IMG/VR virus record: IMGVR_UViG_3300023257_000007
Location: 1 to 64,000 of that record
Strand: one strand, 5' to 3'
Length of the DNA: 64,000 nt
How positions within the stretch are numbered: the first letter of the stretch is position 1; the number at the start of each line of letters is the position of its first letter. Positions 1 through 64,000 of the stretch are shown here, piece by piece. Position numbers and translations under genes: made by a program. The notes under the pieces were generated by a model that did not search any database, was not told the origin of the DNA, and worked only from the letters and a program-made list of their open reading frames with translations.

Positions 1-1137
1 CATTGTACAGACAAATTAAAAAATAAAATTAAACAAGATTTAAAAACCTGTTGCGAAAAAAATTCAATTAAAAGTCTACCCAATAGAAATAAAAACTACT
101 GGTTAATTAGAGGATGGTCTATGGAAGAAACAACACTTAAAATAAACGATATTAATAATTTGAGAAAGAAAATTAAAATTACTATTTTAAATAAAGAATT
201 TTGGATTGAAAAAGGTTTCACCGAAATAGAATCTATCAAAAAAATCTCAAAAATTCAAAGTGAAAGATCCAAGAAAATGCATAAGAAAAGAAAAGAAAAT
301 CCAGAAAATTACAAACCAATACTATCACCATTTACTGAAGAATTTTGGATTAAAAAGGGTATTACAAATAAAGAAGAAATTAATTTTAAAATAAAATCTC
401 AAAGAAAACTTAATGTAGAATTTTGGTTAAATAGAGGACATAACACCAAAGAATCAATTAAATTAGTTAAAAATTATCAATCTGAAAATTCAAAAAAACG
501 TCAAGATAAATGGAAAGATAAAAAACATTTAGTTGATTATTTAAAACAATTTAACACAAATATAGAATTTTATTTAGATAAAGGTTTTTCTATAGAAAAA
601 AGCCAAGAATTATTAAAAGAAAGACAATCAACTTTCACTTTAGAAAAATGTATTATTAAACATGGATTTAAAAATGGTACTTTAATATTTAATAATAGAC
701 AAACAAAATGGAAAGAAAAAGTCTTTAATGAAAATACTTGTATTGCTAATGGTACGAGTATGATATCAGAAAAATATATACATTCTGTGATAAGCAAAAT
801 TAACAATGATAAAATTACAGATCTTTTCAAATATGGAAAAGACGAAAAATTTATTTATGATAATAAATTAAAAAAATGTTACAAATATGATTTAACTTAT
901 AAGAAAAAAATAGTGGAATTTCATGGTGATTTTTGGCATTGTAACCCAAAAATATATAATGAAAATGAAATACACAAAGTAATTAAATTAACAAGCAAAG
1001 AAATTTGGGCTAATGATAAAAGGAAAAAAGATTGTGCTGTTGAGAATAATTATGATATTTTTATAATTTGGGAAAGCGAATATTTACATGATCCTGTCAA
1101 AAGTATTGAAAATACAATAAAATTTTTAGAATTATGA
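1..1137 (+). CDS. Vsr-like (PD-(D/E)xK) homing endonuclease, 5' end outside window
   Basis: Frame is open from base 1 (HCTDKLKNK...YWLIRGWS) into the listed ATG at 121. C-terminal IVEFHGDFWHCNP...IFIIWESEY motif; paralogous to 43142 and 49194. Confidence 0.8.
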   Translation, partial: HCTDKLKNKIKQDLKTCCEKNSIKSLPNRNKNYWLIRGWSMEETTLKINDINNLRKKIKITILNKEFWIEKGFTEIESIKKISKIQSERSKKMHKKRKENPENYKPILSPFTEEFWIKKGITNKEEINFKIKSQRKLNVEFWLNRGHNTKESIKLVKNYQSENSKKRQDKWKDKKHLVDYLKQFNTNIEFYLDKGFSIEKSQELLKERQSTFTLEKCIIKHGFKNGTLIFNNRQTKWKEKVFNENTCIANGTSMISEKYIHSVISKINNDKITDLFKYGKDEKFIYDNKLKKCYKYDLTYKKKIVEFHGDFWHCNPKIYNENEIHKVIKLTSKEIWANDKRKKDCAVENNYDIFIIWESEYLHDPVKSIENTIKFLEL

Positions 1138-1496
1138 AAATTACAATAAAAGATTTATATGATTTTAACTTAGAAACTGACTTAATAAATAAAGGTAAAT
1201 TTAAAGTTAAAACTAAGAATGGTTTTAAAAAAATTGATGCAATTGATATAACTGACATTAGTTCAAAAATTGTGATAAATACAAAAAGTGATAAAATTAA
1301 AACATCACCAGATCATCTTTTATCAAAATTTGACGATTGGATATTTGTCAAAAATTTAAAAATTGGTGATTATATTGATTGTATTAATGGTCCCGAACAA
1401 ATTACCAATATTGAAATTGATGAAATAGTAGAAGAATTATATGATATTCAAGTTGATGGAGAAGAATATTTTGCAAATAACTTTAGAACTCATAAT
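1134..1496 (+). mobile_element. Split intein C-half (gp46)
   Basis: TSPDHLL block B, LYDIQV block F, terminal HN followed by Ser. No N-terminal Cys/Ser block A in this ORF. Confidence 0.85.
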
Positions 1497-3101
1497 TCAT
1501 CTTTACGACAATGTATAGACTTTGCACTATTCCATAAAGTTAGAGGTAAAACAAAAAAAGTTCTTTCAGTTAAGAAACTACCAAATAGACACAATAAAAG
1601 TCTTTATGTTGGATTATGGTTTGATAATTATAAAGGTGATGAAATAGTTATTAAAAAATATCTAGAACCACAAAAATTCGAAATGACAATAAATGAAGAA
1701 CCATTTGAGAAAAAATTCTCTAAAATGACTGATCCTGAAAAAGAAAATCTACTAGGATTTAGTTATAACATATTTCAAAACTTCATATCAATGTCACTTA
1801 ATAACTTCAAAAATTTTGTATCATTATCTAAAGATGATAAAGAAACAGTCCTAAATAAATTATTTAATTTAGAAGAACTAAATTCACTACAAAATATAAC
1901 AAAACAACTAAAAAAAGACTTACAAAAGAACAGATCTAGTGTTTATGAAGAATTGCAAGAGAAAAAGACAAGAATAGATGAATTAAATAATATTATATCA
2001 AAATTAAACTCTAATAATAGTATAAATAAAGTAGAAAGAATCAAAGAGATTAATATCAAATTAGTTGAATATAAAAACAGAAGTGGTATATTAACCAATA
2101 AGAATATCGAAATTAGTAAAGAAATTGAAGTTTATAATCAAAAATTAATGAAATTTGCTAGTAATAAAACACAAGGAGATAGAATGATTACAACAAACGA
2201 ACTTAAAATTGAAAACATAGAAGAAAAATTAGATGCTTTCAATAAAGGAATATGTCCTATATGTGATAGTAATTTAAATACTAATAAACATAAATCAAAA
2301 ATTGGTGAATTTAGTACAACTGTAAAAAAATTAAATGAAAAAAACGAAGAAGTTGAAGAACAATTAATAAAAGTAGTAACACTTGATACAAAATATAGAA
2401 ATAAAAAGAGTACTTTGTATAATGAATTAAGTAAGAATAAACAAGAACTTGATTTAATCAAAGAAAATTTTACTAAATTTAAATTAGAAAAATCTTCATT
2501 AAAACAACAAAACTTTGATTCTATTGATGAATTAAACAAAGAAAAAGAGCTACACAAAAAAAGAGTTAATTCATTATTACCTAATTTTAATAAATATAAA
2601 GATAAAGAACCAATTTATGATGAACTAATTAATATATTTTCAGGTGATGTTATTAGAAATAATATTATTAAAAATATATTAAAATCAGTTAATTATTATC
2701 TTCAAGATTTTTTAACCAAATTAGAATATCCATATGACGTTGAATTGGACATGAATTTCAATGCCATAATTAAAGAAAAAGAAAAAATCGACCCTGAAAC
2801 ATTATCTGGAGGAGAAGATAAAAAAATTAATGTTGCTATTGCTTTATCATATTTGTGTTTAATACTTGATGTTAAACATAGTAATTTATTATTTTTAGAT
2901 GAAATATTTGATTCAATTGACATTGAAAGTGTAGACTTATTATTGAACTTACTTAAAGAAATATCAGAAAAATATAAAATCAATATTATCATTGTTCACC
3001 ATAATGATGTTAATTTACAACATTTTGATAGAATAATTAGAACTAAAAAAGATTTATTTAGTGATATTGAAGAAATTGATTTAGTAAATGAGAAGAATTA
3101 A
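1134..3101 (+). CDS. gp46/SbcC/Rad50-like recombination ATPase, C-terminal fragment preceded by split-intein C-half
   Basis: First 121 aa are Hint-like and end FANNFRTHN|S. Then coiled coil, CPIC zinc hook, LSGGE signature, LFLDE Walker B. Walker A is absent. Confidence 0.88.
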   Translation: MKITIKDLYDFNLETDLINKGKFKVKTKNGFKKIDAIDITDISSKIVINTKSDKIKTSPDHLLSKFDDWIFVKNLKIGDYIDCINGPEQITNIEIDEIVEELYDIQVDGEEYFANNFRTHNSSLRQCIDFALFHKVRGKTKKVLSVKKLPNRHNKSLYVGLWFDNYKGDEIVIKKYLEPQKFEMTINEEPFEKKFSKMTDPEKENLLGFSYNIFQNFISMSLNNFKNFVSLSKDDKETVLNKLFNLEELNSLQNITKQLKKDLQKNRSSVYEELQEKKTRIDELNNIISKLNSNNSINKVERIKEINIKLVEYKNRSGILTNKNIEISKEIEVYNQKLMKFASNKTQGDRMITTNELKIENIEEKLDAFNKGICPICDSNLNTNKHKSKIGEFSTTVKKLNEKNEEVEEQLIKVVTLDTKYRNKKSTLYNELSKNKQELDLIKENFTKFKLEKSSLKQQNFDSIDELNKEKELHKKRVNSLLPNFNKYKDKEPIYDELINIFSGDVIRNNIIKNILKSVNYYLQDFLTKLEYPYDVELDMNFNAIIKEKEKIDPETLSGGEDKKINVAIALSYLCLILDVKHSNLLFLDEIFDSIDIESVDLLLNLLKEISEKYKINIIIVHHNDVNLQHFDRIIRTKKDLFSDIEEIDLVNEKN

Positions 3102-3570
3102 TATTATAGTAGCAATTGGTCAGAACAATGAAATTGGTTGTAATAATAAATTGCCTTGGAATATACCAGAAGATTTAAAAAGATTCAAAGAATTAACATT
3201 AAATCATCCTGTTATAATGGGAAGAAAAACCTTTGAAAGTATTGGCAAACCATTATCAAACAGATTAAATATTGTTATTAGTAATAATGATAATTTCTCA
3301 AGTAAAGGTATAATTAAAATGAATTCTCTTACTAATGCTTTAAAATATATACATCAAGAGGAAGTTTTTATAATTGGTGGTGCTCAAATATATGAACAAT
3401 CTATATATTTAGCTGATAAACTATATATAACAAGAATATTTGATACATTTGAAGCTGATACATATTTTCCAAAAATAGATTTAAAATACTGGAAACTAGA
3501 ACAAATTGAAAGCAACACTAATAAATCTACGTTATCTTACACATTTGAAAATTACATAAGAAAATATTAA
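3088..3570 (+). CDS. folA: Dihydrofolate reductase
   Basis: IVAIGQNNEIG, LPWNIPEDLKRFK, VIMGRKTFESIG, IIGGAQIY motifs. Confidence 0.96.
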   Translation: MRRINIIVAIGQNNEIGCNNKLPWNIPEDLKRFKELTLNHPVIMGRKTFESIGKPLSNRLNIVISNNDNFSSKGIIKMNSLTNALKYIHQEEVFIIGGAQIYEQSIYLADKLYITRIFDTFEADTYFPKIDLKYWKLEQIESNTNKSTLSYTFENYIRKY

Positions 3571-3597
3571 TATATATTATTACTAATATTATTATTT

Positions 3598-4647
3598 ATG
3601 AAAGAAATTGATGTTATAGATAAGTTTTACAGAAATTTACCAACCCCTACTTCTATGTGGAAGTATGTTAATGGTTCATTCATATTGATTAATTTCAATA
3701 ATGAATTAGAATCTATAACCAACAATAATATTGAAAATTATTTAGGTCAAGCATCTTATTCTATTTATGATGATGCTGAAATAACAGAACAAATGAATAT
3801 TTGTTATAATACCAAAGAAGTTGTAAAAAAAGACTATATACTTGACGATAAAACAATAAGAACAACATATGTTTTTGTTGAGCCAGATTATTTAATTGTT
3901 CAATCAGAAGATATTACCAATCAAAAATCTTTAATAAAAAAATTCAAAAACTTAAATGAGGAATACATGGCTCAAAACGAAGAATTAAATCAATTTGCAT
4001 ATTTAGCTTCACATGATTTACAAGAACCATTAAGAACAATTAGTGGTTTTATTTCACTTTTAAAAGTAAGTTATAAAAATGATTTAGATGAAAAATCTGA
4101 AAAATATATGGAATATATAGAAAGTGCTATTGATAGAATGCAGAATATGATTGATGATATTTTAAATTATTCTAAATTAAAGAATGGTATTGAAGATTTA
4201 GATGAAGTAAATTTAAAAGAATTAATACATGAAATATATTTAGATTTGAAGAGTTTGGTTGATGATGGAGAATTAACATTAATAACAGAAAATTTACCAA
4301 CCATTAGAGCTGATAAAAATTTAATGTATAGTTTATTTCAAAATTTAATAACAAATGCTGTAAAATATAGAAGTGAAGAATTACCGATAATTGAAATAGA
4401 TTGGGATGAGAATGAGAATTATTATAAATTTACAGTTAAAGACAATGGAATAGGAATTGAAAAAGAATATAAAAATAAAATATTTGATGTTTTTTACAGA
4501 TTGCATAGCAAATCAAAATATGAAGGTACGGGCATTGGTTTATCAATTTGTAAAAAGATCATAGAATTACATAAAGGTAAAATTTGGGTTGATTCAGTAT
4601 TAGGTATAGGTAGTACGTTTAACTTTACTTTAAAAAAAACAAGATAA
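3598..4647 (+). CDS. Cytoplasmic sensor histidine kinase (PAS-like + HisKA + HATPase)
   Basis: H-box FAYLASHDLQEPLRTI, N-box FQNLITNAVKY, G1 DNGIGI, G2 GTGIGLSIC. Confidence 0.94.
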   Translation: MKEIDVIDKFYRNLPTPTSMWKYVNGSFILINFNNELESITNNNIENYLGQASYSIYDDAEITEQMNICYNTKEVVKKDYILDDKTIRTTYVFVEPDYLIVQSEDITNQKSLIKKFKNLNEEYMAQNEELNQFAYLASHDLQEPLRTISGFISLLKVSYKNDLDEKSEKYMEYIESAIDRMQNMIDDILNYSKLKNGIEDLDEVNLKELIHEIYLDLKSLVDDGELTLITENLPTIRADKNLMYSLFQNLITNAVKYRSEELPIIEIDWDENENYYKFTVKDNGIGIEKEYKNKIFDVFYRLHSKSKYEGTGIGLSICKKIIELHKGKIWVDSVLGIGSTFNFTLKKTR

Positions 4648-4650
4648 AGT

Positions 4651-5019
4651 ATGAAAATACTAATGATTGAAGACAGTGAACCTGATAGAGTATTAATCAA
4701 AGAATCATTTGACAATTGCACTTATTATACTATATTAGATTATGCAGAAGATGCAAGTGAAGCTTTAAATTATTTATCTAAAACAATACCAGATTTAATT
4801 TTATTGGATTTAAACCTTCCGAAGGTTTCTGGATTTGATTTATTAGAAAAATTGAAAAAAAACCCAAAATATAAAGAAATACCTGTAATAATATTAACTG
4901 CTTCGAATAATGTACAATATGTGAAAATGGCATATAAATTATATGCAAATTCTTATATTACAAAACCTATGGATGCAGAGAATTTCTTAAGATATTGGTT
5001 TGAGGTTGTAGAATTATAA
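4651..5019 (+). CDS. Stand-alone response regulator receiver
   Basis: ILMIEDS, LILLDLNLPKVSG, VIILTAS, YITKP. Confidence 0.93.
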   Translation: MKILMIEDSEPDRVLIKESFDNCTYYTILDYAEDASEALNYLSKTIPDLILLDLNLPKVSGFDLLEKLKKNPKYKEIPVIILTASNNVQYVKMAYKLYANSYITKPMDAENFLRYWFEVVEL

Positions 5020-5061
5020 TTTATAATTTAATATATAATTGCATAAAATTAATTTATATTT

Positions 5062-5760
5062 ATGAATAAATTCATAGAATTCATTATTGAAAAATGGGAA
5101 ATCTTTCCTTTATGGTTAAAGTGGGTACTTGGAATTCTAACAACATTAATAACATTCGGGTTAGTTATTAAATATACTTATCCTATAATTAAAGATATAA
5201 GAAATTCTAAAAAGAAATCAGAGTCTTTAGACAAAGGAATGTTATTGAATCATGATTTTTTTCTTGATTTAGATAAAATGTTGAATTATGATATTAAAAA
5301 TATGAATTTTGGTAGTGAAGGTAAAAACTATATAGCAAAACTTTTACTTAAAACCAAAATTAATACTTTTATAAAAAAGACACAAAAATTCATTAAAAAT
5401 ACAAATTTTAAAATATCTGTAAATGATTGTAAAAAATTAATTTTAAATAATATTTATGAATGCATCAGTGAGTATGAAATTAAATTTATGTCTCATGCTT
5501 ACACAAATGAAGAAAAGGAAATATTTAATATTATTTTAAAAAAATTCAACGAAAACCATCTAAAAAACGAAGATCTTATAATAACATCTATCAACGATAG
5601 ATTTGATTCTGATGTATATCAAAACATACACGCTAGATTATGTTATTCATTAGACATGATGGCTATTCCATTTGATTTTTTAATACAAGAAGTGGAATCT
5701 GTTTTCATCGAAATGAATGGTGATTTAGAAGGTAAAAAAATACATAATAGACTAATATGA
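5062..5760 (+). CDS. Membrane-anchored hypothetical protein
   Basis: Single N-terminal hydrophobic helix (WVLGILTTLITFGLVI). Confidence 0.6.
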   Translation: MNKFIEFIIEKWEIFPLWLKWVLGILTTLITFGLVIKYTYPIIKDIRNSKKKSESLDKGMLLNHDFFLDLDKMLNYDIKNMNFGSEGKNYIAKLLLKTKINTFIKKTQKFIKNTNFKISVNDCKKLILNNIYECISEYEIKFMSHAYTNEEKEIFNIILKKFNENHLKNEDLIITSINDRFDSDVYQNIHARLCYSLDMMAIPFDFLIQEVESVFIEMNGDLEGKKIHNRLI

Positions 5761-6116
5761 AAAAAATTCTATTAATAGATGATCATAACTACATGTATGA
5801 TTTAGTCGCAGGAATATTAAAAGAGTATAATATTTCTTATGTTGATAATGTTGATGATGCTTTATTAACACTTAATAATGAAACATTTGATTTAGTGATT
5901 GTAGATTTAATGATGCCTAAGAAAAGTGGTTTCAGTTTACTACCATTATTGAAAAATAAAAATATTCCTAATATCACATTAAGTAATGTTAAGAATAAGC
6001 GAATTAGTAGGGATATATTAAAAATGACAGATGCTTACATTAATAAAGGGGAAATTGATCATCTCAAATCAACTGCAATTAAAATATTAAATGGTATTGA
6101 AATAGAAAAAGTCTAA
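5757..6116 (+). CDS. Stand-alone response regulator receiver
   Basis: ILLIDDH, LVIVDLMMPKKSG, ITLS, YINKG. Confidence 0.88.
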   Translation: MKKILLIDDHNYMYDLVAGILKEYNISYVDNVDDALLTLNNETFDLVIVDLMMPKKSGFSLLPLLKNKNIPNITLSNVKNKRISRDILKMTDAYINKGEIDHLKSTAIKILNGIEIEKV

Positions 6117-6481
6117 GGATCAACTATTTCTTCATTTTTAACAATTACTGGTTCTTCAACCGGTTTTTCAATCGGTATTTCGGGTTCTTTCTTATTTTCT
6201 GCCGTATTTTGTTTAGTTTCGTGATATTTATTTATTCCAAGTAAAGTTAATTGGTGAGTTAAAAGCGAACCAAAAACAATTATTATTTCACTTGACAATA
6301 TATATTTACCAGTAGATAATATAGATGTAATGGCTGTGTAAATTTCTATCCCTAAAAATACAAAACAAAATAAAGATATAAAGAAAGTTATAATATATGC
6401 AATTAATCTTGTAGAACTTTCTTTTCCACCCTTTGGTGAGTTAATTGATGATCTAATTAATGATAAAAATCTTTTAAACAT
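6113..6481 (-). CDS. Two-TM membrane protein, possibly holin-like
   Basis: Two hydrophobic segments after KESSTRL; charged C-terminal tail. Confidence 0.45.
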   Translation of the reverse strand: MFKRFLSLIRSSINSPKGGKESSTRLIAYIITFFISLFCFVFLGIEIYTAITSILSTGKYILSSEIIIVFGSLLTHQLTLLGINKYHETKQNTAENKKEPEIPIEKPVEEPVIVKNEEIVDP

Positions 6482-6493
6482 AATATCTTTTTT

Positions 6494-7075
6494 TTAACTA
6501 TCATATACTTGTTGTGTATGTGAATTCTTTGCACTATAAATATATTCGTGGTCATAAGTTGGATTTACTCCAAACCTTTTAAATGTTATATAAATATCTT
6601 CTAAACACTCCATATCAGCACCACCTACTAATGTAACATTTTTTCCAATTAATCTTCTTATTAATAATACAAGTTCATTATTAACAAAAAACCATTTATG
6701 ATTATGTTTATCATTATAAATTATATATGTATCTGTATCACCAATTTTAAATAATTTACCTGGTCCAAAATCTTTTTGTTGTTTAACAGTCTCTACGTGC
6801 TTTAAAAGTTCATCATCAAACCATTTATGTCCAAATCTTTTTGGAATATTTTCACTGTTTCCATTTTTATTTTTAAACGTATAAAGTGGTTTTAAAGGAA
6901 CTTTATTAGTGTCATATATCTGATAAACTTGATTAAATTCTTTTGCATAATCTTGCAACTTTGATACAAATCCCTGTGGAATATGTTTTGAAAATTCCTG
7001 TTGAACATCAACAATCACTAAAATATCATTATTTATAATTTGTGATTCTATTAAGTTACTAAACTTCTTTATCAT
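6494..7075 (-). CDS. Cysteine hydrolase (isochorismatase/nicotinamidase family)
   Basis: LVIVDVQQEF and VGGADMECL (catalytic Asp and Cys positions). Confidence 0.65.
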   Translation of the reverse strand: MIKKFSNLIESQIINNDILVIVDVQQEFSKHIPQGFVSKLQDYAKEFNQVYQIYDTNKVPLKPLYTFKNKNGNSENIPKRFGHKWFDDELLKHVETVKQQKDFGPGKLFKIGDTDTYIIYNDKHNHKWFFVNNELVLLIRRLIGKNVTLVGGADMECLEDIYITFKRFGVNPTYDHEYIYSAKNSHTQQVYDS

Positions 7076-7313
7076 CTAAAATGTCTTTAATTTCTTTTAA
7101 AACAACTTTATGATTTTCATCTAATTTAGATTCATCTAATTTTTCGATTTCCTCTAACCATATCCAAACTAATTGTTCAGGAGTCAAATCTTCAAATTCA
7201 ATATCGTAGTCTTCAACATGTTTAATTGCAAGACCAATACTCTCATAAATAACATAATCAACATCATCATATGATTCTATAACAATTCCATATTTATTAT
7301 GTTTTTCTTCCAT
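7059..7313 (-). CDS. Hypothetical protein
   Basis: Acidic ORF. Probable start is MEEKH at 7313; the longer upstream part of the track ORF is low-complexity intergenic sequence. Confidence 0.55.
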   Translation of the reverse strand: MEEKHNKYGIVIESYDDVDYVIYESIGLAIKHVEDYDIEFEDLTPEQLVWIWLEEIEKLDESKLDENHKVVLKEIKDILDDKEV

Positions 7314-7405
7314 ACAAATATATATAAAATAAAAATTCTTATGAATTTTAGAAAATTTTGACTTTATTATATTTATATATAAATATAAATAAATATAAAT
7401 ATAAT

Positions 7406-7642
7406 ATGAAAAAACAAAAAACATTTACAATTGATATGGATATTTGGGAAAAATTTAATGAAATAAGCAAACAAAAATCTATCAATAAATCTTTATTAAT
7501 AGAAAATCATTTAAGAGATATCATTTATTTAAACGAAAACCCAAAACATTTTATTATCGTTGGAGATGAAATAAAATTATTAAAATATTCATTAAATGAA
7601 AATGAAATTTATATATTAGACGCAAAACCAAATATAAAATAA
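7406..7642 (+). CDS. Ribbon-helix-helix DNA-binding protein
   Basis: MKKQKTFTID...WEKFNEISKQKSINKSLLIE pattern; TAATG overlap with the next gene. Confidence 0.65.
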   Translation: MKKQKTFTIDMDIWEKFNEISKQKSINKSLLIENHLRDIIYLNENPKHFIIVGDEIKLLKYSLNENEIYILDAKPNIK

Positions 7643-9219
7643 TGATATTAACCAAATCAGTCAAAGTTAAAGTGCATTCATCTATGGTAAAATACTATCA
7701 GAGTAAAGGATATGAATGCAAATATAAAGATATAATTGATATTAAAGTAAAAGATCTAAAACAAAAAAGTACAGTAATTGTCGAAGTTGAATGTGATATA
7801 TGTGGTGAAAAGAAAAATATACCATTGTTTAGATATAACAACAATTTTAATAATAAAAATATGTATGTTTGTTCAGCTTCTTGCGCACAAACAAAAATAA
7901 AATTAACTAAATTAGAAAATCATGGAGATGAAAATTTTTCAAATATTAAAAAACGAAAAGAAACATGCAAAGAAAGATACAACAACGAAAATTATAAGAA
8001 TATTGAAAAAAAGAAAGAGACAAATATAGAAAGATATGGAGTTGAACACGTGATAATGAATGAAAATATAAAAAATAAAAGACTAGAAACATATAAAAAA
8101 TTATATGGTGAAGAGCACCCAATGAAAAATAATGATATAATTCTAAAGAAAAAACAAACATCTAAAAATAAACATGGTGATAAAAATTATAACAACATAC
8201 AAAAAACACTCAAAACAATTAAAAATAAACAACTTCAAAATATTGAAAAATATAATATTAAAGCTATCAATTATCAAGATTTTCTTTTTGAAGTTGAATG
8301 TGATAAAGGACACAATTATAAAATATCATTCGATTTATTATACAAAAGACATAAATATAATGTAGAAAAATGTACAATATGTAATCCTATTGGAATCAAA
8401 TATTCAAATAGTGAGTATAATTTATTACAATTCATTAAAGAAAATTATAATGGTGAAATAATAAAAAATTCAAGAAAAATAATAAAACCGTATGAATTAG
8501 ACATATTTTTACCAAATTTAAATTTAGCATTTGAATATAATGGATTATGGTGGCACAATGAATTATATAAAGATAAAAATTATCACAAAACTAAAAGTGA
8601 TTTATGTGATAAAAATAATATACAATTAATACATATATGGGAAGATAACTGGATTTATAAACAAGATATAGTTAAATCTATGATATTAAATAAATTAGGT
8701 AAAACACTAAATAAAATATATGCAAGAAAATGTGAAATTAGAGAAATTAAAAATAATGATTTAATAAAACAATTTTTAAACAATAATCATATACAAGGTT
8801 TTGTTGGTTCGAGTGTAAAATTGGGTTTATATTACAATAATGAATTAACTTCTTTAATGACTTTTAAAAAAGATAATAATAATTTTGAATTAAACAGATT
8901 TTGTAATAAGTTAAATACTAATGTTATTGGTGGTGCATCTAAATTATTTAAATACTTTACTAAAAATTATAACTTTTATGAAATAAAAACATTTGCAGAT
9001 AGAACTTATTCAAATGGAAACTTATATTTTAAGATGAATTTTAAAATAGGTAAATTTATAAAACCAGATTATTATTATATTGTTAATGGTATTAGAAAAC
9101 ATAAATTTAATTTTAGAAAACAAAAAGATAACATAAAAACAGAACATGAAATTATGTTAGAAAAAAATATTTATAGAATATATGACGCAGGTAAATATAG
9201 ATTTACCTACTCATTATAA
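7642..9219 (+). CDS. Hef-like free-standing homing endonuclease
   Basis: CxxC ribbons, ERYGVE repeats, ELDIFLP..LAFEYNGLWWH nuclease motif, conserved GGASKLF C-domain. Confidence 0.8.
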   Translation: MILTKSVKVKVHSSMVKYYQSKGYECKYKDIIDIKVKDLKQKSTVIVEVECDICGEKKNIPLFRYNNNFNNKNMYVCSASCAQTKIKLTKLENHGDENFSNIKKRKETCKERYNNENYKNIEKKKETNIERYGVEHVIMNENIKNKRLETYKKLYGEEHPMKNNDIILKKKQTSKNKHGDKNYNNIQKTLKTIKNKQLQNIEKYNIKAINYQDFLFEVECDKGHNYKISFDLLYKRHKYNVEKCTICNPIGIKYSNSEYNLLQFIKENYNGEIIKNSRKIIKPYELDIFLPNLNLAFEYNGLWWHNELYKDKNYHKTKSDLCDKNNIQLIHIWEDNWIYKQDIVKSMILNKLGKTLNKIYARKCEIREIKNNDLIKQFLNNNHIQGFVGSSVKLGLYYNNELTSLMTFKKDNNNFELNRFCNKLNTNVIGGASKLFKYFTKNYNFYEIKTFADRTYSNGNLYFKMNFKIGKFIKPDYYYIVNGIRKHKFNFRKQKDNIKTEHEIMLEKNIYRIYDAGKYRFTYSL

Positions 9220-10003
9220 ACCAACTAACTTGAGATTCACCTTTAATTTTCTCTTCAACCTTCGTTACCAATTCTTTCCCTTCAGAAATCATGTCGGCTG
9301 CGTTATATTGAAAATTACCTGGCATTGGCATATTAAATCTACCAACTACTTCACCCTGTCTAACTTTTGACAAACCTATAACATAATCTTTAAACATATA
9401 AAGATCAAATAATTCTTCTTGTTGGACTCTCAAATAAACTTCTAACATTAAATCAACTGGATATCCACCTTCATCAACATTCGTAAGAATCTTAAGTTGT
9501 TTATTAAAATGATTAAATGAGAACATTAACGTAGGTTTATTCATTTTATTAAGTTCATCAGAAAAAGCTGAAATAACAGAACGATAAACACCTAAATCAC
9601 CAACAGTTGTAACAAAAGATGTTAAAAATGGTTGGTTAGTCACACCAAGATTAATTGAAAGATGTGGTGCTTGAATTCCTAATCTAAATAAACTTGGATC
9701 ATCTATTTTAACTATTCTAGTTATATTTTCTACTTCTTCAGGTAAAATAAAATATTTATGTGCAGTGTAACAATCATGTGATAAACACTCATGAGGTAAC
9801 CAGTAATAAGATTTTTGAACTGCAAATTGATAATTTTTATAAAACCATTCTAATGCATGTTCTTTAATTATTCTTTTTATTTCTCTATCTGGTAAAATTT
9901 TAGGAAATAATCCAGAAATAGTTAATTCTTGATTAACAATATCAACTAATTGCTCTAATGTTATTTGGCCATCATAATTTTGTCCACCTGCTGTATTATA
10001 CAT
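9203..10003 (-). CDS. Neck/head-completion protein (T4 gp13-like)
   Basis: Size and pattern (ALEWFYKNY, YFILPEEVENI) resemble gp13-type neck proteins; recognised by eye. Confidence 0.5.
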   Translation of the reverse strand: MYNTAGGQNYDGQITLEQLVDIVNQELTISGLFPKILPDREIKRIIKEHALEWFYKNYQFAVQKSYYWLPHECLSHDCYTAHKYFILPEEVENITRIVKIDDPSLFRLGIQAPHLSINLGVTNQPFLTSFVTTVGDLGVYRSVISAFSDELNKMNKPTLMFSFNHFNKQLKILTNVDEGGYPVDLMLEVYLRVQQEELFDLYMFKDYVIGLSKVRQGEVVGRFNMPMPGNFQYNAADMISEGKELVTKVEEKIKGESQVSWFIMSR

Positions 10004-10104
10004 ATTTACATATTTATTTTCTATTATTATATATTAAAAAAAATTTTTCTTAATTCTGGTGTTTTTAAACCTAACCTTTTAATATATAAAGATAAATTAA
10101 ATAT

Positions 10105-11751
10105 ATGTTATTAACAAAGAATATTAAAATTAAAATAAATAATAGGTATATAAAATATTATCAAAATCTTGGATATCAGGTAAAAGGCGGTCAAGAATGT
10201 GAAATAAAAATAGAAGATTTATCAAAAAAAAGCCACGCTTTTGTTGATGTTAAATGTGATATATGTCAAGAAGAAAAAACAATTAAATATTATAATTATA
10301 CTGAAAATATACTAAATCAGGGTTTTTACACTTGTAAAAAATGTAAACATCATAAGACAAAAATCACAAATCTAGAGAAATATGGTGTAGAATGTACATT
10401 ACAATCTGATGATGTTTTAGAAAAGATAAAAAATAAAAACATAGAAAAATTTGGCACAGACCATTATTCAAAAACAAATGAATTTAAAGAAAAAATAAAA
10501 GAGACAAATCTAGAAAAATATGGTGTTGAAAGTAATATGCAATCAATCGAATTTAAGGAAAAATCTATATTATTTAATCTGAAAAGTTACGGTGTTGATC
10601 ATTATTCAAAGACTAATGAATTTAAAGAAAAAGTAAAAAAAACAAATTTAGAAAAATATGGTGTTGATCATTATTCAAAAACTGATGAATTCAAGGAGAA
10701 GTTGTCTAAAAACCATTTTTTAAAACTTAAAAAAGAAAACAACAATCTTAAAGAGATAAATGGTGATGAATATGTGATATATTGTGATAAATGTGATAAA
10801 GATTATACTATTCATAAATGGTTATATAAAAATAGAAAAAAGAAATATAAAACTAATACTTGTTTATATTGTAATCCTATAAATTCTTCTAAATCTGGAA
10901 TGGAATTAAAATTATTAGAATTTATAAAAGATAATTATAATGAAAAAATTGTTTATGGTAATAGAAAAATTATACCACCTAAAGAATTAGATATTTATTT
11001 ACCAAATTTAAAATTGGCATTTGAGTTTAATGGTGTATATTGGCACAACGAATTAAACAAACATAACAAATATCATTTAGAAAAAACAGAAAAATGTCTA
11101 GAAAAAGGAATACAATTAATTCATGTTTTTGAAGATGATTGGATTTATAAACAAGATATAGTAAAATCTAGAATTTTGAATTTAATTGGAAAATCTAAAA
11201 AAATATTTGCTCGAAAATGTGAAATTAAATTAGTCAATGATAATAAAGTTATTAGAAATTTTCTAGATGAAAATCATTTACAAGGGTTTGTAGGGAGCAA
11301 AATAAAATTGGGTTTGTATTATAATGATGAATTAGTAAGTTTAATGACTTTTGGAAATTTGAGAAAACCTTTAAATCAGTCAAAAAAGGATGGGTCATTT
11401 GAATTATTAAGATTTTGTAATAAATTGAGCATTTATGTTATTGGTGGTGCTTCAAAATTATTTAATTATTTCTTAAAAAACTATGAAATTTGTGAAATAA
11501 TAAGTTATGCGGATAGAAGTTGGAGTAATGGAAATTTATATGAAAAACTTGGTTTTGAATTTATACATAAAACACAACCTAACTATTATTATATAATAGG
11601 CAATCTTAGAAAACATAGATTTAATTTCAGGAAAGATAAATTAATTAAAGAAGGTTTTGATTCAAATAAAACCGAACATGAAATAATGTTAGAAAGGGAA
11701 ATATATCGAATATATGATAGCGGTAGTTTAAAATATAGTTATTTAATATAA
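10105..11751 (+). CDS. Hef-like free-standing homing endonuclease
   Basis: Paralog of 7642; KTNLEKYGV repeats; ELDIYLPNLKLAFEFNGVYWH. Confidence 0.8.
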   Translation: MLLTKNIKIKINNRYIKYYQNLGYQVKGGQECEIKIEDLSKKSHAFVDVKCDICQEEKTIKYYNYTENILNQGFYTCKKCKHHKTKITNLEKYGVECTLQSDDVLEKIKNKNIEKFGTDHYSKTNEFKEKIKETNLEKYGVESNMQSIEFKEKSILFNLKSYGVDHYSKTNEFKEKVKKTNLEKYGVDHYSKTDEFKEKLSKNHFLKLKKENNNLKEINGDEYVIYCDKCDKDYTIHKWLYKNRKKKYKTNTCLYCNPINSSKSGMELKLLEFIKDNYNEKIVYGNRKIIPPKELDIYLPNLKLAFEFNGVYWHNELNKHNKYHLEKTEKCLEKGIQLIHVFEDDWIYKQDIVKSRILNLIGKSKKIFARKCEIKLVNDNKVIRNFLDENHLQGFVGSKIKLGLYYNDELVSLMTFGNLRKPLNQSKKDGSFELLRFCNKLSIYVIGGASKLFNYFLKNYEICEIISYADRSWSNGNLYEKLGFEFIHKTQPNYYYIIGNLRKHRFNFRKDKLIKEGFDSNKTEHEIMLEREIYRIYDSGSLKYSYLI

Positions 11752-12345
11752 TCCCATTTTTTTTGCATTGTGAAGGTCTGGATTTTCTTTCCAAAACCAT
11801 TCCCAATATTTTTCTAAATTATCATAAGGTAATTGGTTATTTTCACAAAAAAACTCTTTTAATCCTTTTGGTAATTCAGGTAATTCAGTTAATTGGTTAT
11901 TATAACAATTTAATACTTCTAACCCTTTTGGTAATTCAGGTAATTCAGTTAATTTGTTATTACCACAATATAAATATTTTAATCCTTTAGGTAATTCAGG
12001 TAATTTAGTTAATTGGTTATTATAACAATATAAATATTTTAACCCTTTTGGTAATTTAGGTAATTCAGTTAATTGGTTATTATAACAATATAAATATTCT
12101 AACCCTTTTGGTAATTCAGGCAATTCAGTTAATTGGTTATAACGACAAAATAAATATTTTAATCCTTTTGGTAATTCAGGCAATTCAGTTAATTGGTTAT
12201 AACAACAAAATAATTTTTCTAATCCTTCTGGTAATTCAGGTAATTCTGTTAAATTTAATCTAGCTAAATCTAATGTTTTGCCATCATCACTTAAATGGTC
12301 TTTAATTAATTGGTTTTCTGAATATGTTTTTAAATATCTCATCAT
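11743..12345 (-). CDS. Leucine-rich repeat protein (IpaH/SspH-type 20-aa LRR)
   Basis: Seven LPELPKGLxYLYCxxNQLTE repeats. Confidence 0.9.
   Translation of the reverse strand: MMRYLKTYSENQLIKDHLSDDGKTLDLARLNLTELPELPEGLEKLFCCYNQLTELPELPKGLKYLFCRYNQLTELPELPKGLEYLYCYNNQLTELPKLPKGLKYLYCYNNQLTKLPELPKGLKYLYCGNNKLTELPELPKGLEVLNCYNNQLTELPELPKGLKEFFCENNQLPYDNLEKYWEWFWKENPDLHNAKKMGLY
11831..12250 (-). repeat. Coding tandem repeat, ~7 x 60 bp
   Basis: Units recur every 60 bp (11861, 11921, ... 12221) and encode the LRRs. Confidence 0.92.
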
Positions 12346-12438
12346 AATTTATTATTTTACTTTTAATCGGTCAAAGATAAAATTATATATATTAAATAAT
12401 GACTCTTCGTTCTTTACTTGACGACCATTCAATAATAT

Positions 12439-12801
12439 TCAATCTTTATTTTTCTCCCAAACATACCTACTTTTCTTAGAATCATTTAAACCACTGAATT
12501 GTATTTCATCCCCAATTACTTCTACATCAAAAGTAACTAAATTAGTTTCTTTTTTTCTCTCTACAAATTTTTGCAATTCTTCATATTCAATCCCACTTTC
12601 TTCTAAGAATTTATCTATTTTTGTTTTTATTCTTGTAACTTTTGGGTCATCTTTATAATTTCTTAACCAAGTCATCATTTTATCTATTAAACCACCAAAT
12701 TCACCAGAACCTTTTCTATATTCTCCAAATCTTTGAATTTCAGGTTCTTTTTCATCCAACATTTCTTCTGTTAAAAAATTTTTAAATTTTTTTAATTCCA
12801 T
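12439..12801 (-). CDS. Hypothetical protein with CTS-like N-terminus
   Basis: MELKKFKNFLTEE start. Confidence 0.7.
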   Translation of the reverse strand: MELKKFKNFLTEEMLDEKEPEIQRFGEYRKGSGEFGGLIDKMMTWLRNYKDDPKVTRIKTKIDKFLEESGIEYEELQKFVERKKETNLVTFDVEVIGDEIQFSGLNDSKKSRYVWEKNKD

Positions 12802-13760
12802 TTTGCTTTTGGTAAATGTTTTTTAGCATAGTTTGACCATACTCTTAATAATTTTTCTCTATCTTTTTCTATGACCATATTTCTATCAACTAAACTATCT
12901 AAATTTTCACCAAACACATCATTTAAAGTTCTTTTAGACCATTTAGCTTTTTTATACATACCTCTAACTAAAGAAGGTATTTCATCTTTTAAAAGATAAT
13001 ATAAATAAAATCTTTCAGGGTCATCATATATTTTCTGTCTCAATTCTAAACTCGTACCATGTACTTTACCTTTCAATCTATTAACACCATCTTGTGTTAA
13101 ATGTTCAGATTCATGTCTAACAACATCATGTAATTCAGATATCATATCTTGATATATTTTAGGTTCATCTTCTGGATTTATAATAATAGTAACATGTATT
13201 AAACCATCATTATAATAATCATCAACATTAACTATTTCTTCATTAATACAATATGCATCAATTATAAAACCTTTACTTTTAAAAAATGTAACATCACTTT
13301 CATCAAAATTAACATCACCATTAACATTTCTTTTTATATCTAATAAAACAGAAACCTTTTTCATTGTACCCGTATAATCACCAAGTTTAAATTGATTAAA
13401 ATCCTCTTCATCTTCACCATCATAATCTTCTTTAGATTCTTTAATTTCTGATAATATATCATCAACTAAAATACCAACCATTTTATCATATTTACCTTCA
13501 TTTAAAAAATTATTAAACCTATATAATTTATTTTCATTATTTTTAGAATATAATGTTTTCAAAATATCTCCTAATCTTTCTTTTCCTTCCGCCATATCAT
13601 CTGCAAAATCACAATCTTGATATTTATCATTATAAAAATATTTTAAAATAAAAGGTCTAGCTTTATCCTCATATGGTTCAATAAAACCGTATAATTTTGG
13701 ATTTTCAGTAACTCTCAATTCCAATTTATCTTTACCTATATATCTTTCTTCAATATTCAT
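12792..13760 (-). CDS. Hypothetical protein with HExxH (zincin-like) motif
   Basis: VVRHESEHLTQ. Confidence 0.5.
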   Translation of the reverse strand: MNIEERYIGKDKLELRVTENPKLYGFIEPYEDKARPFILKYFYNDKYQDCDFADDMAEGKERLGDILKTLYSKNNENKLYRFNNFLNEGKYDKMVGILVDDILSEIKESKEDYDGEDEEDFNQFKLGDYTGTMKKVSVLLDIKRNVNGDVNFDESDVTFFKSKGFIIDAYCINEEIVNVDDYYNDGLIHVTIIINPEDEPKIYQDMISELHDVVRHESEHLTQDGVNRLKGKVHGTSLELRQKIYDDPERFYLYYLLKDEIPSLVRGMYKKAKWSKRTLNDVFGENLDSLVDRNMVIEKDREKLLRVWSNYAKKHLPKAKWN

Positions 13761-13761
13761 A

Positions 13762-14664
13762 CTAAAACATTACTCTATCATCGGCTACATCACCAACACT
13801 ATTCCATTCAATTTCATCAACAACTCTTTTGTAATCATACTCATTAATAGGAATTTCTATATTAGTATTTGCAAGTTGTATTTTATTTCTATATATATGT
13901 AATTGTTGACCGTTTATTTCAATTACAATCATATCTTCATTTTTTGGCATCCATGTTCTTAATTTTGAATCCTTTATATTTGTTAAAGTATTAAGTAAAT
14001 ATTCTTCTTTATTATTCTTAAAATGTTTTTTATCTGAATATTTAAGAAATAATCCAACTAAATATGGAATACCTTCAACCATTAACCAACCACCAACTAT
14101 TCCAATACCTGAAGCAATTAATCCAGTACTCATAGGATCAAGAAATTCTTTTACTAAATATTTTTTTTCTACATATTTAGTTAATTCTGGTGCAAAATCT
14201 TGAGATTCTTGTTTATAATTCAACCATAATTTTACATATTTAGGTATATCTGTTTCCAATTTAGGACCTTTTTTATGCTCATTATCAAATAGAGTAATTA
14301 TTTTGAATAAATTAGCTTGCCATTCACCTTCTTCCTTCTTATATTGATATTCAGTATCAAATGCATCATTTTCAACATAATCCCCATAATGTCCTACTTG
14401 AAACTCATTTAAGAAGTAATCAAATCTTAATAAACGGTTTTCATTTTTACTACCGTGATGTGATTCCATTTTATTTTTAAATATATTCATAGCTGTTCCA
14501 TAAATTTTTTCATTTTTATCTTTACCTTTATCAGATTTAGGACTTTTTGATGGTGTACCATATTGTTTCTCTGCTAATTTTTTAGCAGATTTCCATTCTC
14601 TCTCTGCAATTTCAACTGAAACATTATATTTCTTTGCAAATGATTCTACGGCTCCTGTTGGCAT
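13762..14664 (-). CDS. Hypothetical protein with one TM segment
   Basis: Long ORF; hydrophobic GLIASGIGIVGGWLMV. Confidence 0.65.
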   Translation of the reverse strand: MPTGAVESFAKKYNVSVEIAEREWKSAKKLAEKQYGTPSKSPKSDKGKDKNEKIYGTAMNIFKNKMESHHGSKNENRLLRFDYFLNEFQVGHYGDYVENDAFDTEYQYKKEEGEWQANLFKIITLFDNEHKKGPKLETDIPKYVKLWLNYKQESQDFAPELTKYVEKKYLVKEFLDPMSTGLIASGIGIVGGWLMVEGIPYLVGLFLKYSDKKHFKNNKEEYLLNTLTNIKDSKLRTWMPKNEDMIVIEINGQQLHIYRNKIQLANTNIEIPINEYDYKRVVDEIEWNSVGDVADDRVMF

Positions 14665-14692
14665 AATTATTCTATTTATTTAATCATATATA

Positions 14693-16504
14693 TTAATTCT
14701 TAAAAATGTATTTATAATTACCACTATTATATATTCTATAAATACCTCTTTCTATCATTATTTGATGTTCACTTTTATCTAAATCAAAACCTTCTTTAAC
14801 CAACACGTCTTTTCTATATCCAAACCTATATTTTCTCACACCATCTACTACATAATAATAATTTGGTTTAGAAATATGAGATAATTCAAAACCTAAATTT
14901 TCATATAATTTGCCATTTGAATGTGATCTATCTGCATAACTTATTATTTTTTTAAAAAAATAATTTTTAGTAAAATGTTTAAACAATTTTGAAGCACCAC
15001 CAATAACATTAGTATTTAACTTATTACAAAATCTTATAAGTTCAAATTCACCTTCTACACTAGAAGAATTTTGAGACTTTCTTTTTTTACCAAAAGTCAT
15101 TAAAGAAACTAACTCATTTTCATAATAAAGACCTAGTTTAATACTAGAACCAACAAAACCTTGTAAATGATTATCATCTAGAAATTTTCTTATCAATTTA
15201 TTATCTTCAATAACTTTAATTTCACATTTTCTTGCATAAATTCTATTTGGTGTTTTACCTATTTTGTTTAATATTATGGATTTAACTATGTCTTGTTTAT
15301 ACAACCAATCATCTTCCCAAATATGTGTTAGCTGAACACCTTTTTTAAAACAATTATCTGTTTTATTTAAATGATAATTATTATCTTTATTTAATTCGTT
15401 ATGCCAATACAAACCATTAAATTCAAAAGCTAATTTCAAATTTGGTAAATAAATATCTAATTCTAATGGTTTAATAACATCTCTATCTGATGTTTCAATG
15501 ACACCAGTATAATTTTCTTCAATAAAACTTAATAATTGTATTTCTAATCCTGATGTGTGTTGATTAATTGGGTTGCAAATAGTACACAATTCAGTTTTAC
15601 ATTTAACTCTATTTGAAAACAAGGATGAATTAATAATATAATCATGTCCTTTATCACATAATATTGTATATTCTTTATTATCAAAATCAATATTCAAAAA
15701 ATTTAAATAACTATAATTACTTAAAAGATATTTTTTAGTTCTTTTTCTATTATTCTCTTTAATATTTTTTATAACTTTTTCTGTTTGAAAATAATTTTCA
15801 ACACCATATCTTTCTAAGATTGTAGTTTTTCTTTTTTCTTTTAATTCATTAGAATATGATGGATTTTCAACACCATAATTTTCCATTAATGATTTTATTG
15901 ATTTCTCTCTAATTTCTTCTGATTGTTGAGGATACTCTACACCATACTTTTCTAAATTTGTTTTTTTAATTTTATCTTTTATTTCTTCTGATTCAAACGG
16001 ATTTTCAACACCATATTTTTCTAGATTTGTTTTGGATATTTTATCACGTATCTCTTTATTAGATAGAGAAAATTCAACACCATACTTTTCTAGATTTGTT
16101 TGTTTTTGCTTTCTTTTTACACACTCATTTTGAGTAAAATGTTCGACACCATATTTTTCCAAACTTGTTTTTTTAACTCTATCAACATATTCCTCAGTCT
16201 GTGTATAATATTCACTGCCATATTTTTCAAATGTTGTCTTTTTAACTTTTTCTTGAGCACACTTAGAACTACAAGCATAAAACCCACCATTATTAATATT
16301 TTTAACATATTTTTGATACATTAAATCCTTTTCATTATTACAAAAATCACATTTTACTTTTATTTTTACATGACTACCATCAGATAAATATTTAGGATGT
16401 ATATTTAAAATATCTCCCAATTGTACATCTTTCGAATATTCTTCTTTTAGTTTACTTAAATTTCTTTTTGTTACTTTAATTAATGTTTTTTCTGTTAAAA
16501 TCAT
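14693..16504 (-). CDS. Hef-like free-standing homing endonuclease
   Basis: Paralog of 7642/10105 with more KTNLEKYGVE repeats. Confidence 0.8.
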   Translation of the reverse strand: MILTEKTLIKVTKRNLSKLKEEYSKDVQLGDILNIHPKYLSDGSHVKIKVKCDFCNNEKDLMYQKYVKNINNGGFYACSSKCAQEKVKKTTFEKYGSEYYTQTEEYVDRVKKTSLEKYGVEHFTQNECVKRKQKQTNLEKYGVEFSLSNKEIRDKISKTNLEKYGVENPFESEEIKDKIKKTNLEKYGVEYPQQSEEIREKSIKSLMENYGVENPSYSNELKEKRKTTILERYGVENYFQTEKVIKNIKENNRKRTKKYLLSNYSYLNFLNIDFDNKEYTILCDKGHDYIINSSLFSNRVKCKTELCTICNPINQHTSGLEIQLLSFIEENYTGVIETSDRDVIKPLELDIYLPNLKLAFEFNGLYWHNELNKDNNYHLNKTDNCFKKGVQLTHIWEDDWLYKQDIVKSIILNKIGKTPNRIYARKCEIKVIEDNKLIRKFLDDNHLQGFVGSSIKLGLYYENELVSLMTFGKKRKSQNSSSVEGEFELIRFCNKLNTNVIGGASKLFKHFTKNYFFKKIISYADRSHSNGKLYENLGFELSHISKPNYYYVVDGVRKYRFGYRKDVLVKEGFDLDKSEHQIMIERGIYRIYNSGNYKYIFKN

Positions 16505-16598
16505 AGTTTGAACCTTATTTTTTGTTCGGCTACATAAACCTTTTCCTTATATATATTAAAATACATAATTGGTTTTTTAATATTAATATATAATTCAT

Positions 16599-18050
16599 AT
16601 GAAGAAATTTAGTGAAAAATACATTAATGATTGGAACATACTACAAAATGCAATTATTGGTTTTGAATTTGAATTTTATGCTGATAAATCATACTATAAA
16701 TTATTAGAACATTTAAATAATGTTTTAAAACCAGTTAAAGTTAGTGGATTTAAAAGATACCATAGTTCTTTTACACCGACAGACAAACATTGGAAAATAG
16801 AACCGGATCTATCCCTAGGATATGAGGGATGTGAGATCATCACCGGACCATTACCATATGTGAATTCAAAAATATATCTATTAAAAATATTAAAAACAAT
16901 AGAAACATACGGTAAAACAGATGAAAAATGCTCTATTCACATTAATATATCATTTGATAAAGATAAAACAGACAAAACAATAGAACATCTTAATCCGTTA
17001 AAACTCATATTAGAAATTGATGAAGATTTTATTTATAAATGTTTTCCAGATAGAAAAAACAATTTTTATGCTAAATCAATAAAAAAATTAATACCTTTTA
17101 AAAATTATCATTTTGCAGACAGAGCAACAGAATTATTACAAAATAGTTTAGAATTACCAAATACTAAATATTACGGTGTAAACATTCAAAATGTTCAAGA
17201 AGGAAGACTAGAATTTAGATATATTGGTGGTCAAGATTATGAAAAGAAAACAGATGAAATATTACAATTAATGGATTATTTTATATTATTATCTTGGAAA
17301 TGTACAAAAGCTGAATTAGAAGAAGAAGATAGAAATGCTCTAAAAAATTATCTATCAAAAAATATTAATCAATTTAAAAATTATTCTAAATATGAAAATT
17401 TTATAGCTGAATTTCCTTCAATTACATTACAAGTTGATAAAGATTCCGATTTTAATATGGTAAAAACACATTATGATAAAATCTATAACGAACTATATGA
17501 TATAATCACAAATATTTATAATTTAAATGATTGTATTATTAATTATGATACAGAAGAACATAAAATTGAATTAGTTGAAGCTTCAGTAAAATCTATTTTT
17601 GATATTAAAAATATCAATATAATTAATTGTGTTATTGATGGTGGTTCTTTCAATAATGTACATTTTGTAAATTGTGATATAAAGAATGCACATATTCATA
17701 ATTCAACATTAACTCAAACTAATGCATTTAATACTAAAATAGAAACATCAAGAATTGATTATATGAGTGAAGTTAAAAACTGTTACTTATTTAACTCATT
17801 CTTAGATGGTCATATGGATGGTGGTATTTTTAGATCAGGTAAAATTGGAGAATATGGAAACATGGAAAAAAATGTTAAAATTATTACTGATATTAACAAC
17901 TACTTTGGTGTGCAAAGAAATGATATTAATTTTAAAGATAAAATGAGAATGGTGGGTTATGTAGGTAAAAAACACCAAGATAAGAAAAAATTCTTCAATA
18001 ACAACCAATTTCCACACAATAATAAAGAAAGACATACTGATATGTTTTGA
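16599..18050 (+). CDS. Putative amidoligase (COOH-NH2 ligase superfamily)
   Basis: IGFEFEF, WKIEPDLS, EIITGPL, CSIHINIS, KYYGVN, RLEFR motifs. Confidence 0.7.
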   Translation: MKKFSEKYINDWNILQNAIIGFEFEFYADKSYYKLLEHLNNVLKPVKVSGFKRYHSSFTPTDKHWKIEPDLSLGYEGCEIITGPLPYVNSKIYLLKILKTIETYGKTDEKCSIHINISFDKDKTDKTIEHLNPLKLILEIDEDFIYKCFPDRKNNFYAKSIKKLIPFKNYHFADRATELLQNSLELPNTKYYGVNIQNVQEGRLEFRYIGGQDYEKKTDEILQLMDYFILLSWKCTKAELEEEDRNALKNYLSKNINQFKNYSKYENFIAEFPSITLQVDKDSDFNMVKTHYDKIYNELYDIITNIYNLNDCIINYDTEEHKIELVEASVKSIFDIKNINIINCVIDGGSFNNVHFVNCDIKNAHIHNSTLTQTNAFNTKIETSRIDYMSEVKNCYLFNSFLDGHMDGGIFRSGKIGEYGNMEKNVKIITDINNYFGVQRNDINFKDKMRMVGYVGKKHQDKKKFFNNNQFPHNNKERHTDMF

Positions 18051-18064
18051 AAAACATTATAATT

Positions 18065-18448
18065 ATGAAACATTTGAAAACATTTGAAGGGTTTTTTTCT
18101 GAGACTAAAAATAAGTTTAAAGAACAATTGCAAGATTATAAAACATTATATACAAGTTTCTTTGAAAAGAAACATATGGAATTAACTAGACAACTTTATA
18201 TAAAAACAAACCAATTACTTATTAACAAACCATATTCTATTAATATGAAAATAGACAATAAAGATTATGTGTTACATGTTCATTTAGGTGATGTTTATAT
18301 ATCTACCGGAGATGAAATTAAACGGGAAGATAATCTTGAAATTCGAATGCCTAGTATAAAGAATAATAAACTATTAAAGAAAGTATTAAATTATCTAGAT
18401 AATCTTAACCAAGATTTTATTGAAGGAAAGAAATTAGGCTTATTATAA
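18065..18448 (+). CDS. Hypothetical protein, CTS-like N-terminus
   Basis: MKHLKTFEGF...KKLGLL; ATG at 18065. Confidence 0.75.
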   Translation: MKHLKTFEGFFSETKNKFKEQLQDYKTLYTSFFEKKHMELTRQLYIKTNQLLINKPYSINMKIDNKDYVLHVHLGDVYISTGDEIKREDNLEIRMPSIKNNKLLKKVLNYLDNLNQDFIEGKKLGLL

Positions 18449-18462
18449 AATAAATATAAACT

Positions 18463-18846
18463 ATGAAACATTTAAAAACATATGAAAATTTCTTTGATTC
18501 TGAAAAAAGATTCATTTATTTCGACACACTTGATAGAGAATCAGATCAAGAAGTAATTAATCGTTTACAAGATTTAAATTATACAGTATTTTTTGATGCT
18601 AAAGAAGGTTCCGATCTAATGCTACCAGAAGGATATAAAGTAACTTTATGTTTTAATGGTTATGAACATGGAGATGGAACACCAATTACTGGTAAAGCTT
18701 ATTGGGTAGATGAAAATGACGAAGAATTCAAAGAAAAAGAGTGTGTGGTAGTAAAATATGATCCAGAAGAAACTTGGGATCAATTAGAAACAATTATAAA
18801 CAATATCAAACAATTACACACAAATAAAGCATTATTATCAAATTAA
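18463..18846 (+). CDS. Hypothetical protein, CTS-like N-terminus
   Basis: MKHLKTYENF. Confidence 0.75.
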   Translation: MKHLKTYENFFDSEKRFIYFDTLDRESDQEVINRLQDLNYTVFFDAKEGSDLMLPEGYKVTLCFNGYEHGDGTPITGKAYWVDENDEEFKEKECVVVKYDPEETWDQLETIINNIKQLHTNKALLSN

Positions 18847-18875
18847 AAAAGATCAGGTAGCGAATCTGATCTTTT
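18847..18875. terminator. Bidirectional intrinsic terminator
   Basis: AAAAGATCAG / CTGATCTTTT perfect stem between convergent genes. Confidence 0.8.
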
Positions 18876-18911
18876 AAATGGTCGAAACCATAACAGTCCT
18901 AAAACCGTATA

Positions 18912-19460
18912 TTATTTAAATTTATCTTCAATTATTTCATTTCTAAACTTTCTCCAAAAATCATATATTTTTGGTTTATCTTCATGTTTTTTAGGATCTA
19001 ATTCATTCACAAATTCTTCAAAAGGAATAATAATATGATCTTTACCTATATAATGTAAATTGACTGTATCTAATTCTTTAATATCAGGATTAATTTTTAA
19101 TTTGTATTTTCTTTTGACTTCCTTATATTTTTTAATTTCACTTTCTAACTCTTTAATATCATCCTCTTTAGATATAATGTCAATATCTATATTTTTAATA
19201 TCATTTTCTAATCTAGTTTTAACTTTAGGATCACCCCAACCTTTTGTATTCTTATCAATAATTTTAAAATCATTTTTTAATGTATTCATTATAGTATGAT
19301 AATAACCATAAATTTTAAGTTTATCATAAACATCCATATTATCAATTTCTCTATAACAGTTCTCAACCCACTCATGTTCACCCCAATCTTTACCTATGAG
19401 TTTAACATCATAATTTTTCATTTTTTCATTTAACTCTGAATATCTCTTAATTTTGATCAT
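18912..19460 (-). CDS. Hypothetical protein, CTS-like N-terminus
   Basis: MIKIKRYSELNE. Confidence 0.7.
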   Translation of the reverse strand: MIKIKRYSELNEKMKNYDVKLIGKDWGEHEWVENCYREIDNMDVYDKLKIYGYYHTIMNTLKNDFKIIDKNTKGWGDPKVKTRLENDIKNIDIDIISKEDDIKELESEIKKYKEVKRKYKLKINPDIKELDTVNLHYIGKDHIIIPFEEFVNELDPKKHEDKPKIYDFWRKFRNEIIEDKFK

Positions 19461-19499
19461 TATCGCGTATTTGTATTTTTATGCCAAATTTAATTTTCT

Positions 19500-20438
19500 C
19501 TATTTTGCATTTGCATTTTTTCCTTTATAACCCATTGGTATTCCACTACTATAATCACCATTCATAACTTTAATTGAAGTTAATAAAAGATTAAATTCTT
19601 CTTTATTTCTCACAATTTTAGTAATTGATGGAACTAACCATGGACTAATATCTTTAATACTCCAACCATCATTTAACCAAATAAACATATTCATATTTGC
19701 ATAAGCTGTTAATTCAGCTTCACCCCATGTACCCATTCCAGCACCAGCGTTAGTTGAAATTAAATTAGTATCACACTGCATAATTATTCTTCTATCAGGA
19801 CTTGTCATTGTAGCATTTCCTGTTTTTTGCCAATAATTCCAAAGTTCATCTTCTTCAGAACCTGGTTCCATTTCATTAAATCCACCAGATTTCCAAGTAT
19901 CTAAAGCTTTTTTGAAATCACCTTTAAATCTTACTAATTCATTTCTCATTGGATTAAGAACAAGTGGTTTTGGAAATTTAGATTTATCAATTTTACCAGT
20001 TTTACCAAGTTTTATAATATCTTCACCAGTGACAACATGATCCATTCCGAAAAAGTTTTCAGTATCTTCTCTCCAGTGTTTAACTTCTGAATCTGGTTTT
20101 GTTTTATCAATACCACCACCTAAGTAAATACCTTCTACTGATTTAATATTTGAAAAATCAGTAGGGTCTACAATATTTAATATATCTACTTTTTTATCAA
20201 TTTCTTTTTCATTCAAGTTAATCAACCAATTCAAAGCCTTCTTATTTAACCATGTTTTAAATTTATCAAATAAATCTGTAAAAACATTTTCATTTAATTG
20301 TTCTGTAACAGGCAAAGATCTAAGAGTTTCTTTCAATTCTCTTCTAGCCATTAATGGCATACTAAGAATCTGATCCATATATTCATCATCTATACTCTCA
20401 TTTAACTGATAAAAATTATCAAATCTTTTTATTTTCAT
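19500..20438 (-). CDS. Nucleoside 2-deoxyribosyltransferase/nucleotide N-glycosidase-like protein
   Basis: IYLGGGI...LVLNP...CD...GAGMGTWGE flavodoxin-like pattern; paralog of 21966. Confidence 0.55.
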   Translation of the reverse strand: MKIKRFDNFYQLNESIDDEYMDQILSMPLMARRELKETLRSLPVTEQLNENVFTDLFDKFKTWLNKKALNWLINLNEKEIDKKVDILNIVDPTDFSNIKSVEGIYLGGGIDKTKPDSEVKHWREDTENFFGMDHVVTGEDIIKLGKTGKIDKSKFPKPLVLNPMRNELVRFKGDFKKALDTWKSGGFNEMEPGSEEDELWNYWQKTGNATMTSPDRRIIMQCDTNLISTNAGAGMGTWGEAELTAYANMNMFIWLNDGWSIKDISPWLVPSITKIVRNKEEFNLLLTSIKVMNGDYSSGIPMGYKGKNANAK

Positions 20439-20453
20439 TATTTGTCTTTTTTC

Positions 20454-21257
20454 TTAATAACCTTCTCCAGTTGTTTCTAAACCATTTAATGTATCAACTG
20501 ATTGCCATCCCATTCCAAATCTATCAACATACTGACCAAACGTTGTTATATCATTCATATCTCTTACTCCACCAGATGCTTTAATCTTCATATTTTTAGA
20601 TAGTAAGTTGGGATTATCTTGAATAACATCATGCATAATTTTAACTTTATTAATCTCTGCACCAACTGGCACTTTACCAGTGGATGTTTTAATAAAGTCT
20701 GCGCCAGCTTCTAAACAAGCCAAAGTTGCAACTATTGTTTGTTTTTCAGTCAATAAACCTGATTCAACAATAACTTTAAGTGTAATTGGTTCCCCATCTT
20801 TATTATCATTTTCATGACAAATATCAACCAATGATTCAATTTCTTCAACTAATATGTCAAATTTTTCCATTGGTAAATCACCATCATTATCAGTATCTAC
20901 CCACTCTTTTTTAAGAAATTTATAATTTATAACCATATCAACTTCATCAGCACCATCTTTAATTGTCTCTTTTGTTTCTGATTCTTTGTGTTCTAATGTA
21001 TAAACTCCTTCTGGAAAAGAAATTACAGTACATACTAAAACATCTGAATCAGCTAAAATTTCAGCTGCAATAGAAACATGTTTTGGCATAACACAAACAG
21101 ATTTAACACCAAAATCTTGTGCTTTTTCACATAATTCAATAATATCTTCATCAGAAGCATCATTATCAAGTAATGTATAATCTATCATCGGATTATATTT
21201 ATCCATGTTATTAACATTTTCATTAATTGAGTTGATAAATTTTTTGTAGTTTTTCAT
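20454..21257 (-). CDS. deoC: Deoxyribose-phosphate aldolase
   Basis: IDYTLL, CTVISFPEG, GADEVDMV, LKVIVESG, FIKTSTG, IKASGGVR. Confidence 0.95.
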   Translation of the reverse strand: MKNYKKFINSINENVNNMDKYNPMIDYTLLDNDASDEDIIELCEKAQDFGVKSVCVMPKHVSIAAEILADSDVLVCTVISFPEGVYTLEHKESETKETIKDGADEVDMVINYKFLKKEWVDTDNDGDLPMEKFDILVEEIESLVDICHENDNKDGEPITLKVIVESGLLTEKQTIVATLACLEAGADFIKTSTGKVPVGAEINKVKIMHDVIQDNPNLLSKNMKIKASGGVRDMNDITTFGQYVDRFGMGWQSVDTLNGLETTGEGY

Positions 21258-21272
21258 TATATATTTTATTTT

Positions 21273-21716
21273 TTATATTAATCCTATACTTTTTGCATTT
21301 TTGTTTGCATCTTCACCAAGTTCTTTATGCATTTCTATATCTTTAAGAAGATCATCATTTGATTTTGGTATTCTACTTTTTTTAACTTGATCAACACATA
21401 TATTATATATCTTTTTAACTTTCTGTCTTGACACATTTAAATCTCTATTATTATATTTAAAAGATACGTCCCATGTTCTATTTTGCCATCTTTCATAATG
21501 CATAACAACTCTCATACCAAAGACATTAAAATAATAAGTTCCATATCCTACAATTTCTTCTTCAGTATACGGTTCTTTATAATTAAAATCACAATGATCT
21601 ATTTTAAAAGTACCACCGTTAAATTGTTTTTTAATTTCTTGATATATTTCATCAAGTATAACATCATCATTTACTAGTGGTTTACCAAAACCTTCATATG
21701 TCTTTAAATATCTCAT
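21273..21716 (-). CDS. Hypothetical protein, CTS-like N-terminus
   Basis: MRYLKTYEGF...KSIGLI. Confidence 0.7.
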   Translation of the reverse strand: MRYLKTYEGFGKPLVNDDVILDEIYQEIKKQFNGGTFKIDHCDFNYKEPYTEEEIVGYGTYYFNVFGMRVVMHYERWQNRTWDVSFKYNNRDLNVSRQKVKKIYNICVDQVKKSRIPKSNDDLLKDIEMHKELGEDANKNAKSIGLI

Positions 21717-21964
21717 ATATATGTTATTATTGCACTTATTATATCTTTATTTATATATTTCTTAACTTCGTATTTTTTCCTATATTTTATTATATCCTTC
21801 ATCAAATAATCAATTGCTGACTCACATCTAAAAAATATTTCAACATAATATCTATCATGCCAATATTTTAATTCATATAAATCATTAGTAAATCCAACAT
21901 CATATAAATAATTCTCAATCTCCCATTTTAATGAAGTAGAATCTATATATATCGTTGTTTCCAT
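21713..21964 (-). CDS. Hypothetical protein
   Basis: Tightly packed ORF in the operon. Confidence 0.55.
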   Translation of the reverse strand: METTIYIDSTSLKWEIENYLYDVGFTNDLYELKYWHDRYYVEIFFRCESAIDYLMKDIIKYRKKYEVKKYINKDIISAIITYI

Positions 21965-21965
21965 A

Positions 21966-22883
21966 TTATTGATTTTGTTTCTTTATTGCATCCAACAATA
22001 TTCTTAAATTTTCATCACCAACAACCAATTTTGTGATAGAACCCATTAACCATGGAGATATATCTTGTACTCTTTTTTCTCCTTGATTAAATTCTTCAGA
22101 TTGAATCCACATAAATGTATTTATTTGTCTCATTGGTGTCATTTGCAATTCACCTTGTGTTCCTGAACCAGCAACATTATCAAATTTAACTAAATTAGTA
22201 TCACAAATATTTAATACTCTTAAATCATATGCAACAACTTTTCTATTAAAAAAATCACCAAGTTTTTGAAAATCTTCTGATATAGTCATATCATCCATTT
22301 GACCTGTTTTCCACATTGTATAAAGTCTTTGATATTCTTCATCATCTCGAATAACTTCATTTCTTAAAGGATTTAAAATTAGAGGATTTTTATAATCAGA
22401 TTCATTCAACTTACCAGTAATACTCAAATTAATTAAATCAGGACTGTAAATAATATGAGGATTTTCACCATTAACATCATAATGTCCTTCTGACGTTCCA
22501 CCAAAATATTTTTCTACATATGATCTCCAATCATCTTTTCCAACAGGAGCTTTATCAATACCACCACCTAAATATAGTTTAGTAACTGGTTTAAAACAAT
22601 CACTCAAATCTGATATATCTATCATATTAAGAACTTTTAATTTCTTTGTTAATTCTCTTTCATTTCTATTAATTAACCATTTCCATGCTCTTCTAGATAA
22701 ATAATCATTAAATTGATTCCATAATCCAGAAAATAGAGATTCATTAACAGATTCATCAACTGATTGTAATATTATATTTTTAAGTTCTTTGATTTTATTT
22801 ATAGGTAATCCTGCACTTAGAATATCATACATATATATCTCACCCTGATTAGATTCATTAATAAATTCACCATATTTTTTCAT
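21966..22883 (-). CDS. Nucleoside 2-deoxyribosyltransferase/nucleotide N-glycosidase-like protein
   Basis: LYLGGGID...DWR...LILNP...CD...GSGTQGE; paralog of 19500. Confidence 0.55.
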   Translation of the reverse strand: MKKYGEFINESNQGEIYMYDILSAGLPINKIKELKNIILQSVDESVNESLFSGLWNQFNDYLSRRAWKWLINRNERELTKKLKVLNMIDISDLSDCFKPVTKLYLGGGIDKAPVGKDDWRSYVEKYFGGTSEGHYDVNGENPHIIYSPDLINLSITGKLNESDYKNPLILNPLRNEVIRDDEEYQRLYTMWKTGQMDDMTISEDFQKLGDFFNRKVVAYDLRVLNICDTNLVKFDNVAGSGTQGELQMTPMRQINTFMWIQSEEFNQGEKRVQDISPWLMGSITKLVVGDENLRILLDAIKKQNQ

Positions 22884-22940
22884 TCTAAGTTGATAATTTT
22901 ATCTTATATATTAAATATATAAAATAAAAAATTATCCTCA

Positions 22941-23486
22941 ATGATAACTAATTTTAAAAATTTCATAATTGAAAATAATTTACCAAAAGGTACATGGGTT
23001 AAAGCCACTGAAGATGAACTTGACGAATATAATGATGAAATTCTAGATATGATTAATAAAACATACAATTACTTAGGAGGATATCCAGGAATTGATACAC
23101 CAGATGATATTAACTTCAATAAAGCAGATGAATGGGAAATTATAGATTTAACTGGTGATGATGAACCAGATGCGGTCTCAGCTGATAAAATAAAACTACA
23201 TGGTAAAAAATATACACTCGGAGCCAATGATGGTGAAAAACAATCAAAGATAGAATATATACAAATGATGATTGATAGGTTACATAAACCTGGCAATTAT
23301 GTAGAATGTTCATATAAACTAGCCAATTTCTTAATAAAAAATAATGCACCTATTGTAACAGACAAAAAAAATATAGAAAAAATATTAAGCAAAGAAGTAA
23401 AAATGGTGAATAATGGTTGGTATGAAAGAGAAATAAATGGAAAACGTAAACTTAATATATTATTAGGTAAACCTCTTGTAAAATAA
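22941..23486 (+). CDS. Hypothetical protein, CTS-like N-terminus
   Basis: MITNFKNFIIE. Confidence 0.7.
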   Translation: MITNFKNFIIENNLPKGTWVKATEDELDEYNDEILDMINKTYNYLGGYPGIDTPDDINFNKADEWEIIDLTGDDEPDAVSADKIKLHGKKYTLGANDGEKQSKIEYIQMMIDRLHKPGNYVECSYKLANFLIKNNAPIVTDKKNIEKILSKEVKMVNNGWYEREINGKRKLNILLGKPLVK

Positions 23487-23556
23487 TTTGTTTTACTTGA
23501 AAATTTTTTGTACTTTTATTTATAAGAAAGTTTTAGATTTTAAAAATATTAAAGAA

Positions 23557-24084
23557 ATGGATTATTTGAAAACATATACAGAAAAACAAGAAGACAAACC
23601 AACCTATAAAATATATGTAGATTTAGATGGTGTGTTATGTGATTTTAATGGAAGATTTAAGAAAGATATAGATCAAATAGGACCAGAAAAATACATAAAA
23701 AAATATGGAGTAACTAAAATGTGGCAAGAAATCGAAAAACGTGGTATAGAACATTGGAGTAACATGGATTGGATGTCTGATGGTAAAAAATTATGGAAAT
23801 TTATTACAGAAAATTTTAACGATATAGAAATATTAACTGGTTCACCTTGGGGTAAAGCTGGTCAATATGCTCACAAAGGTAAAGATATTTGGTGTAAAAG
23901 AGAACTAGGTAATATTAAAGTCAATCATAAATCAAGTAAACAAAAATATAAATTTGCTTCTGAAAATCACATATTAATTGATGATATGAAAAGAAATACT
24001 GATATGTGGAAAGATGCTGATGGTATTGCAATAAATCATAAATCTACCAATAAAACAATTAAAATATTAAAAAAATATATTTAA
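23557..24084 (+). CDS. HAD-family 5'(3')-deoxyribonucleotidase-like protein
   Basis: IYVDLDGVLCDF, EILTGSP, ILIDD; ATG at 23557 (MDYLKTYTE). Confidence 0.8.
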   Translation: MDYLKTYTEKQEDKPTYKIYVDLDGVLCDFNGRFKKDIDQIGPEKYIKKYGVTKMWQEIEKRGIEHWSNMDWMSDGKKLWKFITENFNDIEILTGSPWGKAGQYAHKGKDIWCKRELGNIKVNHKSSKQKYKFASENHILIDDMKRNTDMWKDADGIAINHKSTNKTIKILKKYI

Positions 24085-24087
24085 TTG

Positions 24088-25284
24088 TTAAAACTTCTTC
24101 CATTTAATTTTATCCAAATAAAGTCGATCAAATTCATCTTTTGAAAAAAACTTATCTAACTTTAATTTCCCATATATATTTGGATTCTTGGCTTTTATTA
24201 CTAATTCATTCAAATCTGTTATATCATCAAATGTTTTCTTAGCTTTATATTTATCTGATTTCCCTTCAATTATTTTATCTATTAATTTATTCCATAAAAA
24301 CACACCATATCCTCTATTCAACATTTTCAAAGCTTTAGAAACACCTTTAGAGTCTCTATCATAAAAGAATTTTAAATCTAACCCCTCATCTGCCTCTGTT
24401 AAGAAATTTAACAAATCATTATCATTATTAGCTCCTACCAAACCTATAGAATTAGGATAGAATAGACTATCTAGAAAACCTTCAAATATAGTTACAGTAT
24501 TTTCAAAATTAACATTTAATATGTTATAAAAGTGAGATATTTTATTATAAGAAATAGCTTCAGATTCATCTAACATTTTACCTGGATTCATATAGTTATA
24601 CAACTCTTCAAATTCAACAATTTTATAAAATCTCTTATCAGCGTCTTTTTCTAAATTACGCAACTGAATACCTAACAATTTTTCATTATTTCTATTTAAC
24701 AAAATCATCACAGGACTTTTAAATACGACTTTACCATCTCTCATTTTACGGTATAGTCCTTGATAAATATGTTCGTGGTTGTGTATTTGTCTAGTATATT
24801 TCAAATATTGATATACGTGTGAATTAGTTTGTACGGGTTTAATATCTATTAACCAACTATTTTTACGATTATTCATATATTTAACCCATTCTTCAATATC
24901 AATAAGTTTATCTAATACTGTATAATTATATTCGGTTCGATTATACTTTGTACATTGATCAATATGTTTATAAATTTTAATCTTTTCATCCATATCAATT
25001 TCTATATTAAATAATTCACATAACTTTACAAAAGACATTCTTTCGTCGCAGTTGAAACAAATATATCTTAGACTATCTAGGTATAAATTTCCTCTTTTCT
25101 TACTAGCAACTTTTTCGCTATCTCCACAGATTGGACAAGCAAAATTAAGTCTACTGGGATTAGAATGATTTGGAAATCTCTTTATTTTTTGTTTTTGTGT
25201 TAATTTGTGTTCTTTGTCTAGAATGTCTTGTATTTTACTTTCAATACTTTCTAAATTAACACCAATATCTTTTTTTTCTGCCAT
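24088..25284 (-). CDS. DNA primase (T4 gp61-like)
   Basis: FACPICGDS zinc finger with CFNC; Toprim IFEGFLDSLF and FFYDRD. Confidence 0.85.
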   Translation of the reverse strand: MAEKKDIGVNLESIESKIQDILDKEHKLTQKQKIKRFPNHSNPSRLNFACPICGDSEKVASKKRGNLYLDSLRYICFNCDERMSFVKLCELFNIEIDMDEKIKIYKHIDQCTKYNRTEYNYTVLDKLIDIEEWVKYMNNRKNSWLIDIKPVQTNSHVYQYLKYTRQIHNHEHIYQGLYRKMRDGKVVFKSPVMILLNRNNEKLLGIQLRNLEKDADKRFYKIVEFEELYNYMNPGKMLDESEAISYNKISHFYNILNVNFENTVTIFEGFLDSLFYPNSIGLVGANNDNDLLNFLTEADEGLDLKFFYDRDSKGVSKALKMLNRGYGVFLWNKLIDKIIEGKSDKYKAKKTFDDITDLNELVIKAKNPNIYGKLKLDKFFSKDEFDRLYLDKIKWKKF

Positions 25285-25360
25285 AATAAATTTTAAAATT
25301 AAACTTTTTAGATCATTATATTTATAATGTATAAATAATGAAGTTTAAAAAATTAATATT

Positions 25361-25483
25361 ATGTTAAAAAGTCTAATCTATGGTGCTGCTATCGTGTCAA
25401 CAATTGTAACCATACTAATAATCAATAAAGTAGAGTCAAATTCATATAAAAAAGGTCTTGAAGATAAAAATGAAAAAAGATGA
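25361..25483 (+). CDS. Small membrane protein (40 aa, not in ORF track)
   Basis: MLKSLIYGAAIVSTIVTILIINK...; overlaps the start of the next ORF. Confidence 0.4.
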   Translation: MLKSLIYGAAIVSTIVTILIINKVESNSYKKGLEDKNEKR

Positions 25484-25712
25484 TATAAAAATAAAAATAT
25501 CAGAACTTAATAAAATATTTGAAAATGCTCAGAAAGAAATAGAATATATTAAAAGTATATGTATTCACGAAGATTATAAAATATCATTACATAACTTTGG
25601 ACAATTTGAAATTGTACAAAGAGTTTGTATATATTGTGGCAAATCACTCGGTGATCCAAATGATAAAGAATTAGATAATTGGAAAAAATATAATTTGGCA
25701 CAAAATTTGTAA
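25470..25712 (+). CDS. Hypothetical protein with Cys/His zinc motif
   Basis: CIH...CIYC. Confidence 0.55.
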   Translation: MKKDDIKIKISELNKIFENAQKEIEYIKSICIHEDYKISLHNFGQFEIVQRVCIYCGKSLGDPNDKELDNWKKYNLAQNL

Positions 25713-25730
25713 TATTAACTGTAAAAAGTT

Positions 25731-26060
25731 ATGAAATTCTTTTACCTAATATTACTATTTTTACTATCCCTCACAATTTCCGCACAAAAAATTTACAAAG
25801 TTGATTATAAATATGATGCAGATATAAAAGTATATGTTGCTGATTATAAATATGATGCAGATTTGATTGTTTATATCGTAGATTATAAATATGATGCAAA
25901 TAAAGATGGTTTATGGTATTTCGTAAATTATAAATATGATGCAGATAAGACAATTTATTTTGTAGATTATAAATACGATGCAAATTTAATAATTTACTTC
26001 TGTGATTATAAGTATGATGTAGGTTGGAAAAATAAATCTAAAATACATTTATTAAGATAA
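25731..26060 (+). CDS. Secreted repeat protein (DUF6150-like)
   Basis: Signal peptide followed by six YKYDA[D/N] repeats. Confidence 0.7.
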   Translation: MKFFYLILLFLLSLTISAQKIYKVDYKYDADIKVYVADYKYDADLIVYIVDYKYDANKDGLWYFVNYKYDADKTIYFVDYKYDANLIIYFCDYKYDVGWKNKSKIHLLR

Positions 26061-26072
26061 ATATATAATTTA

Positions 26073-26276
26073 ATGAAATGGGATAAATTTATTGATGATA
26101 CTTTCCAACTTAAAGAATGGGATTATATAGATCCTAAAATAATAAATTACATTAAAGATAATTTTTTGACACTTAATAAAGATAATGTTAAAAAGTTACA
26201 TCTTCCCAAAAAATTAACACACCATATTTCAATTAGATTAGAATATTTAGAAGAATTTTCTAATATTAGACCTTAA
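26073..26276 (+). CDS. Hypothetical protein
   Basis: ORF track; co-directional with neighbours. Confidence 0.5.
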   Translation: MKWDKFIDDTFQLKEWDYIDPKIINYIKDNFLTLNKDNVKKLHLPKKLTHHISIRLEYLEEFSNIRP

Positions 26277-26651
26277 TTAATATTCTCAAAGAATTCTTTA
26301 ACAGGTAATAATATATAACGTGTGCGCGCGCATGCGTATATAAAAAAATTTTTCAAAAGATTAAAATTTTTAAAAATTTTATTTCATTAATATTATCTTT
26401 AACGGTAATACTTATTTTCCTAAGAATAAAGAATTTTCAACTTATTGAATTTTTTAGTATAATTAGTATAATCTTTTAATTTTAGAAAAAAGTGACTTTT
26501 TAAGTCAAATATATAATTTTCACACTTTTATAAATTTTTAAAATTTTTAAACTTTTTAAAATTTTGAAAGTACAAGAAAATAGATTACGAAAAAATAATA
26601 TTTTTTTAAAGATTTTTCGAAATCAAAACGTTCTTTAAAATATTGTAAAAT

Positions 26652-27895
26652 ATAGTCTGTGCTTGGGCAGACGTTCATCTTCGGATGGAGCAGATAAAAC
26701 ATCGTAAGGTGTCGAAAGAGAGGAAGGTCACTTATTCTCGCCAATAGTCTTCGGATTATGGTCAATCTAAGCAAGTCTCATTTTTGTCTTGACCAACAAG
26801 ACAGCCTCAATAGAAAGGGGATAAGATGAAACAACGTGAGTAACGATCTTTGGTAAGAATAAGATGGCTCAATTGCCCGCAAGGGGAACAAAAGTTATCA
26901 AATATAGAATGGGGACATTCCAATATCGTTTAATCCACTCATTAAGTGTTCGTTGATAGATAAGAGATAGAATAGTAGTTCGAATGTGGAAAGTTAGAGC
27001 ATTATTCAGTTTCAAAGGTGTTGAAAGATGTCTTAACAAACGGCACAGTAAGTCCTCCGGGCTGAAACGCATACGAAGGGTCGTATTTTGTAAGGTGAAA
27101 CTTATGAATCGGTGGACAGGCACTTTGTGGTGATATCATTTTTTATTAGCTCACAATGGTAGAGCAGTAGTATTCTAACTAAAGGTAGATGGTTCAATTC
27201 CATCATAAAAAAAGCAAAGTCCCTGTCCGTCTGTTAAGTAAAGGTGCTTAAAACTTTACACTTCGGTGAATAAAGTGGATTCAAAGCTCGCAAGGTAGAG
27301 AATCTTTGATACAGTAGCCTCAACTTTTAACCCTAGCAGGTTATTAACGCCACGATAGTGGTGAGTGTACGCAAAATATCGAGTAACTTAATAGTACTAG
27401 TGATGTAACCACATAAAAAGTTACAGTACAGCTGGTGTACATAGTTGCCTTTCGAGGGATTATGTGGACAATTCAGGAACGAAGAATAGCAACTCTTTGA
27501 TAATCTGAAGAAAGCAAAACATATAATAAACTGTGTGTTTTACCAGTATGACAGTTTTTAGTCTCAAAATTGTTTCTCTATCAAGATAAAAACCTTGACG
27601 TGGTGATAGAGCTTTAAACTAATATTTATCAAATGTGAAAAAAGTAGTAGAAATTAAAAGACGCAACACGCAGCCCGTTCTCTGCGCTACTTCACAAAAA
27701 TGTGAACGATAAAAATCTTCACATTTAAATACACCAAGAATAACACCATCACTGTAGCCCTAAAGGAGTGATGTTGTCGCATAAAAACGATTAGTGTTAG
27801 TGTGTGTTTGAGAAGACGACGGGGGATTTCACAAAAGTAACATGAATCAAGTAGTGTGAAATAAGAAATTCCTCCAAGTTTTCTCGGAAAATTTT
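26652..27895 (+). ncRNA. Giant structured non-coding RNA (GOLLD/ROOL-like), ~1.25 kb; boundaries approximate
   Basis: No plus-strand ORF, GC clearly above flanks. UUCG hairpins at 26674, 26744, 27259, 27448; GNRA hairpins at 26699, 26876; embedded tRNA-like domain; abuts a tRNA array. Confidence 0.75.
27140..27212 (+). tRNA. tRNA-like domain embedded in the giant RNA (degenerate anticodon arm)
   Basis: TTTTTAT/ATAAAAA acceptor, GCTC/GAGC D-stem, GATGG-TTCAATT-CCATC T-arm, 6-nt anticodon loop. Confidence 0.65.
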
Positions 27896-27975
27896 TTTAT
27901 GCAAGAAATAATTTGTATATTGTCAAAAATAGAGAATAAATATTTAATATATAAAAAATAGTAAAAACAGAAACA

Positions 27976-28062
27976 ATGAATAATACTTTTAAACATAATA
28001 GTTCATCTTTTCATAAGTGGTTTAGCCGCTTCGGATCGGGAATGTTATGCCTTAAAAGTTAA
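27976..28062 (+). CDS. Leader peptide 1 (28 aa, Phe/His/Trp-rich)
   Basis: MNNTFKHNSSSFHKWFSRFGSGMLCLKS*, downstream of TAATATATA at 27945 and upstream of a terminator. Confidence 0.7.
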   Translation: MNNTFKHNSSSFHKWFSRFGSGMLCLKS

Positions 28063-28091
28063 GATTAAAAAATATTAATCAACAAAGGGAC

Positions 28092-28129
28092 AAACTCGAT
28101 TCTAACAAGATTCGGGTTTTTTGTTTTTT
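28092..28129 (+). terminator. Attenuator terminator upstream of tRNA-His/Trp/Phe
   Basis: AAACTCGATTCT / AGATTCGGGTTT stem plus U-tract. Confidence 0.78.
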
Positions 28130-28151
28130 ATAAACGTTCTTAAAAATATAT

Positions 28152-28227
28152 GGTGGTTATAGTGTTAGTGGTAGCACGGCAGGTTGTGGTTCTGTTAGGA
28201 TGGATTCAAATTCCATTAATCACCCCA
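28152..28227 (+). tRNA. tRNA-His(GUG)
   Basis: Cloverleaf; GCAGG-TTGTGGT-TCTGT; C73. Confidence 0.88.
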
Positions 28228-28237
28228 AATTTAACAC

Positions 28238-28308
28238 AGGTCTATAGTGTAACGGTAGCATAAGTGATTCCAAACCACTTGGTCCGGGTTCAAATCCTGG
28301 TAGGCCTG
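28238..28308 (+). tRNA. tRNA-Trp(CCA)
   Basis: Cloverleaf; loop TTCCAAA; T-loop TTCAAAT. Confidence 0.9.
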
Positions 28309-28377
28309 CGAGAAGTTTAAATATGGTTAAATGAAGGATGGTTAAAAGGTAGAAAAATGAAATATTAATACAAATTT

Positions 28378-28450
28378 GGAACCGTGGTGTAGGTGGTCTG
28401 CACGATACTCTGAAGAAGTATAGGTACCCGTTCAACTCGGGTCGGTTCCA
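28378..28450 (+). tRNA. tRNA-Phe(GAA)
   Basis: GGAACCG/CGGTTCC acceptor; ATACT-CTGAAGA-AGTAT. Confidence 0.88.
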
Positions 28451-28527
28451 CTTTAAACTTTTAAATTTTAATATATATTAATGTGAAGAAAGAACCAGTT
28501 TTAATGAAAAATAATAAAAATTAACAA

Positions 28528-29274
28528 ATGAAAAAATATACACAATTTAGTAAATCTTTAGAAAAAATCAATCAAAATATGGAATTATTTGAAAAAGCTA
28601 TCGATCAAAATCAAAAAGAAAAAATAGATAGATATATTAATGCAAACAATTACAAAAAAGTTCTATCAGAACTAAAACAAATTATTTTTAATTTAAAAAA
28701 AGAAATTAAAAATTCCAATTTTGATGATTTCATTTATAAACAGAACAATAAAGATATAGAAATAATATATAATCCGACTATTCGTGGTATTTTAACCTAT
28801 TTAGATGGTAAAAGAGTAGAATTTGAATATGGAAAAGAAGAGAATCAACAAAAAATCTTAAACACTATCTATATTGATGGTGAAAGAGACCCATTTTTAG
28901 ATATAACTATTCAACCACCATTTAATCAGATACATATTAATAATGGTTTGCCAGTTTTTATGAAAGGTCTAGGATTAGGTAAAAAAGTTTACAAAAAACT
29001 AATTAAAGATTTTGGTTATCTTTCTTCTTTTAAAGGAATAAAACCTTCTATTGAAAGTGATTTGGTTTGGGATACTTTAGCTGATGATAGAGAATTGTTC
29101 ACTTTTGTGAATGATAACAATATCATTTGTTTTTGGAATGAAGTAGATTATGATATTATAATTATTAAATTGAAAGAATTTTACAAAATAAAAGGACAAA
29201 AAATCTTTGATAACGATTTTAAAAAGTTATATAACTTAACTGATGAAAAAATAGAACAAATAATTAATATATAA
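28528..29274 (+). CDS. Hypothetical protein, possible GNAT-like fold, CTS-like N-terminus
   Basis: MKKYTQF start; KGLGLGKKVY resembles the acetyl-CoA loop. Confidence 0.45.
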   Translation: MKKYTQFSKSLEKINQNMELFEKAIDQNQKEKIDRYINANNYKKVLSELKQIIFNLKKEIKNSNFDDFIYKQNNKDIEIIYNPTIRGILTYLDGKRVEFEYGKEENQQKILNTIYIDGERDPFLDITIQPPFNQIHINNGLPVFMKGLGLGKKVYKKLIKDFGYLSSFKGIKPSIESDLVWDTLADDRELFTFVNDNNIICFWNEVDYDIIIIKLKEFYKIKGQKIFDNDFKKLYNLTDEKIEQIINI

Positions 29275-29292
29275 AGAAAATCAATTTTAAAC

Positions 29293-29541
29293 ATGAAAAT
29301 TAAAAGATATAATGAATCATTAATTGATAATGATAATAACACTAGAGAAGATTTCAATGAAGAAATTGATGATCTAATATCAGAATTAAAGATAAGATAT
29401 AATAATTTTAATAATTTAATTGATTCATACAAAATAATAGAAAAAAGTAAAACAGAAGAATGGGAAAAAGTTAGAAATGAACTAAGAGGCGCATTTGATG
29501 GTTTTAAAAATGAATTAATACAAAAAATTAAAAAATTTTAA
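29293..29541 (+). CDS. Hypothetical protein, CTS-like N-terminus
   Basis: MKIKRYNES. Confidence 0.7.
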   Translation: MKIKRYNESLIDNDNNTREDFNEEIDDLISELKIRYNNFNNLIDSYKIIEKSKTEEWEKVRNELRGAFDGFKNELIQKIKKF

Positions 29542-29544
29542 ATA

Positions 29545-29619
29545 ATGATTATAATTAACATAAATAGTAAATCGAAAAAGAATAGTCGTCTGAAAACGGC
29601 TCGGAATTGTATTACCTAA
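29545..29619 (+). CDS. Leader peptide 2 (24 aa, Ser/Lys control codons)
   Basis: MIIININSKSKKNSRLKTARNCIT*, overlapping alternative hairpins. Confidence 0.68.
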   Translation: MIIININSKSKKNSRLKTARNCIT

Positions 29620-29641
29620 ATTTTTAGGTACAAAGAATTAC

Positions 29642-29671
29642 AAACCGAGTCTGAAAAGATTCGGTTTTTTT
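29642..29671 (+). terminator. Attenuator terminator upstream of tRNA-Lys/Ser array
   Basis: AAACCGAGTC-TGAAAA-GATTCGGTTT plus T-tract, ending 3 nt before tRNA-Lys. Confidence 0.85.
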
Positions 29672-29673
29672 AT

Positions 29674-29751
29674 TGGCCATTAGCTCAGTAGGTTTAGAGC
29701 ATCTGCCTTTTAAGCAGAGAGTCCAGGGTTCGATCCCCTGATGGCCAACCA
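29674..29751 (+). tRNA. tRNA-Lys(UUU), CCA encoded
   Basis: Perfect cloverleaf; TCTGC-CTTTTAA-GCAGA. Confidence 0.95.
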
Positions 29752-29753
29752 AT

Positions 29754-29826
29754 GGATCTGTAGCTCAGTTGGTAGAGCTTCTGCCTTTTAAGCAGAAAGT
29801 CCAGGGTTCGAGTCCGACTAGGTCCA
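29754..29826 (+). tRNA. tRNA-Lys(UUU) second copy with mispaired T-stem (possible pseudogene)
   Basis: Same anticodon arm; T-stem CAGGG vs CCGAC pairs at only 2 of 5 positions. Confidence 0.65.
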
Positions 29827-29830
29827 CTAA

Positions 29831-29945
29831 GGCTTATAACAAATAGGTTGTATTTATAGAGCATTTGTCGGGTTACCGCATGTCACTAAAATGTATATTT
29901 TAAGAGTTACTAGAGATATATGAGGTTCGAATCCTTAATAAGCCA
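29831..29945 (+). pseudogene. Elongated tRNA-like element
   Basis: GGCTTAT/ATAAGCC acceptor and TGAGG-TTCGAAT-CCTTA T-arm around an oversized, non-canonical core. Confidence 0.5.
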
Positions 29946-29949
29946 CTAT

Positions 29950-30033
29950 GGAAAGCGTCCGGTTGGACGAGGGGCTACTCTTGAAAAGTAGTAATGGGTT
30001 ACACCATTAGGGGTTCGAATCCCTTGCTTTCCG
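29950..30033 (+). tRNA. tRNA-Ser(UGA)
   Basis: CTACT-CTTGAAA-AGTAG; long variable arm; G73. Confidence 0.92.
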
Positions 30034-30037
30034 CTAT

Positions 30038-30125
30038 GGAAGAGTACCCAAGTTGGTGAAGGGGCTGGTTTGCTAAACCAGTAGGTCTGAAATACGGCGC
30101 GTGGGTTCGAGCCCCACTTCTTCCG
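30038..30125 (+). tRNA. tRNA-Ser(GCU)
   Basis: CTGGT-TTGCTAA-ACCAG; long variable arm; G73. Confidence 0.92.
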
Positions 30126-30173
30126 CAATTAGGTTTGAAACTCAGTTGGTGACCTACTAAGAAAGATATTTCA

Positions 30174-30356
30174 TTAAACTTCTTGCCAATGGTTAACACC
30201 ATTTTTATCAGTTTGTATTTCCCACATATTACCATCATTACCTTTCATTCTAGTTCCTTCATCATGCCATGTTGCACTATCTGTAGGTCCTTTTCTACTT
30301 TCTGAATGTCTAACTGAAGCAGCACTTGCTTCTTTAAAAGTTTTTAAATGTTTCAT
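30174..30356 (-). CDS. Small protein, CTS-like N-terminus
   Basis: MKHLKTFKE. Confidence 0.7.
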   Translation of the reverse strand: MKHLKTFKEASAASVRHSESRKGPTDSATWHDEGTRMKGNDGNMWEIQTDKNGVNHWQEV

Positions 30357-30357
30357 A

Positions 30358-30606
30358 TTATTTAGTCATATATTTTATACCATGTTTTCGTAGTTTTTTA
30401 ACTACTTTGTCATAGTTCACTTCATTTTCATATCCGTATAATATATCCGGGATGAGATCGTCAAGGTGTTCTTCAACCTCTGAAAGAAGTTTAGCACCAG
30501 AATAATCATGTCTCATGTCATAATATACGTCATCTAAAAATTCTTCAAGTTCTATTTTCATATCACTTAATTTAAGTGATTCATTAAAAGTTTTTAAATG
30601 TCTCAT
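30358..30606 (-). CDS. Small protein, CTS-like N-terminus
   Basis: MRHLKTFNES. Confidence 0.7.
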   Translation of the reverse strand: MRHLKTFNESLKLSDMKIELEEFLDDVYYDMRHDYSGAKLLSEVEEHLDDLIPDILYGYENEVNYDKVVKKLRKHGIKYMTK

Positions 30607-30627
30607 TATTTATTTATTTATTTATTT

Positions 30628-30993
30628 TTATAGTAATCCTAATTTATTTGATTGTAGATATTCATCTATTGTAACTCCAATATTTTTTATATACCAATCT
30701 TCTATTGTAATTGGTTTATAAAATGCATTATTATTTACATTAACATCAAAATCCAATATTCCAGAATTTGTCTTATATATATATAAAGATACAATTTCAC
30801 ATTTACTTTCTACTTGATCTCCCCAAGCACAAGAAACTTCATCTTCTATAATTTCGGTTAATTGTTCATATATTGGTAATTCATAATATTTTTCTATTTG
30901 TTTAATGGTAACTTCTAAATTATCATTATTCTTAATATCAGTTATTGTAATATTAAAATGTTTATTTTCTAAATATGTCTTTAGGTATTTCAC
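30628..30993 (-). CDS. Small protein, CTS-like N-terminus
   Basis: MKYLKTYLE...NKLGLL. Confidence 0.7.
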   Translation of the reverse strand: MKYLKTYLENKHFNITITDIKNNDNLEVTIKQIEKYYELPIYEQLTEIIEDEVSCAWGDQVESKCEIVSLYIYKTNSGILDFDVNVNNNAFYKPITIEDWYIKNIGVTIDEYLQSNKLGLL

Positions 30994-31060
30994 ATATTTG
31001 TATATTAAAAATAAGGATTAAAAATATTTTGTATAAAATATAGAACCAGGTTTATTAAAA

Positions 31061-31546
31061 TCACTGTTTTTTCCACCATAGAGTTTGCCAATCAGGATAA
31101 ACAAAACCTTCTGAATCTGGTTTGATTTGCGTATAACTTTCATATCCTTCCATTAAATCTATCGACTCTTTATATTCTTCTCTTTCCGAATTATCCAACA
31201 TCAAATAACCACCCTTCTTTAATTTAGGAAGAGCTTCCTTTACACAGTTAACCCTATCTCTTCCATCTACTAAAATAAAGTCGAAATGTTCATCTGGGAA
31301 AATAGAAACATATACACTATAATCCCTGTTATGTTGATGAAGGGTAACATTTCCGGGAAGGGATTCAGATACTTTTTTAATCCATTCACTGTCATGTTCT
31401 ATACTAATCAAATGACTCACTCGATCAGCTAACCATTTAGTAGAAGCACCTGCACCAAACTCCAAGCAATGCATATCCTTTGTCAAATAAGACTCAAGGA
31501 ACTCAATTTCACCTTCGGTTATCCAAATTATTTTTCTATCAATCAT
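31061..31546 (-). CDS. Class I SAM-dependent methyltransferase
   Basis: CLEFGAGAST, ISIEHD, FDFILVDG, GGYLMLDN. Confidence 0.88.
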   Translation of the reverse strand: MIDRKIIWITEGEIEFLESYLTKDMHCLEFGAGASTKWLADRVSHLISIEHDSEWIKKVSESLPGNVTLHQHNRDYSVYVSIFPDEHFDFILVDGRDRVNCVKEALPKLKKGGYLMLDNSEREEYKESIDLMEGYESYTQIKPDSEGFVYPDWQTLWWKKQ

Positions 31547-31613
31547 AATTTTTATCTATATATATTAAAGAAATTATTTTATTTTCTTAAAAATTTTTGT
31601 ATATTATAACAAA

Positions 31614-31840
31614 TTAATCTAATCGACTATACGCTGATTTTATAAAAAATTAGAGGAAAGTCGGGACAATTTTGCTTAAGGCAGGAGACTTTGGTCGTTC
31701 GTACTGCCGAGGTTGCAACTCAAACAGATCTAGGAGGTGAGCAATTCTATAATGATCGGGTTAGAGGCACTCTTCGGAGAAGTGTAAACACTTAGATAAA
31801 TGTATAGATAAAACAAAATCCCGCTTATGGACTAGGTTAA
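31614..31840 (+). ncRNA. rnpB: Minimal RNase P RNA (~227 nt)
   Basis: CR-I GAGGAAAGTCGGG at 31653, CR-V ACAAAATCCCGCTTA at 31813; the two form P4; P1 closes 31614-31624 with 31830-31840. Confidence 0.85.
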
Positions 31841-31865
31841 TTTTAACTTTTAAATTATTTAAATT

Positions 31866-32150
31866 ATGCAAGATAAATGTAAAATATGTGGTCGTAATGA
31901 AACAACATCATTTCATCATTTAATACCAGTAACATTACATACTAAAAAGTGGTTCAAAAAAAATTACGAAAAAGACTATATGAAATCACACGGTATAGAC
32001 TTATGCAAACAATGTCATAAGGCTATACATAAATTTTGGGATGAAAAAACTTTGGGCAAAAAATTTAATACATTAAAAAGTTTATTAGAAAATCAAAAAA
32101 TTAAAAAACACATTGAATGGGTTATAAAACTAAAACATAATAAAAAATGA
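31866..32150 (+). CDS. Small HNH-family protein
   Basis: CKIC...FHHLIP...LCKQCHKAIH. Confidence 0.75.
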   Translation: MQDKCKICGRNETTSFHHLIPVTLHTKKWFKKNYEKDYMKSHGIDLCKQCHKAIHKFWDEKTLGKKFNTLKSLLENQKIKKHIEWVIKLKHNKK

Positions 32151-32428
32151 CAAAAGACAAAACTAAAGACGAATCTAAAAACGAATCTAAAGAAAAAGAA
32201 GAAAATTTATACTCAATTATTGTATATAATGACGAAGTTAATACATTTGAACATGTTATTGGTTGTCTTATTAAATACTGTAAACATGAATTAACACAAG
32301 CAGAACAATGTACCATGATTATACACAATAATGGTAAATGTGATGTTAAAAAAGGCACATTTAAAGAATTAGAAACTCCTTATTATGCTTTACTTGATTC
32401 TGGGTTATCTGCTGAAATTGAAAATTAA
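32147..32428 (+). CDS. clpS: ClpS N-degron adaptor
   Basis: IIVYNDEVNTFEHVI...IHNNGKC...GLSAEI. Confidence 0.92.
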   Translation: MTKDKTKDESKNESKEKEENLYSIIVYNDEVNTFEHVIGCLIKYCKHELTQAEQCTMIIHNNGKCDVKKGTFKELETPYYALLDSGLSAEIEN

Positions 32429-32510
32429 ATATATGTCTAATAACATATCCTAATTTTTGACTTATTAGAAAATTTCTCGTATATTATTATAAATACTAAA
32501 ACTTCAAATC

Positions 32511-33818
32511 ATGAGAAATATACAAAAATTATCAGAAAAAGAATTAATAGTACATTTAAAATCTATCTATAATAAACAGATAGATATTTATGATAAATTT
32601 GAAAAAACAGGTGAAATTGAACCAATTATTACCGATTTTGATGATCAAGATGCATATAAATATTTTATGCAATATGCAATCTTTAAAACTCACCCAAACG
32701 CAATAGTAAAATTTAAATTTTTTAACCGTGGAAAACATAAATTTCCAGTCGGTTCAGATTATCATATTAAAAAACAAATAGAATCTATGAAAAATCTTAG
32801 ATTCACTCCTGAAATAGAAAGATCATTTAGAAAAAAATTTTCAAATATGAAAGGTGAATCTTATTTTGATGAATCTTTTTATGGTTTTTTAAGAAGTTAT
32901 AGATACGATCCATCTGAAGTTAAAGTAACTCAAACAGGAGAAGATATCGAAATAGAAATAACTGGTTCTTGGTTAAAAACAATTTATTGGGAAACACAAA
33001 TAATGCCGATTTTAACAGAAACTTGGTATATGTTAACTGATCAATATAAAAATATTCATAATTTTGATCATCTATATGATACACACAGAGACAAATATCG
33101 AAGTTTTATAACAGCCGAATCTAATATTGCAGAATTTGGTTTAAGAAGAAGATATTCAAAACTAATACAAGAATTTATCAATATACATTTTATGTGGGAA
33201 TCACCAGCTAGATATATTGGTACGTCTAATTGTATGTTCGCTAGAAAATTTAATGTTAAAGCCATTGGAACACAAGCTCATGAATGGATAATGTTTCATG
33301 CCGCAAAATATGGACCAGAACTAGCAAATAAGATATCTTTAGAAAATTGGGTTAAAGTTTACAGAGGAGAATTAGGTATTGCGTTATCTGATACTTATGG
33401 TACAGACAATTTCTTAAAATCATTTGATACTTTACATAGTAAATTATTTGATGGTGTTAGATGGGATTCTGGTGATTTTAAATTATTTACTGATAAAATA
33501 ATTGGACACTATAAATCATATGGAATTAATCCTAAATCCAAAACAATTGTCTATTCTGATGGTATAAATTCATTTTTAAAAATACGAGATATTATAAGAT
33601 ATGCAAGTGATAAAATTAAATGCACGTTAGGAATTGGTACTTATTTAACAAATGATATTGGTGTACCAACTATGAATATTGTTATTAAAATGACAGAAGC
33701 TAAACCTGAAAAAATGGATTGGAGATATTGTATAAAGACATCTGATTCATCTGGTAAATATACTTATACTGACAAAAAAACATTAAACAGATACTTAGAA
33801 GATTTGAATATAAATTAA
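32511..33818 (+). CDS. pncB: Nicotinate phosphoribosyltransferase
   Basis: TDFDDQDAYK, EFGLRRR, GTQAHEW, SDTY, GVRWDSGD, YSDG, GIGTYLTND. Confidence 0.92.
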   Translation: MRNIQKLSEKELIVHLKSIYNKQIDIYDKFEKTGEIEPIITDFDDQDAYKYFMQYAIFKTHPNAIVKFKFFNRGKHKFPVGSDYHIKKQIESMKNLRFTPEIERSFRKKFSNMKGESYFDESFYGFLRSYRYDPSEVKVTQTGEDIEIEITGSWLKTIYWETQIMPILTETWYMLTDQYKNIHNFDHLYDTHRDKYRSFITAESNIAEFGLRRRYSKLIQEFINIHFMWESPARYIGTSNCMFARKFNVKAIGTQAHEWIMFHAAKYGPELANKISLENWVKVYRGELGIALSDTYGTDNFLKSFDTLHSKLFDGVRWDSGDFKLFTDKIIGHYKSYGINPKSKTIVYSDGINSFLKIRDIIRYASDKIKCTLGIGTYLTNDIGVPTMNIVIKMTEAKPEKMDWRYCIKTSDSSGKYTYTDKKTLNRYLEDLNIN

Positions 33819-33863
33819 ACTAGATAAGAATATAATAATAAAAATAAAAAATAATATAATATT

Positions 33864-34109
33864 ATGGTAAAAAAACAATACATGGGTAAAACAGTGAAAG
33901 AACATTTCGGTTATAAAATAAAACACATGATTCAATTCAGAATGTCAAGAGGACCCAAAGGAAAAGAAATATCTCATCAAGAACCTAGCGGATATTTTGG
34001 TGTATATGCAGGCAAAAATCTATTGTGTGGAAATAAAGAATTCAAAAAAGTAAAAGATGCAGAACAATTTTTATTCAATTATATTAAAAATAAGAAATAT
34101 GAAATTTAA
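33864..34109 (+). CDS. Hypothetical protein
   Basis: Co-directional ORF in the NAD cluster. Confidence 0.6.
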   Translation: MVKKQYMGKTVKEHFGYKIKHMIQFRMSRGPKGKEISHQEPSGYFGVYAGKNLLCGNKEFKKVKDAEQFLFNYIKNKKYEI

Positions 34110-34656
34110 CAACAGACCAAATAAATCAATAAAAAATGATGGTACAACACATTGGATTTCAAGAAGTTGTGCTGTTGTTTCCTATGTATCAGCAAAAATC
34201 GGGAGTGATTTTTATATTTTAGTAGGACAAAGAGGACAAGGCACACCAGACTGTAAAGGTTTGTGGAATTTACCTTGTGGTTATCTAGATTGGAATGAAA
34301 GTGGTAGAGAAGCTTTCTTTAGAGAAATGTGGGAAGAAACTGGTATAAATTGCGAAAAACTTCTAAAAAATTACAAAATTTTTATAAATACAGAAGAACC
34401 TTGGTATATTGATACTAATCCAGACTCACATCTTCAAAATATTTCATTACATTATTCAATTGTATTTGATGCAACTAATTCTATATTACCAGAATTCAGT
34501 ACAGAAAATAGTGAACCTGATGAAGTTGAAAATTTAATGTGGATTAAGATTAAAGACGCTCATAAACTGCATTTTGGTTTTGATCATAAAAAAAGGGTAA
34601 AAGTCTTCAACGAAAAATTTATAATACCATTAGAAAATTCTCTTAAAATATCTTAA
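34099..34656 (+). CDS. NUDIX hydrolase (ADP-ribose pyrophosphatase-like)
   Basis: WNLPCGYLDWNESGREAFFREMWEETG; likely ATG at 34099. Confidence 0.88.
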   Translation: MKFNNRPNKSIKNDGTTHWISRSCAVVSYVSAKIGSDFYILVGQRGQGTPDCKGLWNLPCGYLDWNESGREAFFREMWEETGINCEKLLKNYKIFINTEEPWYIDTNPDSHLQNISLHYSIVFDATNSILPEFSTENSEPDEVENLMWIKIKDAHKLHFGFDHKKRVKVFNEKFIIPLENSLKIS

Positions 34657-34744
34657 TAATTGACATATGTTATATAACATACCAAAAAATATTACAATTA
34701 TAAAAATTTTTCGTATATTTAATTAAACAATAAAAAATATAATT

Positions 34745-35608
34745 ATGAAAAATATAATAAATTACGACAAAGTACTTGAAAATTCAAGATTTTTACTAAA
34801 AGAAAAAATTACAAGAACTAAACTTAAATCATTAGTATTGGGTATTAGTGGTGGAGTTGATTCAGCAATTGTTGCAGCAATTGCTAAACCTATATGTGAT
34901 GAATTAAATATTCCTTTAATAGGAAGATATATTCATATAGAAAGTAATAAGAAAGAAGAAAAAGAAAGAGCTGAAGATATTGGAAAAGCGTTTTGCACTG
35001 ATTTCCAATCAATTGATCTTACAGAATACTTTGATACATTAAAAAATCTAGATGAAATGGATAATGAAGGTTCTCCTTATTCTGAATATGATTATCAATC
35101 AAAATTAATTAGACTTGGTAATATAAAAGCTAGAACAAGAATGATTTATCTTTATAATTTAGCTTCAAAAAATGGTGGTTTAGTATTAGGTACAGACAAT
35201 TTAACTGAATATTATTTGGGATTTTGGACTTTGCACGGTGATGTTGGTGATTTTGGTTTAATTCAAAATCTTTGGAAGTCTGAAGTACATGAATTAACAT
35301 TACATTTAGCTAAAAGTTTAAATGAAAAAGGTAAAGTGTTAGTTGATTGTGCAATGGCAAATGCTACTGATGGTCTTGGAATAAGTGAGACTGATCTAGA
35401 ACAAATTATGCCAGATTGGAAAGAAAGACATAATACAACTGCAAGTGGTTATTCAGAAATTGATAAAAAATTACAATCTTATTTAAAAGATATTAGTAAA
35501 GGAGAAAACATTTCAAAATATAATAATGATCCAGTAATTGAAAGACATAGATCATCTTTCTTCAAAAGAATAAACCCAGAAAGTATAGATAGAGAAGAAT
35601 TAATTTAA
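34745..35608 (+). CDS. nadE: NH3-dependent NAD+ synthetase
   Basis: VLGISGGVDS, GNIKARTRM, GTDNLTE, GFWTLHGD, ATDGL. Confidence 0.94.
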   Translation: MKNIINYDKVLENSRFLLKEKITRTKLKSLVLGISGGVDSAIVAAIAKPICDELNIPLIGRYIHIESNKKEEKERAEDIGKAFCTDFQSIDLTEYFDTLKNLDEMDNEGSPYSEYDYQSKLIRLGNIKARTRMIYLYNLASKNGGLVLGTDNLTEYYLGFWTLHGDVGDFGLIQNLWKSEVHELTLHLAKSLNEKGKVLVDCAMANATDGLGISETDLEQIMPDWKERHNTTASGYSEIDKKLQSYLKDISKGENISKYNNDPVIERHRSSFFKRINPESIDREELI

Positions 35609-35654
35609 ACTTTTAATTATTTTCGAAATATAATTTAAAAATTAATGGATAATT

Positions 35655-35894
35655 ATGCCAAAAAGTAGAAATAAAAAAAATCAAAAGAAAAGATCTCAAG
35701 CAAGAACACAAAGAATTAAAAATCAACAAGTAAAAGCCAAAAAAGAACTAATAGAATTATTCCAAAAAGCCCAAGAAGAATCTTTACAAGAAAAAGCTAA
35801 ACAAACTGAAGCAGACGCAAACGTAGTTGTAGAAGATTTAGATATAGGTGATAACTTAGAACTTGAAATTGATGAAGAAGAAATAAAAGAATAA
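35655..35894 (+). CDS. Small protein, basic N-terminus and acidic C-terminus
   Basis: MPKSRNKK...EEEIKE. Confidence 0.65.
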   Translation: MPKSRNKKNQKKRSQARTQRIKNQQVKAKKELIELFQKAQEESLQEKAKQTEADANVVVEDLDIGDNLELEIDEEEIKE

Positions 35895-35899
35895 AAAAG

Positions 35900-35925
35900 A
35901 AAAACCACTCAATGAGTGGTTTTTT
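35900..35925. terminator. Bidirectional intrinsic terminator
   Basis: AAAAACCACTC-AAT-GAGTGGTTTTT. Confidence 0.85.
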
Positions 35926-35927
35926 AC

Positions 35928-36416
35928 TTATGTTGTTGCGACATAAACTATTAAAGTTTCCGAACTAACTCCATTCCAAGCCTCAATCCAAATTTCATAA
36001 TCTGAAGCTGAACTTAGATGTTTATTAATTTGTATAACCATATTTAAGTCATTTAATGATCTTATTCTTTGCCTACTCCAAGGCATAACCTTATTTTGAG
36101 ATGAATCCAATACTGTTATAAAATACTTTGCAACACCATCAACTAAATCAAATTTTAAGATAATTTCACTATTTGTAACAGAACTTGATGAAATTGTTAC
36201 TGCAGAAGGTGCTAAAAAATATAATTCTTTATTCTCCCATATTTTATCAAATTGAAAATCATTATCAGCAAATTGATATACTGTATCACCACTTTCAATT
36301 ATTTGTCTTCTTATTAACCATTTTCCTTCAGTAGTTAGTACACCTGGATTAGCATAGCCATAATATGTTTCTGTTGCTCCTGTATTCATTCGAAGCCAAT
36401 TTGTTAAATCAATCAT
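35928..36416 (-). CDS. Putative virion protein with FN3/Ig-like C-terminal domain
   Basis: Beta-rich, YEIWIEAWNG; recognised by eye. Confidence 0.4.
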   Translation of the reverse strand: MIDLTNWLRMNTGATETYYGYANPGVLTTEGKWLIRRQIIESGDTVYQFADNDFQFDKIWENKELYFLAPSAVTISSSSVTNSEIILKFDLVDGVAKYFITVLDSSQNKVMPWSRQRIRSLNDLNMVIQINKHLSSASDYEIWIEAWNGVSSETLIVYVATT

Positions 36417-36456
36417 TAGTTAGTTAATTATTTTTTGTTGATTATCTCTTTATATA

Positions 36457-37842
36457 TTAAACTTTTTCTTTATCTATTTCAAAATCTTCCCATCCTTCTT
36501 CACCATCTTCCCATGACCAATCTTTTTTACCACCTTTTTTACCAAAAACAGTTTTCTTCTTTTTCTTTTTCTTATCTTCACCACCCTCATCATCAAATTC
36601 ATCAAATACATCTGGATATAATCTACCATCAGCATCAACTTCATATTTCAAATCAAAATAATCTTTAAAGTTTTTAACATCAGACTTTTGAATAGCATAT
36701 TCTCTATTTAATTCTAATTGTTTTTCTAAATATAAATTTATATCTTTAACCAAACTATTAAATAATATAAGAGTTTGTTGATTAAAAACACCAATTGGTT
36801 TTTTCTTTTTCTTGCTAAATGAACTAAGAATACACTTAAATACATATTCAATTTTATCATTAGATTTAACAAAATCTTTAGTAAGTTTATTTGGTATAAG
36901 TTCCAAATTAATTTTAAATTTATCTTCTTTAAAAAATGATGGAATACCAAAATTCCATTTTTCAATATCTTTCTTAATATCTTTAATATAATCATTAAAT
37001 ATTTTACACACAATCTCAATATATAATTCATCCATTGTTAAAGAATGTAATTTATAATTCTTTAATGCAATTTGTTGAAAATATTCTAAAAATGATAATA
37101 ATATCAAACTATATGTATCTATATATTCTGTGTTATTATTAGATGATAATCTATGATATAAAGGATTTAATAATTCAAATGAATAATCTGTATTATTATC
37201 TATTTTAAATATTATTTTCTCTAAATTATCATTAAATACTTCATCATTCATCAAAAATGAATTCTTTAACTGAGGATTTAGTATTTGATAAAAGAAATAA
37301 GCAAAATTCTTTTCTCCAAAAACATATTCTAAGTCTTTATCACTTGTATTTAAATACAAATCAATTATTTCTAACTGTTTTTCACTTAATTTACCTTTAT
37401 ATAAAACTGGTAAATAATCTACATTAAATAATTCGCCATATTCTTTTAATTCATCATAATTATAAAAATATTTTGAACCTTTTACAATACAAGTTAATAT
37501 TAAACCACCTTTAGGTACAATATTATACTCTATATTTGCAGGTTGATTATCTGGGAAATATTCAAAACAAAACCACCAATTTTTATTTAATAAATCAGTT
37601 ACATAATCTGGTAATTGATGAATATATTTATATGCTTGATTATAAAATTTTTGTGTCGCCAAATCAATAAAATTAAGAGGTTGGCTTCTAAGTGATTTAG
37701 GTTTTATAATGAATTTATCACCAGTCCACTTTATAAAAATTTGAGAACCTTGTATATCTTCATATACAATAAGTTCTTTATCTTTTACAAGATCTATAAA
37801 TTCTTGAGAATTTTCTACGTTAAGTTTTTTAATCATTGTCAT
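36457..37842 (-). CDS. RNA-ligase-fold protein, apparently catalytically inactive
   Basis: YEDIQGS aligns by eye to ligase motif I (EKxxG) with Asp replacing Lys. Confidence 0.4.
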   Translation of the reverse strand: MTMIKKLNVENSQEFIDLVKDKELIVYEDIQGSQIFIKWTGDKFIIKPKSLRSQPLNFIDLATQKFYNQAYKYIHQLPDYVTDLLNKNWWFCFEYFPDNQPANIEYNIVPKGGLILTCIVKGSKYFYNYDELKEYGELFNVDYLPVLYKGKLSEKQLEIIDLYLNTSDKDLEYVFGEKNFAYFFYQILNPQLKNSFLMNDEVFNDNLEKIIFKIDNNTDYSFELLNPLYHRLSSNNNTEYIDTYSLILLSFLEYFQQIALKNYKLHSLTMDELYIEIVCKIFNDYIKDIKKDIEKWNFGIPSFFKEDKFKINLELIPNKLTKDFVKSNDKIEYVFKCILSSFSKKKKKPIGVFNQQTLILFNSLVKDINLYLEKQLELNREYAIQKSDVKNFKDYFDLKYEVDADGRLYPDVFDEFDDEGGEDKKKKKKKTVFGKKGGKKDWSWEDGEEGWEDFEIDKEKV

Positions 37843-37949
37843 ATTTATTTCTATTTTGTTTTTTAGAAATCTTTAACATATATATTAAAATTTTAAATCT
37901 TATTATAGACTTCTTATAAAAAATATATAATAGAAAATAATTATTAAAC

Positions 37950-38372
37950 ATGGGAAAAATGGGAAAATTTATCCAAGCCTTAGCAAATAATGGTTTTGTG
38001 GATTATGAAAACTACATATTAGTTGGTTCTTTTGAAAATGGTAAAATACACATTAAAAACATTAAAACTGAAGAAGAATATATAATTGATGTAAAAGCTA
38101 TTGAAAAACCAGAACCTATTAATATCTTATCAGAAACTGAAAAAAATATAACTGAAGAAATAATAACTGAAGAAGTAACTGGTGATCCTTTAAACTTATT
38201 ATCTGAAGAAGAAGTAGGCGACCCTTTTAATTTACTAACAGAAAATAAGGAAATTATAAAACCCCGTGGTTGGGCATTAAGAAAAGAATATGTTGATTTA
38301 CAAGGCAATGTTTTTCATAAAGGTGTTGAACAACCAAATTTAAAAGGAACTTTACGTCCTAGCAACATTTAG
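37950..38372 (+). CDS. Hypothetical protein
   Basis: ORF with duplicated EEVxGDPxNLL. Confidence 0.6.
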   Translation: MGKMGKFIQALANNGFVDYENYILVGSFENGKIHIKNIKTEEEYIIDVKAIEKPEPINILSETEKNITEEIITEEVTGDPLNLLSEEEVGDPFNLLTENKEIIKPRGWALRKEYVDLQGNVFHKGVEQPNLKGTLRPSNI

Positions 38373-38925
38373 GACATCCTTGTCCTCTTAAATGAGCATC
38401 AGGTCTTTGTAAAAATACTCCATGATTAGGACATTTTATTTTTACTTTTGTTTTATTATTAAAATATTTAACTTCACTATAATTATACTTATTATTATGA
38501 ATTTTATTTGATCTTATTATAAATTCTTCCGTAGTTAATTTATATCTACCACCACATTTAGAACAACCATGTCCACTTAGATGATTTGAAGGTGTTTGCC
38601 AAAATTCACCATGTTTAAGACATATTATTCTCACTTTAGTTTTACTATTTACATAATTAACAAAACTATAATCATATTTATCATCATGAACTATATTTGA
38701 TTTATTAATAAATGATTCTGTATCATCTTTCATATTATTAGTTGCACAAACAGGACAACCTTGTCCTTCTAAATGTTTAGAAGGACTTTGCCAAAATTCA
38801 CCATGTTCAAAACATATTATTCTCACTTTAGTTTTACTATTTACATAATTAACAAAACTATAATCATATTTATCATCATGAACTATATTTGATTTATTAA
38901 TAAATTCAATTAATTTAATTTTCAT
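38359..38925 (-). CDS. Homing-endonuclease DNA-binding repeats without a nuclease domain
   Basis: Three KYDYS..NY...KV.I.C..HG.F.Q....HL.G.GCP.C repeats, then a stop. Confidence 0.7.
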   Translation of the reverse strand: MKIKLIEFINKSNIVHDDKYDYSFVNYVNSKTKVRIICFEHGEFWQSPSKHLEGQGCPVCATNNMKDDTESFINKSNIVHDDKYDYSFVNYVNSKTKVRIICLKHGEFWQTPSNHLSGHGCSKCGGRYKLTTEEFIIRSNKIHNNKYNYSEVKYFNNKTKVKIKCPNHGVFLQRPDAHLRGQGCPKCC

Positions 38926-39031
38926 AATCTTATATATCTATTGTATAGTGTCCTCCTAAACCAGTGAAGTATTGTATAATCAACACTTTTTCAATTTTTA
39001 TTATTAATATATAAAAAGAAAACATAAAATT

Positions 39032-40264
39032 ATGAAACAACAAAAAAATGTAAAAGGTATAATGTCATCAAACAGCTTGACTAATTATCCATACTATAGA
39101 ATAGATGGTGGGTCAATGAGTGGTGAAACATATCTTTTAACATATACACACGCAACAGGTTCTACAATAGGTAGTACTGCTATTGTATCTTATCCAACAG
39201 GGGTAACTTCAAGTGCAACTGTAGTAAATGATGGTGATACTGCAACAGTTACTACTGATACTTACTTATTAGTGAAATTAGTGCCTGGTCAAACAGCTAC
39301 GATCAACGGATATGTAGTTGCAAATATTGGTGGTGACTTCTATTTTAATGGAACAAAATATGATATCGGAGACACATTTGATTATGATGGATTAACATTC
39401 ACATTCATTGGATTTGGTAGCTTCTTATTAGGAGTTGTTGATACAGATTCTTCAGCAGTAACTAGCTTTACAATGGTACCTTCATCAGCTGCAACACATA
39501 CAGTAGGTGACTCTATAACATTAGTAATGTATGACCAAAATAGTGTTGATATAACAGGATTAATTGCACTTTCAGGTGATACAACAACATCAACTTATAC
39601 TGATTCTTGGACACCAACAACAGGTGAACTAGTATTATCCAATGTAACTGGTAATACTGTATCTATTTATTTCTATTATATAACAGATGCTACTATCAAT
39701 GATAAATACGTGATCAATTTTATTGATCCTGTAGTATCAAGTATGACACTTGTACCAACAAGTGGATCTTATGAATCAGGTACAACTGAAACACTAGTAT
39801 TTACAAATCAATCTGGTATTGATATAACTACAAATGTTTCTCTATCAAGTGATACATATTCTTCTGCATATGTAACTGACTTCTCAGCTTCAACAGGAGC
39901 TATTTATTTCGGAGACAAGTTCGGTATTGATGTACCATTAACATTCTATTACAATGGTGATGATTCATTAACTAGCACATTCACAGCAGGTATATCTGGA
40001 TTAACAAGTATTACAGTTACTCCGACTGGTGGAACTTCACATGTAACTGGAACAACGACAGTATTAGCATTCACCGACCAAAACGGTAACGCAGTAGATT
40101 CATTAGATATTACTTTATCTGGTGATACATCAGCATATGGTGTTTACGTACCTTCAACTAGTACAATTAGATACGATAAAGAAGGTGTGATGATAGACTT
40201 TGTATTCTACCACAACTCTGATGATACAATAACTAGTACATACACAGTAGATATCTTTTTTTAA
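39032..40264 (+). CDS. Thr/Ser-rich Ig-like repeat virion protein
   Basis: Three ~90-aa repeats (TSxTxxPxSG...DQNxxDIT...); composition typical of decoration/tail proteins. Confidence 0.55.
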   Translation: MKQQKNVKGIMSSNSLTNYPYYRIDGGSMSGETYLLTYTHATGSTIGSTAIVSYPTGVTSSATVVNDGDTATVTTDTYLLVKLVPGQTATINGYVVANIGGDFYFNGTKYDIGDTFDYDGLTFTFIGFGSFLLGVVDTDSSAVTSFTMVPSSAATHTVGDSITLVMYDQNSVDITGLIALSGDTTTSTYTDSWTPTTGELVLSNVTGNTVSIYFYYITDATINDKYVINFIDPVVSSMTLVPTSGSYESGTTETLVFTNQSGIDITTNVSLSSDTYSSAYVTDFSASTGAIYFGDKFGIDVPLTFYYNGDDSLTSTFTAGISGLTSITVTPTGGTSHVTGTTTVLAFTDQNGNAVDSLDITLSGDTSAYGVYVPSTSTIRYDKEGVMIDFVFYHNSDDTITSTYTVDIFF

Positions 40265-40322
40265 TACGGCTTCGCCTCCCTCAGTTATAACTAACAGTTA
40301 ATCACATTCTTTAATATTTTAG

Positions 40323-40350
40323 AAAATCCCATCAATTTGATGGGATTTTT
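40323..40350 (+). terminator. Intrinsic terminator
   Basis: AAAATCCCATCA-ATT-TGATGGGATTTT. Confidence 0.8.
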
Positions 40351-40364
40351 TAATATATACAATT

Positions 40365-40778
40365 ATGATAACAAAATTTAAAATATACGAAAAAGTGAAT
40401 TTAAAAGATATTGAAGTCAAAATCACGAATATTAATCAAAAACTAATAGATATTCTCATATCAGATTTATCATTAGTTGTGAAGAAAAAAAAGAAAAAAT
40501 CAATTAGACCAGAATCTATTACAGGGTACTTTAAAAAAGAAGAAGGTACTGGAAAAGATTTAAAAATAAAAACAAAATTAATAATATTAATGTCAAATAC
40601 TGATCTTATTGAAGCAACACATTCAATAGAAGGAAACGAAAATAATATTAATATTGAAGTAAATGAAGTTTCACATTATAATTTAAACAACCAAATATAC
40701 ACCGATGATATTCTTATAGAAAAAATATCAGAATATTATAAAGAACATTTAAAATTAAAGAATTGGAAATTAAAATGA
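40365..40778 (+). CDS. Hypothetical protein, CTS-like N-terminus
   Basis: MITKFKIYE. Confidence 0.65.
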   Translation: MITKFKIYEKVNLKDIEVKITNINQKLIDILISDLSLVVKKKKKKSIRPESITGYFKKEEGTGKDLKIKTKLIILMSNTDLIEATHSIEGNENNINIEVNEVSHYNLNNQIYTDDILIEKISEYYKEHLKLKNWKLK

Positions 40779-41182
40779 AATACTTAAAACAATACGAAAA
40801 AAACACAATTAAAAAAGTTTATACCAGTAAACTAGAAGATAAAGATATTTATATTTTTAATTATAATTCAGATTTAATAAATGGTATAACATGTGAACAG
40901 TGTTTTATAAAATGGTCTTCAGATATCATAGAAAATGATGAAGGAATAGAAAAAATTAATGTGAAAATAGAAAATGTTGAATTAAAATTAGATGTTGATA
41001 AATTTACACATTTAGATGTTGAAAACTTTGAAACCAAAAATGAAATAGAAAATCACATTATCACCAAAAAGAAAGAAATAAAATTTGAATTCGAATATGA
41101 AAATATGATTTCATTTCCTTTAAAACCAAAAGGATTAGAAATAGATTATAGAAATATGACTGTTTTAGTAGAATTTGATTAA
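40775..41182 (+). CDS. Hypothetical protein, CTS-like N-terminus
   Basis: MKYLKQYE from ATG 40775 (ATGA-type overlap). Confidence 0.65.
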   Translation: MKYLKQYEKNTIKKVYTSKLEDKDIYIFNYNSDLINGITCEQCFIKWSSDIIENDEGIEKINVKIENVELKLDVDKFTHLDVENFETKNEIENHIITKKKEIKFEFEYENMISFPLKPKGLEIDYRNMTVLVEFD

Positions 41183-41613
41183 CTAACCCAATCAGCAATC
41201 GAATGACTCATAGCACCCATTTCTAAACCAATCAAAGAAGTTATAATATAAAACTTAAATTGTATTATCAAAAATAATACAGGAATTTTAAAGAAAAATA
41301 CTATTAATATTGGTATAATCAATATCCATATTAATCTTATTAATGTACCAATTAAAAATCCATGTGTATATTTAGATCTATGTTTAAATATTCGTTGATA
41401 TGGTATCCAAATAAATCTTAAAAAGCCCCATCTTGTATAAGGTTTGCTATGTATATCTAAATCACCATTAAACATATAACCAGCAAAAAGATAAAATAAT
41501 AACCATATTATTGAATATATTATTGGTACAAACATTAAACTTGTACAAAAAATAATGATAGAGGTCATAAAAGTAATACTATCATGAGATTTTGAATTTG
41601 GCATCTTCTTCAT
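41179..41613 (-). CDS. Membrane metal-binding protein (DUF2227-like)
   Basis: SHD, DLDIHS, HRSKYTHG, SHSIAD with TM helices. Confidence 0.65.
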   Translation of the reverse strand: MKKMPNSKSHDSITFMTSIIIFCTSLMFVPIIYSIIWLLFYLFAGYMFNGDLDIHSKPYTRWGFLRFIWIPYQRIFKHRSKYTHGFLIGTLIRLIWILIIPILIVFFFKIPVLFLIIQFKFYIITSLIGLEMGAMSHSIADWVS

Positions 41614-41836
41614 TATTTAATTTTATATCAAATAAATCTCTAATAACAGGTTCTGTAATTAAAAGATATATTTTATTATAATTTAATGTACTTGGAAATC
41701 TTTCTTCAACTTTAAGAAGATTTTCTTCAGTTGCATTTGTAAAAAATTCACTTAAATCAAGTGTTGATAATGGAACATTATTCATTTCATTCATAAAATC
41801 TAATGTATCGAAATACTTTTCTCTTTCTATTTTCAT
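41582..41836 (-). CDS. Hypothetical protein
   Basis: Overlapping operon ORF. Confidence 0.55.
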   Translation of the reverse strand: MKIEREKYFDTLDFMNEMNNVPLSTLDLSEFFTNATEENLLKVEERFPSTLNYNKIYLLITEPVIRDLFDIKLNNEEDAKFKIS

Positions 41837-42087
41837 TTTGTATAATTTAATTTTTCAATTTTAATGACGTATATTTCTTCACCCAATTCTCTTTTTTCTC
41901 TTTCTTCAGCATTATTAATAGCAAATTTTAAAGTTTTTCCATCTTCAGATGATATTATTTGTGTAGGTTTTAACTTTTCATCTTTAAATATTTTTTGAAG
42001 TTTTTCTGTTATCTCATAATGAAAATCTTCAAATTCCTGCTCTATCACAGAAAAATCTTTTTCTCTAACATAATTAATTTTTTTCAT
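41833..42087 (-). CDS. Hypothetical protein
   Basis: Overlapping operon ORF. Confidence 0.55.
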   Translation of the reverse strand: MKKINYVREKDFSVIEQEFEDFHYEITEKLQKIFKDEKLKPTQIISSEDGKTLKFAINNAEEREKRELGEEIYVIKIEKLNYTK

Positions 42088-42105
42088 TCGTTTTTTCTTA
42101 TTTTT

Positions 42106-43161
42106 TTAAAATCCCCAATCATCAAAGTTTTCAAACTCATCTTTATTTTTTTGAATTGTCTGTTGTATTGAACCACTAAATAAACTATTTAATACCGATA
42201 ATCTTTTATTAATATCTGGTAAACCTACTGGTTCTAAAAACCTATTAGCAATTGCCAAAAATGTTTTTTCAAATTGAGTATCATAATCTATCAATACTCT
42301 TTCTTTTTCAGTTATTTCATACGGATGAAAACTTCTCATATAAGCAAACCTCTCTCCAAGAGTATGGTTACAAAAATACCATTTAACTCGACCACCTTTT
42401 AACAAATCATATTTAGTTTTAAACTCGCTATTTTTATTTAAAAGAAAATTATGTAAAGCGGCGGCTTTAACTGAAAAATGAGCACCTTTAACACAATTAA
42501 CACCAATTTGATCATCAACTACTTTATCTCTATAATTTGATAAAGAAGTCGTCATACTAATATCTTCAATATCAGAGGCTTTAAATTGATTTTTAAGATC
42601 TTTCATAATTTTTAAAACCTCACGTATATTTAACGTATCAGGATTTTTAAATAAATAATTAATAAATTCCCAAACACCACCTTTCTGCTTTTGACCTCTA
42701 ACAAATATTGGTGTTGAAGACCTTACAATATCTACACCTTTTGGAAAAAAATGTTCCATATCTTCATAAAAAATACCATCTTCCCAAACCACATTATTAA
42801 TATAATGTTTCTTTTCAAGATGCATGGCAGATTTATTAACAGTTTCTAATTCAAAATCATGAATATTTTTAACACCATACTTTTTAGCATATTGGTCTAA
42901 ATATTTAACAAATGTGTCTTTTACATACAATCTATCAAGGGTTAATATAAATTCAAGAGGATCACCTTCATAATCACAAGAGTCCATTATTGGTTGAAAC
43001 GACAAATATAAACTATTATGAACTAATAAATTATTAGCAATAAAGGTGTGAGTTTCATCATCAACTTCTATATCATAAACATATTCTTCTTCTCCAAAAT
43101 TACCTACACATTCAATTTCTGAAATTTCAACCAATTCATAATTATAACATATATTTTCCAT
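42106..43161 (-). CDS. B-family DNA polymerase C-terminal fragment with split-intein C-half (49 aa)
   Basis: YVYDIEV...FIANNLLVHN|SLY, then ELE...KKHY and KGVDIVRSS thumb motifs. Confidence 0.9.
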   Translation of the reverse strand: MENICYNYELVEISEIECVGNFGEEEYVYDIEVDDETHTFIANNLLVHNSLYLSFQPIMDSCDYEGDPLEFILTLDRLYVKDTFVKYLDQYAKKYGVKNIHDFELETVNKSAMHLEKKHYINNVVWEDGIFYEDMEHFFPKGVDIVRSSTPIFVRGQKQKGGVWEFINYLFKNPDTLNIREVLKIMKDLKNQFKASDIEDISMTTSLSNYRDKVVDDQIGVNCVKGAHFSVKAAALHNFLLNKNSEFKTKYDLLKGGRVKWYFCNHTLGERFAYMRSFHPYEITEKERVLIDYDTQFEKTFLAIANRFLEPVGLPDINKRLSVLNSLFSGSIQQTIQKNKDEFENFDDWGF

Positions 43162-44314
43162 ATATTTCTTTTATTAATTTTTTAATACTCGGCAAATCAC
43201 TTTCCCAAATAACAATGATATCTATATCATGATCCTTTTTTAGAAGTGATAATTTTTCTTCATCTTTTTTCCATATATCAGATGATAATTCATTACTAAA
43301 CGGATTAGGTTTATCATCATGTTTAAATTTTTTAGGATTAGCATGAAAAACATCACCATTATATTCTATACCTAAATTTAATTCTTTTATATAATAATCT
43401 ATAAAAACATATCGACCAGTAGATAACATCTTACCATATTCTTTATTATTACATTTTTCATAAAAATATGTTTTAAAATCTTTTGATATTTCTTTATCTA
43501 ATTTCCACAAATAATCCTGTGAAGATTTTGATGCTGGATAATTCCTTATCTTAGAATAAAATTGTTGTAATTTAATTAAAGCGTCATTTTTACCGTATAT
43601 TCTTATATAATTAGATAAATTGTGTGCTTTTTGTTTACACAATTCATCCCATTTTAATTTACCATGTTTTAACACATAATATTCTTTACTTTTTGTTTCA
43701 ATTTGTTTTTTAACATAATTTTCATATTTTATTTTACCGAATTTTTTGCCATGTTTTTTTATCAAATTTTCTAATGTAACAGATCTTGATTTATTATAAT
43801 TATCAAAATCATCTTTATTCCAACCATGTTTTTCTTTTTTATATTCAAATAAATTTGATTTTCGTTGTTTATCACAATAGATTTCCCATCTTTCAACTCC
43901 TTCATTTACACCATATTTTAAAATATAATTTTCCTTTGTTCTAACGTAGTTTAAATTCTTCCATATTTCAGATTCTTTTTCTGGTATATTAAATGCATAT
44001 GTTGTTATCTTATTTACCATGTTAAATATTCTAGCCCTATTCTTATTTTTATACTCAGGATATTTTTCTATCAAACAATCTTCACAAACACTTAAATTAT
44101 AAATTTTACCATTCACCGATTTAAATGTTTTATAAGATTTGCCTTTGTATCCAAATTTTCTTACAGTAAATACAGAATTATAATAAAATATTGGACCATT
44201 ACAAATTAAACACTTAACAGAATTTTTATCATAAAAATCTTGAATTTCCTCATAATCATCTTTATTGATATTAAATTTAAATTTTTGTAATTTATTTTTC
44301 ATATGGTGACACAT
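43142..44314 (-). CDS. Vsr-like homing endonuclease inside the fractured polymerase gene
   Basis: GIEYNGDVFHANP...IVIWESD; overlaps both pol fragments. Confidence 0.8.
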   Translation of the reverse strand: MCHHMKNKLQKFKFNINKDDYEEIQDFYDKNSVKCLICNGPIFYYNSVFTVRKFGYKGKSYKTFKSVNGKIYNLSVCEDCLIEKYPEYKNKNRARIFNMVNKITTYAFNIPEKESEIWKNLNYVRTKENYILKYGVNEGVERWEIYCDKQRKSNLFEYKKEKHGWNKDDFDNYNKSRSVTLENLIKKHGKKFGKIKYENYVKKQIETKSKEYYVLKHGKLKWDELCKQKAHNLSNYIRIYGKNDALIKLQQFYSKIRNYPASKSSQDYLWKLDKEISKDFKTYFYEKCNNKEYGKMLSTGRYVFIDYYIKELNLGIEYNGDVFHANPKKFKHDDKPNPFSNELSSDIWKKDEEKLSLLKKDHDIDIIVIWESDLPSIKKLIKEIYGKYML

Positions 44315-45305
44315 CTTTATCTCTATATATCCTTAAAATTTTATCAGTTATTTTCATTTCAGAAGGTTTTACTTCAAATTGTTCACCGTCTCTAAAAACT
44401 ATCATAGAATGATCATTTGTTACGAAAATTTCCTCACCTGTTTTTATTTTAATTTTCCATTTTTGTTTAATAACCTTATGTCTTATAACTCTTTTTACTG
44501 GTGCATAATATAGCTTTTTTTCAGAACACCAATTTAAGATTTTTTCACCAGTTTTAACACTCTCATGTCCCTTCAACGTACTCTCACCCACATTTAATGT
44601 ATTTTCGTTGTAAAATTCTTCTATTGTCTTTTCACCATTATTTGTGATAATTACACTATCCTTGTCAACCGAATCCGTATCACCATAAACACACAATTCA
44701 TCTTTATGAAATTTCGTACTATAAGTTTCTTTATCATCTTTTGTCATTTCTGTAAAACCTGGCATTTCTTCTCTTTCAGAAATCACAGAACCATCAATTT
44801 GTTCAACATTATCTACAAAATTATGAAGATGTCTCTTATATTTAATATTATAAATTTTATCTTCAATTTTAATAGAATCTTTGTGTTCTTCTAATTTATC
44901 AATATCAACATTCCATTCTATTAGTAAATCATGTAAAGTATTATTACCCCTTCCAATTATTCTATTTCTATTATTCATCATATACCAAACATCACTATCA
45001 TCAGTTACAATATACGTAAATTCTAATAACTTATGAACTTCAATATCATGATACCATTCTTCATAAAAATATTTTTCTATTTTATTTAACATAAATAAAA
45101 TTACATCTCTACCATGTGCTGTAATAGCATTTGCAATATCTTTATTAGATACTACAAATTTAGGGTGAGCAAAAGCACCATAAGTTCCGTTAATCACTAA
45201 TTTTAGTGCCAATTGCATTGCTTTATTGTAGTTATATTCTGATTCTACTTTTGCGATTTTCTTTTTAAGATTCTCGATTTTTTTCTTTTTCTCGGCGAAC
45301 GTCAT
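44292..45305 (-). CDS. B-family DNA polymerase middle fragment with split-intein N-half (126 aa)
   Basis: Motif B QLALKLVINGTYG; YGDTD|SVDKDS; TNDHS block B. No exonuclease domain or motif A. Confidence 0.9.
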   Translation of the reverse strand: MTFAEKKKKIENLKKKIAKVESEYNYNKAMQLALKLVINGTYGAFAHPKFVVSNKDIANAITAHGRDVILFMLNKIEKYFYEEWYHDIEVHKLLEFTYIVTDDSDVWYMMNNRNRIIGRGNNTLHDLLIEWNVDIDKLEEHKDSIKIEDKIYNIKYKRHLHNFVDNVEQIDGSVISEREEMPGFTEMTKDDKETYSTKFHKDELCVYGDTDSVDKDSVIITNNGEKTIEEFYNENTLNVGESTLKGHESVKTGEKILNWCSEKKLYYAPVKRVIRHKVIKQKWKIKIKTGEEIFVTNDHSMIVFRDGEQFEVKPSEMKITDKILRIYRDKDVSPYEK

Positions 45306-45341
45306 ATTATTAGATAATTTTTAATTTTAAAAATAAATACA

Positions 45342-46943
45342 TTAAAAGTTTAATGAATATTTTATATTACCACTGTTATATATTCTATAAATACCTCTTT
45401 CTAACATTATTTCGTGTTCACTTTTATTAGGATCATAACCTTCTCTAACTAAAACATCTTTTCTAAAATTATACCTATATAATCGTTTTAAATTTTTACC
45501 ATCAAAATAATGATAATTCGGTTTTGTGTTATGAACGAATTTAAATTCCAATTTTTCATATAGATTTCCTTTACTCCAGCTTCTATCAGCATAAGTAATT
45601 ATTTCACCCGGATTATAATTTCTGATAAAATATTTAAATAATTTTGATGCACCACCAACAACATTAATATTTAATTTGTTACAAAACCTTAACAATTCAT
45701 ACTCTCCTTCTATACTTTTAGACCCCATTAATTTTCTTTTTTTACCAAAGGTCATTAGAGATACTAATTCATCTTCATAATAAAGACCTATTTTAACAAA
45801 AGAACCAACAAAACCTTGAAGATGATTATCATTTAAAAAATTTCTAATCAATTTATTATCTATTATCTCTTTAATTATAGTTTTTCTAGCATATATTTTA
45901 TCAGACTTTCCAATCATATTTAATATTCTAGACTTGACAATTTCTTTTTGGTTAAACCATTCATCTTCCCAAATATGTATTAATTGAACACCTTTTTTTA
46001 AACAATTGTTTGTTTTATTTAAATGATAATCCTTATCCTTATAAAGTTCTGAATGCCAATACAAACCATTAAATTCAAAAGCTAGATTTAAATCTGGTAA
46101 ATAAATATCTAATTCTTTTCCATCCAAGATCTCTTTATCACTTGTTATTATTTCATAATTATAGTTTTCTTTAATAAAATTCACGATTTCTAATTCTTTA
46201 CCTGAAATCTTATAATCTAATGTATTACAAACTGTGCATAATATTGTTTTTTGTATTTTATATCTTTGATATAAATTTTTGCTATTAATATTAAAATAAT
46301 GATCTTTACCACAATCACATTTAACATCTATCGTTCGATCAGTATTTAAAATATAATCTGTTATATTATATTCCGATAATTTAAATAATATATCTTTTTC
46401 CCACCTTTTATATGTTAACAAATAATATGATTCTGTTTGTGTATACCATTCTTTTCCATATTTTTCAAGATTAGTTTTCTTTATTTTCTCTCTAATTTCA
46501 TATGAAGAAAGTATCTCTTCCACGCCATATTTTTCAAGATTTGTTTTTTTAATTTTTTCTTTGACATCTTTATCTAATAATGTACAAGTAACGCCATATT
46601 TCTTGAGGTTTGTTTGTTTTGTTTTATCTTTTATTTCTTTTATGTGTTGTGGATTTTCAACGCCATATTTTTCTAACATTGTATTTTTTCTTTTAATAGA
46701 AGAACATTTTTTACAACTATAAAAACCTTGTCTTTTTTTATTTTCTAAATATTTATGATATCTTAGTTGTTTTTCATCTGAACATATCTCACAAACAGCA
46801 ATTACTTTAACATGTGAATTTTGTGGCAAATCATTAACATCAATGTCCAATGTTTCACCATTATTACAAACATAATTTTTAGATCTATAATATGTTACAT
46901 TACGATATGTTATATTAACATCAATTCTACTATTTTTAATCAT
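45342..46943 (-). CDS. Hef-like free-standing homing endonuclease
   Basis: Fourth paralog; ELDIYLPDLNLAFEFNGLYWH. Confidence 0.8.
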   Translation of the reverse strand: MIKNSRIDVNITYRNVTYYRSKNYVCNNGETLDIDVNDLPQNSHVKVIAVCEICSDEKQLRYHKYLENKKRQGFYSCKKCSSIKRKNTMLEKYGVENPQHIKEIKDKTKQTNLKKYGVTCTLLDKDVKEKIKKTNLEKYGVEEILSSYEIREKIKKTNLEKYGKEWYTQTESYYLLTYKRWEKDILFKLSEYNITDYILNTDRTIDVKCDCGKDHYFNINSKNLYQRYKIQKTILCTVCNTLDYKISGKELEIVNFIKENYNYEIITSDKEILDGKELDIYLPDLNLAFEFNGLYWHSELYKDKDYHLNKTNNCLKKGVQLIHIWEDEWFNQKEIVKSRILNMIGKSDKIYARKTIIKEIIDNKLIRNFLNDNHLQGFVGSFVKIGLYYEDELVSLMTFGKKRKLMGSKSIEGEYELLRFCNKLNINVVGGASKLFKYFIRNYNPGEIITYADRSWSKGNLYEKLEFKFVHNTKPNYHYFDGKNLKRLYRYNFRKDVLVREGYDPNKSEHEIMLERGIYRIYNSGNIKYSLNF

Positions 46944-47047
46944 TTTACAAAAGTCCCATTTTTACCATTGCTTATTATATATTAAAAAACACAAGTGAAA
47001 AATAAATTTATATATATAATAATGAATAAAAATCATTTAGTTTAAAA

Positions 47048-47881
47048 ATGCCTTATAGAGACGAATTATCAGTTAAAAGAGAAATAGTTATGTCAATCAA
47101 TAATATGATTGATAAATATGTTAATCAAGGGATTAGTTTCACTGATCTTAGCAAACATTTAAGGAAAGATTCTGCTCTAACAAATTTAATGAATGATTTA
47201 AAAGGTAAAAACTCAAATTTAAGAAATCCTGGTATTGAATTCTTTAATTCTAATCTAGAATACAAAAATAAAGTTAGACAGTATCTGAACGAAGTTATTA
47301 AAGATAGAATAGCTTTTGAAAAAGATAAAAGCATTCAAAATTTTGAGTCTTTCACTAAAAATGAACCAAATGATATTATGAAACCTAAAAATTTTAAAGA
47401 TTATTTACATATAAATGAAATTAAACTTCCTGTAATGAGATTAGATGAAATACTTGATGATATTGGTAACGCAGGAAATACACATAAAAAAGTTATAGCA
47501 ACATTTTTCAAAACCTACGTTGACTATATAGATCTTGTTGATAACAAGAAACATCATTTTAAAATCAATGATATGTCAGGTGATATAATGGGTAATAATA
47601 GAGTGACATTTGATGCTATTATTTTTAAAAATAATGAAATACAATCAATAGAAAATAATATTATAAAATACGCTTTAGGTGAATTCTACTCACAAATTCC
47701 AGACACATTAAATATATTTGATATTCAATTAAAACCTATGTCTTTTATTAATAAAACTGATTTGATGGAAGTATTTAAAAATATGTTAACATTCGAACAA
47801 ACTATTAATATTATTACTAATATTACTGGTTTTAATTATGATGGTGAAATGGGTGATTTTTTTATTTGGAGTAAAAAATAA
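47048..47881 (+). CDS. Hypothetical protein
   Basis: Long ORF; internal KNFKDYLHINE. Confidence 0.7.
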   Translation: MPYRDELSVKREIVMSINNMIDKYVNQGISFTDLSKHLRKDSALTNLMNDLKGKNSNLRNPGIEFFNSNLEYKNKVRQYLNEVIKDRIAFEKDKSIQNFESFTKNEPNDIMKPKNFKDYLHINEIKLPVMRLDEILDDIGNAGNTHKKVIATFFKTYVDYIDLVDNKKHHFKINDMSGDIMGNNRVTFDAIIFKNNEIQSIENNIIKYALGEFYSQIPDTLNIFDIQLKPMSFINKTDLMEVFKNMLTFEQTINIITNITGFNYDGEMGDFFIWSKK

Positions 47882-47882
47882 A

Positions 47883-48158
47883 TTATAAAACAAACTCTTT
47901 CCAAATCTCTTCTCTTGGTGGTAACACAATTTTATCAATATGTGCAATTATATCTGGAAAATATTTATATTTATAAATATCAGTAATTTTATATTTTTCT
48001 AAAAAATCATCTTGAATAACAAATCTATAATCACCTTTTTTATTAAACCAATATATAATTTCATATAATTCGTTTCGTAAATTCAAAGATAATATAACTC
48101 CGACGCCATTTTCCATTGGGCCTATCCAATCTGTAACACTAAAAGAAATATTATTCAT
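47883..48158 (-). CDS. Hypothetical protein
   Basis: Probable start MNNISF at 48158. Confidence 0.6.
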   Translation of the reverse strand: MNNISFSVTDWIGPMENGVGVILSLNLRNELYEIIYWFNKKGDYRFVIQDDFLEKYKITDIYKYKYFPDIIAHIDKIVLPPREEIWKEFVL

Positions 48159-48214
48159 TATAGAATATCTTTTTTTAATATATATAGTTACATTATAAAT
48201 CAAAATGAAGAAAA

Positions 48215-48592
48215 ATGGCATATAAACCTGTACAAGATTTTAAAGATATCTATATTAGATATAAAGGACACCCAAGTTATAATTCAAAAAAAATTATACA
48301 AGATGACTTAGTTGAAGTTATAGTCCAAAAATTAGAAATGATTTTATTCACAAACAAAGGTGAAGTTATGGGAGATCCAGACATGGGTTGTGATCTTGAA
48401 TATTATTTATGGGAAACAAATCTATCAAACACAAATTTAGAACAAAAAGTTAATGAACAAATTGCAGAATATGTACCAGAATTAGAAGTTATAGGATATG
48501 AATTTAATTTAGAATTAGAAGAAGGTGCAGTGCAAGATATATTGTATCTAAATTTTAAAATAAGAGGTTATAATGTAACATATATAATATAA
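48215..48592 (+). CDS. Baseplate wedge protein (gp25-like)
   Basis: LEMILFTNKGEVMGDPDMGCDLEYYLWE. Confidence 0.75.
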   Translation: MAYKPVQDFKDIYIRYKGHPSYNSKKIIQDDLVEVIVQKLEMILFTNKGEVMGDPDMGCDLEYYLWETNLSNTNLEQKVNEQIAEYVPELEVIGYEFNLELEEGAVQDILYLNFKIRGYNVTYII

Positions 48593-48601
48593 TAAAATTT
48601 T

Positions 48602-57440: not shown

Positions 57441-58031
57441 TTAATAGCCATATTCTAACTTCATTTTCGTTAATACATATTCAGTAATCAAATCCCAAGT
57501 CTTAATTTCATCTAAATCTCCAATACTAACTTTAATAGTTCTTGACAATTTTTCAGCCTTTGAACCATCAGTTGGTGGTTTAGTTGTTTTATAATCACCC
57601 GTATTTAATTCCAATATACAAATATGATATCTTGATAAATTTCCTTTATCTACATGTAAAGATTTATCAATATCTAACTGTTTAACATTCGATAAAACTA
57701 CACCAGCTTCTTCATATAATTCTCTTCTTATACAATTACCCACATTTTCATTAGATTCCATTGTACCTGAAATACAAGTTAAAAAATTAGTAACATTACT
57801 AAATCCCTTAACATCTTTATATTTTAATTGATAAGTTGGTATATATTCACTTCTTAATAATATAAAACCTTCATCTTTAAGTATAGGTAAAACTATGACT
57901 TTATCTGGTTCATCTTTTATATCCCAACCATCATGTTGAATAATACTTAACATTTTACCTTCATAAGGCTTAATCTGCTCCTCTTTTTCTTCTTTCTGTA
58001 CTTGTTTACTATAACTGGTAAATTTTTGCAT
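57441..58031 (-). CDS. NUDIX hydrolase
   Basis: SGTMESNENVGNCIRRELYEEAG Nudix box. Confidence 0.85.
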   Translation of the reverse strand: MQKFTSYSKQVQKEEKEEQIKPYEGKMLSIIQHDGWDIKDEPDKVIVLPILKDEGFILLRSEYIPTYQLKYKDVKGFSNVTNFLTCISGTMESNENVGNCIRRELYEEAGVVLSNVKQLDIDKSLHVDKGNLSRYHICILELNTGDYKTTKPPTDGSKAEKLSRTIKVSIGDLDEIKTWDLITEYVLTKMKLEYGY

Positions 58032-58097
58032 TAATTTTAGACTTTCAGTTTGAAACTATATATTAATATAAAATATCATAAATTTAAATTTAACAAA

Positions 58098-59042
58098 ATG
58101 AAAAGTATTACAAAACAAGAACTATTAGTAATTCTAAAAGAAATTATTACAAAACTCGAAAAAGAAGAAATACCTTACGAAATACCACTTTGTCATATTG
58201 ATAAAAATACTTTCAATTATATAGACTTTATAGTACCAGACAATATAGATGCTGTTACATTTGCAAATATATTAGATTTAACAATATATAAAAATGAAAA
58301 AGATAGAATTCAATTTGAATATAAAGATTTAAGAGTTAATTTTATTAAAAGTAATTTAACTGAATTAAAACCAACATATCATTATTATTCATGGAACATC
58401 TTATATCCAATATTAAATATTATGTTAGAAAAATTAAATCTAAGTTATACTACTCACGGTTTGAAATACATATTTGAAACTAAATCAATATTCATAAATA
58501 AAAATCTCCAGAAAATATTTGATTTCATGGAGATTAGCTTTAAAAATATTTATGGTATTAATATACCAACATTAAATCAAATATTTAATGAAATTATAAA
58601 ATCCTCATATTTCAATTATAATTTATTTACAAAAAAATCTTTTGAAAAACATGATCCAATGTATAAATATAATAAAGATTATTACGACAAGTTTTTAAAA
58701 TATATCAAAGTTATGAAGAATAGTGAATTAAACTTTGATTTTGATTCATTTGATGATTCTACTAAATTTGAAAATATACATTCATTCTTTCCTGAAAGTA
58801 AATTTCTAACTAGAATGTATAAAATATATGCAGAAAAACAAATACCAACGAAAATTTTAGAAAAAATAATGTCTAACAAACAAACACTAGAAGAAAAATT
58901 TGCAACAACTCCAAATATAGGGCAATTAATTAAAAGTAAAGAAAAAGAAATTCAAGATAATAAAATTAAAATGAAAAAACCTTCCTTACGTGATATCAAA
59001 GATATCAAAGAGGAAGGTGATAACATTTTTTGGGAAGATTAA
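58098..59042 (+). CDS. Degenerate nucleotidyltransferase-like protein
   Basis: YIDFIV / RVNFI / YYSWN loosely match phage Pol-beta-fold NTases; ATG at 58098. Confidence 0.3.
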   Translation: MKSITKQELLVILKEIITKLEKEEIPYEIPLCHIDKNTFNYIDFIVPDNIDAVTFANILDLTIYKNEKDRIQFEYKDLRVNFIKSNLTELKPTYHYYSWNILYPILNIMLEKLNLSYTTHGLKYIFETKSIFINKNLQKIFDFMEISFKNIYGINIPTLNQIFNEIIKSSYFNYNLFTKKSFEKHDPMYKYNKDYYDKFLKYIKVMKNSELNFDFDSFDDSTKFENIHSFFPESKFLTRMYKIYAEKQIPTKILEKIMSNKQTLEEKFATTPNIGQLIKSKEKEIQDNKIKMKKPSLRDIKDIKEEGDNIFWED

Positions 59043-59078
59043 AGTTCATAATCTAATTCAGAACCATTAGGAGAAATA

Positions 59079-59327
59079 TTAACCATTCTCATCTTTATCT
59101 ATTTTAATTTTTCCTTCACTCACATCTTTAAAAACTTTTGGGTGATAATCTTTAAACAATTGTAATCTGGTCGTTTCCCATCCAATTGGTGGTAATGTAA
59201 AATCTTCAAAATATGTGTAGCGAATCATACCACATAAATTAGATCCTGCTTTTTTAATAGAGTTATCTTTCAGAGTAACTTCAAATTCTCCATCACCTAT
59301 ATGTTTTATTTTGTAATCGTAATCCAT
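59079..59327 (-). CDS. Hypothetical protein
   Basis: ORF track. Confidence 0.55.
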   Translation of the reverse strand: MDYDYKIKHIGDGEFEVTLKDNSIKKAGSNLCGMIRYTYFEDFTLPPIGWETTRLQLFKDYHPKVFKDVSEGKIKIDKDENG

Positions 59328-59397
59328 TATTTTATTTTTGACATTTTATAAAATGAATCATTTTTCAATGCCTTTTGTATATCTTTTTATTATTTTT

Positions 59398-60429
59398 TTA
59401 AAAATCCCAGAAATCGTCTTTTTCTTCTTCAGATTTGAATTCTGGAAGTCTCATTTTCATTTTTTCAAGTAATATTTCTGGTAAAACCCATTCATCTAAA
59501 TATACAAGTTGAATATTCATTGTAATATTTTCTGTTACTTTATTAGAAACTTCTTGATTTGTGATCTTTTTATAATATATAGCAACATCTTTACATCTTT
59601 CAACAAATTGTTTTGATTTAAAATCTATATTATCAGGATACATTTCTTTATAAATATCATAACATTTTTCAGCACCTATATCTCCAATTCCTCTACCATT
59701 CTCATCATCCCAAACACCATTTTTAACTTTCATCACTCCTTTAACATTATCTCCAGAATCTCCAGAAACTATTTTACAAAATAATGATTTCTCATCATTC
59801 ACTTCTTTAAGTTTAGTATTCATTATCAATTGTTCTAGATAGTTAACAAATTCATCTTCATTTGACAAACTAAATATATCATTTGAATCACCATTAAGAC
59901 CATCTAAGAATATTTTATAATTTTCTGGAACATAAACACGTTGATCATTAAATTTATAATTCCACATAACATTAATATAATTTTTTTCAATATCATAATG
60001 AATTAATTGTTGAATATCAGCATCACTAGATACTATCATATTTGTATAGCCTTGTTTGTTTGATTGTTTAACAATATATGCTAATATATCATCACCTTCA
60101 AGTCCATCTACTTCTATTAAGTTACATCTAGGATTATTTGAAATTGATTGTTTGAAATCGTCATATTCTTTAAACACGAAATCCCAATCAATTGTCTCGT
60201 CTTTTTTTCTTGTGCCTTTATATTCTATATCTAAAAATTCTTTTCTCCAAGACTTTCCTCTATCAGAAACAAAATATATTTTATCAAAAGGGTAGGATTT
60301 TGTTATTTTGTCATAATCTCTTGACATCAATGCTATTAAATCTTCATTAATAGACCTTGATTTTTTTAGTATGAAAACATCTTTATATAAAAGATAGTTT
60401 CCATCTATAATACAACAAGTTTTTATCAT
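59398..60429 (-). CDS. rnh: 5'-3' exonuclease / T4-type RNase H
   Basis: IIDGN, GLEGDDI, SSDADI, SGDSGDNVKG. Confidence 0.9.
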   Translation of the reverse strand: MIKTCCIIDGNYLLYKDVFILKKSRSINEDLIALMSRDYDKITKSYPFDKIYFVSDRGKSWRKEFLDIEYKGTRKKDETIDWDFVFKEYDDFKQSISNNPRCNLIEVDGLEGDDILAYIVKQSNKQGYTNMIVSSDADIQQLIHYDIEKNYINVMWNYKFNDQRVYVPENYKIFLDGLNGDSNDIFSLSNEDEFVNYLEQLIMNTKLKEVNDEKSLFCKIVSGDSGDNVKGVMKVKNGVWDDENGRGIGDIGAEKCYDIYKEMYPDNIDFKSKQFVERCKDVAIYYKKITNQEVSNKVTENITMNIQLVYLDEWVLPEILLEKMKMRLPEFKSEEEKDDFWDF

Positions 60430-60445
60430 TCATAGTTTTTAATTT

Positions 60446-61069
60446 TTAATAGTGAAAACACACTCTAGTTTCAAATTTAACATTATGACCACCAAACGGA
60501 CGGTTCATACTATTTGGATTTTGTATTTCTATAATATGGCCCAATTGCATTATAAAAAATATACTTGCATTGAGTAACTTTTTATTTAATATTTGTGCCA
60601 TTTCTTTTATTAAAATATCTTTATAAATTTTATTATTATGTATTTCAATTATAGATCCATGATCAATTTTTTTAATATGTTGATATGGGTCATAACAACA
60701 ACTTGTTGAATAAGTTTCAATAGTAAATGTTTTACAGTAGTTTGAATAATCAGGAACATTTAATAAAAAATCATTTTCAAAAGACTGATTAATTTTTTCT
60801 TCAATAGGAAACTTATAATGAAAATAAGGTGCATCTATATTAACAACTTTCATATCTTCTATGTTAATTAAAGAGGCTAACTGTATCATAGATTTAACAG
60901 TTTCAATTTTAGTCTCATTTCTATCAGTTATACTATAATATGATGACGGACTCATATTATGAAAATCCATATTTATATATTTATTAATTGATTCAATTAA
61001 CCAAGGTATTTTATGGTCTTCAATTTTCAATTTCTTTATATAATCTTTAATTGATTGTAAATCATTCAT
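60446..61069 (-). CDS. Hypothetical protein
   Basis: Operon ORF. Confidence 0.65.
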   Translation of the reverse strand: MNDLQSIKDYIKKLKIEDHKIPWLIESINKYINMDFHNMSPSSYYSITDRNETKIETVKSMIQLASLINIEDMKVVNIDAPYFHYKFPIEEKINQSFENDFLLNVPDYSNYCKTFTIETYSTSCCYDPYQHIKKIDHGSIIEIHNNKIYKDILIKEMAQILNKKLLNASIFFIMQLGHIIEIQNPNSMNRPFGGHNVKFETRVCFHY

Positions 61070-61079
61070 ATTATTTTGT

Positions 61080-61385
61080 TTATCCTAATACATACTTTTC
61101 AGTAATTGGAACAGGAATTTCAATTGTACCACCTTGATTATCAGAAACTGTTTTAATAATTGTGAAAATTATATCTATACTTTCTAATTTCTCTAATTTT
61201 TTTGAAGTTTGACCATCTTCGACGAGCATTTCTTCAACAACGTAATTAAGTTTTATGCCAGGTTCTTCACCAAGACTTTGGTGTAAATCTTTCTTAATTT
61301 GTTCTACATCAATATCACTATTTAAATCTAATGAATTAATATAATTGTTAATTTGTTTCTTTTTGTGTAATTGCATATTATCCAT
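61080..61385 (-). CDS. Hypothetical protein
   Basis: Operon ORF. Confidence 0.65.
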   Translation of the reverse strand: MDNMQLHKKKQINNYINSLDLNSDIDVEQIKKDLHQSLGEEPGIKLNYVVEEMLVEDGQTSKKLEKLESIDIIFTIIKTVSDNQGGTIEIPVPITEKYVLG

Positions 61386-61393
61386 AACACTTT

Positions 61394-61939
61394 TTATTTT
61401 TTAGGTTTAAAAATCATTGTCATTCTTCTTCCTACTAATTTAGGCATCATTTCCACGATTGAATCATTTTCTAATTCACTAGCTAATCTTAATAATAAAA
61501 TTTCGCCTTTTTCTTTAAAAGTAATTTCTCTGCCTTTAAAAAACACATATGCCTTAACTTTATTGTTTTTTTGAAGAAAATTTCTAATATGATTCAATTT
61601 AAATTGAAAATCATGATTATCAGTATTTGGGCCAAATCTCACTTCTTTCAAACCCATTTGATTTTCTTTTTGTTTTTGTTCAATATCTTTTTGTTTCTTT
61701 TTTATTTCATAAAGAAACTTGTTATAATCAACCAATTTACATACAGGAGGTTTTGCATTTGGACTTATCTCTACTAAATCTACACCATACTCATCAGCTA
61801 AACTTATAGCTTCTTCTAATGTGTATATTCCTTTTTCTATCTCCTCTATATCACCTATTATTCTTACTTCAGTAATTTTACCCCATTGAGATATTTTAAT
61901 ATTAATTCTGTGTTGTTCTTTTTTATTTTGTCTCACCAT
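61394..61939 (-). CDS. infC: Translation initiation factor IF-3
   Basis: HRIN..I...EVRII, VDLVEISPNAKPPVCKLVDYNKF, LKEVRFGP..DNHD, KVKAYVFFKGRE. Confidence 0.96.
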   Translation of the reverse strand: MVRQNKKEQHRINIKISQWGKITEVRIIGDIEEIEKGIYTLEEAISLADEYGVDLVEISPNAKPPVCKLVDYNKFLYEIKKKQKDIEQKQKENQMGLKEVRFGPNTDNHDFQFKLNHIRNFLQKNNKVKAYVFFKGREITFKEKGEILLLRLASELENDSIVEMMPKLVGRRMTMIFKPKK

Positions 61940-62123
61940 ATATTTTTCTAATTCTATTAATTATATTTTTTTCTATTTTTTGTATATCATAATCTAGTGG
62001 TATACCTAAGTTACCATAAAGACTGTTTTTAATTATTTTAAGAGGTGCACCTAAATTACCAATCATTCTTCCTTTATATATTATCAAAGGCGCGCCCAAA
62101 TTACCCAAAACTTTATTCTGCAT
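61923..62123 (-). CDS. Small protein with three GNLGxPL repeats
   Basis: GNLGAPL x2, GNLGIPL. Confidence 0.6.
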   Translation of the reverse strand: MQNKVLGNLGAPLIIYKGRMIGNLGAPLKIIKNSLYGNLGIPLDYDIQKIEKNIINRIRKIYGETK

Positions 62124-62649
62124 AAAATCTACTCCTCAAAATCATTTTAGAATTATTAATATCTACTAAATCTAACGCTATACTTGACACTATTGCATAA
62201 GGTTTAAATAATTTCATATTAATAAGTTTCTCATTAATTTTTTCTACAGTTTCCTCAATTAATAAATTTTCTAAATCTGCAATAATATCTATTCCAACGT
62301 GTCTTAAATCTTCTACCTCATTCATTGGTATTATAATAGAAAATTGATATGTCTCTGTCATATGTTTCATATCAACTGCTCTCTGCATAGGTTCTACTTT
62401 AATACCATCTAAATTTAATTTAGAAAGTATCTTTATGGATATTGGTAATGTGTTATCTATTTCAGTCACATATTTATTATAAATAGGATTTTCAATATCT
62501 CTTGATATATAGGAATTTTTATTCATATCTCTCATTGCATGATATTCAGCATATATAGACATCCATTCCAAATCTTTCTCTTTTATATCTAAATTTTCAA
62601 GTACTGGTTTCCATTTATTAATTGATCTTACTTTATCAATATGTTCCAT
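62113..62649 (-). CDS. Hypothetical protein
   Basis: Operon ORF. Confidence 0.65.
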   Translation of the reverse strand: MEHIDKVRSINKWKPVLENLDIKEKDLEWMSIYAEYHAMRDMNKNSYISRDIENPIYNKYVTEIDNTLPISIKILSKLNLDGIKVEPMQRAVDMKHMTETYQFSIIIPMNEVEDLRHVGIDIIADLENLLIEETVEKINEKLINMKLFKPYAIVSSIALDLVDINNSKMILRSRFYAE

Positions 62650-63626
62650 TAATTATTCATTATATTTTTAAGTTCAGTAATAAAAGATACTAAATGTATT
62701 TCAGGATCTAAAGTTTGATCATATTCAGCATTATACTCTTTACACAATTTAATAAATTCCTGTCCTTTTTTAATAGCCAATGTACTATCTTTCTCTAAAA
62801 GATATTTAAAAAATGGTCTACCTAACAATTTAAGTAAAACATCCGTTTTATCTCTATAATTATCTAATACAAGATAATAATTCTGACCTACATTATTATC
62901 ATTATCCAATATATAGTCATAAAGTTCTAAATTAGTTGAATTTTTTTGTTCTTTTAATATTTCATAATCTCCAATTATTGATACTTCCTGTAAGTCTTGA
63001 ATTGAGGATCTAAAATCTGGAAAATTACTATTGATAATATTCTCTAATATCTGATCATTAATCTCTATTTTTTCAGATTTAGCAACAGTCTTCAAAAAAC
63101 TTAATTGTGATTTTCTAATAAACTGTGATTCATCACTATTTAAAGGTTCAAAATTAATAACATTAAATCTTGATAAAATCGCCATACCTGTTTCATCTCT
63201 TTGAAATTTAGACATACTATTCGCAGTCGCAACAAATCTAACATTATCAGAATGTTCTTCAATAAAACCTCTTAACCCTTCTCTAAATTGTCTAGTTGTA
63301 CCATCAAATTCTTCTAACCACACAGTTTTCATACCTTTATTACCCAGTAAACCATATGTTGTACAGTGATCATCTATCTTTTTTCTAACTGTATCAATAC
63401 CATTTTCAAGTGAACAGTTAATTTTTAAACAATTTGTTCCTTCTGTTAATATTTTTGCGAGTGTAGTTTTACCTATACCAGCACTTCCATAAAATATCAT
63501 ATTTGTTTTAATACCATCTTTAATAAATTTTTCAATTCGTGGTAATAAAAACATTTTTATTTTACCAGATTCTTTAATTAGTGTATTGGGTCTATATTTT
63601 TCCCAAAATAATTTGTCTTTAATCAT
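62649..63626 (-). CDS. Clamp loader ATPase subunit (gp44/RFC-like)
   Basis: FWEKYRP, GSAGIGKTT, WLEEFD, ILSRF, DFR. Confidence 0.92.
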   Translation of the reverse strand: MIKDKLFWEKYRPNTLIKESGKIKMFLLPRIEKFIKDGIKTNMIFYGSAGIGKTTLAKILTEGTNCLKINCSLENGIDTVRKKIDDHCTTYGLLGNKGMKTVWLEEFDGTTRQFREGLRGFIEEHSDNVRFVATANSMSKFQRDETGMAILSRFNVINFEPLNSDESQFIRKSQLSFLKTVAKSEKIEINDQILENIINSNFPDFRSSIQDLQEVSIIGDYEILKEQKNSTNLELYDYILDNDNNVGQNYYLVLDNYRDKTDVLLKLLGRPFFKYLLEKDSTLAIKKGQEFIKLCKEYNAEYDQTLDPEIHLVSFITELKNIMNN

Positions 63627-63686
63627 AATTCATAAATTTAAAATTCTGGATATTATACTTAATAATAAAAAGTTAGTTTAAATTAA

Positions 63687-63713
63687 AAAAGCACCATATT
63701 TCATGGTGCTTTT
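63687..63713. terminator. Intrinsic terminator
   Basis: AAAAGCACCAT-ATTTC-ATGGTGCTTTT. Confidence 0.8.
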
Positions 63714-63735
63714 AAGATTATTTAATATTTAATTT

Positions 63736-64000
63736 CTATGAAATAGGTCCATTTTGATTTTGTGATTGATCTGTAGGGAAATTATATTGATTTTTTTCAG
63801 GTATAAAAGTATCATTTGGAGTTACATCATCTATTTTTTCTTCTGTTTTTATTTCCCAATCTTTTTCTAAATGAAATTCTGATTCATCAACATAAATTAA
63901 ATCATCTAATAATTCATCTGATTTAATACTCATATCTTCTTCTAAGTTAACAACTTTTTCAATTTTATCAAAATTATCAAAATTTTCAAAACCACATTTA
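63736..64000 (-). CDS. Partial hypothetical protein (5' end beyond the window)
   Basis: Frame stays open upstream of the listed ATG to the window edge (KCGFENFDNFDK...). Confidence 0.6.
   Translation of the reverse strand, partial: KCGFENFDNFDKIEKVVNLEEDMSIKSDELLDDLIYVDESEFHLEKDWEIKTEEKIDDVTPNDTFIPEKNQYNFPTDQSQNQNGPIS

What the first reader, a model, noticed from the sequence alone, without database searches (positions are those of the whole stretch)
26652..27895. ~1.25 kb ornate non-coding RNA next to the tRNA arrays
Seen: the only long gene-free stretch in the window, GC-enriched, with repeated UUCG- and GNRA-capped hairpins on the plus strand and further stems (e.g. 27821-27876). No interrupted host gene flanks it. 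Known: GOLLD and ROOL RNAs are giant phage/prophage ncRNAs, often near tRNAs, recently shown to form RNA-only cages; typical lengths are roughly 0.6-0.8 kb. Inference: an extra-long GOLLD-like member or a new class. I cannot assign the family by eye.
Basis: partly seen in the sequence, partly recalled or inferred. Interest (0 to 1): 0.72.

Follow-up and report, generated by a model that had tools for sequence, protein, structure and literature searches.

The report
Divergent GOLLD RNA with embedded tRNA
A huge salt-lake phage carries a divergent copy of the known giant GOLLD RNA, with a tRNA-like piece built into its middle and an unexplained 350-base extension; it is a real, slightly unusual member of a known class, not a new class.

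Summary
Window 26652-27895 is gene-free, richer in G+C than its flanks, and full of UUCG/GNRA-capped hairpins on the + strand.

Positions 27073-27541 match Rfam GOLLD end to end. The E-value is 9e-25 and the score 93.9 bits, below the curated 150. By my count 80 of 98 model base pairs are kept.

A tRNA-like element (27139-27213, nominal anticodon CUA, defective anticodon stem) sits in the GOLLD linker. Phage phiCbK has tRNA-Gly at the same offset, and two uncultivated phage GOLLDs have tRNA-Lys and tRNA-Asn there.

Those two RNAs share the window's 5' domain (26652-27138). A three-sequence alignment gives clear compensatory support: 54 pairs change on both sides, against 11-14 in slid controls.

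So GOLLD proper is about 890 nt, a normal size. The "extra length" is a 354-nt 3' tail (27542-27895) with no match to any family, tRNA, ORF or relative. Its role is open.

The closest phage by primase lacks the whole 1.24-kb block at the syntenic site. No transcript evidence could be obtained.

Verdict: a divergent new member of the known GOLLD class, in a phage of at least 345 kb, next to tRNA arrays. Interest is moderate.

The parts
26630..26651 (+). Conserved upstream motif; a candidate promoter element for the RNA (inference).
   Evidence: GTTCTTTAAAATATTGTAAAATAT in the window matches GTTCTTTGAAATTTTGTAAAAATAT just upstream of the L225 GOLLD, although the flanks are otherwise unalignable. 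The sigma-70 scan gives nothing better than chance here.
26652..27072 (+). GOLLD 5' domain of a sub-family type.
   Evidence: It aligns with the 5' domains of L225 and L233 (A5). RNAalifold predicts 112 pairs. 89.8% of cells are paired, against 39-46% in slid controls, and 54 pairs change on both sides, against 11-14. On a structure predicted from the two relatives alone, the window keeps 60 of 81 pairs, against 38-46% when slid. There is no sequence similarity to the canonical 5' domains sampled.
27073..27138 (+). Long hairpin that opens the Rfam GOLLD model (positions 1-62), plus the start of the linker.
   Evidence: In the alignment, 18 of 23 pairs are standard. The blocks ATTTTGTA / TATGAA / GGCAC / GGTGA are conserved in L225 and L233.
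27139..27213 (+). tRNA-like module in the GOLLD linker, with nominal anticodon CUA.
   Evidence: ARAGORN calls it, and Rfam tRNA scores it 45.4 bits. It starts at +66 from the GOLLD hit start. tRNA-Lys in L225, tRNA-Asn in L228/L233 and tRNA-Gly in phiCbK start at the same place. The acceptor stem is all A-U. The anticodon stem has 2 mismatches of 5; in Infernal's register it is a 4-bp stem with a 6-nt loop. The D- and T-arms are intact and 79% identical to L225's tRNA-Lys.
27214..27541 (+). GOLLD conserved 3' domain.
   Evidence: Rfam RF02032, model to position 416, 93.9 bits, E 9.1e-25; 3.9e-26 in the whole record. 12 of 13 model helices are kept. One 4-bp GCAA-capped hairpin is lost (my count).
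27542..27876 (+). 3' tail: a run of hairpins with no assigned family.
   Evidence: MFE -80.5 kcal/mol, z -2.66 on +, against z -1.72 on -. No Rfam hit at E of 10 or less. No tRNA, even allowing introns. No credible ORF. No similarity to what follows the GOLLD in L225 or L233. Six TGTGAA/TTCACA copies lie in 27631-27862. Strand and membership are uncertain.
27877..27897 (+). Weak terminator-like hairpin (UUUUC-UCG-GAAAA) followed by U7.
   Evidence: Read from the sequence. This end region aligns with the terminator-like end of the much shorter intergenic region in L129. It is not called on the + strand by the consensus scan.

Best explanation
Window 26652-27541 is a phage gene for a divergent GOLLD-class RNA. 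It has a roughly 420-nt 5' domain, a long hairpin, a linker that carries a tRNA-like module, and the conserved roughly 330-nt 3' domain.

By homology with the solved GOLLD (a 14-mer RNA-only cage with the linker inside), it most likely folds into the same two-domain unit. It would then self-assemble into a multimeric shell with the tRNA-like module in the lumen, and it would be made during infection alongside the phage's tRNA arrays.

The tRNA-like piece descends from an ordinary linker tRNA (nearest: tRNA-Lys). It keeps the acceptor, D- and T-arms but has a damaged anticodon arm. It therefore more likely serves as a structural or processing handle (RNase P / RNase Z) or a decoy than as a working amber suppressor.

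The 354-nt tail (27542-27895) is most likely a co-transcribed 3' extension that ends at the terminator-like hairpin at 27877-27897. It is not part of the conserved GOLLD fold.

Shown: homology of the 3' domain, a conserved and covarying 5' domain, the tRNA position, and the indel. Inferred: transcription, ends, cage formation, the role of the tRNA-like piece, and co-transcription of the tail (about 0.45).
For: - Full-length GOLLD match at E 9e-25, and 3.9e-26 in the whole record.
- 80 of 98 model pairs are standard and 12 of 13 helices kept, many by compensatory change (my count).
- The 5' domain is shared with two GOLLDs that pass Rfam's cut-off: L225 at 155.2 bits and L232/L233 at 162.5 bits. 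Covariation is well above slid controls.
- The tRNA sits at +66 in all three, and in phiCbK. The literature states that tRNAs sometimes lie in the GOLLD linker and that the linker faces the cage interior (PMC12286853). A pseudo-tRNA inside a mycobacterial GOLLD is reported in PMC6582537.
- Context: a phage record of 344,634 bp with 35 tRNAs, with tRNA arrays starting 258 nt downstream.
- The whole 1.24-kb block is missing at the syntenic site of the closest phage: 1761 nt against 524 nt between shared anchors.
- There is no internal hairpin-plus-U-run between 27541 and 27877 (reading).
Against: - The score is below Rfam's gathering cut-off (93.9 against 150), and one small helix is lost.
- Only three distinct sequences support the 5' structure, so covariation counts are not independent events.
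- The loops that make the quaternary contacts in the cryo-EM structure were not mapped, so cage formation is untested.
- There is no transcript evidence. The single read-laying run failed. Two metatranscriptome runs hold only 7-11% of the region's 31-mers.
- The tail has no relatives, folds almost as well on the - strand, and carries repeated TGTGAA/TTCACA half-sites that could be DNA-level sites.
Confidence: 0.85

Rival explanations
1. The tail (27542-27895) is not part of the GOLLD transcript. It is an independent element: either a small RNA gene of its own, or a DNA-level cluster of protein-binding sites (operators or iterons) built from TGTGAA/TTCACA half-sites, placed between the GOLLD gene and the next promoter.
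For: - Six TGTGAA/TTCACA copies, with exact 9-mers repeated directly and inverted.
- The fold is nearly strand-symmetric: z -2.66 against -1.72.
- Only 1 of the 10 capped hairpins lies in the tail.
- Relatives end the GOLLD at the model end and follow it at once with tRNAs.
- A TTGATA-19-TATAAT promoter-like pair lies at 27497-27527 (read).
Against: - G+C stays raised through the tail.
- The tail is gained or lost together with the GOLLD relative to L129.
- No terminator separates it from the GOLLD 3' end.
- The 7-mer is not enriched across the window as a whole: 24 found against 19 expected.
- The hairpin motif has no extended relatives elsewhere.
Confidence: 0.35
2. The whole 1.25 kb is one RNA in which the tail is an integral third structured domain. 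This would be a true extra-long GOLLD variant with an altered assembly.
For: The G+C-rich block is continuous and moves as one indel. The tail folds better than shuffles. The only terminator-like site lies at its end.
Against: The tail shows no conservation or covariation. It is absent from the two sub-family relatives and from the canonical GOLLDs sampled, whose G+C-rich block ends at the model end. phiCbK has 820 unannotated nt after its GOLLD, but they include a tRNA-Cys.
Confidence: 0.2
3. It is a self-splicing intron or another mobile ribozyme, not GOLLD.
For: A relative (L225/L227) has a group I intron at 94.5 bits about 165 nt downstream of its GOLLD. Introns therefore do occur in such tRNA/GOLLD islands.
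Against: No intron family reaches E of 10 or less anywhere in 26300-28200. No gene or tRNA is interrupted.
Confidence: 0.02
4. It is a new RNA class unrelated to GOLLD, or a decayed protein gene, and the Rfam match is chance.
For: The score is below the gathering cut-off. The 5' domain cannot be aligned with the canonical 5' domains.
Against: E is 9e-25 over the whole model, with helices kept. The 5' domain is joined to bona fide GOLLD 3' domains in L225 and L233. There are no ORFs. Folding shows strong strand asymmetry.
Confidence: 0.02

Closest known systems
GOLLD RNA (Rfam RF02032; env-38 structure, PDB 9MEE, Kretsch et al. 2025, PMC12286853)
   Same: It has a two-domain layout with a roughly 420-nt 5' domain, a linker and a roughly 410-nt conserved 3' domain. 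The 3' domain is homologous. It is phage-borne and lies next to tRNA genes.
   Different: It scores 93.9 bits, while the sampled canonical members score 196-326. One small helix is lost. The 5' domain is not alignable to the canonical ones. It carries a tRNA-like insert, and 354 extra nt follow the 3' end. Cage formation is not tested.
GOLLD of Caulobacter phage phiCbK (JX163858.1:105042-105528, in the alignment of PMC12286853)
   Same: A tRNA is embedded in the linker at the same offset: tRNA-Gly at +65/66 from the 3'-model start. The phage is large, and a long unannotated stretch follows the GOLLD.
   Different: phiCbK's tRNA is an ordinary tRNA-Gly(TCC). There is no sequence similarity in the 5' domain. 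The genome is 62% G+C.
Uncultivated-phage GOLLDs L225/L227 (IMGVR_UViG_3300010352_001405 and 3300025867_000010) and L228/L231-L233 (3300012147_000045 and 3300012031_000010)
   Same: They have the same 5'-domain type with compensatory changes, the same opening hairpin, and a tRNA at +66. L225's phage shares a primase at 42% identity.
   Different: They pass Rfam's cut-off at 155 and 162 bits. Their linker tRNAs are well formed (Lys UUU, Asn GUU). They are followed directly by tRNAs, and in L225 by a group I intron, not by the window's tail.
Mycobacterial GOLLD inside tRNA arrays, with an internal pseudo-tRNA (PMC6582537)
   Same: A degenerate tRNA lies inside the GOLLD gene, within a tRNA cluster.
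   Different: The setting is a bacterial chromosome or prophage. The sequence was not compared here.
ROOL RNA
   Same: It is a large ornate phage/prophage RNA near tRNAs that forms RNA-only cages.
   Different: No family other than GOLLD and tRNA reaches E below 1 in 26300-28200. ROOL's two halves are intertwined, whereas here there are two separate domains.

Membership tests
GOLLD (RF02032) | Conserved 3' domain matching the covariance model in sequence and structure. | tested here: met
   Full model 1-416, E 9.1e-25. 80 of 98 pairs are standard and 12 of 13 helices kept (my count).
GOLLD (RF02032) | Score at or above Rfam's curated gathering cut-off (150 bits). | tested here: not met
   93.9 bits. 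Another huge-phage GOLLD, L139, is also below the cut-off at 140.1 bits. The E-value leaves no doubt about homology.
GOLLD (RF02032) | A large, structured but variable 5' domain of about 400 nt upstream of the linker. | tested here: met
   421 nt at 26652-27072. It is shared, with covariation, by two GOLLDs that pass the cut-off. It is not alignable to the canonical 5' types sampled.
GOLLD (RF02032) | A linker between the domains, sometimes holding a tRNA. | tested here: met
   A tRNA-like module at +66, the same place as in L225, L228/L233 and phiCbK.
GOLLD (RF02032) | Phage or prophage location near tRNA genes. | tested here: met
   A virus record of 344,634 bp with 35 tRNAs; an array starts at 28153.
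GOLLD (RF02032) | Homo-oligomeric (14-mer) cage, and conservation of the loops that make the inter-chain bridges. | not tested
   The bridge residues of PDB 9MEE were not mapped onto the window. Assembly needs an experiment.
GOLLD (RF02032) | Expressed as RNA, rising in lytic growth. | tested here: inconclusive
   Read laying failed. Two metatranscriptome runs hold 7-11% of the region's 31-mers.
Functional amber-suppressor tRNA | A cloverleaf with an intact anticodon stem, a 7-nt loop and anticodon CUA. | tested here: inconclusive
   ARAGORN calls CUA, but with 2 mismatches of 5 in the anticodon stem. Infernal's register gives a 4-bp stem and a 6-nt loop. The acceptor, D- and T-arms are intact.
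Group I / group II introns | A catalytic core matching the Rfam models, interrupting a gene. | tested here: not met
   No hit at E of 10 or less. Nothing is interrupted.
ROOL / OLE | A match to the family covariance model. | tested here: not met
   Only GOLLD and tRNA reach E below 1 in 26300-28200.

The most novel reading that the evidence does not exclude
In this sub-family the linker tRNA is a swappable cargo of the GOLLD shell: Gly, Lys, Asn, and here a CUA-anticodon derivative, all at one fixed position. The window's version would deliver or time the release of a stop-codon-reading (or decoy) tRNA. The 354-nt tail would be a lineage-specific third domain that changes how the shell opens or is processed.
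Probability: 0.12. Interest if true: 0.8.

Novelty: new member of a known kind. Interest (0 to 1): 0.42.

Why it matters
GOLLD is one of very few natural RNAs known to build a closed shell by itself, and its function is unknown.

This locus adds a strongly diverged member from a phage of at least 345 kb. That is useful for seeing which parts of the fold are indispensable.

Together with phiCbK and two uncultivated phages, it shows that one fixed point of the linker takes tRNAs of different identity. One of these has lost a proper anticodon arm while keeping its acceptor, D- and T-arms.

That pattern makes the "shell holds a tRNA" idea directly testable: processing by RNase P/Z, charging, and shell assembly with and without the insert.

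The tail is a small open problem, not a discovery.

Tried and rejected
- BLAST of the block against 50,697 phage records found no match.
- Pattern scans of IMG/VR and JGI metagenomes with the window's own GOLLD-core signature found only 100%-identical copies plus unrelated GOLLDs.
- I followed synteny through the neighbouring primase: 842 homologues, four relatives fetched. They have tRNA arrays but no GOLLD at the site.
- I searched 80 related IMG/VR records with RF02032. One hit resulted.
- The genome-contig scan gave only chance matches.
- Sequence profiles of canonical 5' domains do not find the window's 5' domain.
- A MAFFT-based alignment of diverse 3' domains was too poor for pair counting. 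I relied on Infernal's alignment instead.
- The tail gave nothing in any search: Rfam twice, ARAGORN with introns and lowered thresholds, ORF listing, comparison with relatives' downstream DNA, and a hairpin-motif scan of IMG/VR.
- TAG recoding is not seen in the 344-kb record. 19 of 244 long ORFs end in TAG, and there is one read-through merge.
No read-level evidence was obtained.
- The bridge residues of the cryo-EM structure were not mapped, because that would have required typing a long sequence.

Full report
**Where it lies.** The window is bases 85476-149475 of a 344,634-bp IMG/VR virus record. The record is 25% G+C and CheckV rates it 48% complete. It carries 35 tRNA genes. Sequencing runs that hold the region are salt-lake metagenomes. 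A second assembly of 348 kb holds the region at 100% identity.

**The observation.**
- There is no ORF of 100 aa or more between 26060 and 28528, and no credible small ORF inside 26652-27895.
- G+C is 33-39% across the block, against 17-24% beside it.
- Ten UUCG/GNRA-capped hairpins lie on the + strand, against two on the - strand. Equal-sized pieces of the window average 2.2, and 0 of 500 shuffles reach ten.
- The 5' 421 nt fold much better on + (z -2.46) than on - (z +0.45).

**What it is.**
- At Rfam's gathering thresholds only tRNAs are found. With E-value reporting, GOLLD (RF02032) matches 27073-27541 on the + strand over model positions 1-416. The score is 93.9 bits and E is 9.1e-25; in the whole record E is 3.9e-26.
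- From the printed alignment I count 98 model base pairs in 13 helices. 80 are standard pairs in the window and 12 helices survive. One 4-bp GCAA-capped hairpin is gone.
- Canonical GOLLDs fetched for comparison score 196-326 bits. The window's copy is therefore unusually diverged but clearly homologous.
- No intron, ROOL or OLE model comes near.

**The embedded tRNA.**
- ARAGORN places a tRNA at 27139-27213 with anticodon CUA, and Rfam tRNA gives 45.4 bits. It starts 66 nt after the start of the GOLLD match, inside the model's single-stranded linker.
- Other GOLLDs hold a tRNA at the same offset. A GOLLD in a related huge phage holds tRNA-Lys(UUU) (L225, 155.2 bits; the phage's primase is 42% identical). 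Another phage GOLLD holds tRNA-Asn(GUU) (L228 = L231-L233, 162.5 bits). Caulobacter phage phiCbK holds the annotated tRNA-Gly(TCC).
[quoted passage not shown] It also reports that a mycobacterial GOLLD contains a pseudo-tRNA (PMC6582537).
- The window's copy is nearest to L225's tRNA-Lys, at 79% identity over the D- to T-arm. Its acceptor stem is all A-U. Its anticodon stem has two mismatches of five in ARAGORN's register; in Infernal's register it is a 4-bp stem with a 6-nt loop.
- I therefore treat "amber suppressor" as a nominal call only.
- In the 344-kb record TAG behaves as a normal stop: 19 of 244 long ORFs end in it, and there is one read-through merge.

**The 5' domain.**
- 26652-27072 has no sequence similarity to the 5' domains of the canonical GOLLDs sampled.
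- It aligns block by block with the 5' domains of L225 and L233.
- RNAalifold on the three gives 112 pairs. 89.8% of cells are paired, against 39-46% when partners are slid by 1-3 columns. 54 pairs show changes on both sides, against 11-14 in the slid controls.
- A structure predicted from the two relatives alone is kept by the window at 60 of 81 pairs (74%, against 38-46% slid). 30 of those differ on both sides from a relative.
- Three sequences are few, but the signal is consistent. Further scans found no more members.

**Size and ends.**
- GOLLD proper is 26652-27541: 890 nt, or 815 without the insert. That is ordinary for a class whose members often exceed 800 nt.
- A motif just upstream (26630-26651) is nearly identical in L225 and may be a promoter element. 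This is inference.
- In the canonical GOLLDs the G+C-rich block ends at the model end, and several are followed within 10-15 nt by a tRNA. In L225 a tRNA follows the model end at once, and in L233 what looks by eye like an interrupted tRNA does so.

**The tail.**
- 27542-27895 is a run of hairpins (z -2.66 on +, -1.72 on -).
- It ends in a weak hairpin plus U7 at 27877-27897.
- It has no Rfam match, no tRNA even allowing introns, and no ORF.
- It has no similarity to the relatives' downstream DNA, and no relatives turned up in a motif scan.
- It holds six TGTGAA/TTCACA copies.
- Its nature is open. It could be a co-transcribed extension (my preference, about 0.45), a separate element, or a third domain.

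**Gain or loss as a unit.** The closest phage by primase (L129, 73% amino-acid identity) keeps the flanking small ORFs, the downstream 28-aa ORF with its terminator, and the tRNA array. It has 524 nt where the window has 1761 nt. The difference equals the G+C-rich block. GOLLD is sporadic in this phage group: 1 of 80 related records has one, though most are fragments.

**Mechanism and limits.** By homology the RNA should fold and assemble like GOLLD, with the tRNA-like module inside. Nothing here tests assembly or expression. The one read-laying run failed, and two metatranscriptome runs hold only 7-11% of the region's words.

**Verdict.** This is a real, divergent member of the known GOLLD class, with a known kind of linker insert in a decayed form and an unexplained 3' tail.

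Noticed in passing
window 55154-55226 (+): A second, well-formed tRNA with anticodon CUA (60.9 bits, G+C-rich stems). Yet TAG ends 19 of 244 long ORFs in the 344-kb record, and recoding is not evident.
   Followed up: partly
window 27976-28062 (+) and about 28083-28127: A 28-aa ORF conserved in L129 with synonymous changes, preceded by a repeated A/T-rich promoter-like motif (27925-27975, with similar copies elsewhere in the genome). It is followed by a hairpin plus U-run terminator with a compensatory change.
   Followed up: partly
window 31620-31850 (+): A G+C-rich gene-free stretch upstream of a 94-aa ORF that looks HNH-like by eye (31866-32150) and a 93-aa ORF that looks ClpS-like by eye (32147-32428). 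Neither ORF was scanned against a family library. The stretch contains GAGGAAAGTCGGGAC. There is no Rfam hit and z is only -1.27. However, 31702-31767 is 85% identical to L228:10864-10799, the contig that carries the tRNA-Asn GOLLD.
   Followed up: partly
window 27631-27862: A cluster of six TGTGAA/TTCACA elements. AAATGTGAA occurs twice direct and once inverted, TTCACAAAA twice, and TGTGAAA[A/T]AAG twice.
   Followed up: partly
own genome G000:C1:34617-34940 (-), outside the window; L132:2024-2572: An RF-1-domain ORF with a 177-aa open frame in the phage record. A relative encodes a 182-aa PCRF+RF-1 protein. This is of interest beside phage suppressor-type tRNAs.
   Followed up: no
L225:2123-2368 (= L227:9718-9963): A group I intron (94.5 bits) about 165 nt downstream of the related GOLLD, beside a weak tRNA hit. 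It is probably an intron-bearing tRNA. L233:2005-2150 also looks like an interrupted tRNA.
   Followed up: no
L139:6350-6405: The linker of another huge-phage GOLLD (140.1 bits, on a 348,740-bp contig) holds a tRNA-like relic with a GGTTCGAATCC T-arm. ARAGORN does not call it.
   Followed up: partly
L125:489-838; L268:125-564: ARAGORN calls tmRNA-like genes just upstream of a canonical GOLLD and of phiCbK's GOLLD. These were not checked.
   Followed up: no
window 28153-30126: Two tRNA clusters (His, Trp, Phe, then Lys, Lys, Ser, Ser) separated by a 248-aa ORF with no PHROG match.
   Followed up: no

What the first reader, a model, noticed from the sequence alone, without database searches (positions are those of the whole stretch)
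27114..27228. tRNA-like domain grafted onto a stem of the giant RNA, sharing the TTCTAAC loop of the CUA tRNA
Seen: GGACAGG-C-ACTTTG (27114-27127) pairs with CAAAGT-C-CCTGTCC (27215-27228) and encloses a cloverleaf. D- and T-arms are intact, the acceptor stem is all A-U, there is no CCA, and the anticodon loop is 6 nt. It contains TTCTAAC (27173-79), identical to the loop at 55184-90. Known: some GOLLD RNAs carry tRNAs in variable loops. Inference: a tRNA mimic or decoy for anticodon nucleases, an RNase P processing signal, or a relic of the suppressor family.
Basis: partly seen in the sequence, partly recalled or inferred. Interest (0 to 1): 0.66.

Follow-up and report, generated by a model that had tools for sequence, protein, structure and literature searches.

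The report
Degenerate tRNA inside a phage GOLLD RNA
The cloverleaf is real, but it is the already documented tRNA carried in the variable linker of a phage GOLLD RNA, here a degenerate copy that probably no longer decodes, so this is a new example of a known feature.

Summary
Positions 27140-27212 form a tRNA cloverleaf (Rfam tRNA 45.4 bits; ARAGORN also calls it). It sits inside a roughly 900-nt GOLLD RNA (RF02032, full-length, E 1e-24, 93.9 bits, below the curated 150) of a 345-kb, 25% GC jumbo phage, just upstream of a tRNA island.

The tRNA lies in the GOLLD variable linker (J13/15), where embedded tRNAs and pseudo-tRNAs are already published. I found 27 more GOLLD loci with a tRNA(-like) element at the same spot, with many different anticodons.

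GGACAGG/CCUGUCC is a conserved, strongly covarying GOLLD pseudoknot helix.
ACUUUG/CAAAGU is not conserved. It reuses the P13 strand and the near-invariant GCAAAGUC motif.
- **Identity:** the tRNA is 72% identical to a linker tRNA-Arg(UCU) of another GOLLD but only 54% to the window's CUA suppressor. TTCTAAC is a common heptamer here.

The best reading is an Arg-UCU-type tRNA that lost one loop base and probably no longer decodes. As a class, linker tRNAs have A-U-rich acceptor stems and hold every off-size anticodon loop found. This is a known kind with a new member, and its function is unresolved.

The parts
26650..27545 (+). Whole GOLLD RNA, about 900 nt (5' domain plus 3' domain); the ends are approximate
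   Evidence: A 33-45% GC island in a 12-25% GC background. The 3' domain is matched by Rfam. The 5' part (about 26701-27025) resembles the regions just upstream of the 3' domains of three other GOLLDs (nhmmer E 5e-7 to 1e-5). Sigma-70-like hexamers lie at 26434-26472, no more than expected by chance.
27073..27541 (+). GOLLD 3' domain (Rfam RF02032 model positions 1-416)
   Evidence: cmscan gives 93.9 bits, E 1.3e-24, a full-length match, below the curated gathering score of 150.
27073..27080 (+). P13 5' strand (ACGAAGGG)
   Evidence: Pairs with 27121-27128 in the Rfam alignment. Duplex energy is -6.5 to -8.4 kcal/mol with one G.A mismatch. The same helix covaries in the other GOLLDs at -8 to -16 kcal/mol.
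27081..27113 (+). P14 hairpin (contains the conserved GUAUUUUGUA)
   Evidence: Rfam alignment. The same hairpin is seen in all related loci.
27114..27120 (+).
   Evidence: Pairs with 27222-27228. There are 16 distinct covarying versions in other GOLLDs. Cognate duplexes average -11.9 kcal/mol against -3.3 for non-cognate pairs.
27121..27128 (+).
   Evidence: The alternative pairing with CAAAGU (-6.2 to -9.3 kcal/mol) exists in this sequence and has only weak counterparts (0.4 to -3.4 kcal/mol) in the 15 other tRNA-bearing helix versions tested.
27140..27212 (+). Embedded tRNA or pseudo-tRNA. Acceptor 27140-46/27205-11; D arm 27149-65; anticodon stem 27168-71/27178-81 with 6-nt loop 27172-77; variable loop 27183-87; T arm 27188-27204; discriminator A at 27212; no CCA
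   Evidence: Rfam tRNA 45.4 bits. ARAGORN score 102.4, the lowest of 23 embedded calls. It is 72% identical to the linker tRNA-Arg(UCU) of L094.
27213..27221 (+).
   Evidence: Aligned to the capitalised AAAGCAAAAGUC of the Rfam consensus. Near-invariant in all GOLLDs collected, although it was part of my search pattern for most of them. Kretsch et al. 2025 report that J13/15 forms an intermolecular kissing loop with L20.
27222..27228 (+). 3' strand of the linker-closing helix (CCUGUCC)
28153..30126 (+). Same-strand tRNA island downstream (His, Trp, Phe, Lys x2, Ser x2), the usual GOLLD neighbourhood

Best explanation
This is the linker tRNA of a phage GOLLD RNA. The roughly 900-nt GOLLD is transcribed as one piece.

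In its 3' domain, helix P13 and a second helix (GGACAGG/CCUGUCC, probably P15) form a pseudoknot. That pseudoknot clamps both ends of the variable linker J13/15. The cloverleaf occupies almost the whole linker, from 12 nt after the P13 strand to the base directly before the conserved AGCAAAGUC motif.

Cryo-EM of another GOLLD places this linker on the inner face of a 12- to 14-mer RNA cage. By analogy, each subunit would hold one tethered tRNA-shaped domain pointing into the lumen (inferred).

This copy derives from the Arg-UCU type of linker tRNA and has degenerated:

- One base is missing from the anticodon loop, leaving 6 nt.
- The acceptor stem is A-U only. Its 3' strand coincides with the A-rich tract that GOLLDs conserve in front of GCAAAGUC.
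- There is no G1 and no CCA.

It therefore most likely does not decode. If it acts at all, it acts through its tRNA shape (elbow, acceptor-T minihelix) rather than its anticodon.

Shown: identity, position, the conserved clamp helix, and kinship with other linker tRNAs. Inferred: location inside a cage and loss of decoding.
For: - **GOLLD match:** full-length RF02032 match with the tRNA falling in the model's unpaired variable stretch.
- **tRNA call:** Rfam and ARAGORN both call it.
- **Same position elsewhere:** 27 further GOLLD loci from IMG/VR carry a tRNA(-like) element at the identical position.
- **Clamp helix:** it covaries across 16 versions, -11.9 kcal/mol cognate against -3.3 non-cognate. 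P13 also covaries.
- **Closest tRNA:** a GOLLD linker tRNA-Arg(UCU) at 72%, with an identical AGGUA variable loop, against 54% to the window's CUA tRNA.
- **Loop register:** the covariance model reads U33-UCU-A37 with position 38 deleted.
- **Class trend:** 23 embedded tRNAs against 311 free-standing tRNAs of the same loci have 1.6 vs 4.1 acceptor G-C pairs (ranges 0-3 vs 2-7) and 42% vs 54% GC. All 6 off-size anticodon loops are embedded ones. Four more embedded elements are too degenerate for ARAGORN.
[quoted passage not shown] A tRNA-Phe lies in J13/15 (PMC12990946). A pseudo-tRNA within a mycobacterial GOLLD was not detected as a separate RNA on Northern blots (PMC6582537).
Against: - A second register gives a canonical 7-nt loop UUCUAAC with U33, CUA and A37, so a suppressor reading is not excluded.
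- At 45.4 bits the tRNA scores as well as the window's tRNA-His (45.9), so by score alone it is not an obvious pseudogene.
- The only close relatives of this GOLLD are 100% identical contigs. Conservation of the 6-nt loop within its own lineage could not be tested.
- My collection of linker tRNAs required an intact T arm, so it is biased toward well-kept copies.
- Cage formation has been shown only for other GOLLDs, and this one is divergent (93.9 bits).
Confidence: 0.68

Rival explanations
1. It is a working amber-suppressor tRNA (anticodon CUA). It would be co-transcribed with GOLLD, cut out by RNase P and RNase Z, given CCA by the host enzyme, and used to read TAG.
For: ARAGORN calls anticodon CUA in a 7-nt loop with U33 and A37. 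The same genome carries a good CUA tRNA at 55154-55226 (60.9 bits), so amber suppression seems to be part of this phage's biology.
Against: - In that register the anticodon stem has 2 Watson-Crick pairs, 1 G.U and 2 mismatches. The covariance model and RNAfold both prefer the other register.
- It is only 54% identical to the real CUA tRNA and 72% to an Arg-UCU linker tRNA.
- The acceptor stem is A-U only and there is no G1.
- TAG ends 6 of 66 long ORFs in the window, with only 0-34 open codons beyond it. Recoding TAG adds little ORF length.
Confidence: 0.1
2. It is a tethered decoy. Twelve to fourteen tRNA mimics per cage would soak up host tRNA-targeting defence enzymes such as anticodon nucleases, or other tRNA-binding proteins.
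For: - Linker tRNAs keep the tRNA shape, while their anticodons differ widely and can flip within a lineage. Examples are UGG to UGA as the only difference in 72 nt between L023 and L054, and GUU to UCU in L041 against its relatives.
- Off-size loops occur only in embedded copies.
- Kretsch et al. speculate on caged or exposed tRNAs.
Against: No direct evidence exists. A decoy for an anticodon nuclease should keep a canonical 7-nt loop, which this copy lacks. Anticodon drift is equally expected under relaxed selection. No defence or anti-defence gene was linked to it here.
Confidence: 0.12
3. It is a processing signal. RNase P and RNase Z would recognise the cloverleaf and cut the GOLLD precursor into a 5' piece and a 3' piece. 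The clamp helix and tertiary contacts would hold the pieces together, and a tRNA-sized fragment would be released.
For: - The elbow and the acceptor-T minihelix, which are what RNase P and RNase Z recognise (established knowledge), are intact.
- Some linker tRNAs encode CCA and G1 and look fully processable: L094, L096 and L078. L102 also encodes CCA, but has no G1 and a 6-nt anticodon loop.
- The clamp helix would keep the halves together.
Against: - In a mycobacterial GOLLD the embedded pseudo-tRNA was not seen as a separate RNA on Northern blots (PMC6582537).
- The weak A-U acceptor stem is absent from the minimum-energy fold.
- No RNase P RNA was found in the window.
- The cryo-EM studies used unprocessed single-chain transcripts that assemble well.
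Confidence: 0.15
4. It is a neutral relic. The linker tolerates insertions, a tRNA gene from the adjacent array was captured, and it is now decaying with no role of its own.
For: - GOLLDs sit in tRNA islands.
- tRNA-less GOLLDs exist with short unrelated linkers: L001, L002, L069, L072.
- There is a graded series from intact copies to copies ARAGORN cannot call.
Against: - All 23 called linker tRNAs share the A-U-rich acceptor stem (0-3 G-C pairs), whereas none of the 311 neighbouring tRNAs has fewer than 2. This points to a class-wide constraint or common descent, not independent recent captures.
- In one lineage tRNA identity roughly tracks scaffold identity, 64-82% against 76-85%, so the module is kept over substantial divergence.
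Confidence: 0.2

Closest known systems
GOLLD RNAs with a tRNA or pseudo-tRNA in the variable linker J13/15
   Same: - Same host RNA family, same insertion point, and same phage tRNA-island context.
- The same conserved flanks are present (P13, the clamp helix, and the A-tract with GCAAAGUC).
- Sources read here are Kretsch et al. 2025 (PMC12286853), the 2026 review (PMC12990946) and Behra et al. 2019 (PMC6582537). Weinberg et al. 2009 and Morgado et al. 2020 are cited there or known to me, but I could not read them.
- Non-canonical anticodon loops also occur in the Mycobacterium-like copies I recovered (L082 group), matching the published 'pseudo tRNA' label.
   Different: - The host GOLLD is divergent (93.9 bits, under Rfam's 150 cut-off) and lies in a 25% GC, 345-kb jumbo phage.
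- The acceptor stem is entirely A-U and abuts the GCAAAGUC motif directly, absorbing the A-tract.
- The P13 3' strand can alternatively pair with GCAAAGU, extending the clamp helix to 13 of 14 bp.
Free-standing phage amber-suppressor tRNA (CUA), such as the one at 55154-55226
   Same: It shares the heptamer UUCUAAC and generic tRNA features. Both are on the + strand of the same phage.
   Different: Overall identity is 54%. The 55154 tRNA has a G-C-rich acceptor stem, a 7-nt loop closed by a good stem, and 57% GC. The embedded one has 30% GC, and its stem pairs poorly in the CUA register.
Viral and cellular tRNA-like structures that act by shape, not decoding (plant-virus 3' TLS, tmRNA tRNA-like domain, mascRNA)
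   Same: A tRNA-shaped module is embedded in a larger RNA. The elbow is conserved, the anticodon is dispensable or altered, and the module may be recognised by tRNA enzymes.
   Different: Those modules are terminal, and their interactions with CCA-adding enzyme, aminoacyl-tRNA synthetases or RNase P are proven. This one is internal, has no CCA, and has no demonstrated interaction. The comparison is functional analogy only, from my own knowledge.
ROOL RNA variable linker
   Same: ROOL is another phage-borne cage-forming RNA found near tRNA islands. It has a disordered variable linker facing the cage interior.
   Different: The sequence and fold are unrelated. I saw no report of tRNAs inside ROOL linkers in the papers read.

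Membership tests
GOLLD RNA (Rfam RF02032) | Significant full-length match to the 3'-domain covariance model | tested here: met
   Model positions 1-416 of 416, E 1.3e-24. The score of 93.9 bits is below Rfam's curated gathering cut-off of 150, so automatic Rfam annotation misses it.
GOLLD RNA (Rfam RF02032) | Conserved P13/P14 hairpin, linker-closing pseudoknot helix, and the A-tract with GCAAAGUC motif | tested here: met
   All are present at 27073-27228. The helices covary with 16 or more other GOLLD versions.
GOLLD RNA (Rfam RF02032) | Large variable 5' domain, total size over 800 nt, phage location next to tRNA genes | tested here: met
   GC island about 26650-27545. The 5' part is weakly similar to other GOLLD 5' domains. 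Terminase and primase genes are in the window, and a tRNA island starts at 28153.
GOLLD RNA (Rfam RF02032) | Assembly into a multimeric RNA cage | not testable with these tools
   Known from cryo-EM of env-38 and S. agalactiae GOLLD only.
GOLLD linker-embedded tRNA | tRNA cloverleaf located between the P13 3' strand and the GCAAAGUC motif (J13/15) | tested here: met
   The tRNA at 27140-27212 lies between 27128 and 27213. The position is the same in 27 other loci.
tRNA (Rfam RF00005) | Cloverleaf score above the gathering threshold | tested here: met
   45.4 bits against 29.
tRNA (functional, decoding) | 7-nt anticodon loop closed by a 5-bp stem | tested here: not met
   Two registers exist. 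One gives a 6-nt loop with a 4-bp stem. The other gives a 7-nt loop with only 3 of 5 stem pairs.
tRNA (functional, decoding) | Processing to a free tRNA with a CCA end, and aminoacylation | not testable with these tools
   No CCA is encoded: the discriminator A is followed by AGC. Processing and charging need experiments.
Amber-suppressor tRNA family of this phage | Sequence kinship with the bona fide CUA tRNA beyond generic tRNA conservation | tested here: not met
   54% identity, ranking below eleven GOLLD linker tRNAs and one Lys tRNA of the window. The shared heptamer occurs 22 times in the window.

The most novel reading that the evidence does not exclude
GOLLD linker tRNAs, this one included, may be a distinct, vertically inherited class of non-decoding tRNA mimics rather than ordinary tRNA genes that happen to sit there. 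Their A-U-rich acceptor stems are fused to the conserved A-tract, their anticodon loops can be off-size, and their anticodons drift. They would be displayed in 12 to 14 copies on the inner wall of an RNA cage, as multivalent bait or a docking handle for host tRNA-binding enzymes such as anticodon nucleases, RNase P/Z or modification enzymes. In this phage, the extra ACUUUG/CAAAGU pairing would also make a switch between a closed 14-bp stem and the P13-plus-kissing-loop form used for cage assembly.
Probability: 0.12. Interest if true: 0.75.

Novelty: new member of a known kind. Interest (0 to 1): 0.3.

Why it matters
GOLLD is one of the largest bacterial and phage non-coding RNAs. It forms striking RNA-only cages, and its function is unknown. 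The tRNA that some members carry in the inward-facing linker is one of the few clues to what the cage handles.

This window adds a divergent GOLLD that Rfam's cut-off misses, in a very A-T-rich jumbo phage, with a visibly degenerate linker tRNA. The comparison made here gives three concrete handles for experiments on whether the module is cargo, bait or relic:

- Linker tRNAs as a class have weak A-U acceptor stems.
- They monopolise the off-size anticodon loops found in these loci.
- Their anticodons can change within a lineage.

On its own, though, the finding does not change what is known.

Tried and rejected
**Searches for closer relatives of this GOLLD**
- blastn of 26600-27900 against 50,697 deposited phage genomes found no match.
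- The neighbouring primase-like protein found only the two contigs that are 100% identical to the window.
- The one metagenome scan gave the same two contigs plus a canonical tRNA-less GOLLD. Conservation of the 6-nt loop and of the inner stem within this lineage therefore could not be tested.
None matched my GOLLD profile by nhmmer. That A-T-rich profile also missed G-C-rich GOLLDs earlier, so this is a weak negative.

**Structure questions left open**
- I could not find which loop (L20) pairs with the GCAAAGUC motif. Complementarity searches gave no consistent site.
- The inner stem has an analogue (ACUUUGC/GCAAAGU) in the tRNA-less L001/L069/L072 lineage and possibly L002. Two of about 17 lineages is roughly what chance gives for a 6-mer in a 100-nt linker.

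**Ideas rejected**
- TAG recoding: no sign of it in this window.
- A phage RNase P RNA: no Rfam match at E <= 0.05.
- A chance cloverleaf: rejected on score and on homologous position.

**Not obtained or not done**
- Weinberg 2009 and Morgado 2020 are not held in the library. What I say about them comes from papers that cite them or from my own knowledge.
- I did not use the count of structure pairs, because it needs a long typed structure string. Covariation was measured by a cognate versus non-cognate duplex test in a script instead.

Full report
**What is at the coordinates**

The sequence facts in the finding are correct.
- 27114-27127 and 27215-27228 are complementary at 13 of 14 positions, with one C.C mismatch.
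- Between them, 27140-27212 is called a tRNA by ARAGORN and by Rfam's tRNA model at 45.4 bits against a threshold of 29.
- The D and T arms are canonical, the acceptor stem is seven A-U pairs, and no CCA follows.
- In isolation, 27105-27237 folds at -37.8 kcal/mol, z -4.1 against shuffles.

**The host RNA**

At Rfam's curated thresholds only tRNAs are reported. With E-value reporting, 27073-27541 matches the GOLLD model RF02032 over its full length (1-416) at 93.9 bits, E 1.3e-24. That is under the curated 150-bit cut-off.

A 33-45% GC island in a 12-25% GC background runs from about 26650 to 27545. Its 5' part is weakly but significantly similar to the regions just upstream of three other GOLLD 3' domains. 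The RNA is therefore a roughly 900-nt, divergent GOLLD.

The window is 100% identical to two IMG/VR and JGI contigs of 344.6 and 348.2 kb. It has 24.8% GC. It encodes a large terminase, a primase-like protein and an SbcC-like protein. This is a jumbo phage, with a same-strand tRNA island starting at 28153.

**Where the tRNA sits**

In the Rfam alignment the tRNA fills the long unpaired variable stretch between the first hairpin (P13/P14) and the conserved AAAGCAAAAGUC motif. This is the GOLLD 'linker' or J13/15.

The literature already records tRNAs there.
- Kretsch et al. [quoted passage not shown] They also report that the linker is disordered and faces the interior of the 14-mer cage (PMC12286853).
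- A 2026 review notes a tRNA-Phe in J13/15 of a Mycolicibacterium GOLLD pointing inward (PMC12990946).
- Behra et al. 2019 found a predicted pseudo-tRNA inside a mycobacterial GOLLD and could not detect it as a separate RNA by Northern blot (PMC6582537).

**Comparison across homologues**

I scanned IMG/VR for a T-arm consensus followed within 8-30 nt by AGCAAAGTC or AGCAAAAGTC. I then filtered with a GOLLD profile or Rfam. This gave 27 further GOLLD loci with a tRNA(-like) element at exactly this position.

ARAGORN calls Met, Pro, Asn, Glu, His, Gln, Lys and Arg(UCU) anticodons, and a Pro-type body bearing UGA. So the position is a recurrent, homologous tRNA site.

*Outer half.* GGACAGG (27114-20) with CCUGUCC (27222-28) is a conserved GOLLD helix.
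- In every locus, the 6-9 nt just before the conserved GCAC pair with the 6-9 nt just after GCAAAGU(C).
- There are 16 different sequence versions, for example GAGACA/UGUCUC, GGAACA/UGUUCC, GAACUA/UAGUUC and CAGUCGCA/UGCGACUG.
- Cognate duplexes average -11.9 kcal/mol against -3.3 (sd 2.9) for non-cognate combinations.
- Its 5' strand lies in the bulge between P14 and the P13 3' strand, so it forms a pseudoknot with P13. A covariance model cannot represent a pseudoknot.
- From the published names 'J13/15' and 'L15' I infer that this helix is P15. I could not see the figures.

*Inner half.* ACUUUG with CAAAGU is not conserved.
- Its 5' arm is the P13 3' strand. That strand pairs with ACGAAG at 27073-78 in the Rfam alignment, and P13 covaries in the other GOLLDs.
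- Its 3' arm is the near-invariant J13/15 motif.
- Fifteen other tRNA-bearing helix versions show only weak complementarity at these positions (0.4 to -3.4 kcal/mol against -6.2 here).
- An analogous ACUUUGC/GCAAAGU pairing occurs in one tRNA-less lineage. That frequency is near chance expectation.
- In this sequence P13 is unusually weak (-6.5 to -8.4 kcal/mol) and the alternative is comparable (-9.3). A lineage-specific alternative conformer cannot be excluded.

**Which tRNA is it**

Two registers exist.
- The covariance model and RNAfold pair UAGU with ACUA and leave the 6-nt loop AUUCUA. This reads as U33-UCU-A37 with position 38 missing.
- ARAGORN takes the 7-nt loop UUCUAAC (anticodon CUA), but with a stem of 2 Watson-Crick pairs, 1 G.U and 2 mismatches.

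In a joint alignment the closest tRNA is the linker tRNA-Arg(UCU) of L094 at 72% identity. It has the same AGGUA variable loop, a UUCUAA loop core and an A-U-rich acceptor. Other linker tRNAs follow at 57-65%. The window's own CUA tRNA is at 54%.

UCU is the commonest anticodon among the linker tRNAs found (L040, L041, L094, L096/L078). TTCTAAC occurs 22 times in the window against 12.7 expected.

I conclude that this is an Arg-UCU-type linker tRNA that lost one A from the loop/stem junction, not a relative of the suppressor. TAG behaves as a normal stop in this window.

**Class properties of linker tRNAs**

I have not seen these in the papers read. I compared 23 embedded tRNAs with 311 free-standing tRNAs in the same loci.

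| Property | Embedded (23) | Free-standing (311) |
|---|---|---|
| Acceptor G-C pairs, mean (range) | 1.6 (0-3) | 4.1 (2-7) |
| Overall GC | 42% | 54% |
| G at +1 | 35% | 64% |
| Median ARAGORN score | 111.2 | 113.9 |
| Off-size anticodon loops flagged by ARAGORN | 6 | 0 |

- The score difference gives p of about 0.001, but the samples are not independent.
- The 6 ARAGORN-flagged off-size loops come from two lineages. The window, which ARAGORN does not flag but the covariance model reads as 6 nt, would be a third.
- Four further embedded elements are too degenerate to be called.
- Within one GOLLD lineage, tRNA identity (64-82%) roughly tracks scaffold identity (76-85%), yet one member has UCU instead of GUU.
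- L023 and L054 differ in their 72-nt tRNA only at the anticodon, UGG against UGA.
- In the window, the acceptor 3' strand plus discriminator (AUAAAAA-A) aligns to the A-rich tract that GOLLDs conserve in front of GCAAAGUC. This explains the all-A-U stem.
- My collection required an intact T arm, so T-arm conservation is not evidence.

**Mechanism and alternatives**

The most likely picture is a tRNA-shaped side domain. It is held at its base by the P13/P15 pseudoknot, projects into the cage lumen, and no longer decodes.

Whether it is bait, a processing site or a relic cannot be decided by computation. The rivals and their refuting experiments are listed in their own sections. No RNase P RNA is detectable in the window.

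**Verdict**

It is a new, divergent member of a known kind and is of modest interest by itself.

Noticed in passing
window 55154-55226 (+): A well-formed tRNA with anticodon CUA (amber suppressor; Rfam 60.9 bits, G-C-rich acceptor, one C.C mismatch at the base of the anticodon stem). Yet TAG ends 6 of 66 long ORFs in this window with short open stretches beyond it, so there is no sign of TAG recoding here. Recoding may be confined to genes elsewhere in the 345-kb genome.
   Followed up: partly
window 27596-27895 (+): A second GC-richer island (34-41%) lies right after the GOLLD. It has no ORF above 49 aa and no Rfam match, and it folds at z -3.0 against shuffles. It may be another structured RNA or a 3' extension of the GOLLD transcript. 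There is one weak nhmmer hit near the GOLLD of L091 (E 0.007).
   Followed up: partly
window 7606-9219 (+), 10096-11751 (+), 14693-16546 (-), 45342-46961 (-): Four paralogous 537-617-aa ORFs all match the same PHROG homing/HNH endonuclease families (phrog_3339, E 1e-107 to 1e-135). That is an unusual density of large homing-endonuclease-like genes.
   Followed up: no
L023:1632-1703 vs L054:7215-7286: Two closely related GOLLDs carry linker tRNAs that are identical in 71 of 72 nt. The single difference changes the anticodon from UGG (Pro) to UGA on the same tRNA body.
   Followed up: partly
27 GOLLD loci (e.g. L094:382-457, L102:3556-3630, L082:4622-4693): As a class, GOLLD linker tRNAs have A-U-rich acceptor stems (0-3 G-C pairs, while none of the 311 neighbouring tRNAs has fewer than 2). 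They also hold all 6 off-size anticodon loops found. Four of them (L094, L096, L078, L102) nevertheless encode a 3' CCA.
   Followed up: yes
window 27168-27181: If the U27171-A27178 pair opens, the loop becomes 8 nt (UAUUCUAA). It would then present UCUA, the quadruplet complement of UAGA, as in +1 frameshift-suppressor tRNAs. Only a 3-bp stem would remain, so this is unlikely, and it was not tested.
   Followed up: no
window 25731-26060 (+): A 109-aa ORF matches DUF6150 (E 6e-38). Its DNA contains internal direct repeats of about 77-80% identity (25792-26028), seen as self-hits in blastn.
   Followed up: no
window 32493-33818 (+): A nicotinate phosphoribosyltransferase gene (NAPRTase N-terminal and catalytic domains, E 3e-48). 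This is an NAD-salvage auxiliary gene, located close to the tRNA island.
   Followed up: no
window 29949-30033 (+): The tRNA-Ser(UGA) gives a sub-threshold hit to the tRNA-Sec model (37.5 bits against 47). This is most likely just its long variable arm.
   Followed up: no

What the first reader, a model, noticed from the sequence alone, without database searches (positions are those of the whole stretch)
27945..28450. Codon-matched attenuator 1: a Phe/His/Trp leader peptide gates tRNA-His, -Trp and -Phe
Seen: a TAATATATA motif (27945), then a 28-codon ORF MNNTFKHNSSSFHKWFSRF... (27976-28062) with 4 Phe, 2 His and 1 Trp codons within codons 5-19, including F-H-K-W-F. An intrinsic terminator (28092-28129) follows, then exactly tRNA-His, -Trp and -Phe. 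GGATCGGG (28033-40) can pair with the terminator 5' arm CTCGATTC (28095-102) as an antiterminator, and a short competing C(UUCG)G hairpin sits at 28026-39. Known: trp/his/phe-type attenuation works by ribosome stalling at control codons, normally to regulate amino-acid biosynthesis operons. Inference: the phage senses loss of specific host tRNAs (e.g. by anticodon-nuclease defence or starvation) and transcribes the matching replacement tRNAs on demand. I know of no description of this for phage tRNA arrays, but cannot check the literature.
Basis: partly seen in the sequence, partly recalled or inferred. Interest (0 to 1): 0.92.

Follow-up and report, generated by a model that had tools for sequence, protein, structure and literature searches.

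The report
Leader-peptide attenuator gating phage tRNA genes
A short coding leader and a switchable terminator sit in front of this phage's His/Trp/Phe tRNA genes; related phages have the same cassette with leader codons that track the downstream tRNAs, so phages seem to make tRNAs when those codons are read slowly.

Summary
A promoter-like motif (27943-27953) precedes a 28-codon ORF (27976-28062) with 4 Phe, 2 His and 1 Trp codons. An intrinsic terminator follows (28092-28119 plus U-run), then tRNA-His, -Trp and -Phe. A strand inside the ORF (28033-28040) pairs with the terminator's 5' arm (p=0.0065). Folding with a ribosome mask gives termination probability 0.99 when free or at the stop codon, and about 0.1 with the ribosome at codons 8-16.

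Comparative evidence decides it. The terminator sequence retrieved a cassette family from viral contigs: 57 of 79 such hairpins precede tRNA arrays, against 0 of 147 in bacterial genomes. In 51 of 53, a short ORF stops 24-37 nt before the hairpin. Leader composition co-varies with downstream tRNA identity (p=7e-5 on 15 conservative groups). It replicated in metagenome contigs, for example QQQQQ before two tRNA-Gln and YYYGKKSYKK before Tyr/Lys. The signal lies only in the 10 codons before the antiterminator strand.

Rfam and seven literature searches show no prior description. This is a new variant of ribosome-mediated attenuation with tRNA genes as output. The trigger (defence nuclease or simple supply feedback) is untested, and nothing here is experimental.

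The parts
27943..27953 (+). Promoter-like motif TTTAATATATA, 22 nt upstream of the leader ATG
   Evidence: 14 exact copies in the window against 1.6 expected. All lie 5-60 nt upstream of ORF starts. It resembles the TAnnTTT(G/A) -7 boxes seen upstream of leaders in related loci. The relative L171 carries the same motif.
27976..28062 (+). Leader ORF 1: 28 codons plus stop, with control codons F5, H7, F12, H13, W15, F16, F19
   Evidence: Homologous leaders in L171 and L378 are also F/H/W/K-rich and precede tRNA-Phe and tRNA-His.
27985..28060 (+). Long hairpin across the ORF (the 1:2 or anti-antiterminator structure) that sequesters 28033-28040 when the leader is untranslated
   Evidence: -19.7 kcal/mol, z=-3.46. 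The whole leader 27955-28135 folds at -39.4 kcal/mol, z=-4.68.
28033..28040 (+). Antiterminator strand GGATCGGG (codons 20-22) inside the ORF
   Evidence: Pairs with 28095-28102 at -10.7 kcal/mol, p=0.0065. It aligns with GAATCGGG of the Tyr/Lys leaders. The same feature occurs across the family.
28092..28129 (+). Intrinsic terminator 1: stem-loop 28092-28119 with a U-run to 28129
   Evidence: The 3' arm AAGATTCGGGTTTTT is shared with terminator 2 and with the cassette family.
28153..28227 (+). tRNA-His (GTG)
28238..28309 (+). tRNA-Trp (CCA)
28378..28451 (+). tRNA-Phe (GAA)
29545..29619 (+). Leader ORF 2 (24 codons, S-K-S-K-K-N-S at codons 8-14). It starts 3 nt after the stop of the 82-aa ORF 29293-29541.
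29598..29604 (+). Antiterminator strand 2 (GGCTCGG)
   Evidence: Duplex with 29644-29650 at -12.6 kcal/mol, p=0.0045. It forms in the transcript truncated before the 3' arm.
29642..29672 (+). Intrinsic terminator 2 (11-bp stem, GAAA loop, U-run)
29674..30126 (+). tRNA array 2: Lys(TTT), Lys(TTT), an odd tRNA-like element, Ser(TGA), Ser(GCT)

Best explanation
This is a ribosome-mediated transcription attenuator whose regulated genes are tRNA genes.

Proposed mechanism (inferred from structure and comparison, not shown experimentally):
- Transcription starts at the promoter-like motif (27943-27953) and runs into a 28-codon leader ORF.
- If the ribosome reads the leader quickly, it covers or passes the antiterminator strand (28033-28040). 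If the leader is not translated, the 27985-28060 hairpin hides that strand. Either way the terminator (28092-28119 plus U-run) forms, and little transcript reaches tRNA-His, -Trp and -Phe.
- If the ribosome stalls at the Phe/His/Trp codons (roughly codons 8-16) because the matching charged tRNAs are scarce, the antiterminator strand is free. It pairs with the terminator's 5' arm, RNA polymerase reads through, and the tRNAs are made.
- The products relieve the stall, so the circuit is a closed negative-feedback loop on decoding capacity.

A second cassette of the same design (29545-29672) controls the Lys/Lys/Ser/Ser array.

The window's cassettes belong to a widespread, modular family in uncultured phages, probably of Bacteroidota. 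In this family the scaffold (start of the ORF, antiterminator strand, terminator) is kept, and the control codons are re-coded to match whichever tRNAs follow.
For: In the window:
- Anatomy confirmed.
- Antiterminator complementarity is significant in both cassettes: p=0.0065 and p=0.0045.
- Ribosome-masked folding of leader 1 gives P(terminator)=0.99 when free, about 0.1-0.5 with the A site at codons 8-16, and 0.99 from codon 17 to the stop.

In the family:
- The shared terminator arm retrieved viral loci. 57 of 79 distinct hairpins are followed by a tRNA array, against 0 of 147 in bacterial genome contigs (Fisher p=1e-35).
- 51 of 53 have an ATG ORF whose stop lies 24-37 nt before the hairpin.
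- In 23 of 57 the first tRNA starts within 50 nt of the U-run, which I judge too short for a promoter. Those arrays can only be expressed by readthrough.
- An antiterminator strand inside the ORF is general: p<0.05 in 14 of 20 representatives, Fisher 4e-16. The variable dinucleotide of the 5' arm is compensated in that strand.

Co-variation of leader codons with tRNA identity:
- 20 leader clusters: z=4.8, p<=5e-6.
- 15 conservative groups: p=7e-5. Without the window's own leaders: p about 0.002.
- The signal sits only in the 10 codons upstream of the antiterminator strand (z=5.6, p<=1e-5). The rest of the leader shows none (z=0.69).
- 16 of 16 leaders are richer in matched residues than the long ORFs of the same locus (Wilcoxon p=1.5e-5).
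- One phage genome carries two cassettes with different leaders matched to different arrays.
- Independent replication in metagenome contigs: z=4.6, p<=1e-5. It includes QQQQQ before two tRNA-Gln and a K-rich leader before tRNA-Lys.

Other support:
- Alignment A4 shows that window leader 1 shares its 3' scaffold with the Tyr/Lys leaders while the control codons differ.
- A Tyr/Lys leader gives a clean switch: P(terminator) 0.98 free, 0.01-0.03 at K11-K16, 0.99 after codon 18.
Against: - There are no experimental data. Translation of the leader, the transcription start and terminator efficiency are all unmeasured.
- Taken alone, the window's codon match is modest: empirical p about 0.025. Leader 1 also holds 9 Lys and Ser codons, and leader 2's K/S content gives p about 0.07-0.1.
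- At thermodynamic equilibrium, terminator 2 and several family members (L048, L171, L317) always win whatever the ribosome position. Those cassettes need a kinetic argument.
- In the large Ser/Gln/Pro group, a second promoter-like element and a conserved box lie between the terminator and the first tRNA. There the attenuator may control only part of the tRNA output.
- Whole-leader enrichment per locus is modest, 1.0-3.2-fold.
- tRNA identities rest on ARAGORN anticodon calls.
- Leader clusters may not be fully independent in evolution.
Confidence: 0.8

Rival explanations
1. Counter-defence reading. The same attenuator exists mainly to detect host tRNA destruction by anticodon nucleases or other tRNA-depleting defence systems, and to switch on replacement tRNAs only then. 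This is a rival about purpose, not mechanism, and it can coexist with the best explanation.
For: The circuit would respond to any loss of the cognate charged tRNA (inference). Lys and Tyr cassettes are common. From general knowledge, tRNA-Lys is a classic anticodon-nuclease target.
Against: The family covers arrays of up to 18 tRNAs in the stretches read, together spanning almost all twenty amino acids (Gln, Pro, Ser, Thr, Cys, Asn, Ile, Phe, Trp, His, Asp, Gly and more). That is broader than the known nuclease targets and fits general decoding supply better. No defence or anti-defence genes were examined. No host is known.
Confidence: 0.2
2. Independent small gene or small RNA. The ORF plus terminator is a self-contained transcription unit (a micro-protein or a terminated sRNA) that merely neighbours tRNA arrays. 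The tRNAs come from constitutive leaky readthrough or from their own promoters, and the codon resemblance has another cause.
For: In the Ser/Gln/Pro group a promoter-like element follows the terminator. Peptides are well conserved within that group. Some terminators always win at equilibrium.
Against: Across groups, the conserved peptide stretch that was traced to a cause coincides with an RNA-constrained segment, the antiterminator strand. Co-variation with tRNA identity is confined to the 10 codons before that strand. In 23 of 57 arrays the gap between U-run and first tRNA is 50 nt or less, which I judge too short for a promoter. The hairpin is never next to tRNAs in bacterial genomes.
Confidence: 0.08
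3. RNA-only switch. The terminator/antiterminator choice is set by direct binding of a ligand, protein or uncharged tRNA (T-box-like), and the ORF is incidental.
For: The leader is strongly structured (z=-4.68). Alternative pairings are significant.
Against: No T-box or other Rfam family matches the leaders at E<=1 in the window or E<=0.1 in ten relatives. An ORF with a fixed stop-to-hairpin distance is kept in 51 of 53 cassettes even where sequence diverges. Amino-acid composition, not a single specifier codon, tracks the tRNAs.
Confidence: 0.05
4. Chance. An AT-rich intergenic region happens to hold a 28-codon ORF with some Phe, His and Trp codons, upstream of an ordinary terminator.
For: 2.3-2.8% of random small ORFs in the window reach the same F/H/W counts.
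Against: Two independent significant antiterminators in the window, homologous leaders elsewhere, and family-wide statistics with replication.
Confidence: 0.02

Closest known systems
Leader-peptide transcription attenuators of amino-acid biosynthesis operons (trpL, hisL, pheL, thrL, leuL, ilvL/ivbL of Proteobacteria)
   Same: A short ORF with control codons lies upstream of an intrinsic terminator. An antiterminator competes for the terminator's 5' arm, an upstream hairpin hides the antiterminator when there is no translation, and ribosome position decides. Mixed control codons occur, as in the thr and ilv leaders (general knowledge).
   Different: The regulated genes are tRNA genes, not enzymes, and the element is phage-borne. 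The control codons are a mixed set matched to the downstream tRNA identities. The output directly supplies the sensed molecule, which makes a closed loop. The antiterminator strand lies inside the ORF. No sequence or Rfam relationship was found.
pheM leader attenuator of the E. coli pheST operon (Phe-tRNA synthetase)
   Same: A component of the translation apparatus is controlled by a leader peptide that reports the level of a charged tRNA (general knowledge).
   Different: That system controls a protein enzyme in a bacterium and senses a single amino acid. It is not related in sequence.
T-box riboswitches
   Same: They sense tRNA status and switch a terminator/antiterminator upstream of translation-related genes.
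   Different: T-boxes bind uncharged tRNA directly through a specifier codon and a conserved T-box sequence, without translation. No T-box match was found here, and a conserved ORF is present instead.
Bacteroid-trp leader (Rfam RF01692) and other predicted leader-peptide attenuators of Bacteroidota
   Same: The likely host phylum is the same, and the leader peptide plus terminator logic works without a Shine-Dalgarno sequence (general knowledge).
   Different: Those are bacterial and upstream of tryptophan biosynthesis genes. None was reported among Rfam matches in the leaders scanned.
Phage tRNA arrays as codon-usage compensation or counter-defence (general literature on phage tRNAs)
   Same: The object is the same: clustered phage tRNA genes thought to sustain translation when host tRNAs are inadequate or destroyed.
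   Different: From my own knowledge that literature concerns why phages carry tRNAs. In seven full-text searches I found no described regulatory leader.

Membership tests
Ribosome-mediated (leader-peptide) transcription attenuator | A short ORF lies in the 5' leader of the regulated transcript, downstream of the promoter | tested here: met
   ORF 27976-28062 starts 22 nt after the over-represented promoter-like motif. 51 of 53 family members have an ORF whose stop lies 24-37 nt before the hairpin. The transcription start itself was not measured.
Ribosome-mediated (leader-peptide) transcription attenuator | An intrinsic terminator lies between the leader ORF and the regulated genes | tested here: met
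   Stem-loop 28092-28119 (-10.7 kcal/mol) with a U-run. tRNA-His starts 24 nt later.
Ribosome-mediated (leader-peptide) transcription attenuator | A mutually exclusive antiterminator uses the terminator's 5' arm and is placed so that ribosome position selects the structure | tested here: met
   28033-28040 pairs with 28095-28102, p=0.0065. P(terminator) is 0.99, then about 0.1, then 0.99 along the ORF. Family-wide Fisher p=4e-16 with compensated arm variants. Leader 2 and some relatives switch only kinetically, not at equilibrium.
Ribosome-mediated (leader-peptide) transcription attenuator | Control codons are cognate to the regulated pathway and cluster where stalling frees the antiterminator | tested here: met
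   7 of 27 codons are F, H or W (p=0.005 binomial, about 0.025 empirical). Co-variation with tRNA identity is confined to the 10 codons before the antiterminator strand (z=5.6) and was replicated.
Ribosome-mediated (leader-peptide) transcription attenuator | Readthrough depends on translation of the leader and on the supply of charged tRNA | not testable with these tools
   This needs reporter fusions, in vitro coupled transcription-translation, Term-seq or Ribo-seq.
T-box riboswitch | Stem I with a specifier loop and the conserved T-box antiterminator sequence (Rfam RF00230) | tested here: not met
   No T-box match at E<=1 in window 26000-30500 or at E<=0.1 in ten related loci.
Any curated Rfam leader or cis-regulatory family | A covariance-model match to the leader region | tested here: not met
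   Only tRNA, tRNA-derived and GOLLD matches were found. Nothing was found over 27940-28135 or over the relatives' leaders.

The most novel reading that the evidence does not exclude
The cassette family is a phage counter-defence and decoding sensor. Each leader is a miniature test message for exactly the codons its array serves. Any host action that removes those tRNAs (anticodon nucleases, tRNA-depleting defence, shut-off, starvation) stalls the ribosome and switches on replacement tRNAs, which then shut the switch off again. If so, the leaders also reveal, phage by phage, which host tRNAs are limiting or attacked during infection.
Probability: 0.2. Interest if true: 0.95.

Novelty: new variant of a known kind. 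Interest (0 to 1): 0.88.

Why it matters
To my knowledge, how phages control their tRNA arrays is largely unknown; seven full-text searches found no described leader. The usual question is only why they carry them.

A leader-peptide attenuator in front of tRNA genes would be, as far as Rfam and seven full-text searches show, the first attenuation system whose output is the sensed molecule class itself. That makes it a self-correcting controller of decoding capacity.

The family is modular. The scaffold stays the same while the control codons are re-coded to Tyr/Lys, Gln, Lys, Asp/Gly, Phe/His/Trp, Thr/Cys/Asn/Ile/Ser and other sets. It is therefore a natural experiment in how attenuators evolve.

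It also gives a sequence-only read-out of which codons a phage treats as limiting, and compact parts for sensing tRNA supply in Bacteroidota. It turns 'why do phages carry these tRNAs' into a question that simple reporter fusions can test.

Tried and rejected
- Close relatives through neighbouring proteins: three scans (248-aa ORF, NAPRTase, 398-aa ORF) returned only the same phage, as two IMG/VR contigs identical over 27900-28480.
- Distant homologues of the 248-aa protein: found, but their loci carry no tRNAs, so there is no synteny to use.
- BLASTN of the region and of three relatives' leaders against GenBank phages: only tRNA hits or a short weak hit that I take to be chance, so no cultured carrier was found.
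- A degenerate pattern for the F/H/W leader: I mis-specified it for the window sequence, and it found only L171.
- A possible promoter between terminator 1 and tRNA-His (a 2-mismatch copy of the motif at 28140-28150): rejected, because 2-mismatch copies occur at chance level (391 against 354 expected).
- Ser codon family (TCN against AGY) compared with the Ser anticodons present: uninformative.
- Equilibrium folding as a universal test: rejected, because several members, including leader 2, favour the terminator in every state.
- Counting pairs on alignment A4: not run, because L171 and L378 were misaligned at the antiterminator strand.

Full report
**1. What is in the window**

The window is the first 64 kb of a roughly 348-kb uncultured phage contig, IMGVR_UViG_3300023257_000007. 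A second copy is IMGVR_UViG_3300022868_000009. GC content is about 24%.

ARAGORN and Rfam agree on the tRNAs: His(GTG) 28153-28227, Trp(CCA) 28238-28309 and Phe(GAA) 28378-28451. A second array holds Lys, Lys, Ser, Ser at 29674-30126.

Upstream of the first array the sequence shows the following.
- The motif TTTAATATATA at 27943-27953.
- A 28-codon ORF at 27976-28062 with Phe at codons 5, 12, 16 and 19, His at 7 and 13, and Trp at 15.
- A stem-loop at 28092-28119 (-10.7 kcal/mol) followed by a U-run to 28129.

The motif is a plausible promoter. It has 14 exact copies against 1.6 expected, and every copy sits 5-60 nt upstream of an ORF start in the right orientation. The start sites shown, like the leader's, have no Shine-Dalgarno sequence.

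**2. Is it more than chance within the window?**

The codon content alone is only suggestive. The binomial p is 0.005 against the phage's long ORFs, but 2.3-2.8% of random 20-40-codon ORFs in the window reach the same F/H/W counts.

The RNA architecture is stronger evidence.
- The strand 28033-28040, inside the ORF, pairs with the terminator's 5' arm (28095-28102) at -10.7 kcal/mol. Only 0.65% of dinucleotide shuffles and 0.65% of random genomic windows match that.
- The leader as a whole is strongly structured (z=-4.68).
- A long hairpin at 27985-28060 (z=-3.5) hides the antiterminator strand when nothing is translating.
- Folding with a ribosome footprint masked, or with only the RNA downstream of the ribosome, gives P(terminator)=0.99 for free RNA. 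It gives about 0.1-0.5 with the A site at codons 8-16 (N-S-S-S-F-H-K-W-F), and 0.99 from codon 17 to the stop.

A second cassette precedes the Lys/Ser array.
- Its ORF, 29545-29619, starts 3 nt after an 82-aa ORF and has S-K-S-K-K-N-S at codons 8-14.
- Its antiterminator strand, 29598-29604, gives p=0.0045.
- Its terminator, 29642-29667, has an 11-bp stem.
- At equilibrium this terminator always wins, so it needs a kinetic argument. Its K/S content is not significant alone.

**3. The decisive step: a family**

The two terminators share the 3' arm AAGATTCGG(G/T)TTTTT. Scanning IMG/VR for that 15-mer gave 113 loci. About a third had a tRNA array directly downstream.

A stricter hairpin pattern gave 79 distinct instances.
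- 57 are followed by a tRNA array within 400 nt.
- The identical pattern in one genome per bacterial and archaeal species gave 147 instances, none followed by a tRNA (Fisher p=1e-35).
- In 51 of 53 tRNA-linked instances, an ATG ORF of at least 17 codons stops 24-37 nt before the hairpin.
- In 23 of 57, the first tRNA starts within 50 nt of the U-run, which I judge too short for a promoter. Those arrays can be expressed only by reading through the terminator.

Upstream of many leaders, at least ten of them with an exact TAnnTTTG, are motifs of the Bacteroidota promoter type: TTG, about 19 nt, then TAnnTTT(G/A). This consensus is from general knowledge; the motifs are seen. A homologue of a window protein sits next to a gene with a faint type-9 secretion sorting domain. 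The hosts are therefore probably Bacteroidota.

**4. Codon matching**

The leaders differ according to what follows them.
- Arrays starting with Tyr and Lys have YYYGKKSYKK-type leaders.
- Thr/Cys/Asn/Ile/Ser/Phe arrays have S/T/I/N/F/C-rich leaders.
- Ser/Gln/Pro-led long arrays have leaders ending in ...FTYNNEPKQ or ...YKQPRY just before the antiterminator strand.
- A homologue of the window's leader (L171, L378...FKKHTFKFKWHFSH...) precedes tRNA-Phe and tRNA-His.

Permuting arrays among leader clusters gives these results.

| Test | Result |
|---|---|
| 20 leader clusters | z=4.8, p<=5e-6 |
| 15 conservative groups | p=7e-5 |
| Without the window's two leaders | p about 0.002 |
| Without the Tyr/Lys group | p about 5e-4 to 2e-3 |

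Three controls argue against a simple base-composition effect.
- All 16 leaders tested are richer in matched residues than the long ORFs of their own locus (Wilcoxon p=1.5e-5).
- One phage contig carries two cassettes with different leaders matched to different arrays (Tyr/Lys, and Cys/Asn/Ile/Ser/Phe/Gly). The window phage does the same.
- The signal is confined to the 10 codons immediately upstream of the antiterminator strand: 0.52 matched against 0.35 permuted, z=5.6. The rest of the leader shows none (z=0.69). Attenuation predicts exactly this placement.

**5. Replication**

A separate scan of metagenome contigs with the same hairpin gave 22 tRNA-linked instances. They include leader types not seen before.
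- QQQQQ upstream of two tRNA-Gln genes.
- A leader with 6 Lys in 21 codons upstream of tRNA-Lys.
- Asp/Gly-rich leaders upstream of Asp and Gly tRNAs.

The permutation test repeated at z=4.6, p<=1e-5 on 12 loci. For the 7 unseen leader types alone, p=0.007.

**6. RNA switch across the family**

A strand complementary to the terminator's 5' arm lies inside the 3' part of the ORF in most representatives (p<0.05 in 14 of 20; Fisher 4e-16).

Where the 5' arm's central dinucleotide varies (AT, GA, AG, TA, AA), the antiterminator strand carries the complementary change. My search pattern had fixed the 3' arm but had not constrained that strand.

Alignment A4 shows that the window's leader 1 shares its 3' scaffold with the Tyr/Lys leaders. 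The shared parts are the antiterminator strand, the following AATGTTATG..AAAA block and the terminator. The control-codon block is different.

Ribosome-masked folding gives mixed results.
- A Tyr/Lys leader is textbook: 0.98 free, 0.01-0.03 at K11-K16, 0.99 after codon 18.
- A Phe/Trp leader behaves similarly.
- Several others favour the terminator, or in one case the antiterminator, at equilibrium.

**7. Mechanism and its limits**

Shown by the sequence and the comparisons:
- the anatomy;
- the alternative pairings;
- the fixed ORF-to-hairpin geometry;
- the phage-specific link to tRNA arrays;
- the position-specific co-variation of codons with tRNA identity.

Inferred:
- the leader is translated;
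- stalling at the control codons frees the antiterminator;
- readthrough makes the tRNAs;
- the tRNAs feed back on the stall.

Caveats:
- In the Ser/Gln/Pro group, a promoter-like element and a conserved box (GTTCATTGACATATTGGATAA) lie between the terminator and the first tRNA. There the attenuator may add to a basal promoter rather than being the only gate.
- Leader 1 in the window also has many Ser and Lys codons in its critical window. Those are the amino acids served by the neighbouring array, which may or may not be meaningful.

**8. Comparison with what is known**

The element works like the classical leader-peptide attenuators. It meets four of their five defining features computationally, and the fifth, translation dependence, cannot be tested here.

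It is not a T-box and matches no Rfam family. Seven full-text searches found no description of leader-peptide control of tRNA genes or phage tRNA arrays. That library lacks many subscription-journal papers, so prior work cannot be excluded. No cultured phage in GenBank carries a detectable homologue.

**9. Verdict**

- The specific trigger (defence nuclease, supply feedback or timing) is open.
- Novelty: a new variant of a known kind of regulation, apparently widespread and modular.
- Confidence in the attenuator mechanism is 0.8. Interest is 0.88.

Noticed in passing
window 27073-27541 (+), within the ORF-poor stretch 26300-27970: A full-length match to the Rfam GOLLD RNA model (93.9 bits, E=2e-24, below the gathering score of 150). 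It encloses a tRNA with anticodon CTA, an amber-suppressor type, at 27139-27213. The 26001-28000 interval, which holds most of this stretch, is GC-richer (30% against 24%) and lies directly upstream of the attenuator cassette.
   Followed up: partly
window 55154-55226 (+) and 55131-55148: A second tRNA with anticodon CTA, preceded by an 8-bp hairpin (-12.2 kcal/mol, z=-4.5) that has no U-run and no leader ORF. It follows directly on a 164-aa ORF. The listed ORFs of 90 aa or more cover much of the window under the standard code, so TAG recoding is not evident here.
   Followed up: partly
window 29830-29948 (+): A tRNA-like element lies between the second tRNA-Lys and the first tRNA-Ser. It has good acceptor and T arms. 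ARAGORN calls it only at relaxed threshold, as tRNA-Tyr(GTA) with a 29-nt intron at an unusual position. Rfam does not call it.
   Followed up: partly
Related loci such as L035, L037, L114, L127 (Ser/Gln/Pro group), between terminator and first tRNA: A second Bacteroidota-type promoter-like element, and a conserved box GTTCATTGACATATTGGATAA just before the first tRNA. Variants of the box occur before Cys and Gln tRNAs in other groups. Some loci also carry unrecognised tRNA-like segments there.
   Followed up: partly
L318:4069-4186 (metagenome contig Ga0116179_1013797): The cleanest member of the family: a 17-codon leader with five consecutive Gln codons, then the hairpin, then two tRNA-Gln genes starting 5 nt after the U-run.
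   Followed up: partly
window 7642-9219, 10105-11751, 14693-16504 (-), 45342-46943 (-): Four paralogous large proteins carry Pfam DUF7487. The window also encodes a T4-type large terminase (50150-52477) and a nicotinate phosphoribosyltransferase (32511-33818).
   Followed up: no
Proteins P0002, P0004, P0006 (homologues of window 28528-29274): Three diverged homologues (46-58% identity to the window's 248-aa protein) each have 3804 bp as their longest contig, all from ENA. This suggests that one contig carries all three, perhaps as neighbouring paralogues. The family has no Pfam match and no link to tRNAs elsewhere.
   Followed up: no
window 28310-28377 (+): An unusually long 68-nt spacer lies between tRNA-Trp and tRNA-Phe. 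It has no ORF listed at the 25-aa threshold and no Rfam match.
   Followed up: no

What the first reader, a model, noticed from the sequence alone, without database searches (positions are those of the whole stretch)
29545..30125. Codon-matched attenuator 2: a Ser/Lys leader peptide gates tRNA-Lys(UUU) x2, -Ser(UGA) and -Ser(GCU)
Seen: a 24-codon ORF MIIININSKSKKNSRLK... (29545-29619) whose codons 8-14 are AGT AAA TCG AAA AAG AAT AGT. These sample every anticodon in the array behind it: AGT for Ser-GCU, TCG for Ser-UGA, AAA/AAG for Lys-UUU. A classic three-way architecture follows. 1:2 hairpin: AGTCGT (29584-89) with ACGGCT (29596-601). 2:3 antiterminator: GGCTCGG (29598-604) with CCGAGTC (29645-51). 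3:4 terminator: 29642-71, ending 3 nt before tRNA-Lys. A ribosome stalled on the Ser/Lys codons would cover segment 1 and free segment 2. Known: tRNA-Lys(UUU) is the target of PrrC and of PARIS AriB. Lys codons are common in this genome, so this case alone is weaker. Recurrence of the design with a different, matching codon set at 27976 is the main argument.
Basis: partly seen in the sequence, partly recalled or inferred. Interest (0 to 1): 0.9.

Follow-up and report, generated by a model that had tools for sequence, protein, structure and literature searches.

The report
Leader-peptide attenuator gating phage tRNA genes
A short translated leader and a switchable terminator sit in front of a huge phage's Lys and Ser tRNA genes, and related phages keep the same device with leader codons that track the tRNAs behind it, so the phage probably makes these tRNAs only when ribosomes run short of them.

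Summary

Taken alone, this locus is only suggestive. K+S content gives p=0.11 and antiterminator strength gives p=0.012.

Relatives settle the question. The window is part of a ~345 kb, 23% GC huge phage. Primase-anchored loci from related phages carry the same tRNA island (Lys, His, Phe, Ser, Trp). I found at least 25 homologous "short ORF + terminator" units, all directly upstream of tRNAs.

- **Structure:** the antiterminator (2:3) and terminator (3:4) pairings both covary. They are 92% and 90% paired, every pair shows double changes, and 0/500 shuffles match.
- **Codons:** 63% of leader residues 2-18 are cognate to the downstream tRNAs, against 22% expected (permutation p<5e-5).
- **Nesting:** promoter-proximal leaders carry codons for all downstream tRNAs. 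Internal leaders, such as this one, carry codons only for the remaining tRNAs. K-rich leaders precede Lys+Ser arrays and S-rich leaders precede Ser-only arrays.
- **Closest relative:** it keeps this leader with identical stems and three changed loops.

The best reading is a ribosome-mediated transcription attenuator that controls tRNA genes. I found no report of such a device. Everything here is computational. The proposed link to PrrC or PARIS is untested.

The parts
29545..29619 (+). Leader ORF 2: 24 codons, ATG to TAA. It has no own promoter and lies internal to the tRNA operon.
   Evidence: The orthologue in L136 has 23 codons, and there the ORF starts 27 nt after tRNA-Phe. It scores 93 bits against family model R1.
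29566..29586 (+). Regulatory codons 8-14 (S K S K K N S), the proposed stalling site.
   Evidence: Among four homologous leaders the K:S ratio tracks the Lys/Ser content of the array behind them.
29584..29589 (+). Segment 1 (AGTCGT), the 5' arm of the 1:2 hairpin.
   Evidence: The closing pair changes U-A to C-G in L137_b and L137_c.
29596..29604 (+). Segment 2. Bases 29596-601 pair with segment 1. Bases 29598-604 pair with segment 3 to form the antiterminator.
   Evidence: The 2:3 helix is 92.2% paired across 17 units, 7/7 pairs show changes on both sides, and 0/500 shuffles match.
29613..29631 (+). Middle hairpin (7 bp) that encloses the leader's stop codon.
   Evidence: In L136 the stem is conserved and the loop is changed. 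Analogous hairpins occur in other units.
29642..29671 (+). Segments 3:4: intrinsic terminator with an 11-bp stem, GAAA loop and T7 tail.
   Evidence: It is the strongest plus-strand terminator in the window. The 3:4 helix is 90.4% paired and 11/11 pairs covary.
29674..29827 (+). Two tRNA-Lys(UUU) genes (29674-29751 and 29754-29827).
29950..30126 (+). tRNA-Ser(UGA) 29950-30034 and tRNA-Ser(GCU) 30038-30126.
27976..28062 (+). Leader ORF 1 (28 codons, core FKHNSSSFHKWFS). This is the promoter-proximal paralogue and carries codons for all five tRNA species of the operon.
   Evidence: It scores 109 bits against R1. L136 has an orthologue.
28094..28125 (+). Terminator of attenuator 1. Its 5' arm pairs with GATCGGGA (28034-41) inside leader ORF 1.
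28153..28451 (+). tRNA-His, tRNA-Trp and tRNA-Phe, the first gated block.
27920..27954 (+). Promoter-like stretch upstream of leader 1: TTGTCA, 17 nt, TTTAAT, overlapping the family's TATATAA motif. This is inferred only.
   Evidence: A conserved A-tract-YGAC ... AAATATATAA motif sits 20-65 nt upstream of promoter-proximal leaders and is absent before internal leaders.

Best explanation
The region 29545-29671 is a ribosome-mediated (leader-peptide) transcription attenuator. It lies inside a phage tRNA operon and gates tRNA-Lys(UUU) x2, tRNA-Ser(UGA) and tRNA-Ser(GCU). It belongs to a family found in a clade of huge phages.

**Shown by sequence and comparison**
- A conserved short ORF.
- An intrinsic terminator that abuts the first tRNA.
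- A segment inside the 3' part of the ORF that copies the terminator's 3' arm and covaries with the terminator's 5' arm.
- A 1:2 hairpin whose 5' arm overlaps or abuts the regulatory codons.
- Leader codon content that follows the identity of the downstream tRNAs.

**Inferred mechanism**
- RNA polymerase enters from upstream. In the relative L136 it comes straight out of tRNA-Phe. In this window it first crosses two inserted ORFs.
- A ribosome loads at ATG 29545. This phage's genes do not use Shine-Dalgarno sites.
- If charged Lys and Ser tRNAs are plentiful, the ribosome runs to the TAA at 29617. There its footprint covers segment 2, the terminator 3:4 forms, and transcription stops at the U7 tract.
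- If there is no translation, 1:2 forms and the terminator again forms.
- If the ribosome stalls on codons about 10-14 (K/S), it covers segment 1. Segment 2 then pairs with segment 3 before segment 4 is made, and the polymerase reads into the tRNAs.

The result is demand-driven feedback: the phage makes replacement tRNAs when decoding of exactly those codons is slow.

The operon is gated in a nested way. Attenuator 1 (27976) carries F, K, H, S and W codons and gates the whole operon. Attenuator 2 carries only K and S codons and gates only what remains.
For: 1. **Relatives and synteny.**
   - The primase alignment A1 recovered relatives with the same tRNA set.
   - L136 has 73% primase identity and the same ClpS-NAPRTase-NUDIX-NadE synteny.
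   - L136 has orthologues of both leaders. For leader 2 all stems are identical, all three hairpin loops differ, and the flanks are diverged.
2. **Family size and specificity.**
   - 17 units were catalogued. L034, L037, L201 (two units), L203, L207 and two units in GenBank LR745206.1 were added later.
   - Every R1 hit of at least 41 bits with downstream sequence lies directly upstream of tRNAs. Weaker hits are ordinary gene-end terminators.
3. **Covariation in the MAFFT alignment A2.**
   - 2:3 is 92.2% paired, 7/7 pairs have changes on both sides, 0/500 shuffles match, and slid controls give 4-54%.
   - 3:4 is 90.4% paired and 11/11 pairs covary.
4. **Alignment-free swap test.** Cognate duplexes average -10.06 kcal/mol against -6.66 for permuted pairs, p<5e-5. 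At least 8 distinct terminator stems each have a matching segment 2.
5. **Codon-tRNA match.**
   - Residues 2-18 are cognate in 182/289 cases against 63.7 expected. Permuting arrays among leaders gives p<5e-5.
   - Using split arrays only gives p=1e-4.
   - Trp codons are perfectly concordant: 11 leaders with, 6 without.
   - For leader-2-type units, arrays with Lys+Ser have K4-5/S3 and Ser-only arrays have K2/S7-9.
   - SYSSSSSS precedes an array of Ser(UGA)+Ser(GCU) only.
6. **Reading frame.** There are 0 stops in frame 1 against 37 and 69 in frames 2 and 3 over 441 codons. Synonymous variation occurs at conserved H, K and S positions.
7. **Architecture.** Spacing is uniform across units: segment 1 at codons 9-15, segment 2 0-25 nt before the stop, terminator about 30-40 nt later.
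8. **Nascent fold.** In the transcript truncated at 29655 the minimum-energy fold is the 2:3 structure.
9. **No room for a promoter.** Only 2 nt separate the U-tract from tRNA-Lys, so no promoter fits between them.
Against: - Nothing is experimental. Translation, termination and regulation are all inferred.
- At this locus alone the codon enrichment is not significant (p=0.11), and leader 1 has more K+S than leader 2.
- The units are phylogenetically related, so the permutation p-values overstate independence. With 5 representative split units the match ranks 3rd of 120.
- With segment 1 masked, the full-length minimum-energy fold still contains the terminator (-21.1 against about -18.3 kcal/mol). 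Readthrough therefore has to be kinetic.
- One orthologue (leader 1 of L136) has only a weak 2:3 pairing (-5.2 kcal/mol).
- One array (Trp-Ile-Ile in L139) has the terminator but no leader ORF.
- Many relatives have a conserved motif between terminator and first tRNA that could be a promoter or processing site. It is absent at this leader.
- The host is unknown, and so is the degree of transcription-translation coupling in it.
Confidence: 0.8

Rival explanations
1. The short ORF encodes a conserved micro-protein with its own function, and the hairpin is simply that gene's terminator. The tRNAs would then be expressed independently, by leaky readthrough or from their own promoter.
For: The ORF, its start context and its frame are conserved. 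A conserved GTTCTTTGA-type motif lies between terminator and tRNA in many relatives and could be a promoter.
Against: This does not explain why a segment inside the ORF covaries with the terminator's 5' arm. It does not explain why peptide composition changes with the downstream tRNA set, including poly-Ser before Ser-only arrays. The peptide's 3' half is poorly conserved as protein but conserved as stems. At this leader only 2 nt separate the U-tract from the tRNA.
Confidence: 0.07
2. It is an RNA switch (terminator/antiterminator) controlled by something other than a translating ribosome. Candidates are a phage or host protein, direct tRNA binding as in a T-box, or a processive antitermination factor that times tRNA expression. 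The ORF would be incidental.
For: Covariation proves the two alternative helices but not what selects between them. Huge phages often carry their own transcription factors. The full-length thermodynamics favour the terminator.
Against: The open frame is kept in all units although the other two frames carry 37 and 69 stops. Synonymous changes occur at conserved codons. Codon content tracks tRNA identity. No T-box or other Rfam cis-regulatory family matches.
Confidence: 0.08
3. It is an ordinary terminator of the upstream 248-aa/82-aa genes, followed by tRNAs, with a chance ORF in AT-rich DNA.
For: Taken alone, the K/S content is unremarkable (p=0.11), and intrinsic terminators of this type end other genes in the window.
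Against: In L136 the same leader and terminator exist without those genes, directly after tRNA-Phe. The unit belongs to a family of at least 25 members always found before tRNAs. The covariation and codon tracking also argue against chance.
Confidence: 0.02

Closest known systems
Leader-peptide attenuators of amino-acid biosynthesis operons (trpL, hisL, pheL, thrL, leuL, ilvL; textbook, from my own knowledge)
   Same: A short ORF with regulatory codons. Mutually exclusive 1:2, 2:3 and 3:4 hairpins. An intrinsic terminator just before the regulated genes. A stop codon placed so that a finishing ribosome covers segment 2.
   Different: - The regulated products are tRNAs, not enzymes, so the device reports tRNA supply and feeds back on it.
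- Up to six amino acids are sensed in one leader.
- Units are nested inside one operon, with codon sets that shrink as tRNAs are passed.
- Tandem double units occur (L063, L201).
- The device is carried by a virus.
- There is no sequence or Rfam relationship to these families.
pheM leader of the E. coli pheST operon (attenuation of an aminoacyl-tRNA synthetase; from my own knowledge)
   Same: Leader-peptide attenuation applied to a component of the translation apparatus, responding to charged tRNA.
   Different: It controls a synthetase, not tRNA genes. It senses a single amino acid. It is cellular.
T-box riboswitches
   Same: A terminator/antiterminator decision that depends on the state of a specific tRNA and controls translation-related genes.
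   Different: A T-box binds uncharged tRNA directly, without translation. Here an ORF is conserved and no T-box motif or Rfam hit is present.
Phage tRNA arrays as codon-usage or anti-defence cargo (for example T5 tRNA-Lys against PARIS, T4 repair against PrrC; from my own knowledge)
   Same: Phage-encoded tRNA-Lys(UUU) and others that can replace host tRNAs.
   Different: Those reports concern the tRNAs themselves. I found no description of a sensing device in front of them.

Membership tests
Ribosome-mediated (leader-peptide) transcription attenuator | A short ORF in the leader, with a conserved start and frame. | tested here: met
   The ORF is 24 codons here. All 17 aligned units have ORFs of 19-33 codons. 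Frame 1 has 0 stops against 37 and 69 in frames 2 and 3.
Ribosome-mediated (leader-peptide) transcription attenuator | Regulatory codons cognate to the regulated product. | tested here: met
   Across the family, 63% of residues are cognate against 22% expected, permutation p<5e-5. Among leader-2-type units the K:S ratio tracks Lys/Ser content. At this locus alone the enrichment is only p=0.11.
Ribosome-mediated (leader-peptide) transcription attenuator | An intrinsic terminator between the leader and the regulated genes. | tested here: met
   An 11-bp stem plus U7 lies 2 nt before tRNA-Lys. The helix covaries.
Ribosome-mediated (leader-peptide) transcription attenuator | An antiterminator mutually exclusive with the terminator and conserved by covariation. 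| tested here: met
   plus the nascent-transcript fold.
Ribosome-mediated (leader-peptide) transcription attenuator | An anti-antiterminator (1:2) whose 5' arm lies at or just after the regulatory codons. | tested here: inconclusive
   It is predicted in 17/17 units at codons 9-15. One U-A to C-G compensation is seen in the leader-2/b/c subgroup. The register differs between subfamilies, so no family-wide covariation count was possible.
Ribosome-mediated (leader-peptide) transcription attenuator | Readthrough depends on ribosome stalling in the leader. | not testable with these tools
   This needs reporter or in vitro coupled assays.
Rfam amino-acid leader families (Trp, His, Thr, Leu, Phe leaders and others) | A match to the covariance model. 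| tested here: not met
   No such hit at the gathering threshold over the window, nor at E<=1 over 26200-30200.
T-box riboswitch | A match to the T-box model (specifier loop and T-box sequence). | tested here: not met
   No hit.

The most novel reading that the evidence does not exclude
These attenuators may be a viral sensor of host tRNA depletion. When a host defence such as an anticodon nuclease, or phage-induced turnover, removes tRNA-Lys, His, Phe, Ser or Trp, ribosomes stall on the leader and the phage switches on exactly the replacement tRNAs. The nested and tandem gates would then act as a combinatorial, per-anticodon supply controller. That would be the first case of tRNA genes regulated by leader-peptide attenuation, and the first inducible counter-defence built on it.
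Probability: 0.3. Interest if true: 0.95.

Novelty: new variant of a known kind. Interest (0 to 1): 0.88.

Why it matters
Leader-peptide attenuation is a textbook mechanism, but it is known for enzymes that make amino acids. Here the same logic appears to control tRNA genes themselves, in viruses.

- It would show that phages regulate their tRNA cargo by demand rather than expressing it constitutively.
- It gives a directly testable handle on why huge phages carry particular tRNAs: codon supply, host shut-off or defence evasion.
- It shows a modular design. Nested and tandem gates have codon sets that evolve with the gene order behind them, and this could be reused as a synthetic sensor of tRNA availability.
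- It provides a simple computational signature for annotating phage tRNA islands: a short ORF, a terminator and cognate tRNAs.

Tried and rejected
- **Single-protein searches of IMG/VR** with the 248-aa ORF, the primase and NAPRTase returned only identical copies of the same phage. All other database copies are 100% identical over 25.5-31 kb, so close relatives give no covariation.
- **Homologues of the 248-aa ORF** are not syntenic and have no tRNAs nearby. This family is multicopy and is an insertion here.
- **GenBank phages:** blastn with the leader regions found only tRNA similarity or nothing. The primase neighbourhoods of LR756501, LR756504, LR756502 and LR745206 hold no homologous island. 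The one tRNA array next to the primase in LR756501 has a plain promoter-to-terminator layout.
- **Bacteroidetes-type promoter motif** (TTTG ... TAnnTTTG) is not enriched in the window. The sigma-70 scan is at chance level.
- **The pattern ATG-N6-ACTTTTAAACATA** in IMG/VR gave 61 hits, but only the known phages were real. The rest were coding-strand coincidences.
- **The 117-nt tRNA-like element** at 29832-29948 could not be typed by ARAGORN (with or without introns), Rfam or folding.
- **Attenuator 1 of this window** showed no significant antiterminator gain in the shuffle test (p=0.46). The duplex and covariation tests do place a pairing there.
- **Literature:** four searches and one paper found no description of leader-peptide control of tRNA genes.

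Full report
**1. What is in the window**

The window is 23% GC. It is part of a roughly 345 kb phage genome held as two IMG/VR entries and several metagenome contigs.
- It encodes a primase, NAPRTase, a NUDIX hydrolase, NAD synthase and ClpS.
- Its closest GenBank relatives are the 630-735 kb 'huge phages' LR756501, LR756504, LR756502 and LR745206 (primase 40-45% identity), followed by the Lak phages.
- Only 4 of 70 ORFs have a Shine-Dalgarno-like site.
- On the plus strand between 27.0 and 30.1 kb the order is as follows:
  - a GOLLD RNA with a nested CUA-anticodon tRNA;
  - leader 1, its terminator, and tRNA-His, Trp and Phe;
  - two ORFs of 248 and 82 aa;
  - leader 2, its terminator, and tRNA-Lys, tRNA-Lys, a tRNA-like element, tRNA-Ser(UGA) and tRNA-Ser(GCU).

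**2. The observation**

- The 24-codon ORF begins 3 nt after the stop of the 82-aa ORF.
- The minimum-energy fold of 29540-29673 is three separate hairpins: 1:2, a middle hairpin over the leader's stop codon, and the terminator. Its z-score is -3.3.
- The terminator is the strongest plus-strand one in the window. Its U7 tract ends 2 nt before tRNA-Lys, which leaves no room for a promoter.

**3. Single-locus statistics are only suggestive**

- The coding background is K 12.0% and S 5.5%.
- Leader 2 has 7/24 K+S (binomial p=0.11). Of 218 small ATG ORFs in the window, 6.9% are as rich, and 0.9% have a 6-of-7 run.
- Leader 1 has even more K+S (9/28).
- Adding the terminator's 5' arm to the upstream RNA gains -8.2 kcal/mol, better than 98.8% of dinucleotide shuffles. 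For leader 1 the same test gives p=0.46.
- In a transcript ending at 29655 the minimum-energy fold is the 2:3 structure. In the full-length RNA the terminator wins even when segment 1 is masked. Any antitermination must therefore be kinetic, as in the classical systems.

**4. Finding relatives**

- Close copies are all identical, and homologues of the 248-aa ORF are not syntenic.
- The primase has many homologues at 45-77% identity.
- An alignment of these (A1) was used to fetch primase loci with 10 kb flanks from metagenomes and IMG/VR. Three more loci were fetched by exact look-up.
- Fourteen loci had tRNAs. Most carried the same set: Lys(UUU), His, Phe, Ser(UGA/GCU) and Trp, in varying order.
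- L136 (primase 73% identity) is syntenic with the window through ClpS, NAPRTase, NUDIX and NAD synthase.

**5. A conserved leader family**

- Upstream of these arrays there is always a short ORF followed by a terminator.
- The core peptides are:
  - KHSKSFKFWS (L061, L063, L064, L131, L201, L203, L207);
  - KHIS.FSHKWS (L059, L060);
  - FKHNSSSFHKWFS (window leader 1 and L136);
  - IHINKIKTHKWF (L058_a, L137_a, L034, L037);
  - FKHKHFKF (L137_b, L139_b, L058_b);
  - SYSSSSSS (L137_c);
  - NSKSKKNS and NKSKKSS (window leader 2 and L136).
- Leader 2 shares its first 30 nt, at about 80% identity, with the KHSKS-type leader L063_b (read by eye from the rows).
- A covariance model built from 17 aligned units (A2, R1) found the units again at 69-109 bits, and it also found new ones:
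  - L034 at 63 bits, with a truncated copy in L037;
  - L201 (two units), L203 and L207 at 92-105 bits;
  - two units in GenBank LR745206.1, at 342380-342537 and 343630-343757, at 55 and 41 bits.
- All of these lie directly before tRNAs where downstream sequence exists. Hits below 37 bits were ordinary gene-end terminators.

**6. Structure**

- In the MAFFT alignment, which used sequence only, the 2:3 helix is paired in 92.2% of cells. All 7 pairs show changes on both sides, 0/500 shuffles reach the observed values, and sliding the partner by 1-3 columns drops pairing to 4-54%.
- The 3:4 helix is 90.4% paired and 11/11 pairs covary.
- At least eight different terminator stems each have a matching segment 2 inside their own ORF. 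Cognate duplexes average -10.06 kcal/mol against -6.66 for permuted partners (p<5e-5).
- Every unit has the same layout: segment 1 at codons 9-15, segment 2 0-25 nt before the stop, and the terminator about 30-40 nt later.
- Between the window and L136, the structured part of leader 2 is about 92% identical by my count. Its differences are confined to the three loops, while the flanks and the ORF's 5' part diverge.
- L137_b and L139_b differ by a U-A to C-G compensation in the terminator.

**7. Codon-tRNA tracking**

- Counting all tRNAs downstream in the island, residues 2-18 of the leaders are cognate in 182/289 cases (63%) against 63.7 expected. No permutation of arrays among leaders reached this in 20,000 trials.
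- With strictly local arrays the result holds, and for split arrays only p=1e-4. With five representative units the true pairing ranks 3rd of 120.
- Trp codons are present in the 11 leaders with a Trp tRNA downstream and absent from the 6 without. His and Phe codons are absent from leader-2-type units.
- The pattern is nested.
  - Promoter-proximal leaders carry codons for everything downstream. They are preceded by a conserved promoter-like motif.
  - Internal leaders carry only the codons for what remains. In L136, L139 and L058 they begin within 30 nt after a tRNA.
- Among the four leader-2-type units, K4-5/S3 precedes Lys+Ser arrays. K2/S7-9 precedes Ser-only arrays and the Arg+Ser array.

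**8. Translation**

- The frame is open in all units, while the other two frames carry 37 and 69 stops.
- H, K and S positions show synonymous variation: CAT/CAC, AAA/AAG, and six different Ser codons.
- The start context (TAGAAA-N2-3-ATG) is conserved.

**9. Interpretation**

The best-supported explanation is a leader-peptide transcription attenuator that gates tRNA genes, with leader 2 as the inner gate for Lys and Ser. The steps involving ribosome position and kinetics are inferred from geometry and from textbook attenuation.

Three rivals are much less consistent with the covariation and codon tracking: a micro-protein gene with its own terminator, an RNA switch read by another factor, and a chance ORF. 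They cannot be excluded without experiments.

**10. Novelty**

No Rfam leader or T-box family matches. Four literature searches and one paper gave no report of leader-peptide control of tRNA genes. The mechanism class is known. The regulated target, the multi-amino-acid and nested design, and the viral setting are new. All conclusions are computational.

Noticed in passing
window 27073-27541 (+), probably extending to about 27870: A GOLLD RNA (RF02032) matches the full model at 93.9 bits, E=1.9e-24, which is below the gathering score of 150. The CUA-anticodon tRNA (27139-27213) is nested in its variable insertion. It lies directly upstream, on the same strand, of the tRNA operon. The ORF-poor, GC-richer stretch 26300-27900 fits this.
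   Followed up: partly
window 29832-29948 (+): A 117-nt tRNA-like element with a 7-bp acceptor stem and a canonical T-arm lies between tRNA-Lys 2 and tRNA-Ser(UGA). It is not called by ARAGORN (with or without introns) or Rfam, its fold z-score is -1.1, and it is absent from L136. It may be a tRNA with an insertion or a decayed tRNA.
   Followed up: partly
window 27139-27213 and 55154-55226 (+): There are two tRNAs with anticodon CUA (ARAGORN labels them 'Pyl'), which would be amber suppressors. TAG ends 6 of 63 long ORFs in the window. This suggests partial TAG recoding, as described for some huge phages.
   Followed up: no
window 28528-29541 (+): The 248-aa and 82-aa ORFs sit inside the tRNA operon, between tRNA-Phe and leader 2. 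They are absent at this place in L136. The 248-aa family is multicopy in huge phages, with three tandem copies in L017.
   Followed up: partly
L063, L137, L131, L059, L058, L207 (between terminator and first tRNA); weakly at window 28129-28150: A conserved motif, GTT(C/A)TTTGA(C/T)ATATTGGA-like, follows many terminators and some tRNAs. Its spacing does not fit a sigma-70 or Bacteroidetes-type promoter for the tRNA. Its function is unexplained, and it is absent after leader 2.
   Followed up: partly
L034, L037, L058, L137, L063, L131, L203; window 27920-27954: A conserved promoter-like motif (A-tract, YGAC, about 12-17 nt, AAATATATAA) lies 20-65 nt upstream of promoter-proximal leaders. It is absent before internal leaders.
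   Followed up: partly
L063 2458-2758 and L201 3178-3488: Two complete leader-terminator units occur in tandem before one tRNA array. This recalls tandem riboswitches.
   Followed up: no
GenBank LR745206.1 342380-342537 and 343630-343757 (L210): A public huge-phage genome carries two units. The first precedes His-Phe-His-Phe-Trp-Trp-Lys x4. The second is Ser-rich with CGC and CGA codons and precedes Arg(ACG) and Ser tRNAs (three called by ARAGORN, a fourth read by eye).
   Followed up: yes
whole window; L137, L139, L011: The phage's genes do not use Shine-Dalgarno sites (4/70). Relatives encode proteins with SprB, CHU_C and Por_Secre_tail domains, which are type IX secretion sorting domains. 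One relative was binned with an Ignavibacteria MAG. Together these point to a host in the Bacteroidota/Ignavibacteria (FCB) group.
   Followed up: partly
window 32147-35608 (+): A ClpS, NAPRTase, NUDIX hydrolase and NAD synthase cluster (NAD salvage) is syntenic in L136.
   Followed up: no

Follow-up and report, generated by a model that had tools for sequence, protein, structure and literature searches.

A miniature RNase P RNA with a reduced specificity domain encoded in huge-phage DNA

RESULTS

Genomic setting of the RNA

The sequence analysed is a 64,000-nt stretch (the window; positions 1 to 64,000 of IMG/VR record IMGVR_UViG_3300023257_000007) of a phage genome of roughly 345 kb. It has a base composition of 22–30% GC and encodes a large terminase, a primase, an SbcC-like nuclease, a gp25 baseplate protein and four paralogous homing endonucleases, together with IF3, DHFR, ClpS, an NAD-salvage cluster, a two-component system and a PolB fragment with an intein. 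The RNA region described here is identical on IMG/VR and JGI contigs of 344,634 and 348,222 bp, and the only GenBank phage records with a related stretch are the 735,411-bp uncultured phage records LR756501 and LR756503. The window is huge-phage DNA.

Positions 31614–31840 of the plus strand lie in a 320-nt intergenic gap between a minus-strand methyltransferase gene (31061–31546) and a small plus-strand ORF (31866–32150) that encodes a basic, HNH-like product of 94 aa. The gap contains a 227-nt RNA gene derived from bacterial type A RNase P RNA (RPR), in which the specificity domain (S-domain) of roughly 120 nt is replaced by a conserved 29-nt hairpin stub. Its parts, all on the plus strand, are as follows.

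31614–31840: whole miniature RNase P RNA gene, from the P1 5′ strand to the P1 3′ strand (227 nt)
31614–31625: P1 5′ strand, pairing with 31828–31840
31627–31632: P2 5′ strand (CUAUAC), pairing with 31802–31807 (GUAUAG)
31634–31653: P3 hairpin (8-bp stem, AUAA loop)
31653–31667: CR-I (GAGGAAAGUCGGGAC), J3/4 and the P4 5′ strand (31658–31666), with the bulged U at 31661 (E. coli U69); A31657–31659 correspond to E. coli A65–A67
31667–31670: P5 5′ strand (CAAU), pairing with 31712–31715 (GUUG)
31672–31678: P6 pseudoknot 5′ strand (UUGCUUA), pairing with the L17 loop at 31738–31744 (UGAGCAA)
31680–31711: stub replacing the S-domain, made of a P7-like helix (31680–31684 with 31704–31708), a 5′ GA, an inner hairpin (31687–31696), the 3′ loop GUUCGUA (31697–31703) and the linker GAG (31709–31711)
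31716–31718: J5/15 (CAA), in which A31717 corresponds to E. coli A248
31719–31766: P15-P16-P17 arm, with P15 (31719–31721 with 31764–31766), P16 (31727–31730 with 31754–31757), P17 (31733–31735 with 31745–31747) and the J16/15 GGU at 31759–31761, corresponding to E. coli G292-G293-U294, the 3′-RCCA binding site
31770–31793: extra hairpin (31770–31779, UUCG loop) followed by the P18 hairpin (31780–31793, UAAA loop)
31794–31801: CR-IV / J18/2 (AGAUAAAU)
31813–31827: CR-V (ACAAAAUCCCGCUUA) / J2/4 and the P4 3′ strand (31819–31826)
27139–30126: same-strand array of 8 tRNAs, the presumed substrates, among them a Lys tRNA with an encoded CCA (29674–29751) and a Lys tRNA without one (29754–29827); a ninth tRNA, a suppressor, lies at 55154–55226

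The first-pass annotation, made from sequence alone, had noted CR-I, CR-V, P1 and P4 within about 227 nt, and this observation is confirmed. Its accompanying statements also hold: most of the S-domain is absent, the nearest tRNA ends at 30126, 1.49 kb away, 7 of the 9 window tRNAs lack an encoded CCA, and one tRNA-like element (27139–27213, anticodon CTA, all-A/T acceptor stem) is aberrant and lies inside a GOLLD-like RNA (27073–27541). The tRNAs were identified with ARAGORN and Rfam, and 6 of 9 have U at position −1.

Homology to bacterial type A RNase P RNA

A search with the Rfam RNase P models, a check proposed with the first-pass annotation, supports the identification but shows why routine annotation misses it. 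A permissive scan of the 601 nt from 31400 to 32000 aligns RNaseP_bact_a (RF00010) end to end (model positions 1–367) at 31615–31843 with 59.1 bits and an E-value of 1.6e-17, this being the best match within the RNase P clan. P1, P2, P3, CR-I, P5, P15–P17, J18/2 and CR-V are all aligned, whereas about 140 model positions of the S-domain are replaced by about 41 nt. The score is below the gathering score of 100 bits; the hit is consequently absent from the default scan of the window, which reports only tRNAs, and is lost to the filters even in a permissive scan of the whole 64 kb, although the latter finds the GOLLD-like RNA. Similarly, a permissive Rfam scan of the copy in the 735-kb phage (locus L001) gave no RNase P hit, although the element is present and was recovered by blastn and by the family model described below. 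The minimum free energy fold of the single sequence is uninformative (z = −1.5), and a promoter and terminator scan found nothing above chance.

Because global alignment of E. coli rnpB with the family model failed (16 bits), correspondence with E. coli M1 RNA (377 nt) was established by motif. CR-I corresponds to E. coli positions 61–75, CR-IV to about 328–336 (E. coli UAGAUGAAUG) and CR-V to 347–361. A248, which contacts the pre-tRNA N−1 position (PMC10465520), corresponds to A31717. E. coli has 164 nt between the two P5 strands, compared with 41 nt here, comprising the P6 5′ strand and the stub; P8–P14, CR-II and CR-III, and with them the T-stem-loop binding site, are absent.

A family of relatives in phage and metagenome contigs

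Relatives were sought with a degenerate pattern of CR-I and CR-V in which the covarying P4 positions were left free. In viral contigs, 10 loci were found with a gap of 120–150 nt, 7 with 151–181 nt and 1 with 89–119 nt, while the 120–150-nt gap found 28 loci in metagenome contigs. Together with the window and the 735-kb phage copy, these give 39 distinct cores. A covariance model built from a 14-sequence seed (R1) recovered all 39, of which about 28 score 97–204 bits (197.7 bits for the window) and form what we term the mini class; one more (locus L056) was added later, giving about 29 distinct members from viral, metagenome and GenBank phage records. A model built only from relatives in other phages (R2; 16 seeds, none from the window) finds exactly one hit in the 64 kb, at 31611–31845 (177.1 bits, E = 4.7e-43), far beyond chance. 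Partly reduced phage and CPR-like forms among the loci found here (L006, L013, L015, L016, L020 and L031) keep part of the S-domain, with P8/P9-like hairpins and a GUGAAACGG-type CR-II/III segment, and score only 44–94 bits with R1.

In one genome for each of 185,579 bacterial and archaeal species, the same pattern found only 4 loci: a CPR (Shapirobacteria) MAG, an Acidimicrobiia MAG contig in which the match is interrupted by Ns, a short contig from a Gammaproteobacteria MAG, and a 367-kb ‘Gemmataceae’ MAG contig whose element is of the mini class, is followed by a tRNA 11 nt later and is probably a mis-binned phage.

With larger gaps the pattern finds further viral contigs: 7 at 182–212 nt, 6 at 213–243, 23 at 244–274 and 6 at 275–305. 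Most of these also sit in same-strand tRNA arrays on contigs of up to 385 kb, although a subset without tRNAs, at contig ends, looks like host rnpB at provirus borders. Thirteen of the 15 tested pass the Rfam threshold at 103–277 bits, some lie near GOLLD RNA or tmRNA, and they score only 25–76 bits with the mini-class model. Phage-encoded RPRs in tRNA arrays therefore seem common, and the window RNA belongs to the most reduced, sub-threshold class, the small end of a size continuum rather than an isolated oddity.

Covariation supports the catalytic core

RNAalifold on 14 sequences independently returned P1 (10 bp), P2 (6), P5 (4), a 5-bp P7-like helix enclosing a 3-bp hairpin, P15 (3), P16 (4) and P17 (3), with compensatory changes in 32 of 40 pairs. 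On the 39-row alignment, 94.9% of cells form standard pairs, compared with a mean of 61.3% when shuffled (0 of 500 shuffles reach the observed value) and 32–45% when the 3′ partner is slid; 36 of 40 pairs have changes on both sides, and the covariation score is 0.713, against 0.17 shuffled and below 0.1 slid. This alignment was fitted to the model, which inflates pairing somewhat, but the MAFFT and RNAalifold result is independent of that fitting. All 10 P1 pairs show changes on both sides across the 39 sequences, all 6 P2 pairs are compensatory (97.4% of cells paired), as are 3 of 4 P5 pairs (98.7%), all 10 pairs of the P15-P16-P17 arm, and both helices of the stub covary. A CU...AG-closed P3 hairpin of 3–9 bp is present in 26 of 28 mini-class members.

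The two pseudoknotted helices that define the core also covary. The free P4 position is A-U in 18 sequences, G-C in 14 and C-G in 5 of 38, and the 735-kb phage copy has two further compensated swaps in otherwise universal P4 pairs. P6, between J5/7 and the P17 loop, occurs as 18 distinct complementary strand pairs among 27 members, with 89% having at least 6 contiguous base pairs, against 18% for shuffled loops.

A non-functional, decaying fragment of a captured host rnpB gene might be suggested by the sub-threshold score, the missing domain and the very AT-rich genome. However, about 29 diverged relatives (locus GC 30–60%) keep the same architecture, compensatory changes occur in every helix and both pseudoknots, the catalytic-core nucleotides are invariant, and the pattern is found only four times in the species-level genome set described above. 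We regard this reading as effectively refuted by the covariation.

The stub is built the same way in every mini-class member: a 5-bp helix, GA, a hairpin of at least 3 bp and a 7-nt loop of consensus G-Y-U-N-N-N-A, in which the U at −5 and the A at −1 are nearly invariant, followed by a GAG linker leading into P5. A K-turn was considered and rejected on inspection, because the position that should be G in the tandem G·A pairs is variable. The GCAA linker containing J5/15 is near-invariant in the alignments, as is CR-IV (AGAUAAAU) before the P2 3′ strand, and NGGUW in J16/15 is invariant in the mini class. P18 and the extra hairpin preceding it are present only in the window and nine other members (L001, L007, L012, L014, L017, L018, L033, L037 and L051); P18 mostly carries a GNRA loop in those members but UAAA in the window, and the remaining members lack both hairpins.

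Genetic linkage to tRNA genes

The only recurrent neighbours are tRNA genes. Of 38 distinct loci, 25 have tRNAs within 5 kb, all but one of those tRNAs being on the strand of the RNA, and in 14 loci a tRNA lies within 25 nt; 13 loci show no tRNA nearby, many of them short contigs. In the window, by contrast, the RNA lies 1.49 kb downstream of the 8-tRNA array and four minus-strand ORFs separate the two, so it is not co-transcribed with the array and is probably its own transcription unit. A tblastn search of 14 window ORFs against all other loci gave no hits, and no protein neighbour is conserved.

It is possible, though unlikely, that the RNA is an active RNase P-type ribozyme whose main substrates are not tRNAs but the neighbouring GOLLD-like RNA, tmRNA, or phage mRNAs and operon transcripts. 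GOLLD RNAs lie near the RPR in the window and in loci L056 and L083, tmRNA lies beside it in loci L009 and L054, bacterial RNase P processes tmRNA and some other RNAs, and loss of the T-loop-binding domain would fit non-tRNA substrates. However, tRNAs are by far the most consistent neighbours, GOLLD and tmRNA are present in only a few loci, and the GGU that binds RCCA ends is invariant.

Searches for a protein partner

No RnpA was identified in phage data by four approaches, each of limited sensitivity and not proof of absence. A tblastn search of E. coli RnpA against 50,697 phage records gave 12 hits, several of which look like host DNA or unverified records (for example, rpmH-rnpA-yidD synteny in ‘Acinetobacter phage MD-2021a’) and none of which is an uncultured huge-phage record. 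A Pfam search of 52 small window ORFs gave no Ribonuclease_P match. A pattern search of viral contigs with a 5-sequence RnpA alignment, followed by tblastn, gave 52 pattern hits, none confirmed. Finally, a search of that profile against 4,253 ORFs from 780 kb of the window and RPR-bearing loci gave a best E-value of 1.7, while positive controls scored 148–156 bits. These results are consistent with reliance on the host protein, but as only 64 kb of the roughly 345-kb genome was searched and the viral-collection search is pattern-based, a phage-encoded or unrelated protein partner is not excluded.

DISCUSSION

[quoted passage not shown] The interpretation in the first-pass annotation, a catalytic-domain-only ribozyme with relaxed substrate range using host RnpA, is thus partly supported: the identity is strongly supported, but the RNA is not strictly C-domain-only, since the stub with its almost invariant internal loop is present in all members, which argues for a retained function there, while relaxed substrate range and use of host RnpA remain inferences.

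It is most likely that the element is the gene for a phage-supplied catalytic subunit of RNase P, descended from a bacterial type A RPR, and we hold this explanation with reasonable confidence. The analysis itself establishes that the RNA folds into the RNase P catalytic core, with P1–P5, the P4 helix and its bulged U, the P6 pseudoknot, the P15–P17 arm carrying the GGU, and CR-I, CR-IV and CR-V, that the family is under strong selection for this structure, and that it is carried by large phages and genetically tied to their tRNA genes. What follows is inferred from sequence alone, including expression, RnpA binding and cleavage activity. During infection the RNA would be transcribed, from its own unit in the window and as part of the tRNA array transcript in many relatives, and would assemble with host RnpA, whose binding surface lies in the retained C-domain. 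The resulting enzyme would remove 5′ leaders from the phage's own pre-tRNAs, adding or securing RNase P capacity when the phage expresses many tRNAs; where a tRNA follows directly, that cleavage would also create the 3′ end of the RPR itself. As a weaker inference, losing the T-loop-binding S-domain would make the enzyme depend mainly on the acceptor stem, the leader and the 3′ end, which could broaden or shift its substrate range, while the stub may keep a minimal structural or substrate-contact role.

This view is consistent with published biochemistry. The isolated E. coli C-domain RPR (Eco CP RPR), a laboratory construct of essentially the same content, cleaves substrates with and without C5, depends on a P6-type interaction and does not need P18, whose normal docking partner P8 lies in the S-domain (PMC5839562), matching universal P6 retention and frequent P18 loss in the family. 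However, removal of the S-domain lowers E. coli RPR activity about 500-fold in vitro (PMC5839562), so that efficiency of the phage RNA in vivo is uncertain; the phage RNA differs in being natural, under selection and equipped with the additional conserved stub. S-domain-less type T RPRs are reported as active (PMC7191817), and phages already carry ribozymes for tRNA 3′ processing (PMC10879173).

Alternatively, the RNA may be a functional RNase P that does not use host RnpA, acting alone or with an unrelated phage-encoded protein that substitutes for RnpA and perhaps for the lost S-domain. Type T archaeal RPRs raised the same question of a missing specificity component (PMC3579882), the invariant stub could be a protein-binding site, and most of the 345-kb genome lies outside the window. 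We consider this unlikely, as no protein gene is conserved next to the RNA across loci, the downstream HNH-like ORF is not conserved elsewhere, and the regions that bind RnpA in bacterial RPRs lie in the C-domain and are retained. Less probable still is a decoy that titrates host RnpA, or competes with host RPR, to shut down host tRNA maturation without being an enzyme. Such a role would fit retention of the protein-binding domain without the substrate-recognition domain, and phages often sequester host factors; however, nucleotides needed for catalysis and substrate contact rather than protein binding are conserved (the P4 bulged U, J3/4, J18/2, J2/4, the A248 equivalent and the GGU), the phage's own tRNAs need RNase P and the RNA is embedded in their arrays, and larger phage RPRs with full S-domains occupy the same context.

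Relative to bacterial type A RPR, of which E. coli M1 RNA is an example, the phage RNA shares the C-domain, with P18 in the window, but is 227 nt rather than about 350–400, lacks the S-domain, scores below the gathering threshold, is encoded by a virus and in relatives is embedded in tRNA arrays. Archaeal type T RPR (PMC3579882), reported only in Thermoproteaceae (PMC3579882, PMC7191817), likewise keeps the C-domain, lacks most of the S-domain, is missed by the standard Rfam model for its lineage and raises the question of how substrates are recognised without the S-domain. It is, however, a cellular gene with archaeal protein partners and an archaeal C-domain (3-bp P2, shortened P15, 2-nt P5/P15 linker), whereas the phage RNA has a 6-bp P2, a GCAA linker and bacterial P6, P15–P17 and P18 features; the reduction is therefore convergent rather than homologous. 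Diverged RPRs of CPR bacteria (PMC8172020), like the partly reduced forms found here, are reduced bacterial RPRs that need sub-threshold searches and have lost peripheral helices such as P12–P14 and P16–P18, but the latter forms keep part of the S-domain. Fungal mitochondrial RNase P RNAs are of bacterial descent and naturally reduced to little more than P1, P4, CR-I and CR-V, but they sit in organelle genomes, depend on dedicated nuclear-encoded proteins and have lost much of the C-domain periphery, while the phage RNA keeps a complete type A C-domain. Theta (HDV-like) ribozymes are also phage-encoded, dedicated to maturing phage tRNAs and physically linked to tRNA genes, including suppressor tRNAs (PMC10879173), but are unrelated in fold and chemistry, being self-cleaving and acting on 3′ trailers, whereas this RNA would act in trans on 5′ leaders. 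Searches of the full-text literature, which could not extend to subscription-only sources and so do not guarantee priority, found no report of a phage-encoded RNase P RNA of any size, and the main huge-phage paper does not mention RNase P.

A more speculative and doubtful possibility is that the invariant stub is a new minimal substrate-recognition or domain-docking module, possibly T-loop-like, that functionally replaces the S-domain. On this reading, huge phages would run a compact RNase P of their own for their tRNA arrays and suppressor tRNAs, partly independent of host RNase P RNA, and in many genomes the ribozyme would be excised from the array transcript by the same tRNA-processing cuts it catalyses.

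RNase P RNA is one of the few ribozymes shared by all cellular domains and, outside organelles, the only natural form reported to lack the S-domain is archaeal type T. A bacterial-lineage, S-domain-less RPR that is virus-encoded and widespread would expose a blind spot in annotation, because the class fails both the filters and the threshold of Rfam. It would provide a natural, evolution-tested minimal catalytic domain of about 200–230 nt, with about 29 sequence variants, for structural and mechanistic work, and would make testable the long-standing question of how RNase P can recognise tRNA without the T-loop-binding domain. It would also add RNase P to the list of translation-related functions carried by huge phages, and would suggest that tRNA maturation, and not only tRNA supply, is contested or limiting during phage infection.

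The window carries a sub-threshold but full-length match to GOLLD RNA upstream of the RNase P RNA (RPR), and this contains an unusual tRNA-like element. The features of the window that are relevant here are as follows.

27073-27541 (+), GOLLD RNA match (93.9 bits against a gathering score of 150, E 3.1e-23)
27139-27213 (+), tRNA-like element within the GOLLD match, with anticodon CTA and an acceptor stem made only of A/T
55154-55226 (+), tRNA with anticodon CTA
7642-9219 (+), 10105-11751 (+), 14693-16504 (-) and 45342-46943 (-), four paralogous homing/HNH endonuclease genes of 525-603 aa (phrog_3339)
42106-43161, intein C-terminal piece
44292-45305, PolB fragment fused to an intein splicing domain
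32147-35608 (+), and one of the small ORFs in 3088-62649, auxiliary genes, with ClpS, NAPRTase, NUDIX and NAD synthase in a row just downstream of the RPR
3598-4647, histidine kinase

GOLLD scores above threshold near RPRs and tRNA arrays at two other RPR-bearing loci, L083 (5070-5488) and L056 (2630-3102). The anticodon CTA, carried by both the element at 27139-27213 and the tRNA at 55154-55226, is amber-reading, and ARAGORN calls both as tRNA-Pyl. Among 50 long stop-to-stop ORFs, TAG is the terminating codon in only 3, compared with 41 for TAA and 6 for TGA.

The copy of the miniature RPR in the 735-kb phage (locus L001, 4972-5208 (+), corresponding to LR756501.1 around 181.3 kb) has changed nucleotides in the most conserved part of RNase P, with CR-I reading GAGGAAGUUCGCGAC and CR-V reading ACAGGAUCGCGGCUA, although P4 is kept by compensated swaps. 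This copy is not detected by Rfam even in permissive mode. A tandem arrangement was observed at locus L049, where a partial mini-RPR copy (734-866 (+), model positions 43-169), with the CR-I variant GAGGAAGUUC and no CR-V, lies directly upstream of a complete copy (869-1075 (+)). A phage-type mini RPR, followed 11 nt later by a tRNA-Thr, is also found on a 367-kb contig assigned to a ‘Gemmataceae’ MAG (locus L023, CALDUY010000005.1). This element closely resembles those on the viral contigs L014 and L017. It is likely that the contig is a huge-phage genome binned with a bacterial MAG.

Viral contigs of up to 385 kb (loci L053-L094) carry near-full-size type A RNase P RNAs, scoring 103-277 bits, inside same-strand tRNA arrays (for example L093, 6074-6431; L076, 1111-1452; and L094, 6330-6684), and some of these lie near tmRNA (L054) or GOLLD. 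We found no publication describing phage-encoded RPRs of any size. RnpA hits were obtained in the collection of GenBank phage records (CAKLQH020000026.1, MG065691.1, OR844989.1 and others); however, these fall in records that look like host DNA or are flagged as unverified, as illustrated by the rpmH-rnpA-yidD synteny in ‘Acinetobacter phage MD-2021a’ and by an rnpA identical to that of E. coli in ‘Campylobacter phage A11a’.

In addition to the auxiliary genes downstream of the RPR, the window encodes IF3, DHFR and, together with the histidine kinase, two response regulators. Mobile-element activity is heavy in the region that holds the four endonuclease paralogues and the two intein-containing segments.

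A second reduced RPR architecture is seen at loci L013 (289-557), L015 (350-591), L016 (8364-8621) and L006 (674-888), where P8/P9-like hairpins and a GUGAAACGG-type CR-II/III segment are kept but P15-P17 is shrunk to a hairpin. This form is wedged between tRNAs in arrays, and the CPR-like cellular forms (L020 and L031) look similar to it.
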